Under the pieces are notes generated by a model. The model made no database searches, was not told where the DNA came from, and worked only from the letters and a program-made list of their open reading frames with translations. Below are positions 1-64,000 of a DNA stretch of 64,000 nt, one piece after another. This stretch comes from Macrostomum lignano (lineage: Eukaryota). How positions within the stretch are numbered: position 1 is the first letter of the stretch; every line of letters starts with the position of its first letter. Both the position numbers and the translations under genes were made by a program. The stretch lies in assembly GCA_002269645.1 (NCBI GenBank), contig NIVC01000636.1:186001-250000 (forward strand), given 5' to 3'.

Positions 1-1
1 C

Positions 2-535
<534 letters not shown>

Positions 536-1225
536 TGATGGGACAGGGCCGATGTGAGTCTGGGGTGATGGGACAGGGCCGATCGGAGTGTTGGTTTGGA
601 ACCCTCAGTGCCAGGGTGTGTGGTATTTTCTGCTCTTGTGTGAGATACCTTGAACACCCAAGTCTCTGATTCAGTGACATCGCGTGCACCCCAGAGCGTG
701 GCCCTGTGCCCTGTGTGGCAAGGCTGGCGCAAAATTAGTTATCAGAACGCGTCCGCTTCGCCATAAACGAAATTCCGGAGCCATATTTAAATATCGAATC
801 ATTGCAAGTCCAGCTGCAATTTCTAGCTGTGCTAATCCGAGTCCAAACACCCCCTGCCAGCGCCGCCCCCTCAAAACTTGAGATTTTATCGCTGCTGTAG
901 AACTGCTGATGCCCTCCTGGCCTTATCGAGTTATCGGCACCCGGGGCCGCGCCAGAACTGCTTCGCTCACGGCTGTGCAAGCTCGCATCGGCTGTCTGTT
1001 TATTCCTGCGCGGCCGGGGGTTGTGCGCAGTGCGCAGTCCTGCATAGACAGCCAGTTGCGAGCTGAAATAGTCCATGTATTTCTCACTTACTGGGCTTAT
1101 TTAAACATTTTCTGCGCCAAAAATTTGCGCTGTCTGAAACAGTTCTTAGATTCTTTTTAATAGTTTGTGTACCTATTAAAATTGCTAAATGGACTGCTAA
1201 ATGATCCCTAACCAAACTCCCAAGG

Positions 1226-1765
1226 TCATGGAGACCGCATCCCAGATCCCAGAGTCATGGAGACCGCATCCCAGATCCCAGAGTCATGAAGACCGCATCC
1301 CAGATCCCAGAGTCATGGAGACCGCATCCCAGATCCCAGAGTCATGGAGACCGCATCCCAGATCCCAGAGTCATGGAGACCGCATCCCAGATCCCAGAGT
1401 CATGGAGACCGCATCCCAGATCCCAGAGTCATGGAGACCGCATCCCAGATCCCAGAGTCATGAAGACCGCATCCCAGATCCCAGAGTCATGGAGACCGCA
1501 TCCCAGATCCCAGAGTCATGGAGACCGCATCCCAGATCCCAGAGTCATGGAGACCGCATCCCAGATCCCAGAGTCATGGAGACCGCATCCCAGATCCCAG
1601 AGTCATGAAGACCGCATCCCAGATCCCAGAGTCATGGAGACCGCATCCCAGATCCCAGAGTCATGGAGACCGCATCCCAGATCCCAGAGTCATGGAGACC
1701 GCATCCCAGATCCCAGAGTCATGGAGACCGCATCCCAGATCCCAGAGTCATGGAGACCGCATCTC
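1226..1765. repeat. 29-bp minisatellite (CATGGAGACCGCATCCCAGATCCCAGAGT)n, coronin intron
   Basis: Direct reading; copies at 1227 and 1256 are 29 bp apart. Confidence 0.97.
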
Positions 1766-1885
1766 AGATCTACAGTGAGTCTAGTTGCCAGATTGCTTGT
1801 CTCCGTGTGGCATGAGTCTGCCTGAGCAAGCAGAAGAAAAGAGCGCAAGTCAAGGCCAGGAAACTCCAAATCCGGCCGCTCGCAG

Positions 1886-2086
1886 GCCGCCTCCAAATCC
1901 GGCCAGTCCGCCTCCTCAGTGGCCAACGGACAGCAGGCGGCGGCCACCGAGAGCCCCCGACCGTCGCCTGAAGTGACGCAGCTACTGGACGACATGCGCA
2001 AGATGAAGATCATCATCAAGGGCCACGAGAGGCGCATCAAGTTTCTGGAGGAAAAGCTGAAGGGGGCCGAGGCCCCGGACAGCTAG
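1886..2086 (+). CDS. coro: Coronin alternative terminal exon A (coiled coil)
   Basis: Phase-0 acceptor ctcgcag ends at 1885. Reads AASKSGQ...EVTQLLDDMRKMKIIIKGHERRIKFLEEKLKGAEAPDS*, a typical coronin heptad tail. AATAAA at 2390-2395. Confidence 0.8.
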   Translation, partial: AASKSGQSASSVANGQQAAATESPRPSPEVTQLLDDMRKMKIIIKGHERRIKFLEEKLKGAEAPDS

Positions 2087-2409
2087 GAGGTCGGGGTCGC
2101 GGACCCTGACCCCCCTCGGCCCCCGCCCCGCCTCCATCTCACCCGCCCACCGCCAGCCAACCAGCCTGGGTAACATTGAGTCCAAGGTGTCCTGTTAATC
2201 TCAACCTTGGCCTTGCCGACACCGAGCCTTGTCTTGCTGCACGATGCATGCTTCCGTTTCTACTGCCAACTGCTGCCATGGCAACCACTTCCCCCAGTCA
2301 TTTTTGTCCCGATTGTGCGGATTCTGTGCTGGGGAGCTCCGAATGTGCATATGGAATCCTCAACTCGTTTGAAAAATTGACTATAACAAAATAAAGTTAA
2401 TAGCGGTTC

Positions 2410-3556
2410 GGTAGTGGGGATTATTGGGATTCGGTAGTGGGATTATCAGGATTCAGTAGTAAGAGATTATCGGGATTCGGTAGTGAGGAATATCGGGATT
2501 CGGTAGTGAGGATTATCAGGATTCGGTATTAGGGATTATCAAGAATCGGTAGTGGGGATTATCGGGATTCAGTAGTAAGAGATTATCGGGATTCGGTAGT
2601 GAGGAATATCGGGATTCGGTAGGGGGATTATTGGGTGTCGGTAGTGGGGATTATCAGGATTCGGTAGGGGGGTTCTTTGGTGTCGGTAGTGGGGATTATC
2701 AGGATTCGGTAGGGGGATTATTGGGTGTCGGTAGTGGGGATTATCAGGATTCGGTAGGGGGGTTATTGGGTGTCGGTAGTGGGGATTATCAGGATTCGGT
2801 AGGGGGGTTATTGGGTGTCGGTAGTGGGGATTTATCAGGATTCGGTAGGGGGATTATTGGGTGTCGGTAGTGGGGATTTATCAGGATTCGGTAGGGGGAT
2901 TATTGGGTGTCGGTAGTGGGGATTTATCAGGATTCGGTAAAGGGGTTATTGGGTGTCGGTAGTGGGGATTTATCAGGATTCGGTAGGGGGATTATTGGGT
3001 GTCGGTAGTGGGGATTATCAGGATTCGGTAGGGGATTATTGGGTGTCGGTAGTGGGGATTATCAGGATTCGGTAGGGGATTATTGGGTGTCGGTAGTGGG
3101 GATTATCAGGATTCGGTAGGGGGGTTCTTTGGTGTCGGTAGTGGGGATTATCAGGATTCGGTAGGGGATTATTGGGTGTCGGTAGTGGGGATTATCAGGA
3201 TTCGGTAGGGGGGTTATTGGGTGTCGGTAGTGGGGATTTATCAGGATTCGGTAGGGGGATTCTTTGGTGTCGGTAGTGGGGATTATCAGGATTCGGTAGG
3301 GGGTTATTTGGTGTCGGTAGTGGGGATTTATCAGGATTCGGTAGGGGGGTTCTTTGGTGTCGGTAGTGGGGATTATCAGGATTCGGTAGGGGGTTATTTG
3401 GTGTCGGTAGTGGGGATTTATCAGGATTCGGTAGGGGGGTTCTTTGGTGTCGGTAGTGGGGATTATCAGGATTCGGTAGGGGGATTATTTGGTGTCGGTA
3501 GTGGGGATTTATCGGGATTCGGTAGGGGGGTTCTTTGGTGTCGGTAGTGGGGATTA
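2410..3556. repeat. G-rich ~22/45-bp minisatellite (GGGATTATCAGGATTCGGTAG/GGGGATTATTGGGTGTCGGTAGT)
   Basis: Direct reading; lies between the two coronin terminal exons. Confidence 0.95.
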
Positions 3557-3846
3557 TAGCTCAGCAACGGCATGGCGTGTACTCCGCACCTGTAGTCCTG
3601 TACGGCAGATACATTTTTATACTAATTAGCTCTATCCTAGTGCGCGCCCCATACAATTATGCGTTGGTGGCTGTGCTCGCACATGCATAGCATGCAGCAC
3701 ACAGGATGACGGGCTATGCGCTGTCGGCATGTCTTTTCCATGTGCTCGTACTGCACCAAGCATGCTGGAGTTGCTGTGGGCCTGCCGTTCTCTGCGTCCC
3801 TGGCTGCGCAAGCACGGCTGACCGATCCCCCTTCCCTAATCCGCAG

Positions 3847-4065
3847 GTCCCCGCCAACCACCTGCTCGCCAACTCCAACTCGTCCGACTCTACCGCCGCT
3901 GCCACCGTTGCCGCCGACCCCGCCGACACCTCGGCGCTGGAATCCCGCGTCGCCGATCTGGAGGCCACCGTGCAAAACTTGACCAGCCTGGTGGAGTCCA
4001 TGCGCGACTCCATGGCGCAGCTCACCTCCGAGTGCGAGCAGCTGCGGGCCACCAGGGTGGGCTGA
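3847..4065 (+). CDS. coro: Coronin alternative terminal exon B (second coiled coil)
   Basis: ctaat branch-like motif and ccgcag acceptor ending at 3846, phase 0. Reads VPANHLL...SALESRVADLEATVQNLTSLVESMRDSMAQLTSECEQLRATRVG*, with heptad pattern and GC-rich exon-like codons. Confidence 0.7.
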   Translation, partial: VPANHLLANSNSSDSTAAATVAADPADTSALESRVADLEATVQNLTSLVESMRDSMAQLTSECEQLRATRVG

Positions 4066-4774
4066 GCTGGGACTCTGTTGCTGGGGCCTCCCCGCCTCTC
4101 CTTGACTCTATTGGTTGTCTGTCCCGCCACTTGCTACTCCATCCATGTCAAGCAGTGAGGATCCAATCCAATGAAACAGGGGATGGGGGGCTGTCTGAGC
4201 TCGGGCCGGTACACTGGGAATGGGGGGGGAGGGTTTCAAATTTCATCCGCGGGAATCACCGCTTCCCAGCTTATTTATTGAACTTATTTATACTCGTCCA
4301 CACGCTGCTGTCGTACTTGTGTTCCTACTGTCAGTAGCGAGTATCGGATTTGCGCTGTCTAACTGTTTTTTACACCAATAAGCCATCGAATTGTCTTTGC
4401 TTGCGTTTGCGTGCTTTTCTGTTGTACTGGCCTTCTTTTTTATCCCCGGTTGCCGCCGCCGCGTTGCCGGGGGCCTTGCGCGGCTTTTTGTTTTTTTCTC
4501 TCTACGCTTAGCGAGTTCCCAGTTTCTAGTTATCTAGCAAAGTAGCCTTGTCGGTTGGCAGCCCAGTATTAGAATTGTACACCCGCAGTAACTACACTAA
4601 CTGTTGCATACAAGCTGGCTTCTACCTGGCCTTCGCGTTATTGGCGCTGCACTTCTGCTCGGAGTCTTCCCAGTTATTTTGTTGGCCGAATTAATTATTG
4701 CTTTAGTTGTTGAGACAGCTTAAAATTATTGTCTTTTGACAGGTTCAATATTGATTAATTGTTGCTGCTGATTG

Positions 4775-5075
4775 GCTTTTGCTGATTGGCTGCTATTGAT
4801 TAGCGATTGCTGATTGGCTGTTGCAGATTGGCTGCTACTGATTAGCGATTGCTGATTGGCTGTTGCTGATTGGCTGCTACTGATTAGCGATTTCTGATTG
4901 GCTGTTGCTGATTGGCTGCTACTGATTAGCGATTGCTGATTGGCTGTTCCTGATTGGCTGCTACTGATTAGCGATTGCTGATTGGCTGCTATTGATTAGC
5001 TGTTGCTGATTTGCGGGGTTCTCATTGGCTGTTGCTGATTTGCGGGGTTCTCATTGGCTGTTGCTGATTGGCTGC
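4775..5075. repeat. Degenerate CTGATTGGCT-rich tandem repeat
   Basis: Repeated GATTGGCTGCTACTGATTAGCGATTGCT/GATTGGCTGTTGCT units. Confidence 0.9.
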
Positions 5076-6011
5076 CTAAAGGCATTCTATTGAGTAATTT
5101 TCTGATTGGCTGCTGTACTCACGCTCACTCAATACTGCATCTTGCATGCGGAGGTGCCGACTCGCTCCTCCGACCGTTGGTTTTTGTAATCCTAATTCCT
5201 CTGCTTTTGATCAACTTTGCAGTTGTTTTATTCAGTCTGCAATGCGAATGCAGCGGCAAATCTTGACTGCCTTATTGAAATTCAATCATCCATATTTCGT
5301 TTGTCTTTGTACTCCGCTTCCGCTTCCGGCTAGCAACCAATAGCTTATTTATAACTGCTAAATCCTGTTTTTTTAGTTTCCGTTTTGATATTTTCTTTAT
5401 TGGCTTTCTGTTGCCCCCCCGCCCGCCACGCCGAGTTGTCTGCTTCCACACTCCGCTGCTGAGGTTTTTGTTTTCAGTTTCTCCAGTTTCAGTTTGCCCC
5501 GGGATCTTCTGAGAACAATAAATGCTTACTAATAAAAAGTACATGGGTTTCGCCGCGTATTCACTGAATTAGCAATATTATGACTGACTCCCATTTCGGC
5601 ACTAAACTCCGACCTGCTCGTTGCCAGCTGCTTTTTATTCATTTCGAAAGGAAGTCACGGAAGGCCTGGACTTCTGTCCGGCCTGCCAAAGCCAGCCACC
5701 GCTGCCAGCTACTCTAATTGCTAAATTGATCTGCGAGCATTGATCTGCACTTCCCAGTTTCGTACTGTATTTAAACTCAGCCAGTGAAGCCAAAGCAGAA
5801 CGAAATATTAATAGTCTTGTAAGCTACGAATGACTTTTAATAACGGAGAGACTGTTTTGCTTTATTGTGCTTCTTCAGAGTGCAGTTTTTTACTTCGAGA
5901 CAATGAAAAAAGTACTCTCTGAACTTATCGGTGCTTAACAGTGGGTCAACTGCGATCAAGACTACTGCAAGTAGCACAGGGGAATTTGTCCCTGATTTGG
6001 TTCCCGGGTCA

Positions 6012-7523
6012 TCAACCGCCACGGGCCATCAGCCTGACGCTCTGCAGGGCCTTCCATGCGGCGGCGGCCAGCACCGCCAGCCAGGAGGTCGGCCGGAGAC
6101 CCGCGGCCGCGCCGCCCTCGCCATCGTCGGACGGTCGAAACTCGGCCGGCACGGCGCGGTGCAGCAGCAGCAGGAACTCGGCCCGCTGAAAGTGCAGCAC
6201 CCGCAACCGGCCGGCCGGGTCGGGCACCGGCTGTCCAACACGGTTGGCCACGCGCAGCAGGTCCAGGCCCGTCTGCACCGCCGGCACCCCCGGGCTGGTG
6301 GACAGCGTCAAGTGCGCCCGCTGGCCCGGTGCAGCCTCGCCTTCGCCGTTCGCCCACAGTTTGAGAGCGTCGGCGCCCAGAGCGGCGCGGTAGCCAAAAG
6401 TGCGGGGCGTCAGCAGCAGGGCGGTGGCGTTCAGGCCGAAGCCGCCGCCCACGGCTGCCTGCACGGCGGGCCGGGCCGCGTAGGCGGCGCAGGCGGGTAC
6501 GGCACCGTAATTGCAGTAGAAGCTGGTCACGTGCAGCTCCGCAGTCGGGTTCGCGTAGGCAAAGCGGCTCAGGTTGGCCACGGGAGTGTCTGCGGGACTG
6601 GCGGAGCTGGTGATCAGGAGGCTGCTGGGAGATGGGGAATGGGGATCGCTGCTGGGAGATAGGGAGCTAGTTTGGGGGGCTGCTGGGAGGTTGCTAGGAG
6701 ATGGGGAGGCTGCTACGAGATGGGGAGGCTGCTGGGAGATGGGGAGGTTGCTAGGAGATGGGGAGGCTGCTGGGAGATGGGGAGGTTGCTAGATGGGGAG
6801 CTAGTTTGCTACGAGATGGGGAGGCTGCTGGGAGATGGGGAGGTTGCTAGATGGGGAGCTAGTTTGCTACGAGATGGGGAGGCTGCTGGGAGATGGGGAG
6901 GCTGCTGGGAGATGAGGAGGCTGCTGGGAGATGGGGAGGCTGCTGGGAGATGAGGAGGCTGCTGGGAGATGAGGAGGCTGCTGGGAGATGGGGAGGCTGC
7001 TGGGAGATGGAGAGGTTGCTGAGAGATTGGAAGCTATTTTGCTAAGAGATAGGGAGCTAGTTTGCTAATAGATAGGGAGCTAGCTTGCTAATAGATGGGG
7101 GCTGTTGGGAGATGGGGAGCTAGTTTGCTAAGAGATAGGGAGCTAGTTTGCTAAGAGATAGGGAGGCTGCTGGGAGACGGGGAGGCTGCTGGGCGATGGG
7201 GAGCTATACAAGCAGGAAAAGGTGTCATTTGGTTGTTTCGATCAGCGGCTCCAAGCCGTCTTCAACAGTCCGGAGCAGCAGCTGGTTGCAGCAGTGTCTC
7301 ACCCAGACTGTGGTTGGTGAAATCGCAGTACAGCCGGCGCACCTCCTCGATGCCAAGCGCGGCCAGCAGGGTTTCCCTGGCCAGCTGCTTCAGGCCAGCC
7401 TCTGTGTTGTTGTCCGCGGGGAAGAAGCCAAAGTACAGCGGCAGCGGCCTGACGGTGGCGGGGCCGCTGGAGCCGCAGGCGGCCGCGATAGCCGCCACGA
7501 GCAAGAGGGCGGGCGCCGCTGGC
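6012..7523 (-). CDS. CNP: 2',3'-cyclic-nucleotide 3'-phosphodiesterase (CNPase)-like 2H phosphoesterase; exons 7523-7303 and 6589-6012; 5' start not resolved
   Basis: LPLYFGFF, LHVTSFYCNYG, ALLLTPRTFG, GQRAHLTL and VPAVQTGLDLL align by eye with vertebrate CNP (LPLYFGWF, LHCTTKFCDYG, ALFVTPKTTG, GSRAHITL, VEAVQTGLDLL). Both HxT motifs are intact. Phase-1 donor (GTGAGA, 7302) and acceptor (cccgcag, 6590) join in frame. Confidence 0.9.
6625..7200. repeat. ~20-bp minisatellite (GGAGGCTGCTGGGAGATGG)n filling the CNP-like intron
   Basis: Direct reading. Confidence 0.93.
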
Positions 7524-8609
7524 CTGCGTGAGTTCGAATCGTGGCATTCAGCCGAAGTAAGTGGCGAAGGATCACATCGCAATCTCACACCTACCTGGTC
7601 TGTAAAGCCAGGTAGGTGTCTTTGCAAAGCGTCTTTGTAAAATATAGAATTAATGCTACTAATAGGATACATTTGGAACGTTACAGACAGACCAGCAGAT
7701 CTAAGACTCTTAGCATAGGTGGATGGATAGAAGTAGCATAGGACGAAATGTCCAGTGCATTCCGGCTACTTGCGTGTTAAGTTAATGGCCTACTGACAAC
7801 TCTCACGCCACTCCTCTGTGCACAGACCTCAACAATGCAAGTTCCTTTGGCAGACAAAAGATGCGGACAGTGAGAATAGCAAGATTGATTGAGCAGTTGA
7901 GGAATTTCTGTGCCGCTCACCCAGCTCTCCAAATCCCGACAGTCTTCATCCAAGCTTAGCAGGCGGTCCTGTTGCAAACAGCTGAGCTGTGGCAAGTGGA
8001 GCTGCAGGGAGGCGCAACTTCTCTGCGCATGGAAATTGCAGCTTGCCGCGAGCGCCGGACTTGGCACCAAAGCTTTGGCGCCCGGCTTTTATTTTATCTA
8101 ATCAGCGGTGGAAAGGCCGCAGGTGGCTGAATTTGTGTATAGATCGCATTTACATGTACACAATGCTAACATCTAGCTTGCAAGAGAAGGCTAAAAATAG
8201 AGGGCCAGGACTTTAAGTCTTCACTTAGACTTGCATGTGCAACATGCAGCACGGCTGGCCAATGAGGTGGCCCGGTACCGCTGCAGATTCATATATTTAC
8301 CAATTGCTCCAGCACGAATGAGTATAATTATGATAACTTATGTACAACAAATAGCAGTGCTGATTGAGGTGTGCAATCGCGAGGAGCCGCAATGGGAATC
8401 TGCTGACTGGCGATCGCGGCAAAAAACAAAGCAAATCTGGCAGTTGTGAAACGGCTTGAAACAGCAAATCAAAAAGTAGGGAGAGGCGACATTGTGAAAG
8501 AAAACGGGGTGCTCCAAGCACTGGCTGTCACAGCTGCTAGCTAGAGAGCGAAATTTGCACTGTACATGATGCAGCAGTTAGAGCAGCTTTGGGCTGATCT
8601 GATTGGCTG

Positions 8610-8900
8610 CTAGACTAGACTGACTTGGATCTGATTGGCTGCTGAACTAGACTGACTCGGATCTGATTGGCTGCTAGACTATACTGACTGATCTGATTGG
8701 CTGCTAGACTATACTGACTGATCTGATTGGCTGCTAGACTATACTGACTCTGATCTGATTGGCTGCTAGACTATACTGACTCTGATCTGATTGGCTGCTA
8801 GACTATACTGACTCTGATCTGATTGGCTGCTAGACTATACTGACTCTGATCTGATTGGCTGCTAGACTATACTGACTCTGATCTGATTGGCTGCTAGACT
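8610..8900. repeat. 32-bp minisatellite (GATCTGATTGGCTGCTAGACTATACTGACTCT)n
   Basis: Copies at 8761 and 8793 are 32 bp apart. Confidence 0.95.
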
Positions 8901-8988
8901 GACTCAACTCGTATTGGCTTTAGAATTCTGAACAGAGTCCAACACCAATACGCGCAAGTACGCCGCCTGCAACCGGCCGGACCGCTGG

Positions 8989-11398
8989 CTAGTCCAGCTG
9001 CTGCTCCGATTGGTCGGCAGCGGTGGCGGCAGCGGCTGGCGACTCGGGGCCGGGCCAGAGCCAGATGTACTTGTGCACCATGTAGGAGCCGTCACTGTCT
9101 GTTGAATAGCCGAAGGCATCGCTGCGCAGAGCCCAGCCAGTGCGGGCCATGTGGTGGAACAGGGCCAGCTTTTCCGAGTTGCTCACCGACACGCTCTGGT
9201 AGGAGTCCGCCGCCGCCGCCGCAGCCCCTCCTGCCGGCTCCTCAGCCGGCCGCTGCAGTGGCAGCGCTCTGAGCGCCTCGGCGTGGCCGGAGATGACCAG
9301 GCCGCCGGACTTGAAGGCGCCGTTGTTCGACTGCCGGTTAGGCGGCGGCATGTAGAACCGGTAGAAGTAAGCCGTCTCCTCGAACTCCAGCACCTCCACC
9401 AGGTACTTGAATGGAATGTCGGCTGCCGACGGCGCCTGCGCCTTCGGCTGCTGCTGTTGCGACACGGGAGCGTCGCGTCGCTCCCTGCAGGCGGCCAGCA
9501 GGCCGGGCAGCCCGAAGAAATCCGCCTCGGCCTCCAGCAGGTCGAACTCATGCGGGGTGGCAATTTGTAGTGCTGGGAGCTGGGCGCGGAATTGCTGAGT
9601 GCCATTTGTCTGTCTGTGATTGCTGAGTGCCATTTGTCTCTCTGTGATTGCTGAGTGCAATTTGTCTCTCTGTGATTGCTGAGTACCATTTGTCTGTCTG
9701 TGATTGCTGAGTGCAATTTGTCTCTCTGTGATTGCTGAGTGCCATTTGTCTCTCTGTGATTGCTGAGTGCCATTTGTCCATCTGTGATTGCTGAGTGCCA
9801 TTTGTCTGTCTGTGATTGCTGAGTGCCATTTGTCTCTCTGTGATTGCTCTTTGTCTAGATCTGTGATTACTGAGTGCCATTTGTCTAGATCTGTGATTGA
9901 TGAGTGCAATTTGTCTCTCTGTGATTGCTGAGTGCCATTTGTCTCTCTGTGATTGCTGAGTGCAATTTGTCTCTCTGTGATTGCTGAGTGCCATTTGTCT
10001 CTCTGTGATTGCTGAGTGCAATTTGTCTAGATCTGTGATTGCTGAGTGCCATTTGTCTAGATCTGTGATTGCTGAGTGCAATTTGTGTAGATCTGTGATT
10101 GCTGAGTGCAATTTGTCTCTCTGTGATTGCTGAGTGCAATTTGTCTCTCTGTGATTGCTGAGTGCCATTTGTCTAGATATGTGATTGCTGAGTGCCATTT
10201 GTCTAGATCTGTGATTGCTGAGTGCCATTTGTCTAGATCTGTGATTGCTGAGTGCCATTTGTCTAGATCTGTGATTGCTGAGTGCAATTTGTGTAGATCT
10301 GTGATTGCTGAGTGCCATTTGTCTGTCTGTGATTGCTGAGTGCCATTTGTCTCTCTGTGATTGCTCTTTGTCTAGATCTGCGATTACTGAGTGCCATTTG
10401 TCTAGATCTGTGATTGATGAGTGCAATTTGTCTCTCTGTGATTGCTGAGTGCCATTTGTCTCTCTGTGATTGCTGAGTGCAATTTGTCTCTCTGTGATTG
10501 CTGAGTGCCATTTGTCTGTCTGTGATTGCTGAGTGCCATTTGTCTCTCTGTGATTGCTGAGTGCAATTTGTCTCTCTGTGATTGCTGAGTGCAATTTGTC
10601 TAGATCTGTGATTGATGAGTGCAATTTGTCTCTCTGTGATTGATGAGTGCAATTTGTCTCTCTGTGATTGCTGAGTGCCATTTGTCTCTCTGTGATTGCT
10701 GAGTGCAATTTGTCTCTCTGTGATTGCTGAGTGCAATTTGTCTAGATCTGTGATTGATGAGTGCAATTTGTCTCTCTGTGATTGATGAGTGCAATTTGTC
10801 TCTCTGTGATTGCTGAGTGCCATTTGTCTAGATCTGTGATTGATGAGTGCCATTTGTCTGTCTGTGATTGCTGAGTGCCATTTGTCTCTCTGTGATTGCT
10901 GAGTGCCATTTGTCTCTCTGTGATTGCTGAGTGCCATTTGTCTCTCTGTGATTGCTGAGTGCCATTTGTCTCTCTGTGATTGCTGAGTGCAATTTGTCTA
11001 GATCTGTGATTGATGAGTGCAATTTGTCTCTCTGTGATTGCTGAGTGCCTTTTTGTCTAGATCTGTGATTGCTGAGTGCCATTTGTCTAGATCTGTGATT
11101 GCTGAGTGCCATTTGTCTATCTGTGATAAGTACTACCAACAACCGCAGTCCAGCCTACCTGGAACCCATCTGGCAGGCACAGGCGGCTGCAGCGCAGGTA
11201 GTTGAGGACGTGCCTGAACAGCCTGCCGTCCCGGTCAATGAACACGTGGCCGGCCGGGTCGCGCAGCACAGATGGCGTGAAGCTGCCGCCAAACATGACA
11301 GCCAGCATGGAGCCGGGGAACTTGCACAGCGTGGCTCTGGTGGTGGTGTGCACAATGCCGCCGACATTCAGCACCACCGCCTGCTCCGAGGCTTCCAT
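8989..11398 (-). CDS. KCTD-family BTB/POZ (T1-type) protein; exons 11398-11159 and about 9546-8989
   Basis: VVLNVGGIVHTTTRATL...GSMLAVMFGG...FIDRDGRLFRHVLNYLR...LPDGFQ joins (E)FDLLEAEADFFGLPGL, the standard KCTD BTB signature. Donor GTAGGC at 11158; acceptor atypical (see findings). Confidence 0.88.
9595..11130. repeat. 28-bp minisatellite (CTGTGATTGCTGAGTGCCATTTGTCTCT)n filling the KCTD intron
   Basis: Period 28 (9601/9629). Confidence 0.97.
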
Positions 11399-13479
11399 TC
11401 TGCGGTGGCACTACTAGGCCTCTGCTGGCGCGGAGCACAGACCAAATGTTGAGCTGGCGGCAGGCATGAAGGATTCCAACATTAATTTTCTATTTTCAGC
11501 TCTCCATCTCTGCATGCTGAGTTCTCCTATACTTTGCTAGGCTTGAAAATTGTTTGTGTGGAGCAATACTGGTGAATTGAGACTGCTGGGTGCCTCCAAT
11601 ACCAATTCCCAATACCAATTGGGAAAGTAAAAGGAGGAATTAAGGGATTGGCAATTTTGCAAAGGCCAGCAACAGAATAATTAGGTGCTCATTTATTTTA
11701 GAACAAAGCATAGAAACACCCATAATTGCCATAGGCTTACACAGTAGGCATGTATAAAATAGAGGTTGGTCATCTGCCAATTTGTAAGCATATGTTTTAA
11801 ATTTACAATTGATGCTTTTTTTAAAAGCACAAAACAGTATTTTATTTTTGTTGGTCATCCACAATGAAAACAATATTTATTGGTACAATTAAATCCTAGT
11901 GCTTGCATTTGGATTTGCTAAATTTTGATTAAAATGTAATAGATAAGATATAATAAATTATGAAAATTTCATGAGTATAGTAAATTATAATTGTGATTCT
12001 AATTGTAACAACTAATATAACTATAAATTAATTATAAAAGTGAACACAATTATTTCATATAAAAACTACAAACATAACTTTAGCTTTACATAAAGCAAAA
12101 ACAAAATTAAATTTAATACATTTTTATTATTTGATATAAGGGATATCCCAAAAGTTCTTAGAATGTTCAATCCTTAAAAACTTGATAAATTTTTGTTTAT
12201 ATGTTTATGTTTGTTTAACTTTTCCAAATTTACGAGGGGTATCCAAAAAGTAGTTGGAATTTTCCATATAGTTCATAGTTAATTTAAAGTATAGAAAATT
12301 ATTCTAAAGCAATAGCTGCATCCTTTTTTTACATAGGCCCTAATTTAAATCTATATATTTGGCAATTTGCCAAAATGGTCTAAAATTGTTGCAGAAATGA
12401 CTATTAGCATTGTCTTGTTGCAAAGTGTCTATTACCAATATGTCTTAGGGCCTATTGCAAAAGTGACTAATAATAGCCTGATAGGCAATAGCCCTTTGAA
12501 AAGAACTTGTCTTACAATCTTTAGCCAAAAACAAACATTTGGTATAAAATAAGCAAGTGCTAGCATTACTAGATATGATTAGCAACTTAAATAGGCCTAA
12601 TAGTAGGCCCCCTAATTAGGCCTAGATTAGGAACTCCAAAGAAAAGTTTAGGAATTTAGAAATTAATATTTGAGGGGTGTCTAAAAATGAAAAATTAGTA
12701 GGAATTTTCTATGTAGTTCATAGCTAGAATCAGATACATAAATGGCATTGACAGTTCATGAAAGTGGCTTTATATATATATGCAATACATTTTGAATTAT
12801 GTTAATATCTACTGGCATTCAAAATTTATGAGCAATTTAGTGCAGTTCTCCAAGGAATGACTTCTAGAAAATGTATTTGGACAGGTTTTAAGCTTCACTT
12901 TGTACTTTTGATGCATTATGTTTATACAATGATGCCTATAGACAATAGACATGGTAACGTATGTCTATAGGCTAAACACCAAAACTATGAATACATGCAG
13001 CATCATCATAGCCAGGCGATGCTAAGCTTTACATGGACAGCACAGCTCAGCCAGATATCTTGTCAACTTGAGCTTCTGAAGCAACCAAGTTTGTGCCAAC
13101 ATGTTGGATATCCACTCAAAAGAGAATGCCACCAAGCTATTTTTACTCTATAGAGTCTTGGACTCAATGGATTAGATATTTTAAATAAACTATAGCATAT
13201 CCATGGACAGCATGCAGTGAGCAAGAGCACAGTTTACTGGTGGATTGAGGAATTTGAGGCTGCTGGTTGAATGAATGTGGCGGCATTGATGCCATCATAA
13301 ACCCAAAAAATCACAACTCCAAAAGCACTTCCTATCATAAACCCAAAATATCACAAACCCAAAATATCATAACTCCAAAAAATAAAATAGCAATGAGAAG
13401 TAAAAGAAAGGAGATTGCAAGCATTTTCATTAGAACGACATGTTTCGCCTAACTTTAGGCATCATTGGGCAGACACTGC

Positions 13480-13860
13480 TGTACTTGAGGCCTATTCTGA
13501 TTTGTTGCTTCCACTTTGCAACTACATTTCAATAATGTCGGATGGTCCATCTGTCATGGTGGGGTGACACAAAGGCTTCTATATGCTGATTCAAAAGCAT
13601 GCTCCTTAGCTACTAGAGGTAGAGATGAACACCTGAATTTTGCACCATGTTTCTAACATACTTCACAAGTTCACAATGAACTGACTGACTACGAGCACAC
13701 CCAAAGCCTACTTGACCTTCAGTGCCACCACTTCCTGTGTTATGTGGAAACCCGCTGGGTGCAGCTTTTGCCTATTGCCAACTGACTTGTCAAGCAATTG
13801 CCAGGCTTGTGCAAATACTTCAAGAGGCATCGCAGGTCAAATGCCAATGGAAACTTTGAA
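13480..13860 (+). mobile_element. hAT-like transposase relic
   Basis: ISIMSDGPSVMVG*HKGF...LHH and FLCYVETRWVQLL...LCKYF recall the hAT DG-x-x-x-M-x-G and TRW motifs; stops present. Confidence 0.5.
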
Positions 13861-15396
13861 AATGGGCAAGTCTAGATCTTCGGTAAAACGTCAAGGTCAA
13901 TCTAAATCCATGGCATGGGAGAGGGAGATGATGATAATAGCTTATATTTTTATTTAATTATGATTTTAAGGCATATCGCTAGGACTGTATGTCAGGATAT
14001 AAAATTATAGAATCCTAATCGAAAATCTCTATGAATATCAAAAAAGCTATAGAAACGGCAAGACAAGATATATCAAAAGATTTAAACATTAGGCCTAGGT
14101 CTGCTTTCTATTAAAAGCGATAACAATTTTTGTGCTAAAAATGAAGGCCACGTATCTCCATGACCATCGGCCTAATGTATTTTTTCGGTTGCCTCCTTAA
14201 ATTTTCCAAGAAACGTAGTTTCCCGTCCAGAAAAATTCAGATTTTTGAGAACCAGAATCCGTAAAGGAAAATGAAAAGCGCCGAGTCTATAAATTTTAAA
14301 TCTTTGACAGTCTTTACAAATGTTATTTTGTCTTTCTTTGACCTAGTTTCTTCCTGAATATTATTTTGTTTAATTCAGAAAGCTATAATTCAGATCGAAT
14401 TCGTAAATAACAAAAAGCTCTAGCTGCGCTGCACCCAGATAAACACCAGGAAAACATCACTCAGATATTTTCAGATACATTCTTGGAGCATTAGCTAAGC
14501 TTACGATTAACATCAGAAAATTTCCCGTGACGGTACATGCATCTTGGCTAAGATTCTGCACATTAAGCAACACGATTCCTTTAGCTGTGGTGCCTTCGGC
14601 TATGCAAGAGGGAATATTCAGCAAGGGAAGCTACTATACATTGCATCAGCAGCAAAATCAGAAAATTCACTTTTCTTTAAAAAAGTGAAATCGCGTACAC
14701 ACGAAAAGTTATCAGCAACAATTCCATGGATCGTGATCAAGCTATAGGTTATTTTCTCAGTTTGTCAAGTAAGTAGAGGAGCCATAAGTGCAGACGGTGC
14801 AGAAACAGTAGATTTAGGTGAGTTGTGCAGTTTGTTAGCACGCTCGTAAAATGCTACATCATGATGTACAAAACATGTAGCCATGCTGTCCTGTCATGTC
14901 ATCCCGTCAGCTCACTGCATATGACTCCAGTAACTGTATCCGTGCATCCACAACGTGTAAGATTTTAACTTCTGCTGCTCGAGTTGCGTCAAACTTAATT
15001 CAGCTGATGTGTGAAAAAGAACTATGTTGAGCTACACATACATGTAAACATTCAGACAAAAAACGGGGTCTAATTTCCAAATTTTCAATAAATCTTCGTA
15101 AAAATGCCTTTAATTGGTACTGACAGATATAGTGAAACCGTGAATGCAAGCTGCGCTAAAAGTTTATATTTTCATTTTAAATGTCAAAAGGAGCTGCGAC
15201 TGAAGAAGAGGGCTGGAGCTACGGGAGAGGTAAGCACGAATTGCAAGTGCAGTGACGTCTAGGACACGGGCGCTCGTTAAAGCAACAAACGACAAAAATA
15301 TAATATGCCTCTCGCCGGCCACGAGTGGCCACAGGGGGTGTCAGAACGTACGCCTTCGGGTCGCACTCCTAAAAAAGTCAGCTCCTCCAGTCAGAG

Positions 15397-16090
15397 TCAG
15401 ACCAGGGGCTCGCCTGCGCCGTCCACAACAACAGCTGTCGTGTAACGGCTTGCGGCAGCAATTAGTCTCTCCGACCGGATGACGTGACCAGCCAGCCTGA
15501 GCCGTCTCTCGCACAGCAGTGCAGAAGGCCGCTTTAGGCGGGCCCTATAGCGTAGAGCGCGACGGAGGACTCGGAGCCCGGGTCGCAGCTCACACGGAAC
15601 GCAGAGCGCAGCATTGCAGAGCTGCTTCTCCAGGGCATCCATCAGGGTCCAGGTCTCAGTGTTATAGAGCAGAACAGTCTCGACGACTGCCTGAAACAGC
15701 TGAGACACAGACGGCTGTCCCATCATTCAGAACCTTAGATCGCAGCACCGAGTGTACCGAACGTAAGGCCAGCCCGCGTGTCCTTCTCGTGTCGCTGGCG
15801 ATGTCCGAGGTACGCACGAAATGCCGGCAACGCGGAAGCGGGATCTCGTCCCCGGCAGCATCTCGGTACATTATCTCAGCAGGTCTAGCAACACAGTGGA
15901 GACTTTAGTATGAGACCAACCACCGCTGCCGCTTTCTTCGAGCCATCCAGTAGTCGTTGAGCGCCTTCGTTCAGCTTCGTTGAGCATCGTTGATGCTGTT
16001 GACGCCAGCCACGCAAGGTCGTTCGCTTAGCCGAGAAAACAGAGCCGCTTCTCCGGATGCCGCCGACTCGTGAAGAGTCTACACCATAGA
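15397..16090 (-). mobile_element. Degenerate RTE-like LINE fragment, same family as 37050-39575
   Basis: QAVVETVLLYNTETWTL...RARLKRPSALLCERRLRLAGHVIR matches the 38930-39517 ORF (QAVVEAVLLYNAETWTL...RAKLQRPSTILRRRRLQLAGHVIR). Confidence 0.8.
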
Positions 16091-16471
16091 GCACAAGTTG
16101 TGGCTAGAATGGTGTACAAAGCCGATGCTCAGAAATTTAAGACATTTCACATTTAAACAACAACAACAGCCATGCCACTAAAGTGCGCGGTAGCTAATTG
16201 CAATAACTGCGTTTCTGATGCATCTGTATTAATCTTAAGCATCGGCTTTGTACACCATTCTAGCCACAACTTGTGCCATAGACTAAAAAGCTTGGTGACC
16301 GGAGGGGGTGGGTGGATTCTAAAAATCGGCTTCAGATTTTCATCCTTATTGGCACTCTATACTAGGCGACCTCAATACTCTTTGGTTCCATCCTTCAACT
16401 TCAGTAGTTCTTGGACTTAGTGAGCTGCCTGTCACGGTACGGTCTTATCATATCGATAAATATCGATATAA

Positions 16472-17420
16472 TTGCAGCCCATTTGGGCCCACGCGCATGA
16501 GTTAATTCCAAGATTTGTTTGCCAATGCAATGGAGCTTTTGTCTATGTGCAAGGCTGGCACATTGACATTTAATTTGGTCCAGCAAGCATCAATTTGGTC
16601 CAAACGCTCGTGAGCCATTCGGCAAATTCTTGCTCCTCTCGCAACCGTCTGCGGGTTGCTGAGTACCGCTGGAATGTCAGCGTCTCTACCAACAATTTTC
16701 AGTCGCTTTTCCAGAGCTCTGCTGATAGTCGAAATCTGATAACCAACTGGAACTGTTCCTTCAACTTTTGCTGCATTTCTGCACAGTTAACAAAGGGTTC
16801 GTCTCAACTGCATCGAGTAGCAGCTGGACCTGAGGATCTCGCAACTTGCCTTGGCGATTGCCACCCCTTCGCAGGTGATCTCTGCCGGCAGAGGTTTCAA
16901 CGCACTAGCTGATGAATTCTGTAAACCATCTTTTCCTTTGCATTCAGCAACCTCGCAATGTTCTTTGGATGTTCACCTCTGTCGAGCGCTTCGATCACAA
17001 GCCAATCGTTCGACAGCCGGTATGGTCCACAATTGTGGGGCTGATCTTGCTCCTCCGCAGCAGTTTCAAATGAAGCTGTGGACCAAATTGATACTTAATG
17101 GACCAAGTTACGACGTAAATGCCGCTATACCAGCCTTGCTACCATAGACAAAAGCTCCATTACATTGGCAAACGTATCCTAGATTAAATCTTAGATTAAA
17201 TTCAATGCGCGTTAGCCCAAAAGGGCTGCAAAAAGCTACGAGTATATTGTGCAGCGCATTCAGCCACCCCATGCAGCTGAGCTTCTATTTTTGGAACTCA
17301 TTTTCATTTAGGTTAAGCCATAGACGCTTGCCGAGATCCATGCCCTGTGTAAACACTGTGTTGTACGAAATATGTTCTGAATTTGGCTCTTCAGAAACAA
17401 AGGTTAAATAAAGACTAGAA
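16472..17420 (-). mobile_element. hAT-like relic with a ~140-bp inverted duplication (16472-16610 vs 17075-17231)
   Basis: Imperfect inverted repeat read directly, e.g. GTTTGCCAATG(C/T)AATGGAGCTTTTGTCTATG. The duplicated segment translates CNGAFVYGSKAGIAA, similar to the hAT DGA-x-x-x-G...GV motif. Confidence 0.45.
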
Positions 17421-17456
17421 GACTGAATCTTGTTAAGCTCAGCAGCGGCTTGGCTG

Positions 17457-20400
17457 ATGGAGATCGATAGCGACACAGCACCTCAGGAGGAGAAACCCTC
17501 CCTACTTGCTCAGCGGATGCAAATGCAGCTGAAGCAGCCGAGTACCCAGTTCATAAGCCAATCCCAGACCGTCTCCTCGTCAGCCGACCATCAGCATGAT
17601 CTGTTCATCAGCGGCTACAATGTGCACACGATGCCGAACTTCCCCAACTTGGGCCCCCTGGTGAGGCTGAACACGGATGTCCGACTGGCCCGGGTCAACC
17701 TTAGGAAGTTTGTCAGCTCCGACACACTCTTCTATCCGTTTGAGTAAGTATATGTGCTAAGGTTGGCTGCAGAGTAAGGTGGCTTTGGAGTTGAGATAGC
17801 GGTGAGTGAGGTAGCTGTGAAGTGAGGTGGCTGTGGAGTGAGGTGGCTGCGGAGTGAGGTGGTTGTGGAGTGAGGTGGCTGCGGAGTGAGGTGGCTGCGG
17901 AGTGAGGTGGCTGCGGAGTGGGGTGGCTGCGGAGTGAGGTGGCTGCGAAGTGAGGTGGCTGTGGAGTGAGGTGGCTGCGAAGTGAGGTGGCTGCGGAGTG
18001 AGGTGGCTGCGGAGTGAGGTGGCTGCGGAGTGAGGTGGCTGCGGAGTGAGGTGGCTGCGGAGTGAGGTGGCTGCGGAGTGAGTTGGCTGTAGAGAGAGGT
18101 GGCTCTGGAGTGAGGTGGCTGCGGAGTAAGGTGGCTCTGGAGTGAGGTGTCTGTAGAGTTGAGACAGCTGCGAATAATGTGGTTATGAAGTGAGTTACTT
18201 TTCATAGTAGCCGTGAGGGAATCAGCAATACAGGAAGTTTTCGAGTAGCAGGCCGCATATTTACCCACAACGACTTGCCCATAATATGCCCTATAGGGTT
18301 CAGGTGACTATTCCACTACCACGAACGAGCGACTTTATGTGGGACTTCAAGCACAAGTTTTACTTGTCCATCATGTACAGTCAGGTGTACAGGTTCTTCT
18401 TTCCCTTCAACCGGCACAACTCTCAGCTGTTCCTAATCATAGACATGAGCGGAACCAGCGAGCCCCTCTGCGTGAACGTCCCGTCGCGAACCCTGCTGCG
18501 CAACGTCAGCGAGGCTCTGATGGACCACGAGGAGTTGGGCGCCAAGCAGTTCGAGAACTGCCTGATGATCGCCGTCAGCGCGTACAAAGACTACGCGGCC
18601 TTCTTTAGTGAGTCAGTCAGTCAGTCAGTCACCCACTCACTCAAGTCAGTCAGTCAGTCAGTCAGTCAGTCAGTCAGTCAGTCAGTCAGTCAGTCAGTCA
18701 GTCAGTCAGTCAATCAGTCAGTCAGTCAGTCAGTCAGTCAGTCAGTCAGTCAGTCAGTCAGTCAGTCAGTCAGTCAGTCAGTCAGTCAGTCAGTCAGTCA
18801 GTCAGTCAGTCAGTCAGTCAGTCAGTCAGTCAGTCAGTCAGTCAGTCAGTCAGTCAGTCAGTCAGTCAGTCAGTCAGTCAGTCAGTCAGTCAGTCAGTCA
18901 GTCAGTCAGTCAGTCAGTCAGTCAGTCAGTCAGTCAGTCAGTCAGTCAGTCAGTCAGTCAGTCAGTCAGTCAGTCAGTCAGTCAGTCAGTCAGTCAGTCA
19001 GTCAGTCAGTCAGTCAGTCAGTCAGTCAGTCAGTCAGTCAGTCAGTCAGTCAGTCAGTCTCAAACACAACTTGCAGGGCTGAGCTCAAAGCACAGGAGGT
19101 GCCCCGATAGCTACAAGAATTTCTGCTATGTGCCTCCGGTGTGGACGAACAAGCTGGAGTGAGTGTGCAAAAGAGAGAGCAGCGGCAAGCAGGCAGAAAC
19201 TTTTGAACGACTCACTGCGAGACTTGACGCTTCTAAATTATGCGAAATAATACACGGTATAAACCGTATGGTTGAAATGGCAATAGAAAATTTGTTGAAC
19301 ACCTATGTAGGTGACATACCTCCACCTCGTGCTTCGACAATCGCATCGGCAAAGTGAGACTGTCTATTTTATTCGAACGTACACGATATTCCAGCGTCTT
19401 TTACATTACCAGTTCTTTCTGATTCCATTTGGCTTATAGCTAGTGGACATGGAACAGCTACTTCTGCAGCGCTCTCTGGCATGGAAAAATTTTATTAGCT
19501 CCTGTTCTCCAACTTTTCTAATTTGTAGAAGAATTTATCTTTAATACGCAATCCAGGAGCTCCGTTTCGAAAGTATATGCTTTGAATTATTGTATATGCA
19601 GGTGGATAAATTCATATTTTAATCCACATGCGTGGCCACAAAGGAAATAATTCAAGTTGGACTGTATTATAGTCTGATGTAGGGACGTCCTGCGCCTCCC
19701 ATTAATTTCTGCGCACCCTGCCTTCCTCCCCTGTGATCCCTGTGCCCCCAGGATGACTCATTGGGATCATTAGGATGTCAGTCTCATGATGACTCCCTAT
19801 CTCTCAAGCTTTTTCCCGCCTCTGCGACCGCCAAATTTCTCGTCCAATCACAGCGCGGGTGACGCCATCCAGGGTTGCTTGGTAACGGAGGTCAAGGACA
19901 AGTCACGGCCTTCAATATCACGCTTCACGCTGTGATAGCCTGACGCGTGATCTTGCAGTCCTACAAGTTAATCAAGCTAGATTCCCTAAACACTTGATTG
20001 CTCATAGATCCTCAGGATCTTCCGCTAGTTAGACATCCGCTAAACTAACTAACTAATCCACTTCACCTCCTACTGCTCACCGTTTTCTAATAAACTCATT
20101 CTCAATCCGTTTCACATAAATAATTAACCGAATTAATTTAGTGCGGCTTGTTCAGGGCAGGAAATTCAGGGCATTAGCCATTCAAATCTTTGTCTGTTTC
20201 TGCCTATTTTCTCATTTGTCATGAACTGTACGTGGCATGAAGTGTGAGTAGACAGTGCACCTGTCTCAGAGCATGAAATAGAAGCTGCATGAGGATCAAG
20301 TACTAAAATCACCGAGTATCGGTGGTATCCAACAAAACAATCATAGCAGCTGTAATATTCTATGTCCCTGTAAGATGTGCACCATGAAAGAGGAGAGCTC

Positions 20401-23400
20401 TGGGACCTGCACCTCCTCATCCCCAGCCGCATTGAGCCCGTCTAGGAGGAAAAACAATAGAATATGACGTTTCTATTATCCAACTTTGCATAGGATCCTG
20501 ATGGCTTAGAGGTATAATTGAATTGTAGCCTAGAGAGTCGCAAGAAAAGCAAGGATCACGATTCAAATTAAGATAGGAGAATTGAAACTCTGCTGTAAAC
20601 AACTATGGCTTTTCTGTGTAGAGAGAGTGAAGATTTCCTGCGGTAAGGCAATTTTTCTCGGAAAGCCAGACTTTAAAAAGTAATTATCTTCTGATGTTAC
20701 GTGTACACAGCTAGTATCATGTTATATACCATCCTTCTGCTCAAGTACATGTATGCGGTTGTGGTCGACATTGATACAATTTTGTCTTTCCGATTTACGG
20801 CATCATAGATACCTTAGCGAGCTTAGCTGAAAATTACAGTAGTGTAATTCCGTTCATTTTGTACACTATTTAATTTGAAAGTAACGATTTTATCGATTAT
20901 AACAAAGTAGTTATGCACTATACTAATAGGCCACGAATTTATTGACTATTTAACATAAAAGCGAAGATTTTTGTTTTATATTACATTTAAAAGGTGCAAA
21001 GCCACTATTTTTTAGTTCTTCAAGGATTTTCGCTTTTCGTTTTTGCGATTTAATTTTTGAACTTGACTTTAATTAATTACATTGATCGAGCTAGCTCACT
21101 GCCACTGCATGATTGATCAAGTGGTGATCGATCGTCATTTTTAAGAACCTCAGTTTCTTGCTCTTTCTAGTTATAAAAACGAAGTTAAATAGATCAAAGT
21201 GTTATTGTATGTAATTTTGTGTTCTTAGGACGTTACTTTTTCACTTATTGGAATACTAATTTATACTTAGAATTATGACCTTTGAGTGAAACTATAAAAG
21301 AAAAATTCAGTTGTCTTTACACGGTTTTTAAGCATTTCAGTAGACCTAGTAGCTAAGAGATAGTCTAATTTGTTTATAAAAACTTTGTTTATAAAAACGG
21401 ACAAGTAACTGTCCGTTTTTATAAACAATCAAATAGTTTAATTATGATTGATTTTCAGTATCCAAGAATAGAGAAATGAAATTATCTAATTCTAATAATA
21501 ATTAGATAACAGAATAGAGAAAATGTCATTTAAGGCCATAGTTGAAAAAAGTGTAAGACAGCTGCCATTTTTTCTCTTTAAAAGAGACTTAGATAATTGT
21601 TAGGAGACTAGGCAATGTTGTGTAATAACATTTATGATCTTTTTATACTCTTTAGTTTAGTTGATTGAATGATTATAACTCCTTTTTATGCCATTTTTAA
21701 ACATTTTATAAATTTAAGGTGCCTGTAGATAAATAAAGGTAAATATCAACATGAAGTATTATTTGAGTTGCCGATGCATTTCGTCCATTTGCATTAGGAC
21801 ATCGTCAGGGTCTTTTTATTGAGAAACAATTTGAACGAATATTCAGTATATATAGATAGTTGAGAGTAACAAGAGTAGTTGAATTGAGTTTTTAATTGAT
21901 GGTTTAAAACTTGTACATAGTAATCAATTTTTGATACAGTATTGGTTGGGTAAAGTGCATATCAGTTTCAAGCCAGTCCGGTCATTGACAAATCAGCTAA
22001 AAAATTCTGAGTTGACGGCTAGCCCCACCCATCGCAAGTTGGTTATTTAACGTGGGCTGTTTGGTCTTAATGTACAGGGCTTCTAATAGGCAGAGCATGT
22101 GATCTCTATTACAAAAATCAATAGCCTTTATCATTTCGTGTGGTTCAGCCTCACAACAAGAATTGCAGGTTAGCAGGTGTTCGTTAATAGCAGAGTTTTT
22201 TAGCCAGTGCTCTCTGACCCTCGTGTATAAGTGTCGTTTAGTTTTTCCTATGTAGGACGTCACTGTTCCATTTCTTCGGAGATTTGAGCGCTACGCCACT
22301 GCCCTTGGCAAGTGCCAGGTGGACAGTTGGTTCCTTCAGCAATGTATTGAACTACAGGTTGCACCCAAGTTTGTCCAGTTCAAGAAACCGAACACACCTG
22401 TTTTTCGTGATCTATCCAACGTTCACAATGCATTGATTCAACAAGAACTTCGAGCTAACCAACGGAAGACTCATCAACTACGGAATCGAGTCCAAGAACT
22501 TAAGTCAAACTTAAGAAATCAGCTGGGTTTGATCTCCTATGCAGTCCTATGGCATCTAGTGAGCAAGTCAACGCAAGAAAAACTTCGAGCGGACCGCCTG
22601 AGACTCGGAAAGAAGCTTCGCAACCTCTGGACCGAGCAGAAGCATCAGACCCATGGAGCCAATACCATCACCAACCTGTCTCGTCACCAACTCACGGTCA
22701 CCGAGCTCAACTGTTTGCAACATGGTCTGCGCAACCCGACGCTACCAAAACGCATCAACAAGCTTAAAATCGCTGCTGAAATTGAATCTGGCCTGAGTAA
22801 GTGCCTAAAAACTGACAATTTGCGAGTTGACGGCGCTGTTCCACCCGATAAGCTTAAACACCGTATCATTGCTGAATTTGAAAAGTTTATCTGTAGAGCT
22901 CAAGGATACGTTAACAAGAAAAGCAATAGGCTTATGCACCAGACTATGAACGGTCTCAAGAACAATGACAACATCAAGATCGTTGGTTACGATAAAGGCT
23001 ATGGCGTTGCTGTCTTAGACAGTAATGATTATTTCGAGAAACTGGAGAAAGTGACCAGGACAAACTCAAGTTTCAATGCCTTGGTACCGCCGATAAAGTC
23101 ACTATGACCCACCCGATTCTGAAAAATGAAAGATCTCTTCAGAATTTTTTGAGAACTTATGTCAAGCCGCATGTGAGCCCTGAGATTTTTAAGGTGATTG
23201 TCCCAAATGGTAGCCAACCTGGACAACTGTATGGTCTGTGCAAAGTTCATAAGGATGGTCATCCTTTAAGACCAATTGTTTCGATGATCAACACTTCAGA
23301 GTATGAGCTAGCCAAATTCCTTGACAATTTAATTAAACCTGTTATTCCTTCTGAGCACTGTGTGGGATCCAATAAACAGTTTATTGAGAGCCTCAGCAAT

Positions 23401-26400
23401 ACCACGATTAATCAAACTGACAGGCTTTATATCTGTGAGGTTGTTTCACTGTTCACCAACATCCCTCTCGATTTCACCATTGAGCTGGCTGCTGATCTTG
23501 TGTATGAAAAAACCGATCCACCTCCTTTCTCCAAAGCCACTTTTAAGAAGATGCTCAAATTCGCCACCTCCGGCATCTTTCTTTTTCGGGACAAATATTA
23601 CAGACAGATTGATGGGTGTGCCATGGGCAGCCCTCTCGCCCCAACCCTCGCTAATTTATGCATGGCCCACTGGGAGAAGGACTGGATGGCCCTCCCTTGT
23701 GCGCCTCACTTCTACAAACGCTACGTCGATGACACGTTTGCGATCTTTGAGGACGAAGCTAAGAAGGACGAGTTTTTTAAGTTAATCAATTCTACTTATG
23801 AGAATATCAAATTCACGGCGGAGGGGGAGGCAGAAGACTTCCTTTCTTAGACATTGACGTTGACGCCACCGATGAAACTATTTCGACCAGCGTGTATAGG
23901 AAACCTAGCTTTACCGGGCTTATGCTTAGGTTTGACGCCTTGTGCCCTAGACAATGGAAAACCGGATTGATTCGTTGCTTTCTTCACCGGGCTTTTTCCA
24001 CTTGCAGCTCTTGGAGACTTTTCCACAACGAAGTTGAAATCCTCACCAATCTGCTCAGCTACAATGGCTATCCTAAGAACTTTGTGATGAAAATTGTCAA
24101 CTCTTTTCTCAATGACAAACTGACTGAACCTAATCGGATGAAAGTTCGTGATTCCACCTCTGAATGTCCCTTGATCACTTTGCCTTACTTTGGTGTTTGT
24201 TCTATAGAGTTTAAAAAGAAGTTAGAAAAGCTGCTCCGTAAAGACTTAAACACTCAAATCCGTGTTGTGTTTCGCACCGAAAAGATTGCTAAGTTTGTCT
24301 GCAAGTTGAAATCCAGTGTTCCACGTCCTCTCGCGGCTGGTGTCGTGTATAAATTTGTTTGCTCTGAGGACCAGAGCATCTCCTACATAGGAAAAACTAA
24401 ACGACACTTATACACGAGGGTCAGAGAGCACTGGCTAAAAAACTCTGCTATTAACGAACACCTGCTAACCTGCAATTCTTGTTGTGAGGCTGAACCACAC
24501 GAAATGATAAAGGCTATTGATTTTTGTAATAGAGATCACATGCTCTGCCTATTAGAAGCCCTGTACATTAAGACCAAACAGCCCACGTTAAATAACCAAC
24601 TTGCGATGGGTGGGGCTAGCCGTCAACTCAGAATTTTTTAGCTGATTTGTCAATGACCGGACTGGCTTGAAACTGATATGCACTTTACCCAACCAATACT
24701 GTATCAAAAATTGATTACTATGTACAAGTTTTAAACCATCAATTAAAAACTCAATTCAACTACTCTTGTTACTCTCAACTATCTATATATACTGAATATT
24801 CGTTCAAATTGTTTCTCAATAAAAAGACCCTGACGATGTCCTAATGCAAATGGACGAAATGCATCGGCAACTCAAATAATACTTCATGTTGATATTTACC
24901 TTTATTTATCTACTCTTCATCAAGCGAGCCACTTTACCTGATTTTAAGGTGCCTGTGATGTTTAAAATATGTAAAAATTAGTTTTATTTTCCTATTTTTA
25001 TCCTATTTCAAATTTCTAAATCATTTCTTTAGTTTGGTTGTGCCTTATATCTTTGTTTAGTCTTTCCTTTATTACCTTATAAGTTCTTGGTTGTATACTG
25101 AATCTTTCTTTTTCTTGTTTGTACTAAATGTAGTTTTTCAGGCTTTGTATTTTTTATGAATTAAATTTTAATTAGTTATAGATAAAAAATCAAGTCATTT
25201 ATTTAGTTTTTTATTTAATATGTTTCTATATCTATAACTAGAGTTGGACACTATAGTGTCCAAATAAAAATGCTAGTAGAAGTTAAAATTAATATAATAA
25301 ACTGACAGTTTCTGCATTTGTATATATTATTTCTTAAAACATGCATAATTTTTTTCTAGTCTATCATATAGAATTAACTGTATAAATATATTAAACATTG
25401 GTTTTAAACCAAAGAATTAAATGATATCAAATCATATTGAATAGAAATCACACAGATAAATAGCTAATATACTAAATAAATTTATTCTAAAAATCAATAT
25501 TAATATAATAAGAAAAGAAAAAAGTATAGTTGCTTTTGTGGCATTGTAATAATATTATTATTTAATATCTATTTAGTATTAAGGACTTATCTAAGGAATA
25601 TCAAAGGTTAAATTTACTTTTCCCCTTGTAAAAGATCACATATTTATTTTAAAAAATACTTAGCAAAGGCATAATAAATATATGCTAAAATTTTCCTATA
25701 GCCACCAAAGTGTCTAAGAGTCTTGCATCTTCTATCTAGGACCTAGGACTCATAACTCTCATGACAGTTTAAACAATTTTATTATATGTATATCAAAGCA
25801 TGCTTATTAATCAAATTCTATTGATGCAACAATGTTTTGAAAGCAACTTTTTAAATAGTAATTACAAGTTTTGGTTTTTGAATAAGTTTAGCCAATGACA
25901 AAATGGCATTCTAATGCATGCAAATTGGACAATGAAGTGTAGCAGCTGCTGCATTGACAAACCATCAAATGAATATCCACTGGAGCCACTGACTGATGCA
26001 TGTCACCATCCGCTGCTGCAGATCTGCATTCGGGTTTGAATTTTGACTAAATGAAAATGATCACACATTTAAACTTGCATGCCTGTACGAGTATCTAAAT
26101 ATGAACTGTTGGTGCACAATTTCTATAGTGCTGCTTGAAGTCTGTGGACTCGGAAGGTGTCTGCCCATACAGCCAGTGCGATGGCGAGGTGGAGCCGGAC
26201 TCAGAGAGCGCCGCCATCTACAGGCTGCAACTGGAGAGCGTTGTCTATGACTACAGGGACAAGGAGGTGTCCGGTAAGCTGATGCAGTGTGGATGCTGAA
26301 GGACTCCGCAATGAGGTTGGAGTTTCGTTAAATACCACTGGAGTCTCAGACCAAAGTATCAGGGATGGGATATTGATGCTGTGGTATCAGGGATGGGATA

Positions 26401-29400
26401 TTGATGCTGTGGTATCAGGGATGGGATACTGATGCTGAGGTATCAGAGATGGGATACTGATGCTGTGGTATCAGGGATGGGATATTGATGCTGTGGTATC
26501 AGGGATGGGATACTGATGCTGTGGTATCAGGGATGGGATACTGATGCTGGAGTATCAGGGATGGGATATTGATGCTGAGGTATCAGAGATGGGATACTGA
26601 TGCTGTGGTATCAGGGATGGGATACTGATGCTGGAGTATCAGTGATGGGATATTGATGCTGAGGTATCAGAGATGGGATACTGATGCTGTGGTATCAGGG
26701 ATGGGATATTGATGCTGTGGTATCAGGGATGGGATACTGATGCTGTGGTATCAGGGATGGGATACTGATGCTGGAGTATCAGGGATGGGATATTGATGCT
26801 GAGGTATCAGTGATGGGATATTAATGCTGAGGTATCAAGGATGGGATATTGATGCTGAGGTATCAGTGATGGGATATTAATGCTGAGGTATCAAGGATGG
26901 GATATTGATGCTGAGGTATCAAGGATGGGATACTGATGCTGTGGTATCAGGGATGGGATACTGATGCTGGAGTATCAGGGATGGGATATTGATGCTGGAG
27001 TATCAGGGATGGGATATTGATGCTGAGGTATCAGTGATAGGATATTGATGCTGAGGTATCAGAGATGGGATACTGATGCTGTGGTATCAGGGATGGGATA
27101 TTGATGCTGTGGTATCAGGGATGGGATACTGATGCTGTGGTATCAGGGATGGGATACTGATGCTGGAGTATCAGGGATGGGATATTGATGCTGAGGTATC
27201 AGAGATGGGATACTGATGCTGTGGTATCAGGGATGGGATACTGATGCTGGAGTATCAGTGATGGGATATTGATGCTGAGGTATCAGAGATGGGATACTGA
27301 TGCTGTGGTATCAGGGATGGGATATTGATGCTGTGGTATCAGGGATGGGATACTGATGCTGTGGTATCAGGGATGGGATACTGATGCTGGAGTATCAGGG
27401 ATGGGATATTGATGCTGAGGTATCAGTGATGGGATATTAATGCTGAGGTATCAAGGATGGGATATTGATGCTGAGGTATCAGTGATGGGATATTAATGCT
27501 GAGGTATCAAGGATGGGATATTGATGCTGAGGTATCAAGGATGGGATACTGATGCTGTGGTATCAGGGATGGGATACTGATGCTGGAGTATCAGGGATGG
27601 GATATTGATGCTGTGGTATCAGGGATGGGATATTGATGCTGAGGTATCAGTGATGGGATATTGATGCTGAGGTATCAGAGATGGGATACTGATGCTGTGG
27701 TATCAGGGATGGGATACTGATGCTGTGGTATCAGGGATGGGATACTGATGCTGGAGTATCAGGGATGGGATATTGATGCTGAGGTATCAGTGATGGGATA
27801 TTAATGCTGAGGTATCAAGGATGGGATATTGATGCTGAGGTATCAGTGATGGGATATTAATGCTGAGGTATCAAGGATGGGATATTGATGCTGAGGTATC
27901 AAGGATGGGATACTGATGCTGTGGTATCAGGGATGGGATACTGATGCTGGAGTATCAGAGATGGGATATTGATGCTGAGGTATCAGGGATGGGATACTGA
28001 TGCTGTGGTATCAGGGATGGGATACTGATGCTGGAGTATCAGAGATGGGATATTGATGCTGTGGTATCAGGGATGGGATATTGATGCTGTGGTATCAGGG
28101 ATGGGATACTGATGCTGTGGTATCAGGGATGGGATACTGATGCTGGAGTATCAGGGATGGGATATTGATGCTGGAGTATCAGGGATGGGATATTGATGCT
28201 GAGGTATCAGTGATAGGATATTGATGCTGAGGTATCAGAGATGGGATACTGATGCTGTGGTATCAGGGATGGGATATTGATGCTGTGGTATCAGGGATGG
28301 GATACTGATGCTGTGGTATCAGGGATGGGATACTGATGCTGGAGTATCAGGGATGGGATACTGATGCTGGAGTATCAGGGATGGGATATTGATGCTGAGG
28401 TATCAGAGATGGGATACTGATGCTGTGGTATCAGGGATGGGATACTGATGCTGGAGTATCAGTGATGGGATATTGATGCTGAGGTATCAGAGATGGGATA
28501 CTGATGCTGTGGTATCAGGGATGGGATATTGATGCTGTGGTATCAGGGATGGGATACTGATGCTGTGGTATCAGGGATGGGATACTGATGCTGGAGTATC
28601 AGGGATGGGATATTGATGCTGAGGTATCAGTGATGGGATATTAATGCTGAGGTATCAAGGATGGGATATTGATGCTGAGGTATCAGTGATGGGATATTAA
28701 TGCTGAGGTATCAAGGATGGGATATTGATGCTGAGGTATCAAGGATGGGATACTGATGCTGTGGTATCAGGGATGGGATACTGATGCTGGAGTATCAGGG
28801 ATGGGATATTGATGCTGTGGTATCAGGGATGGGATATTGATGCTGAGGTATCAGTGATGGGATATTGATGCTGAGGTATCAGAGATGGGATACTGATGCT
28901 GTGGTATCAGGGATGGGATACTGATGCTGTGGTATCAGGGATGGGATACTGATGCTGGAGTATCAGGGATGGGATATTGATGCTGAGGTATCAGTGATGG
29001 GATATTAATGCTGAGGTATCAAGGATGGGATATTGATGCTGAGGTATCAGTGATGGGATATTAATGCTGAGGTATCAAGGATGGGATATTGATGCTGAGG
29101 TATCAAGGATGGGATACTGATGCTGTGGTATCAGGGATGGGATACTGATGCTGGAGTATCAGAGATGGGATATTGATGCTGAGGTATCAGGGATGGGATA
29201 CTGATGCTGTGGTATCAGGGATGGGATACTGATGCTGGAGTATCAGAGATGGGATATTGATGCTGAGGTATCAGGGATGGGATATTGATGCTGAGGTATC
29301 AGGGATAGGATATTGATGCTGAGGTATCAGGGATGGGATATTGATGCTGAGGTATCAGGGATGGGATTTTGATGCTGAGGTATCAAGGATGGGATATTGA

Positions 29401-32025
29401 TGCTGAGGTATCAGGGATGGGATATTGATGCTGAGGTATCAGAGATGGGATATTGATGTTGAGGTATCAGTGATGGGATATTGATGCTGAGGTATCAATA
29501 TTCGGTTTACTTTTGCAGTCCTTCAGAGCGCAAGACTGTCTCCAGCATGCTGCGTTTCCCACCCACAGTGTCCCAGCCGCAGGTTGCAGTATCGCAGCTG
29601 GTTTCAATCCCGCTCAACCTGTCCGTCAGCTTCATGTCAGGCGACACGGCCATCATCAGCGCCCAGAGTCTGGACTCCCTCAATGCCTTCAAGCTGAAAT
29701 TGCAGCAGAAAATGGATGACAGGCCGCCGGTGCGCGAGATCAAAATCCTCATGGGCGGGACATCACTCGAGGTGAGCATTCACTGCTTCAGCCTGTGCAC
29801 ATCTCACCAGTGATCTCTGCACCTCACCAGCGCATCTGTTCCCTTCTGCACCTCACCAGCGCATCTGTTCCCCTCTGCACCTCACCAGTGCATTTGTTCC
29901 CCTCTGCACCTCACCAGTGCCTCTGTTCCCCTCTGCACCTCACCAGTGCATCTGTTCCCCTCTGCACCTCACCAGTGCATCTGTTCCCCTCTGCACCTCA
30001 CCAGTGCATCTGTTCCCCTCTGCACCTCACCAGTGCATCTGTTCCCTCTGCACCTCACCAGTGCATCTGTTCCCCTCCCTGCACCTCACCAGTGCATCTG
30101 TTCCCCTCTGCACCTCACCAGTGCATCTGTTCCCTTCTGCACCTCACCAGTGCATCTGTTCCCTTCTGCACCTCACCAGTGCATCTGTTCCCCTCTGCAC
30201 CTCACCAGTGCATCTGTTCCCCTCTGCACCTCACCAGTGCATCTGTTCCCCTCCCTGCACCTCACCAGTGCATCTGTTCCCCTCTGCACCTCACCAGTGC
30301 ATCTGTTCCCTTCTGCACCTCACCAGTGCATCTGTTCCCCTCTGCACCTCACCAGTGCATCTGTTCCCCTCTGCACCTCACCAGTGCATCTGTTCCCCTC
30401 TGCACCTCACCAGTGCATCTGTTCCCCTCTGCACCTCACCAGTGCATCTGTTCCCCTCCCTGCACCTCACCAGTGCATCTGTTCCCCTCTGCACCTCACC
30501 AGTGCATCTGTTCCCCTCTGCACCTCACCAGTGCATCTGTTCCCCTCTGCACCTCACCAGTGCATCTGTTCCCCTCTGCACCTCACCAGTGCATCTGTTC
30601 CCCTCCCTGCACCTCACCAGTGCATCTGTTCCCTTCTGCACCTCACCAGTGCATCTGTTCCCTTCTGCACCTCACCAGTGCATCTGTTCCCCTCTGCACC
30701 TCACCAGTGCATCTGTTCCCCTCTGCACCTCACCAGTGCATCTGTTCCCCTCTGCACCTCACCAGTGCATCTGTTCCCCTCTGCACCTTACCAGTGCATC
30801 TGTTCCCCTCTGCACCTCACCAGTGCATCTGTTCCCTTCTGCACCTCACCAGTGCATCTGTTCCCCTCTGCACCTCACCAGTGCATCTGTTCCCCTCTGC
30901 ACTTCAGCCCTGAGCTTGATAGCTCATACTCCTACCGAGCTTCATTTATCAATGCCTTCGTCCCACTGCTGCACCAACCGCAGGGAGACCACCGGACACT
31001 CGCTGAGCTGGGCATCGCCAGCGGCTGCACCGGCCTCAGAGCCATCCGCGTGCTGTACGAAGTGCCCAGCGACCTGAACAAGATTCGCTTCTCCATGTCC
31101 TGGGGCTGGCCGGAAAACAATCCAAAGAATTACCTGGATACGGCCTGCATCACCTTCTCCAAAGTGGGCGGCCTCATCACTCACCTGCACAATATCGACT
31201 TCCGCTCCACGTGGTGGCAACAAGCATACGAGTACCACTGCTATCAGAGGTTCATTGAGCACTGCGGAAATGCGACGAGAGACGACAGAGAGATGCGAAG
31301 CACTTCAACGTTCAATGTGAATCTTTGTATACTTTTATCGTTTATAGAAACTGGTCTGACCCGCTGCAAGGGGTCACGTGTGCAGTCAATGGCATAGCCA
31401 TCGACAATATCAACATGCAATACATGTACATGCAGCATAAAGTGGAGCTCACCCCAGTGCCACTCACTTTTTGTGGATGCCAAGCAGCCTATTCAGCTGC
31501 GCACTAACCTCGAGCAAATCTGCTTAACTTTGCCGTCCTGGAGTTGAATGCATCAATTCGTGCTGAGCTGGTGACAGATTGAGAAGTTGTATTGACGCTA
31601 CTGAGGTTTAGTTGAGTTTGCCAGGCTCTTTACCGCAATCCCAAGTGGTGTTTAATCGCATCTCGTGGATACCTTGCTCCCAACTCCAGGTGTGGGTGCA
31701 GAATCTTGACAACCTGGAAGTTCGGGGCCAGCCAGTGACTCACCTGCTGTTCCTGATGAGCGCGTGGCGCCGGCCCAACATGCAGGGCTACCGGATGCCC
31801 ACCCTGCAGTTCTTTGACAGCGCCCGGCCCACCCAGAGTCTGTACGAGGGCACCTTGGAGTTCAGCCGCTTCAGCCACTACCGCGGCCTCATCGTCTGCC
31901 TGCTGAAAAAGGACCGCGGCGCCTGGCAGATCGTGCAGGTCGCCCGGCCGTTCACCTCGGGAGACGCCACTAATTACTACCCCATCGTCTCCGACTGTCG
32001 CAGAGTGGTTGAACAATTCGGCTAG
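17457..32025 (+). CDS. Multi-exon protein with ubiquitin-like domain(s) and C-terminal TerD-like domain; exons 17457-17743, 18297-18607, 19077-19158, 26173-26273, 29527-29771, about 30915-31316, about 31690-32025
   Basis: The first five exons join with consistent phases (2,1,2,1) at GT-AG sites. Ubl-like: LSVSFMSGDTAIISAQSLDSLNAFKLKLQQKM...IKILMGGTSLE...RTLAELGI. TerD-like: IRFSMSWGW...YLDTACITF...IEHCGNA...THLLFLMSAW...LIVCLLKKDRGAWQIVQV...GDATNYYPI. The junctions flanking exon 6 and the start codon are uncertain. Confidence 0.72.
17790..18160. repeat. 16-bp minisatellite (AGGTGGCTGCGGAGTG)n
   Basis: Period 16 (18001/18017). Confidence 0.95.
18612..19058. repeat. (CAGT)n microsatellite filling an intron
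   Basis: Nearly pure tetranucleotide run starting at the GTGAGT donor. Confidence 0.98.
21713..24956 (+). mobile_element. Penelope-like element (RT + GIY-YIG), 5'-truncated, preceded by an inverted copy of its 3' end; ORF broken by two frameshifts
   Basis: LYGLCKVHK...LRPIVS, SLFTNIP, GCAMGSPLAP, RYVDDTF, LPFLDI, SVYRKP, and GVVYKFVC...YIGKTKRHLYTRVREH (GIY-YIG). 21725-22257 is the reverse complement of 24381-24913. Flanking direct repeat TTTAAGGTGCCTGT at 21713-21726 and 24943-24956. Confidence 0.93.
24808..24880 (+). ncRNA. Candidate minimal type I hammerhead ribozyme in the PLE 3' region (second copy on - strand at about 21758-21830)
   Basis: CTGACGA (24830-24836), stem II GTCC/GGAC, GAAA (24856-24859), palindromic ATGCAT helix III, then C. 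Stem I is weak and there is one extra U before stem II. Confidence 0.6.
26360..29500. repeat. 28-bp minisatellite (GATGCTGTGGTATCAGGGATGGGATATT)n, about 3.1 kb
   Basis: Period 28 (26403/26431); variant blocks recur. Confidence 0.97.
29800..30903. repeat. 29-bp minisatellite (CTGCACCTCACCAGTGCATCTGTTCCCCT)n
   Basis: Direct reading; fills the intron after the Ubl exon. Confidence 0.96.
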
Positions 32026-32889
32026 CCTCACTCTTGTCGCTATCCGCGGACTGTGTGAACAGCTCTGTCTGTTGGACTCGGTCTGTGTTTTTTATTCTTC
32101 TAATACGAGAATATTCGAATGCGTTCGATTGAACTTGCAAACCACTTTCTGCTGACCTGGCTCGTGATGAGCTCTATTGCGCCATTTTATGGTAATTGCA
32201 GATTTTGTTGATTTTATTGGTGTATTGCATGCATGCATGAATTATCATTGAAGACAGAAATTTATGAAACTTTGAACATGAAATCGATCATCTTTGTATT
32301 CTGATTTTTTGCCAAAAAGGCCAATGCAAAAGCTGCAGTTTTGACTGGAGCCGGTTATACTTGGTAAACTTGTGAGTAACATGAGGCAAGCTACCTGGTA
32401 GGAACAGGGGAGTGGGACACAATGTATTGTTGTGTTGCGACACAGAAGTCTTATGTTTCCAGATGCTTGTATGGATATAGAGCAGCTGTGTAGTTATAAG
32501 TGCTCTTTAACACTCGTTTATTAGTCGTGTCCATAGACATAAATCAAACACAGAGAATGAGTCTATGAGTCTATCATAACATAACATGTATTATAAAACT
32601 GCAGCGCGAAACTTTCTACCATCGCAGTTAGCAGTTCACCTGGCAATGAGCTGAAGTCAGTGTAGGAATCGATAGAAAGGCACATAGGAACACACACGAA
32701 ATTGCCACACGCTGCCTCCACCCAGTCAGCTCAGTCAGTCAGTCTCGCTTGCATTGGCAGCCAAGTGATTGAGAACCGTCCGGCCCATGCAAGTGCTGAC
32801 TGTTGCTGAGCTGACAGCAAAGCAGGAGAAAGAGCGGGTGAAGAGACAGCGTGATTAAAGTACAATGCTGATCAACAATAATCCCGTCG

Positions 32890-33817
32890 CTACTCCTGTC
32901 CCGACGCTGGAAGCAGGCGGCCGAATGCGACGACCTCGCACAGTGTGAGGTATTCGCCCTCGGTTTGCTGCGTCACACTGAGAGTGCTGCCGACTTTATT
33001 GCAGGCGAAGTCTTTCACGCTGAATGTCTGGCCGGAGTTGTAGCTGGCGCACTGCTGGCCGTCCAGGGCGATGGTGAAGTTCGTCAGCCTGTTGGCGCAG
33101 CAGTCCTGCCGGTTGTAGATGCGCACCAGGCTAATGAAGGCCTTGGAGGCCGCGGCCGCCTGCCACCACTGTTTGGTGTTGGCCAAGTGGTCTGTGTGAC
33201 CGCAGCTCCCGGCCGAGTAGGTCTGTGCCGTGCCGCCGTCTGTGACGCGTTCGCAGATGCCGTTGTAGCTGGTGCTGGACTGGCTGCAGCCGCTCAGCTG
33301 CAGCTGCTCTGCAGAATGTTTTTATGGAGGATATTTATATGAAGCCTAAATGCAGAGCCTCGAGGATACGGGATTGCAATATTAGTCCTCAGACTGGACT
33401 CAGACTCAAAGTTATTTTCCAGGTAACTGCATGGCCAAAAAAATTCTGTCATAATTTAGCATGTCAGCTTCCTTCAGACTAAGCTTTCTCACCTGACCGC
33501 CAGGCAAACACCCGGTCACCGCTGCAGTCAGTCGCTGAGGCGGCCGATGCAGCCGCGCTGACTTCCTGCTCGCTGCCTAGCAGGGCGCAGCCGCCGTCGT
33601 CAACAAGGCGGATGCCGCGGCACAGGGGCTCCAGTGTGCATCTCCAGGCGCAGGCGGAGAGCGCAGTTTTGAATCTGCCGCCCGAGCAGGCGGCGGCCGG
33701 GTTTCTCGGCTCGAAAATCAGTCGCGAGCTGCACGGCTGCAGAGCCTCAGCGCCGCGGACTGCAAGCAGCAGACAGCTGCAGCAGAATACAGCAATCAGC
33801 GGCATCGACACCGTCAT
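32890..33817 (-). CDS. Secreted PAN/apple-like + F-type lectin (fucolectin/FTP) protein, paralog 1; exons about 33838/33817-33493 and 33308-32890
   Basis: Signal peptide MPLIAVFCCSCLLLAVRGAEA. PAN-like Cys pattern CAWRC...CRGIRL...CALL. FTLD: C-G-H-T...WWQ...VRIYNRQDCCANRL...LTLCEVVAFG. Phase-1 GT-AG junction is in frame. Confidence 0.88.
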
Positions 33818-34944
33818 TGTTGAAGTCGGTTTGGCAGCCTAAAATTATGAGTTGTATAGGGATGAGTCGTTCAGCCTTCGTCAGTTCGGGTCTACTATGG
33901 TGCAGATGATGCGAATTCCGTGAAATTTCATGCAAACATTATTGGAAATTGCTTCATTTTGGTATTCTCAAGTCCAGAAGGTGAAGTATTGGGAAATTTG
34001 TGCTAAAGAAACTGAAAATACTTCCTATATTGCCAATGCATTTTGCTGCGAAGTTTGTACGATTTGAGAGGTCTGCTATTCTGCTTTAGCTGTCCTTGCT
34101 TGAAAACTGCGGGCTTACCAGCATGCAGACTCGACTCAGCAGATGCCGAATATACAAAAATAGGCTGCTGTAATTATAAGAAACTGCAGCTGCGGGGCGC
34201 AACTGCCAATTATTTGGCATTCACTGAAGCACTGTGGGTGATTATATACTATCGTCTCTGCTACCTGTCTATTTCTGCAGGTGCCCTCTTTTTTGTCGCT
34301 ATTCCCGGACCCAATCAATAACAATCGGGGTGCGTGGATTTGGCAGGTCAGTTGGCAGGGAAAATTAGCAAAATTACCGACATCGCACGGCATAGGAGAC
34401 CCGCCAGCCTCGGTTTTTGCCTGCTCCACTTGAGTGCTGCTGCTGCCTCCCACTAGTCCGCAGAGGCTCTCAAGACAATGCAGCCATTAGAGAAAATACA
34501 CCGAGCCAAACATGACCGACAGAATCAATTAAGTGGCTACTTCTGCTGTTTACGTCAATCAATTCTTCGTACACAAACATTTCCAGCTGTCTGGCTGTGT
34601 GCACCCTGGCGCACTTTTAGCGAATTGTCAACACAACCGGCGAGAGGCGTTACTTGCCCATTCCGCTGACTCCCCTGAGCAGGCACACAAGCGCACGGAT
34701 GCATGCACACTGAGCAGTACACACAGGCACACACTACTCACACAGGAGTGCACAGCGGCCCTCACTTTATTCACCGTTAGGCATGCAACCTTGTGCCAAG
34801 GGCGTTAATCACTTAGCAGACCCAAGCCTGGGCCGCTGGCACATAAGAGCGCCGTGCTAGACAACTGGGCTACGGCCCCTGCTGTCGGCCTAAATTTCTA
34901 GAAAAGAGCTTGTAAAAACTTCACGCCTCAACCAGAGAGAGTGA

Positions 34945-34977
<33 letters not shown>

Positions 34978-35049
34978 GCTGTCAAGGTCAAAGCCTTGTG
35001 GCAGTAGCCAGAGGTGAACTGGCTTGATGCAATGCGCAACCATATTACC

Positions 35050-35290
35050 TTCAGTAGAGTATTGCAGAGTATTGCAGTTTTTTGCAAACTATTGCAGATT
35101 ATTGCAGGTATTGCAGGGTATTTCAGAGTATTGCAGAGTATTACAGGGTATTGCAGAGTATTACAGAGTATTAAAGGTTATTGCAGAGCATTACAGAGTA
35201 TTGCAGAGTATTACAGAGTATTGCAGAGTATTGCAGAGTTTCAGAGTATTAAAGGGTATTGCAGGGTATTTCAGAGTATTGTAGAGTATT
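35050..35290. repeat. 10-bp degenerate repeat (GAGTATTGCA)n
   Basis: Direct reading. Confidence 0.9.
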
Positions 35291-35386
35291 CAAGTTTCTT
35301 TTTCAGCTTTTGTTTTCTTTCACTATTTCAGCAGCAACCGCATTCGACTCCGCTAAGAAACGCTTGGCCGGTCGCTTCTTCCTTCT

Positions 35387-38300
35387 TCACAGCAGCCGTC
35401 CGAAGACGATGACCTCGCACAGGGTGAGGAACTCATTACTGAAGCGCTGCGTGACCTTGAGAGTCGTGCCAACCTGCTCGCAAGGAAAGTCCTTGATGCT
35501 GAATACCTGGGTGGAGTTGTAGCTGGCGCACTGCAGGCCGTCCACGGAGATCGCGAAGTTATTCAGTCTGGACTCCAAGTCGTCCTGCCGGTTGTAGATG
35601 CGCACCAAGCTGACGAAGGCCCTGGAGGCCATTGAGGCCTGCCACCACTCGTTGCCCACTGATGCCTGGGTATGGGTGCAGATGGCCCCGGCGTTGTGAT
35701 TTTGGTCCAGGTTTCCGTCAATGGCATTGTTGCAGTTTCCATTATAGGTGCTTGACTCGCTACATCCTGACAGCTGCAGTTGCTCTGAAATGTTTTTGGT
35801 CGATTGAGCGAGTTATTAACTACCTAAAGACTTCAATTCAGAATAGTCCTGCTCCTGTCTAAAAATTTCAGGCGATAGTTTAGGGTTTGAGCTTTGACAG
35901 CTTTGAAAACTGTCACACGTGGACAGCTAAAGCAGATGGAGCCTGCATAGATAGGGTGTTGCATAGAATTGATTAGTGTGATGCGACATATAACAAGCTG
36001 AATAGTGACAAGCTACAGGTGTATGTCATTTTCGTTGCACACACACGTACTTGCAGGTTTCGTCTACAAGCTACAAGCTTGTGCGCACGATTGACCATAG
36101 GCATTCACTGGACAAGCGAAATTTTCGAGGTCTAAATTGTACGAGCTCTTAGAACTTGACCAGATAAGTCAAATGATAAGTTAGATAAGAAGCCATCGTT
36201 GTCATCCCACACACTCAGAGCAAAATTGCACCCAGTCGGGTGCTGCAGACGCTCGCCAATCAGATGACACATTTCGTCGACACGTTCCTCGCGCAAGCGA
36301 AACCTCGATTGATGATCATTGTAGTCGACATCAAAGTCGAAATTTATCCTTTCTTTGAATGTTCGGGGACGCTTAATTGGCTCCTTTTGATCGAAATCTT
36401 CTGAATCTGACTCATAGAACATTTTAGCTCAATGGATGTAATATGCTTTCAACCGACTACAAGCTTGAATAGCTCGTGGTTCACTACTCAACTTGTCACA
36501 CTCGAATTTACTATGACACTAGCCAACATTAGATTATATGCAATAAACCGCTTGTAGCGCGACTAGTCACTGTTCACTTGTAGCTTGCCGCCTACTTGTA
36601 ACTTGTCAAGTCTCTGTGCAACACAAGTCACCATTCGCTATTCTCTTGTCAAGCTTGTAGCTTGTAACTTGAGACTAATCATGCATACTGCAACACCCCC
36701 AGCATGCTCTCGAACAACACTGATTTTTCTCGACCGGATTTGTCTATGGCAGAACCCCATTCAGCGCTATGCGTTCTCTGGAGCGCTACGCCGTTTTGCC
36801 GCCTATTTCGACCAAATTTGCATCGAAAAACTCGCGACGCTTCTTTCTATTCAGTCACTGTGAGCTGGCCGGCCCCGGGTATCGAATCCAGATATTTACA
36901 AATTGTGACATCCTCTGCTAAACAAATCGACTCGCAGAACTTCAAGCGGATGTCAATCGCCCCGTGGTGTGTTTCGTCTGGCAGTTCCCTTGCCAGCTTG
37001 CTGTTACAACATGTAACAATTAAGCTTTTTACTGATATACAACTCTTTCCGTGGCCCCGACGTGAAGAGCCGCGCAGTGCGGACGGCCGTCCGGACTCTG
37101 ACGGGGCGCAAAAAGCGCGTGGCGCTTAACCGGAAGGCAAGGCGCTCGGCCCTGACGAAGTCCCGGTCGAAGCGCTGCGACTTCGCTGTGTGGCCTCCCA
37201 GGTCACAGGCGTCATGAACCGCGTGCTCGCCGAGTGGACTGTCGCGCACATCGTGCCGATACCGAATAAGACAGGGACAACGCGGAAAGAAGACCACCGC
37301 GGGATCTCGCTGATGTCCTGCACCACGAAGCTCTTCAACCGCCTGCTGCTCGATCGTCTGCAGTCGGTGCTGGACCCGTACCTGCGGTACGAGCAGAACG
37401 GATTCCGGCCGCAACGCAGTATAGTGACACAGATCCTCGAACTCCGCCGTGTCATCGAGGAGGCGCGCATCCGCCAGTCTACGCTGATCATTGTCTTCGT
37501 TGACTTTCGAAAGGCGTTTGACTCGGTATTGAGAGCTGCGCTTCCCTTTGTCCTTCGAGACTACCGGGTACCCCAGCAGCCGATCGACGCTATCATGTCG
37601 CTGTATCGCGATACTCGAGCTGCTGTGGTGACGGCGGACGGCCTGTCTGACCTGTTCGATACTTCATCAGGAGTTCTGGAGGGCGACACGCTGGCGCCGT
37701 TCCTCTTCGTGCTGCTGCTGGACTGGGTGCTTCGGACCGCACTCCCCTCGGCTAATGACGGCTTCCTGCTGAGCAGACGCATCGGTCGCCGCCACGGCGA
37801 AAAGCGTCTAAGCGTGCTTGGCTACGCCGACGACCTCGCCCTCCTGTCCTGAGGTATGGCGCAGCGCGAAGAGCGCGACCCCGAGTAGGGAGAGCATGGT
37901 CCATTTGCACCGACAAGTGTCGGAGTCGCCTCCACTTGCCCCACGATTCTCGCGGGACGAAAGTGGACCATGTTGGAGGCTCTGTTGCTTGGCGGGTAGC
38001 AGTTGGGGCAGCTGCAAGGAGTTGCTGCTCAACACCTACAAGGCCATTTCGCGCAGCATCCTCAACTACACTGCTCCTGTTTGGGGACCTGTCATCTCGT
38101 CCACCTTCTGGAACGGGCTTCAGTCGGTCCAAAACGCGGCCATTCGGTGCATCACCGGCTGCACCGTCAACACCTCTGTTGCCGACCTTCACTGCGAGAC
38201 CCGGATGCTCCCGGTCCAGCAGCACAACAGGCTCCTGTCTCTCCAGTTCCTCCTGGCCTCTCGCCGTCCTGAGCACCCCTGCCACCTTTCCGCCTGCCCG

Positions 38301-41082
38301 GCCCCTCGCCGGCGCATGAAGCCGTCCATTTTTACCGCACCATTCTTTGACGATTCCTGGCAGCCAGTCGAAGCCCCGGCGGTCCTCGACGACGCGGCAG
38401 CCTGGGACAGGGCGAGGCGAGCTCAACACTCGCTCATAGTGCTCAATCACATCGACGGCCTACCTCCTAACCGCGTCGTCGGCCTTCGCCCCGACGTCTG
38501 CGATTCCGAGCGTTCTTTGCCGCGTCGGACCCGCTCTCTGCTCGCCCAGCTGCGCTCTGGCTTCAGTCATATCCTACGTAGTTACCAGCACCGGTTGAAT
38601 CCTGAGACGCCTCCAAGCTGTCCTGAGTGCGACGCGGCCACGCATGATTGCCTGCATCTTTTTAATTGCCCGGCTCACCCCACCGAGTTGGTGCCTTCTG
38701 ACCTGTGGCGCAACCCTGTTGAAGTCGCTGAGTTCCTGTCGCTGCCTGTCCAGCGCGACCCTGGCGAGGGTTAAAAACAACAACAAACAACCCTCCTGTC
38801 CTCGTCCGTTGAAGGCGCCCAGCGCCAGATCGACAGGCTGGTCGAGGTGGCATCGAGCGTTGGTCTGATCGTCAACACGCTGAAGACCGAGGTGCTGACT
38901 GTGCCGGCCGACATCGCAGCGGACCTGACGTGCCGCGGCGCAGACGGGCAGACGACCAAGCTCGCACGCTGCCAGCGGTTCACCTACCTCGGCGGTCTGG
39001 TGCCCCACGTGGAAGAGGACCCCCGGCGGCGCAGAGTACTTGCCTGGGCGGCCTTTCGACAGCCGTCCTCCAGTCCGAAGCGCTGCCCGACCGCCAGAGG
39101 GCTCGGCTGTCGCAGGCGGTGGTCGAAGCCGTCCTGCTCTACAACGCCGAGACGTGGACACTGACGGATACGCTGGAGCGGCAGCTGGACTCGGCGCACT
39201 CAGGGCTGCTCCGTGCGGCCTTTAGAGCTGACGAGAGCGTCGGGACCGAGGCCCTGTACGATCGGGCCAAGCTGCAGCGCCCGTCCACCATCCTGCGCCG
39301 GCGGCGACTTCAACTGGCGGGCCACGTGATCCGGGCCGAGGGCTACTGCCCCCAACCTGTTCAGGACGTCCTGCTGCTCACCTTGCAGGGTCCGTTCAGG
39401 CGGAATCAGACTCGAACCCGTCGATATGTGGACTGCCTGCTGTGCGACGCTGGGGTGCCCGGCACGACCAACGGATCGGACTTTGTTCGCTCCCAGGCTC
39501 TGCGGCGCGCCATCTGACGCGCCCTGCTTTAACTGTGACCTTTGCTAGCAGGGCCGCGTATTTTGTTGTTGTTGTCGTGGTCTTGAGACTTATACTTAGA
39601 CTTACAATGATTTTGCCTCTGTCAACATTGCTAAGGTGCGTAGTGTTCTTATTGATTTTCTGGAGCCATGGTGGCTGAGGGTGGGGGTTCTTATTGATTT
39701 TCTGGAGCCATGGTGGCTGAGGGTGGGGGTTCTTATTGATTTTCTGGAGCCATGGTGGCTGAGGGTGGGGGTTCTTATTGATTTTCTGGAGCCATGGTGA
39801 CTGAGGGTGGGGGTTCTTATTGATTTTCTGGAGCCATGGTGACTGAGGGTGGGGGTTCTTATTGATTTTCTGGAGCCATGGTGACTGAGGGTGGGGGTTC
39901 TTATTGATTTTCTGGAGCCATGGGGACTAAGGGTGGAGGGTTCTTACTGATTTTTGTTTGCTGTTATGCGACTTTGAATAAATAATCAGCGGTCATAAAA
40001 AATGCGAATAATGATCATCAATTTGCCAGACAATGGTCAAAATAAACCGGTAGAACGGTGCAGTAATGCGACAAATGTAAATTCCTTTCTGGCCTCTACG
40101 AGTTCGCATCTCGTTTCTAAGAAAATCGAGTCTAGCGTCCTTCTGCTTCAGCTGTCCGTGCTTTAACACTTGAAGGAAAAGAGTCGGTGGAGCCCTGTTT
40201 GAGTGTGTGGGCTGTGTTAATTTATTTGTTAACTTTGAGCTCAGAGGATCAGTCTATCCACATACGGTTGTTCTGTACAAAAACCCAATGACCTAATAAT
40301 CTCATAACATACATAATTTATCTTCGTAAAATTCATTGAATCGAATGAAGCTTCCCCGCACTGCAACTTGCCAATCTTCCATTCCATTTCAAACACCCGG
40401 TCGCCTGTGCAGTCGGTCGCGCTGGCGGCAGTCGCACTCGCGTTGACCTCCAGCTCGCTGCTCAGCAGGTCGCAGACGCCGCCGCTTTCGACGTTATCAG
40501 CGAGGCGAACACCGCGGCAGCGAGCCTCCAAAGCGCATCTCATGGAACAGCGGGACAGTTCGTCCCAAAACCTGCCGTCGGAGCAGGAGGCGGCCGGATT
40601 TCTGGGCAGAAAGGTCGATACTGAACTGCGGTGCTGCGCCGCATCAGCCTCAAAAACTGGCAGAAGCAGCAGCAGCGGCAGCAGCAGGCAGTAGCTGACC
40701 GCGGCCAGCGCCTTCACCAGCTCGGCTCGCGTTTGGGCAACCTGAAATGTCAGCAATATTTAGAGTTGCTATGGGTGAGCTGAGACCCTCAGTCACAGTG
40801 TGCATGGGTGAGCTGAGACCCTCAGTCACAGTGTGCATGGGTGAGCTGAGACCGTCAGTCACAGTGTGCATGGGTGAGCTGAGACCCTCAGTCACAGTGT
40901 GCATAAGTGAGCTCAGTCCCTCAGTCACAGTGTGTATGGGTGAGCTGAGACCCTCAGTCACAGTGTTTTAATCGATAAGCATAATTAGTCCAACCAAGAA
41001 AATTGTAGCATCAGACCCGAATCGAAAATCTCCGACTCACCTGCGTTTTCCGACCAGAAACAGAGAGGTTTGCACCGGCCAT
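35387..41082 (-). CDS. PAN-like + F-type lectin, paralog 2; exons 41082-41041, 40741-40372, 35784-35387
   Basis: 14-codon first exon MAGANLSVSGRKTQ, then VAQTRAELVKALAAVSYCLLLPLLLLL (signal). GC donor at 40371. FTLD NAIDGN...CTHT...WWQ...VRIYNRQDDLESRL...LTLCEVIVFG. The 4.6-kb intron 2 contains transposon insertions. Confidence 0.85.
35954..36698 (-). mobile_element. PIF/Harbinger-like transposon relic
   Basis: 36132-36422 reads RPRTFKERINFDF...RFRL...IGERLQHPTGCNFALS, resembling the HARBI1-type transposase N-terminus. Inverted GGGTGTTGCA at 35954-35963 and 36689-36698, with degenerate subterminal ACAAGCT repeats. Confidence 0.6.
37050..39575 (+). mobile_element. RTE-like non-LTR retrotransposon, 5'-truncated and degenerate, split by a nested LINE
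   Basis: GKALGPDEVP...IVPIP...RGISLMS...KLFNRLL...EQNGFRP...FVDFRKAFDSV...GVLEGDTLAPFLF...YADDLALLS, resuming after the insert as SVEGAQ...GLIVNTLKTEV...LLYNAETWTL...RRLQLAGHVIR. 3' hairpin GCCCTGCT/AGCAGGGC and (TTG)n tail. Confidence 0.9.
37851..38790 (+). mobile_element. 3' fragment of a second non-LTR element (Jockey/I-group-like) nested in the RTE
   Basis: LAGSSWG..KELLLNTYKAISRSILNYTAPVW...LQSVQNAAIRCITG...LAQLRSG...CPEC...HLFNCPAHPT...LWRNPVEVAEFL. (AAC)n-like tail. 12-bp TSD CCCTCCTGTCCT at 37839-37850 and 38791-38802. Confidence 0.88.
39650..39950. repeat. 42-bp minisatellite
   Basis: GAGCC at 39663 and 39705; unit GAGCCATGGTGGCTGAGGGTGGGGGTTCTTATTGATTTTCTG. Confidence 0.95.
40770..40968. 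repeat. 33-bp minisatellite (GGGTGAGCTGAGACCCTCAGTCACAGTGTGCAT)n; also 44975-45400, 49110-49500, 51960-52200
   Basis: Same unit in intron 1 of lectin paralogs 2, 3 and 4. Confidence 0.95.
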
Positions 41083-42234
41083 GTTGGAAAGCCTTGTCTT
41101 GCTGCGCTGCCTTTCTGCTTTGCAAAATGCTTTAAATTTGTCTTGCTTTTTTACATAGTTGGGAAGGTTTCTTTGCTAAATATGTTTTCTGCTCATCTTC
41201 ATTCAAGTGTCTTCTCAGCCTCCTCCTTAACACACCATTGTTTAAGTCTGCTGCATGGTTGCTTAGGCGCACGGGAGCATGCCAACTCACCAGCAGCTCC
41301 CATTCTGAGCCCTGGCCTGACTGCGGAGCCGTAGAGCCGTGAGTCAGTCAACAGAAAGGCAACAATTCAAAGAGCTTCTCCCTGCCAGCTCTGCCTGCAG
41401 CGCTGCCACAGTCGAGAGTTGGCGCCAACAGCCCAAGAAGCGAAGCGAGCGGTTTCACATTGGCTGTGATCGTTGCCCCGGCAACGGGAGGAAGAATTGA
41501 GGAGGGGACGAAAATGCTCTCCAGCACACCTGCATGAATGCAGAGCAGCTGGGAAGCTGGCCGGTGTTTCGCTCTGATCCTCATTGCGAGGCCCAAGAGG
41601 AGGAGAATTGACGTGTTTGGCATCCCAGTCACTTTTTGCTGTTCCCAGCCACAGAATCTGCAGGAAGGGAACGAAAGATCTCCTATGACTGCCTGTGTGT
41701 GGGTTTAGCATTCAAATGCTGCATGAACTTTAAGATTCGTGATTTTAATGTTAGATTCTCTGATGATTCTCTGATGATTTTCTGATGACTCTCTGATGAT
41801 TCTTTGATGATTCTTTTATGATTCTCTGATGATTCTCTGATGATGTTCTGATGACTCTCTGATGATTCTTTGATGATTCTCTGATGATTCTCTGATAATC
41901 GTGAAAAAATTTTATCGTGACTAAATCGTGAAATAATTAAAATAATTAAAATTATTATCGTGAAATAATTTTATCGTGACTAAAATGTGTACATTTATCA
42001 TTTTATAAGCTTTCCACTCGGGAAATGTTTGCATGGTCAGCCTGGCATTCCAGCTGCATGAGAGCACTGCTGAGGACCGAAAGTTGCAAGTCAAATAAAA
42101 TGAAAAGCCGACAAAATTTTACAGAAACTGCGAGAGGACTTTTAAGACTTATTTGATATAAATATGCTTTTGTTTATTTCAGACAGCAGGTAATTCGCTG
42201 TTGTATCGTTCAGAAAGAGATTGAAAACTTTCAC

Positions 42235-42640
42235 TTTGAGGGCCGGCTGAGGACAGGCTGAGGGCAGGCTGAGGGCCGGCTGAGGACAGGCTGAGGGCAG
42301 GCTGAGGGCAGGCTGAGGCGGGCTGAGGGCAGGCTGAGGGCAGGCTGAGGACAGGCTGAGGGCAGGCTGATGACAGGCTGAGGCGGGCTGAGGGCAGGCT
42401 GAGGGCCGGCTGAGGACAGGCTGAGGGCAGGCTGAGGGCAGGCTGAGGCGGGCTGAGGGCAGGCTGAGGGCAGGCTGAGGACAGGCTGAGGCGGGCTGAG
42501 GGCAGGCTGAGGGCCGGCTGAGGACAGGCTGAGGGCAGGCTGAGAGCAGGCTGAGGACAGGCTGAGGACAGGCTGAGGCAGGCTGAGGACAGGCTGAGGG
42601 CAGGCTGAGGGCAGGCTGAGGGCAGGCTGAGGGCAGGCTT
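42235..42640. repeat. 11-bp repeat (GAGGGCAGGCT)n; also 46905-47050. (TGATTCTCTGA)n lies at 41755-41900 and 46035-46375
   Basis: Direct reading. Confidence 0.93.
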
Positions 42641-42924
42641 ATCATTGCACTGTGGGAAACTGGGCTGGTTGATGGAGAAACAAAAAAGTTGCAGGTGCTG
42701 CACAGCTGGCTTGCTTTTCATATTTGATGTAAGTTCGCAAACCTGTCAATCATTTGTGGGGCTGATGCTGTCAAATCTATCGGATAAGAGTTACGTCTGA
42801 AACAATGATAAAATCTGTTTTGTGTGTAAATTAAGGGACAGGCAGTAATTCTAGGCAACATTATGTAGTGAAGAAAAATCGAGAGAAAAGCTCCAGATTG
42901 TATAGGTGTATGTTTAACATATAA

Positions 42925-43425
42925 TAGGTGTACTGGCTACAGTTGATCATGTTTAGCATAGGTGTGCTCATGGCTACAGTTGATCATGTTTAGCATAGGT
43001 GTGCTCATGGCTACAGTTGATCATGTTTAGCATAGGTGTGCTCATTGCTACAGTTGATCATGTTTAGCATAGGTGTGCTCATGGCTACAGTTGATCATGT
43101 TTAGCATAGGTGTGCTCATGGCTACAGTTGATCATGTTTAGCATAGGTGTGCTCATGGCTTCAGTTGATCATGTTTAGCATAGGTGTGCTCATGGCTACA
43201 GTTGATCATGTTTAGCATAGGTGTGCTCAAGGCTTCAGTTGATCATGTTTAGCATAGGTGTGCTCATGGCTACAGTTGATCATGTTTAGCATAGGTGTGC
43301 TCGTGGCTTCAGTTGATCATGTTTAGCATAGGTGTGCTCATGGCTACAGTTGATCATGTTTAGCATAGGTGTGCTCATGGCTACAGTTGATCATGTTTAG
43401 CATAGGTGTACTCATGGCTACAGCT
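42925..43425. repeat. 37-bp minisatellite (GATCATGTTTAGCATAGGTGTGCTCATGGCTACAGTT)n; also 47330-47690
   Basis: Direct reading. Confidence 0.95.
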
Positions 43426-43489
43426 TCCAGCTAGCTGTCAGCCTTCACTTCACTAATCAGCATCGGTCATCGACTCTGCTAAGAAACGC

Positions 43490-45518
43490 TTACAGCAGAC
43501 GTCCGAAGGCGATGACCTCGCACAGGGTGAGGAACTCATTACTGAAGCGCTGCGTGATCTTGAGGGTCGTGCCAACCTGCTCGCAAGGAAAGTCCTTGAT
43601 GCTGAATGCCTGAGTGGAGTCGTAGCTGGCGCACTGCAGGCCGTCCACGGAGATCGCGAAGTTATTCAGTCTTTCTGCGTTGCCGCCCTGCCGGTTGTAG
43701 ATGCGCACCAGACTGACGAAGGCCCTGGAGGCCATGGAGGCCTGCCACCACTCGTTGACCCCCGTTGCCCGGTTAGTATGGGTGCAGACGGCTCCAGAGT
43801 TGTGGTTTTGGTCCAGGTTTCCGTCAATGGCGTTGTTGCAGTTGCCTTCAAGTGTGCTTGACTCGCTACATCCTGTCAGATTCAGCTGCTCTGGAATGTT
43901 TTATTTAAAATAACGCTTGTGCTCAAAGCTTGCTCTCTACACCCTTGTTTGCCTTGAGTAAACTGCTTTACTCTAATCTTGATTTTAAGAGAACTGAGCA
44001 TTGCCACAACAAGCCACCAAAAAGTTGCTTTCTAGTCGGTAGGTAACGAGTGTTTAGCAATTTCATTAAAAAATACATTCTTCATCAACTGCGTACACAT
44101 GGAAATTTAGGGTTACATTCGCACTGATGGCTTAGGGAGTGCTCAGGGCTCAGCATAAATGCATGCCGGCTTGCCTTCTTGCTAGCTGGCATCTCAGCCT
44201 CTATGCAAGATGACTGGATCAGCTGACTGCAACTTGCCAGCCAAATGGAACTGAAGCCCCTGACTGCAACTTGCCAGCCAAATGGAACTGAAGCTCCTGA
44301 CTGCAACTTGCCAGCCAAATGGAACTGAAGCCCCTGACTGCCACTTGTCAGCCAAATGGAACTGAAGCCCCTGACTGCAACTTGCTGCCAGCCAAATGGA
44401 ACTGAAGCCCCTGACTGCCACTTGCTGTCAGCCAAATGGAACTGAAGCCCCTGACTGCAACTTGCTGCCAGCCAAATGGAACTGAAGCCCCTGACTGCAA
44501 CTTGCTGCCAGCCAAATGGAACTGAAGCCCCTGACTGCAACTTGCCAGCCAAATGGAACTGAAGCCCCTGACTGCAACTTGCCAGGCTTCCATGCCAACA
44601 CCCGGTCGCCCGTGCAGTCGGTCGCGCTGGCGGCAGTCGCACTCGCGTTGACCTCCTGCTCGCTGCTCAGCAGGGCGCAGACGCCGCCGCTTCCGCCGTT
44701 ATCAGCGAGGCGAACGCCGAGGCAGCGAGCCTCCAAAGCGCATCTCATGGCGCAGCTGCTCAATGCGTCGCGCAGCCGGTCATCAGAGCAGGAGGCGGCC
44801 GGATTTCTGGGCAAGAAGGTGACTCTCGAGCCGCAGTGCTGCGCCGCATCAGCCTCAAAAACTGGCAGAAGCAGCAGCAGCGGCAGCAGCAGACAGTAGC
44901 TGACCGCGGCCAGCGCCTTCGCCAGCTCGGCTCCCGTTTGGGCAACCTGAAATGTCAGCAATATGTAGAGTTGCTATGGGAGAGCTGAGGCACTCAGTCA
45001 CAGTGTGCATGGGTGAGCTGAGGCTCTCAGTCACAGTGTGTATGGGTGAGCTGAGGCACTCAGTCACAGTGTGCATGGGTGAGCTGGAGCCCTCAGTCAC
45101 AGTGTGCATGGATGAGCTGAGACCCTCAGTCACAGTGTGCATGGATGAGCTGAGACCCTCAGTCACAGTGTGAATGGGTGAGCTGAGACCCTCAGTCACA
45201 GTGTGCATGGGTGAGCTGAGACCCTCAGTCACAGTGTGCATGGGTGAGCTGAGACCCTCAGTCACAGTGTGCATGGATGAGCTGAGACCCTCAGGCACAG
45301 TGTGCATGGGTGAGCTGAGACCCTCAGTCACAGTGTGCCTGGGTGAGCTGTGACCCTCAGTCACAGTGTGCCTGGGTGAGCTGAGACCCTCAGTTACAGT
45401 GTTCGAACCGATTAGCATAATTATTCTAGCTAAGAAAATTGTAGCATTAGACCCGAATTGAGAATCTCAGACTCACCTGCGTTTTCCGACTAAAAATGGA
45501 GAGATTTTCACCTGCCAT
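43490..45518 (-). CDS. PAN-like + F-type lectin, paralog 3; exons 45518-45477, 44946-44583, 43890-43490
   Basis: First exon MAGENLSIFSRKTQ, same phases as paralog 2. GC donor at 44582. FTLD with RIYNRQGGNAERL. Confidence 0.85.
44235..44582. repeat. 37/40-bp minisatellite starting at the GC splice donor; also 48480-48720
   Basis: Minus-strand unit GCAAGTTGCAGTCAGGGGCTTCAGTTCCATTTGGCTG. Confidence 0.93.
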
Positions 45519-47776
45519 TGTTGGAATTATTTCGCTTGTTGCGCTGCCTTTCTGCTTTGCAAGATGCTTTTCATTGGATTTGTCTTGCTTTCTTTTCACT
45601 GGTTTGGGAAGATTTCTTTGTTAAATATGTTTTCTGCTCATCTTCATCTTCATCTCAGCCTCCTTAACGCACCATTGTTTAAGTCTGCTGATTGTTTGGG
45701 CGCATGGGAGCGTGCCAACTAACTAGCAGCTCCCATTCAGAGCCCCGGCCTGACTGCGAACTGTAGAGCCAGCCGTGAGTCAATGAACAGAAAGGCAACA
45801 ATTCAAAGAGCTTCTCCCTGCCAGCTCTGCCTGCGGTAAGCATCATTCAGTTGAGTTCCCGCCACAGCACAGGAGAGCGAAGCGAGAGGTCTCAAATTGG
45901 CTGTGAAATTTGCCCGGCAACTGGAGAAAGGAGTGAGGAGGGGACGAAAGTGCTTTCCAGCAGACCTGCATGAATGCAGAGCAGCTGAAGAGCTGCCCGG
46001 TGTTTCGCTCTGATCCTCAACAAGGCTTTGACTCTCATGATTCTCCGATGATGTTCTGATGATTCTCTGATGATTCACTGATTATGTTCTGATGATTCTC
46101 CGGTGATTCTCTGATGATTCTCTGATGATTCCTTGATGATTCTCTGATGATTCTCTGATGACTCTCTGATGATTCTCTCATGATTCTCTGACGATTCTGT
46201 GATGATTCTCTAATGATTCTCTGACGATTCTCTGATGATTCTCTGACGATTCTCTGGTGATTCTCTGGTGATTCTCTGATGATTCTCTGATGATTCTCAA
46301 ATGATTTTCTCATGATTCTCTCATGATTCTCTAATGATTTTCTGATGATTCTCTGATTCTCTCATGACTCTCTGATAAAAAAGTACAAGTGGTTGCTCAT
46401 ATACACTACTTACGTGGCAAAAAATCATATAAATATAGCACATCTATCATCGCTGAATTCTATAAATATTAATTCTCAATAATCCGTCTGCATTCAATCT
46501 AATTTTTAAAAGCAATTGCTGTTCTTCCTGCCTACTAGAAGTAGCTTGTGATTCACCTTGCAGTTGGAATGAATTTATTCGTATTCCGCTCAGAAAAGGT
46601 TAGAATGCTCAACCCAGACATTCCAGCTATTTGAGAACACTGCCGAGGACTGAAGGCTTCTGCGTCAAGACGTGGCAGAAAAGCGGTTGGTTTGGAGCAT
46701 CGGTGTAATTTATTCAGCTGTTGTTCAATTTCTAAATTTTCTCAGGCTGTTGAGTTGTAAGTCGCAATCAAATAAAATGAAGACAGGAGGGATTTTACAG
46801 AAATTGAGAGGACTTTTGGCTTGTTTGGTCTGAATATGCTTTATTTCAGACAACAGTTTATTAGCAGTCGTATTATCTAGAAACAGATTGGACACTTTCA
46901 TTTGGAGGGCAGGCTGAGGGCAGGCAAAGGGCAGGCTTAGGGCAGGCTGAGGGCAGGCTGAGGGCAGGCTGAGGGCAGGCTAAGGGCAGGCTGAGGGCAG
47001 GCTAAGGGCAGGCTGAGGGCAGGCTGAGGGCAGGCTGAGGGCAGGCTCATCATTGCATTGTGGGAAATTGCTGTTTGATGGAGAAACAAAAATGTAGCAG
47101 GTGCTGCACAGCTGGCTTGCTTTTCATATTTAATTTAAGTTCGCAAACTTGTCGATCATTTGTGGGGCTGATGCTGTCAAATCTATTGGATAAGAGTTAG
47201 GTCTGAAACAATGATAAAATATGTTTTGTGTAAATTAAGTGACAGGCAGTAATTTTAGGCAAGATTATGTAGTAAAGAAAAATCTAGAGAAAAGCTCCAG
47301 ATGGTATAGGTGTATGTTTAACATATAATAGGTGTACTGGCTACAGTTGATCATGTTTAGCATAGGTGTGCTCGTGGCTACAGTTGATCATGTTTAGCAC
47401 AGGTGTGCTCATGGCTACAGTTGTTCATGTTTAGCATAAGGTGTGCTCATGGCTACAGTTGATCCTGTTTAGCATAGGTGTGCTCATGGCTACAGTTGAT
47501 CCTGTTTAGCATAGGTGTACTCAAGGCTACAGTTGATCATGTTTAGCATAGGTGTGCTCATGGCTACAGTTGATCATGTTTAGCATAGGTGTGCTCATTG
47601 CTACAGTTGATCATGTTTAGCATAGGTGTGCTCATTGCTACAGTTAATCATGTTTAGCATAGGTGTGCTCATTGCTAGAGTTAATCAGCGTCCAATTAAC
47701 CTTCAGCGTTCACTTCACAAATTAGCATCAACCATCGACTCCGCTGAGAAACGCTTGGCCGGTCGCTTCTTCGGCT

Positions 47777-50700
47777 TTAAAGCAGCCGTCCGAAGGCGAT
47801 GACCTCGCACAGGGTGAGGAACTCATTACTGAAGCGCTGCGTGATCTTGAGAGTCGTGCCAACCTGCTCGCAAGGAAAGTCCTTGATGCTGAATGCCTGA
47901 GTGGAGTCGTAGCTGGCGCACTGCTGGCCGTCCACGGAGATCGTGAAGTTATTCAGTCTTGCCGGACTGCTATCCTTTCGGTTGTAGATGCGCACCAGAC
48001 TGACGAAGGCCCTGGAGGCCATGGAGGCCTGCCACCACTCGTTGCCCACTGTTGCCTGGGTATGGGTGCAGACGACTCCAGGATTGTGGTTTTGGTTCAG
48101 GCTTCCGTCAATGGCATTGTTGCAGTTGCCTTCAAGTGTGCTTGACTCGCTACATCCAGATAGATTAAGGTGCTCTGGAATGTTTTAGTCACAATATATA
48201 TTCTTAGCTCGTATAACCTGCTTGCTTTTTTCATTCTAATCTTGACTTTAGGAGAACTGAACTTTGCCAGAAGATGTCACCAAAAAGGTTACGGGCGAAT
48301 AACCATTTCATTAATATACTCGTATTCTTCATCAATTGCGCACCCATGGTAATTTAGGGTGACATTCACCCTGATGGCTTAAGGAGTGCTCACGGCTCAG
48401 CATAAAGTGCATGCCGGCTTGCCTTCTTGCTAGCTGGCATCTCAGCCTCTCTGCAAAATAACTGGATCAGCTGACTGCACTTTGCTGCCAGCCAGATGGA
48501 ACTGAAGCCCCTGACTGCAACTTGCTGCCAGCCAAATGGAACTGAAGCCCCTGACTGCAACTTGCTGCCTGCCAAATGGAACTGAAGCCCCTGACTGCAA
48601 TTTGCTGCCAGCCAAATGGAACTGAAGCCCCTGACTGCCACTTGCCAGCCAGATGGAACTGAAGCCCCTGACTGCAACTTGCCAGCCAAATGGAACTGAA
48701 GCCCCTGACTGCAACTTGCCAGGCTTCCATGCCAACACCCGGTCGCCCGTGCAGTCGGTCGCGCTGGCGGCAGTCGCACTCGCGTTGACCTCCTGCTCGC
48801 TGCTCAGCAGGTCGCAGACGCCGCCGCTTCCGCCGTTATCAGCGAGGCGAACACCGCGGCAGCGAGCCTCCAAAGCGCATCTCATGGCGCAGCTGCTCAA
48901 TGCATCGCGCAGCCGGTCATCAGAGCAGGAGGCGGCCGGATTTTTGGGCAAGAAGGTCAGTCTCGAGCCGCAGTGCTGCGCCGCATCAGCCTCAAAAACT
49001 GGCAGAAGCAGCAGCAGCGGCAGCAGCAGGCAGTAGCTGACCGCGGCCAGCGCCTTCGCCAGCTCGGCTCCCGTTTGGGCAACCTGAAATATCAGCAATA
49101 TGTAGAGTTGCTATGGGTGAGCTGAGGCACTCAGTCACAGTGTGCATGGATGAGCTGAGGCCCTCAGTCACAGTGTGCCTGGGTGAGCTGAGGCCCTCAG
49201 TCACAGTGTGCATGGATGAGCTGAGACCCTCAGTCAGTGTGCATGGGTGAGCTGAGACCGTCAGTCACAGTGTGCATGGGTGAGCTGAGGCACTCAGTCA
49301 CAGTGTGCATGGGTGAGCTGAGACCCTCAGTCACAGTGTGCATGGGTTAGCTGAGACCCTCAGTCACAGTGTGCATGGGTGAGCTGAGGCACTCAGTCAC
49401 AGTGTGCATGGGTGAGCGGAGACCCTCAGTCATAGTGTGCATGGGTGAGCTGAGACCCTCAGTCACAGTGTGCATGGTGAGCTGAGATCCTCTGTCACAG
49501 TGTTTGCATTGGGTATTGGGTGTATTGGGTGAGCTGAGCCTGTTATTATCGATGGAGGATGCGATCTTTGTTTGTTAAATGTTGTGGAGCGTTTATTTAG
49601 CTCCTTTCCGAATACCAACTTTCTGGCTAGGATTTTATCACTTCCTTTCCCATGGGTCTATTGTGCATCTCTATGATAACTTTTTTTTAATCCTTGAGGA
49701 ATCACCAGTCTGTTTCCTTTGTAGATAAGACCATCCTCCAATACTAGATCATTCCGAATCTTGGCATATGGTTGTAGAGGACCTCGAACAGTTTGCTTCC
49801 ATCCGTGAAGAATCTGCTTGTAAAGCTTTTTCATAACGGGGTCGTTTTTAGAAGCTGTTTGAATTTCCTCTTTAGAGACTGGCAGATCGTTGGTGCAGTC
49901 CTGAATCGCTTCTATTTCGAAGTGTTCTCTCTCAGATCCAGATGAGGCACAACGCGATAGTGTGTCGGGAACAGGAATTTCACTCGTCACTTTGTGCACA
50001 ATCTCGCAACTGTAGGCCATCATTGTGACCGCCCAACGCTGAAGTCTAGCTGCTGTTACAGAAGAGAGCGTCTTGTTCGGATGGAAAATGTAGTGCAATG
50101 GTTTATTGTCCGTCACTAGTTTAAATCTTCTCCCGTAGAGGAACTTGTGCAATCTTTTAACTGCCCAGACCACAGCCAGCGCCTCTCGCTCGATTTGAGC
50201 GTAGTTCTGCTCGGCCTTTGTGAGAGTCTTCGACACGTACAGAACAGGCCTACCGTTTTGCTTGATCACCGCTCCAATTCCGTGGGGAGATGCATCAGTC
50301 GTCAGCGTGACCTCTTCTTTCGGGTTGAACGGCACCAGAACGGAATCTCCCGTCAATGCTTCTTTCAGCTTCTGGAAGGCTTCGTCCTGCTCTTGGCCCC
50401 GAGACTATGCGATGTTCGATTGCAGAAGTCGGCTCAGTGGGGCTCTGATGTCTGAGAGGTCCTTAATGAAACGTCCATAGAACTTGAGCATTCCCAAAAA
50501 GCTTCTTAGCTCATTCGGATTTTTTGGTTTTTGGAATCCTTTTATCGCTCGAACCTTCTGTGGATCAGGTCAAATTCCGTGGGCACTAACAATGAGTCTG
50601 AGGATCTTTACTTCTTCTTTGCAGTACGAGCATTTGCTTTCATTGAGCTGCAGTCCGTTCTGATGAAGCCTGACTTTACTGATTGAACTGCTGCATCATG

Positions 50701-52315
50701 GTCAGCTCGTGATGCCGTGTGCACGATAACATCGTCTTGATAACTCTGGAAACCTTCAAGCCCACGTATCGAAGTTCATGGACAGATGACTGCCGTTTGA
50801 TATTCAGACTGATAATCAACGTTCTCCTGTCTGGAAATCTAGCAGCAAATATATATCGATCGGAGCCACTATGCTCGGAGTCACGAGGAGCTTTACTGCT
50901 GTCGTCGATCAGTCTAACCTGATTTGCTCGCCTTTTGTGACGGCACACCGCCTCTAGATGACCTGACTTGTGACAAACTCTGCAGGCTTCATTTCGAAAT
51001 CTGCAGTCTGCTTCTGATGACCTTTCTTCCACAGCATCTACAAAAGCTCTGACCTTTTCCAGCATTCCGCGAATCCTGCTGCCCATTCTCGATCTTACTT
51101 CCGGCCATGCGCCTGTCCCGTTTAGCCAACTTGTAAATTGAGCCTTGTTCGGGTTGCCAGTTCTTCTGTGACCTCTTAACTGCCTCGTGAGCTGTCGCGA
51201 TTTCGACTGCTTTTTGAAGCGAAAGGTCGGATAACTTTTCTGTAAGCATCTTCCTCGGTGCCTCTTGGTTAGCAATCCCAAATACAAATTGGTCACGAAG
51301 TCGGCTTTCCAGCTCTGAAGAACCCGTTGGTTGGCCATCTTGCTTCGGCGTTTCTAAACTGAAGTCGCAGTTCTCAGCTGCCGCTCGAAGCTTCCGCACG
51401 TACGTCGGAATGTCGTCATCGCCTTGGCGCAGATTTGAAAAATCGAATCGGGCTGCAATCGTGAGTTTCTTGGGCTGAAACTGTCCCAGGATGATCTCCT
51501 TCAGCTCGCTTAGTGACTTGTCAGCTGGCTTCAGGGGAACTATTGCGTCGGCTACCATGTTGAACGCTTCCGTCCCCACCATTGCCAGCAGTGCACTTTT
51601 CAGTCTGCCGCCCTCCTACGGAATTTGTTGCCAGGATGCGACTGCCTCAGACTGCAGAAGCCATCGATTGGGTCGTCACCGCGCTTTAGTGGTTCGATGA
51701 ATTCTCTTGAGCTCGTCGCCATTTTGTTATTATCGATGGAGGATGCGGTCTTTATTGTTTGTTAAATGTTGTTGAGCGTTTATTTAGCTCCTACAGCTCT
51801 TGGCTTCTTTCTCATATTTTTTATATAAAATAATTCATTCGAGCCATGGGCTCAAAACCTCCGTAGCTGTATACTGTCTACGTAGGATTAAACATGAACA
51901 AATATTCGCAGTCAGCGCTGATTCTAAGTTCATTTTAATAGTGCAAAAAGCCACAACAGAGACCCTCAGTCACAGTGTGCATGGGTGAGCTGAGGCCCTC
52001 AGTCACAGTGTGCATGGGTGAGCTGAGACCCTCAGTCACAGTGTGTGCATGGGTGAGCTGAGACCCTCAGTCACAGTGTGCATGGGTGAGCTGAGGCCCT
52101 CAGTCACAGTGTGCATGGGTGAGCTGAGACCCTCAGTCACAGTGTGCATGGGTGAGCTGAGGCCCTCAGTCACAGTGTGCATGGGTGAGCTGAGACCCTC
52201 AGGCAGTGCTCTCAAAGGATTTCAAGCTACTCGATCGGCTTTCAATATGAAAGAACTGGAATTTCAGCCTTACCTGCCTTGGACGAGCGAAGCCAGATGA
52301 GGTTTCAGCTGCCAT
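47777..52315 (-). CDS. PAN-like + F-type lectin, paralog 4; exons 52315-52274, 49083-48720, 48174-47777
   Basis: 14-codon first exon MAAETSSGFARPRQ with GTAAGG donor. PAN exon is 364 nt as in paralog 3, with GC donor. FTLD with RIYNRKDSSPARL. Intron 1 holds a Gypsy element. Confidence 0.83.
49541..51795 (-). mobile_element. Internally deleted Ty3/Gypsy (Mag-like) LTR retrotransposon
   Basis: Gag AARFDFSNLRQ...YVRKLR.AAENCDF...LRDQFVFG, CCHC knuckle CRVCHKSGHLEAVC, RNase H TTDASPHGIGAV...AEQNYAQIEREALA...TDNKPL. LTR copies at 49541-49640 (TG..CA, preceded on - strand by PPT GGGAAAGGAAG) and 51725-51795 (shorter). PBS TGGCGACGAG just inside the 5' LTR. No intact RT or integrase. Confidence 0.9.
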
Positions 52316-53339
52316 CAGTTCCCACTTGCTTGTCTCCGTTTGCTTTGCTTGAGAGCTGTTTGGGAGGCTCAGTGATTAACAATAGGATTTGTCTTGCTTT
52401 TCTTTCACGCAGCGCGGAGACTCTGCTTGGGTAAATATGGTATTTTGCGCAACCTTGCCCCAACCTCAGCTCCTGCCAATCAACACGGTAGCGCATTCGC
52501 CTGCTTGGGGTGAAGTGCGCTTCTGAACTCATTTAACTTCATACAGAATGCCTGATGCCTGCCTGCCTAGCTGGTAAACAATGGCTGCTAAGGACTCAGA
52601 AATTGTCTGTTGTCAAGCGTGGCAATAATTCAAGAGCCTGTGGGCTTTCTGGCCCCGCAGCCACGGTTGGCAGGGGATGGGGGGGGGGGCTGCTGCGCGC
52701 CTGAGTGCTTGAAGCAATTGAAGCTCTGCTATCTGCTATCGGCATGGGATGGATGCACACGGGCTGGGAGGGCTGCGCGCACCTTTTATGAATTTCAGTG
52801 GACGGTTGCCAAGATGGGCTTTGCTGCTTCTCCGCCGAGCCAAGGAGTCCGTGAACCAGGATCTGGAGTGCCAGCTGCTTCTCCGCCGAGCCAAGGAGTC
52901 CGTGAACCAGGATCTGGAGTGTCAGCTGCTTGGCTGCTGGTTTTAATTTGCACAAGCAGCTACCGCCTGTTTATGAGTGCATCACTCAGGATCTCATAAT
53001 TCTTAAGTGGCCTATGGAGAGTTTAAAAAGCGTAAAAATGTGCAACGCCTTCGAAAAGCCGGCGGTGAGGCGATTCTGCCCATTCCTCTGACTCCTGAGC
53101 ACACAGATCAGATACAAGCGGGCCAATACTGTGCGCACGCACTCATGCTCACACAGGGTGTACAGCAGCCCTGGCTTTCTAATCGTCGGGCATGTACACT
53201 CTCGTGAATGGCCTATTTTTCTTGCACAAACTTCAAATTATAGCGGCCAGTACGAAAGCGAACCAGGGGATGAAATTGGGAGAGAATCCCGAACTCACGC
53301 AAGCACTCATGAACCACAGTCTCAAACTGCACCTGCACG

Positions 53340-53815
53340 ACAGCCTCAACCACCCGCACCACAGCCTCAACCACCCGCACCACAGCCTCAACCACCTGCA
53401 CCCACACCACAGCCTCAACCACCTGCACCACAGCCTCAACCACCTGCACCACAGCCTCAACCACCTGCAACACAGCCTCAACCACCTGCACCACAGCCTC
53501 AACCTGCTCCTGCACCACAACCTCGACCTGCACCACAGCCTCAACCACCTGCACCACAACCTCGACCTGCACCACAGCCTCAACCACCTGCACCACAACC
53601 TCAACCTGCACCACAGCCTCAACCTGCACCTGCACCACAACCTCAACCACCTGCACCACAGCCTCAACCACCTGCACCACAGCCTCAACCTGCTCCTGCA
53701 CCACAACCTCAACCTGCACCACAGCCTCAACCTGCTCCTGCACCACAACCTCGACCTGCACCACAGCCTCAACCACCTGCACCACAACCTCAACCTGCAT
53801 CACAGTCTCAACCAC
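53340..53815. repeat. ~21-bp degenerate repeat (CACAGCCTCAACCACCTGCAC)n
   Basis: Direct reading; yields Pro/Gln-rich and His-rich ORFs in different frames. Confidence 0.9.
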
Positions 53816-54564
53816 TGCGTCACCAACCGTTTGCTTAATCGTCTATCAATTGCCGTCACTTTGGTCCGGAGTTCTACTCTCTGCAGTCAGCTTTAACGGG
53901 GTCTTGAATAAGGGGGCCTTGCGGGTGAAGACTGGGCACTCCGGGTGATTTGGTTCAAGATCTCCTTGGCCCAACCACCCGCTGCAGTCGGCAGGAATCT
54001 GTTTGCATTCCAGCCCTCAGCTGGGTGTTTTCTGCTGGGGAAGGCAGTCCCTAATCAAGACAGCATTTTAAAAAAAGCAACAGACTTCGCAGCGGAAAAT
54101 TTACAACAATTTTTACAGCACCATCTAATTGGACATTTTTGAGCCTCTGTAGGACTGAGGGAGCGGTTGGCTGACAAACCTGCTGTTATTTATTCATGAA
54201 CTGCTCCAAAAACGGAAGCCGAAAGCACCCAAAAGCAGCAATTTTTTATTGCAGGCCGCACTGAGAATTTCCTCTCGCTTGCAAGTGGCTCGAAAAGTGC
54301 GGCGAGTTTGAGCGGATTTGCTGGGCAAAAATTTCTATTCATTAAATTATATCAGTATGTAATCTGGGAGAGCTGCTCGTTTCATAAACGCAATGAAAAT
54401 ATCGGTAAGTATTCACATTATATAACTAATAATATTGACTAATGCTATTGATAGTAGTATTCAAAGAGAAAAGCGACCATTTTTAGCTTGGCTGGAACGT
54501 GAACATGTATGATCAGCAGCCATTATTTTGTTTATAATATTTCTGTGGCTTTTGGTTGTTGGCA

Positions 54565-55385
54565 CCGTGGCGCCAGCACCAGGGGCACCAGCACCAGGGG
54601 CGCCAGCACCAGGGGCACCAGCACCAGGGGCGCCAGCACCAGGGGCGCCAGCACCAGGGGCGCCAGCACCAGGGGCGCCAGCACCAGGGGCACCAGCACC
54701 AGGGGCGCCAGCACCAGGGGCACCAGCACCAGGGGCGCCAGCACCAGGGGCGCCAGCACCAGGGGCGCCAGCACCAGGGGCGCCAGCACCAGGGGCGCCA
54801 GCACCAGGGGCACCAGCACCAGGGGCACCAGCACCAGGGGCGCCAGCACCAGGGGCACCAGCACCAGGGGCGCCAGCACCAGGGGCGCCAGCACCAGGGG
54901 CGCCAGCACCAGGGGCGCCAGCACCAGGGGCGCCAGCACCAGGGGCGCCAGCACCAGGGGCGCCAGCACCAGGGGCGCCAGCACCAGGGGCACCAGCACC
55001 AGGGGCGCCAGCACCAGGGGCGCCAGCACCAGGGGCGCCAGCACCAGGGGCGCCAGCACCAGGGGCGCCAGCACCAGGGGCGCCAGCACCAGGGGCGCCA
55101 GCACCAGGGGCGCCAGCACCAGGGGCGCCAGCACCAGGGGCGCCAGCACCAGGGGTGCCAGCACCAGGGCGCCAGCACCAGGGGCGCCAGCACCAGGGGC
55201 GCCAGCACCAGGGGCGCCAGCACCAGGGGCGCCAGCACCAGGGGCGCCAGCACCAGGGGCGCCAGCACCAGGGGCGCCAGCACCAGGGGCGCCAGCACCA
55301 GGGGCGCCAGCACCAGGGGCGCCAGCACCAGGGGCGCCAGCACCAGGGGCGCCAGCACCAGGGGCGCCAGCACCAGGGGCGCCAG
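54565..55385. repeat. 15-bp GC-rich minisatellite (GCACCAGGGGCGCCA)n
   Basis: Direct reading; stop-free in all six frames. Confidence 0.97.
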
Positions 55386-57264
55386 CAGTTCAACAGCTAA
55401 TGTACTAATTAAATGCATAGCAAAATTTACTGTGTAGAAAATAAAGACGAAGAACATGTTGACACGGCAAAACCTCAGTTAGAACAAATAATATAAATGA
55501 GAGTAAGATCTTAGCACTTGCGCCCTGTAATCATTAGTGCAAAAATATTTTTCTGAACAGGTACATGGCTGCAACTATTCAGAAAAAAACATTTTTTTTC
55601 AAAAAACGGGCCGGGGGGACTTCTGTAAATCGGCTTGCTAGTTGCATTTTTAATCTATTAACTGGTCGACAAAAACCTTCAGAATATACGAACGGCGCTT
55701 CCTTATCGAACTCGTCGTCCTTGAATTCTGGTAAACTGAACTCAAAGACAGTGACGAATTAATTGCTAAAAGTGGCAAATCCAAAATAAATTATAGCTTT
55801 GCATAGAATTTTTGTTTTGAACAAAAATGTAATTTCATAAATTAAAACTTCGCACCTTTCCTGTGGGCTGGTTTGTGCGGTGCAGAATGTTTGTATGCAA
55901 TCGGACGTAATGGATGACTATTTTTATACCGTTTCTGGGCTTTCACAATTTTACACTTTTAACTTTTGCCTTCGTTTGTGTCCCTTGAGTTTGACTCATA
56001 AATTATATAGTCCCTTCACTCAAGGGATTTCCGTCCCTTGAGTTTTGATGTGCATTGAAATATCAGTTTCGAAATGATTTCACTTGGGATTTGGATTTGC
56101 TTTGTTCCAAACCAAGGCAATTACAAATAAATATAAACAATCAACACATCTTATTTACCATCTAAAGCTTTCAGATGAGTCCGCTAAGTCAAGTCAAGTG
56201 AGTCAAGTCTGTGATATCAAAATGAATATAATAACCTGTGTATGTGTTTTATGTACTAAAATGTAACCAACTGGCAAAGTACATCTCGGTTGTTAAAACC
56301 TTATAAAAAGGGCGTGGAATTTAAATTATCGAAGTTTCCAGAAATTTCTGCGTGACGACGACGATGGGGCTTTTCACATTACTAATTCCAGAACCAGAAT
56401 CGGTTCGGATCTTCCAAGAAAAAGAACAGTATAACTATTTAACTTTGTTGAGTTGTTTGACTGCCTTAACAGCCTCACAATTTTTCACTTTCTTCTTGGC
56501 TATTGCCATTCAATAATCACAACTTTAAAGCACTTGTTGTATCCCTTTAGCATAGGTGACAAAAAGTTATACTTTACAAATTGGATCTTGTTCTAGAACC
56601 AGAACAAGCAGTATGAAAAGGCCTGATGATGCTAAGACTTGGCTTATTCTGCATTTATCTGTAAGCTTTATAAATGTAGGTGTAGTTCTTGTTTTACCAG
56701 CATGGCATACTAGCATTGCAGGTCAACATAGTGTCTAATACACTGTTTTACTGTTTATTATGATGGCCTACTTCTGCTTATATTCTACTTTTTCTAATTC
56801 TACATTTCACATTTGAACATTTCTACTTACAATCTTACATTACATAATACATACTAACATACCATGGCAAGACAAAAGGAAAAATGGGTGCAGTCAAATT
56901 TGTTATCTGCAAATAGGCCTACAGTTAATGTAGCTGAAAAAATGAAGATGCATATTTTTCTATATGATAGATTTGACAATTACATTTAATCAAAATTCTA
57001 TAAATTCATAGACATGATAGGTGATAAGCTTTATGATTTGGACTTAATTATTCTTTCAAACTGTTAATCAATATTGTTTTTATTTCTTGTTTTACTTCAA
57101 GATACATAGATATGCACAAGTAGAATGAGACAAACTAAATGTTGTCCTAAAGTCATATAGACTACACTAAGATATTATAGGCTTACTATTACTATAATAA
57201 GTTCATAGAAAATCCAATTTGCCCAAAATTTTACTTGCATAAGTAATAACCTAATGACATTTTT

Positions 57265-57600
57265 CAAAATAATTTCTAGCCAATTCCACGCATTTTTCAT
57301 GCAATGAAACCAAGCTTCAAAACAGTGTCTCAATTCCAGCTATGAGACACTCTCAAGCTCAGTTCTCACTTCTCAGTACATTTCCAGCTCTTGACAGCAA
57401 CAAAATTGTTTTCCCTTCAAGTTCTTTTTAATCCTAGGAAAGAGGAAAAAGTCAAAGGGCACAAGGTCTGGTGAGTAAGCTGGATATGGCAGCAGCGTCA
57501 GCTGAGTTGACTAGAAAAACTGCTGTCACCCTGGCGCGGTGCGCGGGTGCATTGCCATGATACAGCAGAATCTTGCATTCTTTTGTCTTTAAATGCTGCT
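57265..57600 (-). mobile_element. Mariner transposase C-terminal relic
   Basis: Minus strand gives LLYHGNAPAH...LPYPAYSPDLVPFDFFLFP.IK..LKGK.F...CVEL..NYFEK (the YSPDL motif), with frameshifts and stops. Confidence 0.75.
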
Positions 57601-59517
57601 AAGTGAGACTTTTGAGCACTTGCAGCAGACAAATGGTTGAGTACCATTCACTGGTCACTGTGGCGCCATCCTCAAGTAGCACGGGTAACAGGATGCCGCA
57701 TTGGCTGAAAAAACCACCACGTCAATCTGGCAACAATTAGTATAGTGCAACTAAAGCTAATAAATCAACAATTCAGCATTTACATAGATTATTGGAGCTT
57801 TGACTATTAATAAATTTTTTCATATTATATTTTGCAAATGTTTTTCTATGTAAAATTTGTTAAATTAAATGAAATATTTATAACTATATGTTGCATTTTC
57901 CTATGTAAACATGGCAAATGCATATGTCAAAAAATAATAAGACTAAAAACTAAGCTAACAACATTTAAATTAGAGTTAAATTGATATTGAGAGAGGAGCA
58001 GTAAGTGGGCACAAGGTCCAAACTGATATATTTATATAACATTAACTTTGGGGTGCAAGATAAGACAAAGGGGTAGGGTATAGTGCACGACTAAGGAAAG
58101 AGGCGAGAACAGAGAGCCAATTAGAATGTAGCAAGGGAGAGAGAGATAAGAATAACAAGATTGAGCACGACAGAGAGAGAAAAAACAGAGTAAACAAAGA
58201 CAAGTGAAGGTGAACTAAAGAAATGACTAGGAAAGTCGCGACAGCATGGAAGTTGCAATGAAACCAGCAATTTTTTGGTTCTTTGATTCTCAAATATTGT
58301 TAAAAGAAAAAAGAATCTGAGCAATTAATTGCTTAAAAGCTTTGTATTTATACAGTTCATATGCAGCAACAAATAAATGAATATAAATAAGCTCCAATTT
58401 ATAAGACATATATAATACATGTAAAGTATTTGTATTTTGTTATAGATAGCTCAGAATATAAAATTTAATTACTACAGTAACTTAAAATAGGATTGACGCA
58501 TCCTTGATTAGAACAAAAGCATTATACACATATATAGGCCTAAAGCATTAGATGCAATCCTAAAATCCATAAAATCTATAAAAAAATCTGTCCCCAGATC
58601 CTCTGTCACCACTTTGACTTGTTGCCAGATTATCTGTCATTGGATCATCTTTTTGCCAAATTGACTGGAAGCCCTAAGGAATTACTCAATGCTAAAATAA
58701 TAAAATATTTGAACAATATGCTTTTTATATACATAAATCAAATAGATTTTTTTATGAATGCATTGTTACAATTGTAGAGAAAAACTAACTAAATTGTGAA
58801 TTTATAAAGATTATAATATAATAGGTTGTTTCTTTATTGTTAGTTTATTGGTTAAATTGATTCTAATTTGAATTATATCACAATATTGAAAACCATATGT
58901 AAGCATAGTATAAGACTTACTTTTGATTGTATAACTATATTGTTAACTTCAATAATGGCAACTGATACTACTGATACTGACTGACAGCAAATTGATTATA
59001 AAACTCTCTTGTGGTTTTTATTCTAAACTATGTGAATATTGAATCATAAGTACTATAATTCATGTAATTGATTTGATAAAAGCTAGCCTAGATACAAATT
59101 ATTTGAACTGCTAATACAGTAACCTATATTCAGATTTTTATTGTGTAAATGTTTTTACTAGAAGCTTTTTTAAACAGAAGAAATCTCAAACAAAGATTGC
59201 CATATCAAATATTAAACAAAGCATCATGTTAAACATATAAACAAATATAAAACATTTAATTTAATATCAAACATTAGGGAAGTATCATGTCAAACATAAG
59301 AGAAATGCCATATCAACCATAAAAGCAGTGTCATGTCAAAAATAAAAGAAGTGTCATTTTTAACATGAAATAAGTGCCACATCAAACATAAAAGAAGCAT
59401 TATGTCAAACAAAAGATTCCTTGGGGAATTGCTAAGATACCAAGGCTCATGGAGAAAGGGCCTATCAACTTAAGCTCAATCTTTTTTTATATGAATTGCA
59501 GCAGCTCTGACTCTGCC

Positions 59518-61098
59518 ATGGCCAAGTGGGGCGAAGGCGATCCGCGCTGGATAGTGGAGGAGCGGGCAGACGCCAAGAATGTCAACAACTGGCACTGGAC
59601 GGAGAAGAACGCCACCCAGTGGTCCAAGGACAAGCTGCGCGAGCTGCTGGTGGGCTTCAAGGTCAGCGAGGCCGACAGCTTCGAGTTCCGGGTGTCCGAC
59701 ATGCCCAAGTGCGACGGCGAGGCCACGGCGAATAACCGCAAGGCCAAGCTGATTTTCTTCTACGAATGGACCATCACGCTGGACTGGGAGGGCCAGCTGC
59801 TGGGCTGCGACAACAAGACCAAGTTCAAGGGTAAGGTCGAGGTCATCAACCTGTCGGAGGAGAACAGCGCCAGCGAGATCGATATGGACGTGTCGGTGGA
59901 GTCCAGCTCTAATGATGCCTTCAAGCTGAAGGAGCTGGTGCGCCGGGTGGCTGTGCCTCGGCTGCAGACCCAACTGGGGATGTACATCGACCAGCTGCGG
60001 ACCGAGTTCTCCCAGGTGAGCTCTGCACTGCTGGCACTGCCTTGTGTCTGAGGACTCAGTCTGCTGGCACTTAGGTGTGTCTGAGGACCCAGTCTGATAG
60101 CACTGCCGTGTGTCTGAGGACCCAGTCTGCTGGCGCTGCCGTGTGTCTGAGGACCCAGTCTGCTGGCGCTGCCGTGTGTCTGAGGACCCAGTCTGCTGGC
60201 ACTTAGATGTGTCTGAGGACCCAGTCTGCTGGCACTTAGATGTGTCTGAGGACCCAGTCTGCTAGCACTGCCATGTGTCTGAGGACCCAGTCCGCCAGCA
60301 GCATACTCGTGTATTTTCTAACCTCACACAAACCTCACCCCCCCCCCCGCCAGAACCTGATTCTGCCCACCAAAGGCGACACCGGAAAGCCGGCGCTGGC
60401 CACCTCCAACGCCGCAGCCCCGGCCGCCTCCACGGTGACTCGCGACCGCACCGTCATCGCGGGCAGCGACGGCCCCAAGGCTCCGTCCGGCTCAGCCGAT
60501 TCCTCTGGCGCCCGCCTGGCCACCAAGAAGCTGACCTTCAAGGAGGAGTTCTTCTGCGCCCCCGAAGACCTGTTCCGCGTGTTCACCCAGGAGCACCTGC
60601 TGGCCGCCTTTGTCCGCGCCCGCGCCACCGCCGATGCTCGGGAGGGCGGCGAGTTCAGCCTCTGTGACGGCTCCATCACCGGCTTCTTCGACGAGCTGGT
60701 GAGTGCACGGCGACCTGCCTGACGCCAGGGATTTTTAGTAAATTCAGTACAGGGATATCTGTGAGTTTCTGTGTGCCAAAGTTAGGACTCGAACCCGCGG
60801 TCACCTGCGGTAGCAATAAGTAGCACGCATACTATAAGTCAGCATTGGCCTTCATACTCACCCCTCACTCCAGCTGCCACCCGACCGCCTGGTGATGCGC
60901 TGGCGCCACCGGAAGTGGCCGGCCGGCCACCATTCAATTTGCGAGCTGAAGTTCCGGCCAAGCGACGGCGGCACCCAACTGGAGCTGGTGCAGACGCAGG
61001 TGCCCGAGAAGGAGGTGGAGTTCACCCGCAACAGCTGGCAGGAGCACTACTTCAGGGCTATCAAACAGACCTTCGGCTACGGCGGCAAACTGTTTTGA
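59518..61098 (+). CDS. AHSA1: Activator of Hsp90 ATPase (Aha1); exons 59518-60015, 60354-60698, 60874-61098
   Basis: MAKWGEGDPRWIVEERADAKNVNNWHWTEKNA, GEATANNRKAKLIFFYEW, and C-terminal START-like domain (MRWR...WP..H...QTQVPE...W.EHYF..IKQTFGYG). Both junctions are phase-0 GT-AG. Confidence 0.97.
60040..60295. repeat. 33-bp minisatellite in AHSA1 intron 1
   Basis: Unit GTGTGTCTGAGGACCCAGTCTGCTGGCGCTGCC. Confidence 0.93.
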
Positions 61099-61648
61099 TT
61101 GGCGCTCTGCCAATTATAACATTCTGCTACTATCTGCTTTATTTTCCATCCCAGACTTAAGTAGTATCTAGGCACAGCCGTTCGGCATCCCAGATCCGCT
61201 ACTATCCAGATCAATTCAATTTAGCAGCTTTCAAGGATTAACATAGTAACTAATTTATAATAAACGACAATTAATTATTTTGTATTGCGTAATACTATTA
61301 CGTAAATGTTTTGTTTGTTTGTGTGAGTCAAAGCAATTTAAATTTAAATATAAAGTATTGTTGACTTTATCACACTACTGATCAGTAGCGCGCAGCAATT
61401 TACTCCCCATAATCCCAGATTTCAAGTTCAATGGTTCAATTCGCAGTCGGGTCCGGAATCTATTGCATTTTCCATCTTTTTGTACCCCTTTTTTTCTCAG
61501 CCGCAGATACTGGAATAACCAGATGTGTCATCCACAATTAAAGGTGTAAAAGAGCAAAGCGTCTACTCTTATCAGTGGTTTGTCTGCGTTTTGTCACTTT
61601 AATTTAATCTGGCAGCTAAAATTTCCTTTCCTTCCTCGGGGGCAGCCT

Positions 61649-61755
61649 CAATCTAGCTCAGCCAATGAGAGGGCACTAAGGAAAGAAGTCAGATTTAGAC
61701 GGACGAAACCCAGCCTAGGGGGCAGGCCCAATCTAGCTCAGCCAATGAGAGGGCA
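61649..61755 (+). promoter_or_regulatory. Duplicated CCAAT-box module upstream of the EF-hand gene
   Basis: CAATCTAGCTCAGCCAATGAGAGGGCA at 61649-61675 and 61729-61755, between the AHSA1 3' end and the EF-hand gene's 5' intron. Confidence 0.45.
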
Positions 61756-62404
61756 GTGAGGAAAGGCGTTTAAAGTCAGATACGCGTGCAAGCGAAGCCT
61801 GGCTGGGTACTGGGGCGCCACGCCTTTTCTCTCTGGCTCGCTATGCACACGCATAGGGTTAGGGTTTTTTAGTTTTCCTGCCATCTTCAGCCTACTGAAG
61901 AGTAGATGAGCGCATTTTTACGAGGGAAATCTAATTACTCTAGTATCTGTGCTCTCAACCGGATGGAAAGCTGGTCCGGCTGTTTCATTTCAAAGAACCC
62001 TAGAAGTAAAAGATATGGGATATTGTTTCTTAGAAAACGTTTCCTATCTCTGGTTGTCATCAAGTTCAATATGCTCTTTATTAAAATGCTTGCAAAAGAA
62101 GCTTGCGATCTGTGAGACCGGGCAAGCTGCGGGTCTGCCATCTGCCCGCCATTCAGCGGCTCCGTTTGCTTATTCACATTTTTGCATCTCCTGTGCGCTT
62201 CGGTTTTTCAAAGTACATAAAAGTACATGTGGTTGCGCCTGCTCTGAGACACAAAATTTCTACATAATCTTTGATGCCGTGGGCCTTCTGATTGAAAGTG
62301 TTTTGTTCTTTTTTATTTTTAAATTTGAATTTAGAGGAACACTTGTCAATCAATATTCTAAGGAATTATTCAATAATACCAATCGGTTCCATCCCTGTTT
62401 GATG

Positions 62405-63720
62405 ATACCACTGTCCCCATCCCAGTCTGAGAATCCCACTGTCCCCATCCCAGTCTGAGAATCCCACTGTCCCCATCTTAGTCTGAGAATCCCACTGTCC
62501 CCATCCCATACTGAGAATCCCACTGTCCCCATCCCATACTGAAAATCCCACTGTCCCCATCCCAGTCTGAAAATCCCACTATCCCCATCCCAGTCTGAAA
62601 ATCCCACTATCCCCATCCCAGTCTGAGAATCCCACTGTCCCCATCTTAGTCTGAGAATCCCACTGTCCCCATCCCAGTCTGAGAATTCCACTGTCCCCAT
62701 CCCAGTCTGAGAATTCCACTGTCCCCATCCCAGTCTGAGAATCCCACTGTCCCCATCCCAGTCTGAGAATCCCACTGTCCCCATCCCATACTGAGAATCC
62801 CACTGTCCCCATCCCATACTGAAAATCCCACTGTCCCCATCTTAGTCTGAGAATCCCACTGTCCCCATCCCATACTGAGAATCCCACTGTCCCCATCCCA
62901 GTCTGAGAATCCCACTGTCCCCATCCCATACTGAGAATCCCACTGTCCCCATCCCATACTGAAAATCCCACTGTCCCCATCCCAGTCTGAAAATCCCACT
63001 GTCCCCATCCCAGTCTGAAAATCCCACTATCCCCATCCCAGTCTGAAAATCCCACTGTCCCCATCCCAGTCTGAGAATCCCACTGTCCCCATCCCAGTCT
63101 GAGAATTCCACTGTCCCCATCCCAGTCTGAGAATCCCACTGTCCCCATCCCAGTCTGAGAATTCCACTGTCCCCATCCCAGTCTGAGAATCCCACTGTCC
63201 CCATCCCAGTCTGAGCACCCCATGAGAATCCCACTGTCCCCATCCCAGTCTAAGAATCCCACTGTCCCCATCCCAGTCTGAGAATCCCACTGTCCCCATC
63301 CCAGTCTGAGAACTCCCCATGAGAATCCCAGTCTGAGAACTCCCCATGAGAATCCCAGTCTGAGAACTCCCCATGAGAATCCCAGTCTGAGAACTCCCCA
63401 TGAGAATCCCAGTCTGAGAACTCCCCATGAGAATCCCAGTCTGAGAACTCCCCATGAGAATCCCAGTCTGAGAACTCCCCATAAGAATCCCAGTCTGAGA
63501 ACTCCCCATGAGAATCCCAGTCTGAAAACTCCCCATGAGAATCCCAGTCTGAGAACTGGCCGTGAGAATCCCAGTCTGAGAACTCCCCATGAGAATCCCA
63601 GTCTGAGAACTCCCCATGAGAATCCCAGTCTGAGAACTCCCCATGAGAATCCCAGTCTGAGAACTCCCCATGAGAATCCCAGTCTGAGAACTCCCCATGA
63701 GAAACCCAATCTGAGAACTG
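62405..63720. repeat. Compound 28-bp (CCCACTGTCCCCATCCCAGTCTGAGAAT) then 27-bp (GAGAATCCCAGTCTGAGAACTCCCCAT) minisatellite
   Basis: Direct reading; the unit switches near 63300. Confidence 0.95.
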
Positions 63721-63761
63721 GCCATGATAATCCCACTGTCCTAATCCCTGTTTCAGGGCCG

Positions 63762-64000
63762 ATGTCGAAGGACGGCAAAAAGCCTTACAATGCGGAGGCG
63801 GAGCGCGCCCGCATCGCCCGGCTGTTCAAGCAGCTGGACAAGGACGGCGACGGCCGCATCAGCGCCTCGGAGCTCAGCGCCGCCCTGAAGCAGCAGTACG
63901 GCCAGGAGGCCAAGCGACTGGAGGCGGCCGAGCGCGTGATCCAGGCCAGCGACTCAAACGCGGACGCGGGCCTCGATATGGACGAATTCGTCCGCTACGT
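63762..64000 (+). CDS. EF-hand calcium-binding protein N-terminus, likely calcium-binding mitochondrial carrier (SCaMC/SLC25A23-25 type); runs off the window
   Basis: After ctaat...tttcag acceptor: MSKDGKKPYNAEAERARIARLFKQLDKDGDGRISASEL...IQASDSNADAGLDMDEFVRY, two EF-hand loops. The carrier domain is not in the window, so the family call is tentative. Confidence 0.7.
   Translation, partial: MSKDGKKPYNAEAERARIARLFKQLDKDGDGRISASELSAALKQQYGQEAKRLEAAERVIQASDSNADAGLDMDEFVRY

Follow-up and report, generated by a model that had tools for sequence, protein, structure and literature searches.

A CNPase-family protein of Macrostomum lignano with predicted secretory features

The window (the whole stretch of Macrostomum lignano DNA analysed here, 64,000 nucleotides long) holds a gene whose product is a member of the CNPase family (PF05881), within the 2H phosphoesterase superfamily. 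Our best explanation, to which we would give a probability of about 0.62, is that this is an intact, maintained gene and that its precursor consists of a cleavable signal peptide, a competent CNPase 2H domain and a linker with a weak C-terminal helix, the product being exported and held at the membrane. The novel part is that a known enzyme domain is found in a predicted secretory-type form that is undescribed in the literature searched. In the literature on CNPase in invertebrates we found no description of secreted forms, with the broad searches covering the best-ranked matches only.

Gene structure

The gene lies on the minus strand in three exons (Table 1), and its spliced coding sequence of 828 nt is in frame and encodes 275 residues. 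The features that an earlier note on this DNA had started from (the LPLYFG start, two HxT motifs, a hydrophobic stretch, and a linker with a tail) are all present on this strand. The span it gave, 6012-7523, does hold exons 2 and 3 but also takes in the second intron and misses the 29-nt exon that carries the ATG. This 5' exon, which the note had left to be fixed, could be located 397 nt further upstream through an annotated second copy of the gene (L001), where the identical exon stands at 10001-10029; the junction between exons 1 and 2 was taken from the same annotation.

Other readings of the locus were rejected. A single-exon reading (open reading frames 6012-6581 and 7262-7672) leaves the hydrophobic stretch without an in-frame ATG, and the ATG at 7547 is in a different frame from that stretch. 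The UniProt model A0A1I8GFC0 was judged to be an artefact, as it runs across the ATG in a different frame and lacks a start codon. No RNA genes turned up when the window was scanned for Rfam families and tRNAs.

Table 1. Features of the CNPase-type gene, in window positions
Feature	Position	Strand	Description
exon 1	7921..7949	-	29 nt, 9 2/3 codons; ATG; MKTVGIWRAG, charged N-terminal part of the predicted signal peptide; donor GTGAGC
intron 1	7524..7920	-	397 nt, GT...AG
exon 2	7303..7523	-	remainder of the predicted signal peptide (h-region AGPAAPALLLVAAIAAA followed by C-G-S-S-G); the catalytic domain begins here with LPLYFGFF, 47 of its residues being encoded
signal-peptide part of exon 2 (residues 10-27)	7472..7523	-	cleavage likely after AAC or ACG
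intron 2	6590..7302	-	713 nt, GT...AG; full of 19- and 23-nt tandem repeats
exon 3	6012..6589	-	rest of the catalytic domain, linker, hydrophobic tail and stop TGA (6014-6012)
first catalytic motif H103-V-T105-S (HVTS, 103-106)	6522..6533	-	aligns with mouse CNPase H230-x-T232
cysteine pair C109...C117 (C-x7-C)	6489..6515	-	candidate disulfide; typical of signal-peptide forms
second catalytic motif H176-L-T178-L (HLTL, 176-179)	6303..6314	-	aligns with mouse H309-x-T311
linker SDDGEGGAAAGLRPT (residues 237-251)	6087..6131	-	small residues; disorder predicted; possible omega region for GPI attachment
C-terminal helix SWLAVLAAAAWKALQSVRLMAR (residues 252-273)	6021..6086	-	weakly hydrophobic; AlphaFold helix 252-273
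AATAAA polyadenylation-like signal	5861..5866	-	about 150 nt 3' of the stop

The catalytic domain

The CNPase-type 2H domain is complete and occupies residues 37-236 of the window protein, beginning with LPLYFGFF (7444 downward). The Pfam PF05881 match covers residues 37-200 with 85.9 bits against a cut-off of 25 (E 3.8e-24; computed on a partial 267-residue model, where it falls at residues 29-192), and CNPase and goldfish RICH chains in the PDB match the protein with E about 5e-20. The AlphaFold model has a mean pLDDT of 86, with values above 90 for the core residues 37-238. When this model was compared by Foldseek it matched about 50 CNPase structures with E from 1e-16 to 1e-11 and target-normalised TM scores of 0.72-0.86, in alignments of 207-228 columns that span the whole 205-220-residue domain. 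The bilobed 2H fold is complete in the model, including the C-terminal strands that lie beyond the Pfam match. That an invertebrate has such a domain, as the earlier note had proposed, is thus borne out by the family match, the PDB chains and the structure match alike.

The active site can be compared with mouse CNPase, for which the roles of the residues have been described (PMC4643303). Mouse Y168 corresponds to Y40 of the window protein, P225 to P98, H230/T232 to H103/T105, F235 to Y108 (still aromatic), W289 to W162, R307 to R174, H309/T311 to H176/T178 and V321 to V188, with R174 standing immediately N-terminal to the second HxT motif. In an alignment of 51 homologs H103, T105 and H176 are invariant and T178 is nearly so. 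By this alignment all the mapped catalytic and substrate-binding residues are kept, and from them we infer a catalytically competent domain, predicted to convert 2',3'-cyclic nucleotides to 2'-nucleotides.

Absence of a kinase domain and of a CAAX box

The catalytic domain starts straight after the predicted signal peptide, at residue 37, with no PNK-like domain before it, and the P-loop motif was not found in the window protein. Such a domain is absent given three observations, namely the in-frame TAA three codons 5' of the ATG, the stop that directly precedes the ATG in the transcript contig of an ortholog, and the upstream neighbour in copies L001 and L003, which is a separate BTB_2 gene. 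There is no CAAX box at the C-terminus either (...LMARGG); vertebrate-type homologs among the matches end in C-x-x-x. Both absences had been claimed in the earlier note and both stand. Most of the invertebrate homologs found are laid out like the lancelet PNK/CPDase, with a P-loop kinase followed by the CNPase domain, and end in ...FSGYY.

Predicted secretory features

Immediately before the catalytic domain comes the hydrophobic stretch PAAPALLLVAAIAAACGSSG. The N-terminus as a whole looks like a cleavable signal peptide, with a basic start (K2, R8), a hydrophobic core of 12 residues and then the small residues A-A-C-G-S. The summed dG(app), a rough figure from hydrophobicity scales with no position weighting, reaches -2.0 in the best 12-residue window and is +3.6 or more in every 19-residue window. 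A short core with poor 19-residue windows is more typical of a cleavable signal than of a membrane anchor.

The mature domain carries four N-X-S/T sites where 0.83 would be expected from shuffles (P = 0.005), and three of these are conserved in position in an ortholog of 58% identity. The density of such sites is 1.67 per 100 residues in the seven signal-peptide forms that we collected and 0.41 in 81 other homologs (Mann-Whitney p = 2.6e-5). Similarly, the C-x7-C pair is present in 5/7 of the signal-peptide forms and in 2/81 of the others (Fisher p = 1e-5). All of the indirect tests made thus agree that the window protein probably enters the secretory pathway, which gives backing to what the earlier note had suggested.

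The same data bear on whether the N-terminal stretch might instead be a mitochondrial or other organelle membrane anchor, with the domain staying inside the cell. In vertebrates, mitochondria import the CNP2 isoform of CNPase, and the family is often attached to membranes from the cytosolic side, by the CAAX box in vertebrates and possibly by N-myristoylation in the many invertebrate homologs that start with MG... The AlphaFold helix at residues 13-26 is also of low confidence. However, the stretch is a run of A, L, V and I without basic residues, followed by small residues, and is not an amphipathic presequence; the fourfold enrichment and conservation of the N-glycosylation sites and the enrichment of the extra cysteine pair among signal-peptide forms count against an intracellular location as well, and we consider it very improbable.

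The C-terminal tail

The window protein ends in SDDGEGGAAAGLRPT-SWLAVLAAAAWKAL. Linker residues 241-251 have pLDDT below 50 in the AlphaFold model. Several pieces resemble a GPI signal, in that a small-residue GGAAAG is followed by a spacer LRPTS and a helix, although the hydrophobic run is short and QSVRLMARGG comes after it. The earlier note had let the tail end at ...WKAL, which proved to be too early, since QSVRLMARGG still follows; these last ten residues include two arginines, and there is a lysine within the hydrophobic run. A basic C-terminal end and a lysine in the hydrophobic run are unusual for GPI signals. The best 19-residue window of the tail has a rough summed dG(app) of +6.4 (+6.1 in the ortholog), so the helix appears to be too polar for a stable transmembrane span. 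Signals that are cut off usually keep their physical character rather than their sequence, and since the motif GLRPTxWLxxLAxAAW is shared by the tails of the window protein and the ortholog, this fairly conserved sequence counts against a cleaved GPI signal. Taken together, the tail fits a GPI signal as a candidate only.

These properties could also describe an enzyme that is soluble in the lumen of the secretory or endolysosomal system (gut lumen, lysosome or gland secretion) and finishes the RNA digestion which nucleases of the RNase T2 type have begun, its C-terminal helix serving as a pro-piece, for sorting or for peripheral binding to membranes. The weakly hydrophobic tail with its lysine and arginines and its conserved sequence would suit such an enzyme, as would a helical hydrophobic moment that is modest and non-zero (0.26, and 0.38 in the ortholog). 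A relative from Tubulanus and the protein P0149 have a predicted signal peptide and stop right at the end of the domain, which in any case means that anchoring is not general among signal-peptide forms. On the other hand, GPI signals classically consist of a linker of small residues and then a hydrophobic helix at the very end, and this arrangement recurs in Lineus and Daphnia with tails that are more hydrophobic. We regard a soluble enzyme as unlikely, though a credible contender.

It is quite improbable, in our view, that the product is a type I membrane protein that loses its signal peptide by cleavage, has the catalytic domain outside, crosses the membrane with the helix and leaves the basic end KALQSVRLMARGG in the cytosol. 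The single continuous helix of 22 residues given by AlphaFold would agree with this, and basic residues after the hydrophobic run in Macrostomum, Lineus (RYRVL) and Daphnia (TKQKL) fit the positive-inside rule. The unbroken hydrophobic run is only about 10-13 residues long, however, and the dG(app) sums given above for both Macrostomum tails are far from the range of membrane insertion.

Copies, ortholog and selection

The M. lignano genome has at least three copies of the locus. The second copy, L001, is 96% identical, has an intron 2 of 408 nt and is annotated only as a hypothetical protein; the copy L003 is frameshifted in its annotation. The 58%-identical ortholog (P0002) comes from a transcript contig (L002) without introns and has the same layout of predicted signal peptide, domain and tail. 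The leader of this contig is 100 nt long and has TAA immediately 5' of the ATG, and the 3' end of the contig carries AATAAA motifs.

The number of copies and the frameshift in L003 might point to a functionless, decaying duplicate, and the dN/dS between the window copy and the second genomic copy is 0.47, a value that comes from 19 differences only. Against this, the open reading frame, splice sites and catalytic residues are all intact both in the window copy and in L001, the dN/dS is 0.235 against the diverged ortholog, which is itself seen as a transcript contig, and the frameshift in L003 amounts to a single base within a stretch of C and could be an error of long-read sequencing. We give decay scarcely any weight, and our best explanation includes the window locus as an apparently intact gene kept by selection.

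Relatives with the same layout

Forms similar to the one proposed in the earlier note were found among invertebrate gene predictions. The CNP-like proteins XP_064620447.1 of Lineus longissimus and XP_074663185.1 of Tubulanus polymorphus (both nemerteans) and XP_046463776.1 of Daphnia pulex, all known as automatic annotations only, run from a predicted signal peptide straight into the CNPase domain without a PNK domain and have many N-X-S/T sites, as in the window protein. The Lineus and Daphnia proteins also have the small-residue stretch and then a hydrophobic tail, which is clearer and more hydrophobic than in Macrostomum, and the nemertean proteins share the C-x7-C pair. However, these relatives are only 25-29% identical to the window protein, and all of them have, ahead of the second HxT motif, a long insert rich in cysteine that is absent in Macrostomum. 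The relatives came chiefly from an exhaustive search of representative proteins; word-indexed searches with an alignment of the signal-peptide forms and with the Lineus protein as the query added almost none.

The signal-peptide forms were monophyletic in 0 of 300 bootstrap trees, and the nemertean and Daphnia forms never grouped with Macrostomum in them. The sister of the Macrostomum pair was split in the same trees between one other protein (52%) and the PNK-CNPases of parasitic flatworms (25%). A shared origin of the Macrostomum and the nemertean/Daphnia forms is thus unproven by these trees.

Discussion

If our best explanation holds, the protein would be translocated into the ER, where up to four sites, the three conserved ones among them, could be N-glycosylated, and the cysteines C109 and C117 could possibly be oxidised to a disulfide. 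It would then be exported and stay at the outer face of the membrane thanks to its C-terminal signal, which would most likely be replaced by a GPI anchor. Once outside, it would hydrolyse 2',3'-cyclic nucleotides, or the 2',3'-cyclic phosphates that terminate RNA fragments after cell damage or the action of secreted RNases, to 2'-phosphates. Extracellular nucleoside salvage, or the clearing of these nucleotides, could start with this reaction. From these sequence features the window protein probably works outside the cell or on the cell surface.

Sixty years of work on CNPase have dealt with a myelin protein that is cytosolic and attached to membranes and whose physiological substrate is still debated, and to our knowledge the known invertebrate relatives are intracellular RNA-repair enzymes. 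An exported CNPase domain would move this chemistry outside of cells, where secreted RNases and injury yield 2',3'-cyclic nucleotides. That the layout recurs in four animal lineages suggests that it has a real function which has been overlooked and is no accident of annotation. We can go further and ask whether protostomes hold an undescribed class of extracellular, lipid-anchored CNPase-type enzymes that lost the kinase domain and gained a signal peptide and a GPI-type tail, perhaps repeatedly; this is possible, though we lean against it at present. If it were true, these would be genuine ecto-2',3'-cyclic-nucleotide 3'-phosphodiesterases. The extracellular route from 2',3'-cAMP through 2'-AMP to adenosine is known from mammalian pharmacology, and it would then have a dedicated surface enzyme in invertebrates, while the cytosolic, membrane-attached myelin enzyme would be just one of several membrane solutions in the family. 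RNA interference is routine in M. lignano, and a small, single-domain and probably glycosylated enzyme in such an animal could make the purpose of CNPase testable.

Comparison with known systems

Vertebrate myelin CNP (PDB 2xmi, 1woj, 2ilx) shares with the window protein the Pfam family, the fold over the whole domain and both HxT motifs, as well as the ribose tyrosine, the sandwich of the base by an aromatic residue and a valine, the arginine before the second histidine and the VQTGLDLL helix. The two are about 28% identical, and CNP has a PNK-like P-loop domain and a CAAX box where the window protein has neither. The latter, unlike CNP, has a predicted signal peptide, four N-X-S/T sites, the C-x7-C pair and a hydrophobic tail, and its loop before the second HxT motif is six residues shorter. 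Its predicted location is therefore on the opposite side of the membrane from vertebrate CNP.

The fish RICH proteins (regeneration-induced CNPase homologs; goldfish G-RICH, PDB 2i3e) have a CNPase domain of comparable similarity (E 5e-20), and some of them lack a recognisable P-loop domain, as the window protein does. They differ from it in a long, acidic N-terminal region, in the CAAX box, in being cytosolic and in having no signal peptide. The lancelet PNK/CPDase and the healing domains of yeast Trl1 are 2H cyclic phosphodiesterases related to CNPase (PMC5434554). These work in intracellular RNA repair with an active kinase, whereas the window protein has no kinase and shows predicted secretory features.

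The proposed job and place of the window protein are shared, as far as they are generally described, by bacterial CpdB, which is periplasmic or on the surface, and GPI-anchored CD73, both of which hydrolyse nucleotides outside the cell. Their folds, a metallophosphoesterase and a 5'-nucleotidase, are unrelated to CNPase, and the product of CpdB is a 3'-nucleotide where that of a CNPase-type enzyme is a 2'-nucleotide.

Gene structure and genomic setting

The CNPase domain that the earlier note had seen at this locus is confirmed; an ATG exon, a transcript contig of an ortholog and parallel cases from other phyla now add to that observation. The sequences first noticed sit on two minus-strand ORFs (6012-6581 and 7262-7672), which are joined into a single continuous frame by a GT donor (G/GTGAGA after 7303) and an AG acceptor (cccgcag/ before 6589). 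The best protein match is PAA67301.1, 'hypothetical protein BOX15_Mlig000784g2' of Macrostomum lignano, with 96% identity. Its locus on contig NIVC01001494.1 (L001) aligns colinearly with the window, with a DNA identity of about 91-93%, and is thus a further copy in the genome and not the window sequence itself. The L001 annotation begins with a 29 nt exon, ATGAAGACTGTCGGGATTTGGAGAGCTGG, followed by GTGAGC, and the identical exon is found in the window. The span originally proposed, 6012-7523, runs precisely from the start of exon 2 to the end of exon 3 and left out the ATG exon alone. The spliced CDS is 828 nt (275 residues), with an in-frame TAA three codons 5' of the ATG and an AATAAA about 150 nt 3' of the stop codon.

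Features of the window
Feature	Position	Strand	Remarks
Exon 1	7949-7921	-	identical to annotated L001 exon
Intron 1		-	397 nt, GT...AG; spliced model
Exon 2	7523-7303	-	spliced model
Intron 2	6590-7302	-	713 nt, GT...AG; consists of 19/23-nt tandem repeats
Exon 3	6589-6012	-	includes TGA stop, 6014-6012
BTB_2 (KCTD-like) gene	about 8600-11400	-	upstream of CNPase gene, same strand
Coronin-like WD40 gene (DUF1899)	about 500-4100	+	downstream of CNPase gene, opposite strand
Three consecutive ORFs	22319-24641	+	second, RVT_1 reverse transcriptase, E 8e-8; third, GIY-YIG endonuclease, E 4e-7
Minisatellite	1218-1770
Minisatellite	2408-3557
Minisatellite	9591-11127
Minisatellite	26356-29497		28-mer array
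Minisatellite	54569-55387		15-mer array

The surroundings are eukaryotic DNA with GC-rich exons and introns packed with repeats. Intron 2 is itself a minisatellite and is longer here than in L001, where it measures 408 nt (10624-11031). Minisatellites crowd the whole window, with units of 11-45 nt repeated as many as 112 times; the 28-mer array causes a strong GC skew, and the 15-mer array at 54.5-55.4 kb opens ORFs in all six frames and produces a keratin-like Pfam match that we reject as spurious. The RVT_1 and GIY-YIG pair is of a kind typical of Penelope-like retroelements.

All three copies of the locus are flanked by the same genes. The third copy, L003 (NIVC01000637.1, 3001-3539), is 98% identical to L001, with a run of C shorter by one C, so that the frame shifts after ...LYFGFFP and the annotated product has 53 residues; this marks either a recent pseudogene or a homopolymer miscount in the long reads. 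By dN/dS the window gene is under constraint, the ratio being 0.235 against the ortholog P0002 (dS 1.46, near saturation) and 0.47 against L001 (from 19 differences only).

The catalytic domain

The window protein belongs to the CNPase domain family by profile, motifs, fold and binding residues. Pfam PF05881 matches it with E 3.8e-24 (85.9 bits, cut-off 25), and the solved catalytic domains of rat, mouse and human CNPase and goldfish RICH match with E about 5e-20. Because the profile match ends at position 169 of 236, the remaining part of the domain was checked by structure. AlphaFold2, given 51 homologs, yields a model with a mean pLDDT of 86, above 90 in the core (37-238), which Foldseek matches to about 50 CNPase structures with 207-228 aligned columns (E 1e-16 to 1e-11; target-normalised TM-scores 0.72-0.86).

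Residue-by-residue alignment to mouse CNPase, read with the mutational analysis in PMC4643303, finds a counterpart for each mapped active-site residue (mouse, then window protein): Y168, Y40; P225, P98; H230/T232, H103/T105; F235, Y108; W289, W162; R307, R174; H309/T311, H176/T178; V321, V188. Mouse P296 was left out of the mapping since the W162-H176 loop is six residues shorter than the mammalian one. H103, T105 and H176 are invariant columns across the 51-sequence alignment. Judged by its residues and the model, the domain is apparently complete and catalytically competent.

Absence of the PNK domain and CAAX box

A P-loop or PNK-like domain was looked for in the window protein and is absent, the CNPase domain starting at residue 37, and there is likewise no CAAX box at its C-terminus (...LMARGG); both had been claimed from the sequence alone. 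The missing PNK domain does not reflect an overlooked exon, because a stop precedes the ATG exon and the upstream same-strand neighbour is a separate gene. In L001 and L003 as well the nearest such gene is a separate BTB_2 one.

The sole close relative outside M. lignano, P0002 (252 aa, 58-62% identity), has the same three-part layout. It comes from a 1022-nt contig of public sequencing run SRR30276812, with a 100-nt leader, a TAA directly 5' of the ATG and AATAAA motifs near the 3' end; it encodes MHSVLLLLVAIATVSRLGSCQA, then SLPLYFG..., and ends ...GLRPTAWLTLLATAAWRLGKLGLSHIAG. As the M. lignano gene has two introns in the same coding region, this contig without introns is best read as mRNA. 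The long upstream PNK-domain exon that the earlier note had named as evidence against its reading does not occur in this transcript contig, an answer which holds for the ortholog.

Evidence for a probable secretory route

The N-terminus, MKTVGIWR-AGPAAPALLLVAAIAAA-CGSSG, runs from a basic start through a hydrophobic core to small residues. Its best 12-residue window has a summed dG(app) of -2.0, clearly hydrophobic, and every 19-residue window is at +3.6 or more; these figures, like those for the tail, are rough, being summed without position weights. Such a profile is expected of a cleavable signal peptide and not of a membrane anchor. The figures are similar in six more relatives whose N-terminus is of this kind, except for a weaker 12-residue core in P0020 (+0.02) and slightly negative 19-residue windows in P0145 and P0150.

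The mature domain carries 4 N-X-S/T sites where shuffling predicts 0.83 (P = 0.005), and three of the four (N80, N89 and N137) are at equal alignment positions in P0002. Across the family, such sites number 1.67 per 100 domain residues in the 7 signal-peptide forms and 0.41 in 81 others (Mann-Whitney p = 2.6e-5). Shortly C-terminal to the first HxT motif lie C109 and C117 (C-x7-C), a pair which co-occurs in 5 of the 7 signal-peptide forms and 2 of the 81 others (Fisher p = 1e-5) and would be consistent with a disulfide bond made under oxidising conditions inside a compartment. Signal-peptide pattern, N-X-S/T enrichment and cysteine pair, all indirect tests, together support, as far as sequence analysis goes, the proposal of an exported CNPase domain without PNK domain and CAAX box.

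The C-terminal tail

After the last strand of the domain (...VPAEFRP) come SDDGEGGAAAGLRPT, predicted disordered (pLDDT below 50), and a single helix, SWLAVLAAAAWKALQSVRLMAR, modeled at pLDDT 63-77. The order of small residues, short spacer and terminal hydrophobic helix is the layout of a GPI attachment signal. The best 19-residue window of the helix is at +6.4, and +6.1 in the ortholog, so by this rough measure it is far too polar for a stable transmembrane span. In other points the tail departs from a textbook GPI signal: its hydrophobic run spans just 10-13 residues and includes one lysine, ten residues with two arginines come after it, and the motif GLRPTxWLxxLAxAAW is kept between window protein and ortholog. 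GPI anchoring is therefore ranked first with modest confidence, and a soluble luminal enzyme and a type I membrane protein stand below it as rivals.

Distribution among relatives

An exhaustive search of 1.84 billion representative proteins gave only 132 relatives at E <= 0.001, the best being P0002 (E 7e-86) and the second-best at 1e-18. Sorted by simple sequence features, plus names where available, they fall into three main layouts. Vertebrate CNP and RICH end in a CAAX box. Most members from invertebrates, among them tapeworms, flukes, tardigrades, an amphipod crustacean, echinoderms and a hemichordate, have a P-loop kinase domain and then a CNPase domain ending ...FSGYY, often with an MG... 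start. In a small set, a signal-peptide-like N-terminus directly precedes the CNPase domain: Tubulanus polymorphus XP_074663185.1, without a tail; Lineus longissimus XP_064620447.1, tail ...NGSTRFGLSWDMISVILLVTLTLRYRVL; Daphnia pulex XP_046463776.1, tail ...DSGTHQLAASFSLLCLCCAFAILTKQKL with a best window of +0.6; and two further sequences, P0149 and P0150. These relatives are automatic predictions, 'CNP-like' by name or nameless.

In a rough neighbour-joining analysis the signal-peptide forms were recovered as one group in 0 of 300 bootstraps, and support for the sister group of the Macrostomum pair was divided, with 52% for one unnamed protein and 25% for parasitic-flatworm PNK-CNPases. The exported layout may have arisen once or several times.

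Many invertebrate PNK+CNPase proteins start MG(Q/A/C)... (at least P0034, P0035, P0036, P0048, P0064, P0074, P0118 and P0130), which suggests N-myristoylation. Membrane attachment by varied means (myristoyl, prenyl, signal peptide plus tail) seems to be a recurring theme of the family. One relative, P0080 (Sparganum proliferum BHF78040.1, 919 aa), appears by eye to begin with a series of fibronectin type III-like repeats before its PNK-like and CNPase domains; either two genes were fused in the model or this is a further uncommon architecture.

Comparison with known enzymes

In the literature searched, CNPase figures as a vertebrate enzyme of the cytosol that associates with membranes and whose PNK-like domain is inactive, and its relatives in invertebrates and fungi figure as tRNA-healing enzymes that act inside the cell (PMC4643303; PMC5434554). 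Exported forms do not appear in the top-ranked literature on CNPase with signal peptide, invertebrates, flatworms, Daphnia or nemerteans. In mammals the 2',3'-cAMP-adenosine pathway is extracellular, and CNPase takes part in it. Several papers use the name of this pathway, PMC4147251 and PMC7246452 among them. The window protein can be seen as a probably exported version of a known kind of enzyme, which would be weightier if an ecto-enzyme role were shown. Lacking the kinase-like domain and CAAX box of vertebrate CNP, and the kinase domain of lancelet PNK/CPDase, it falls outside both architectures. Its functional likeness would be greatest to exported nucleotide-processing enzymes such as bacterial CpdB and GPI-anchored CD73, whose folds are unrelated to CNPase.
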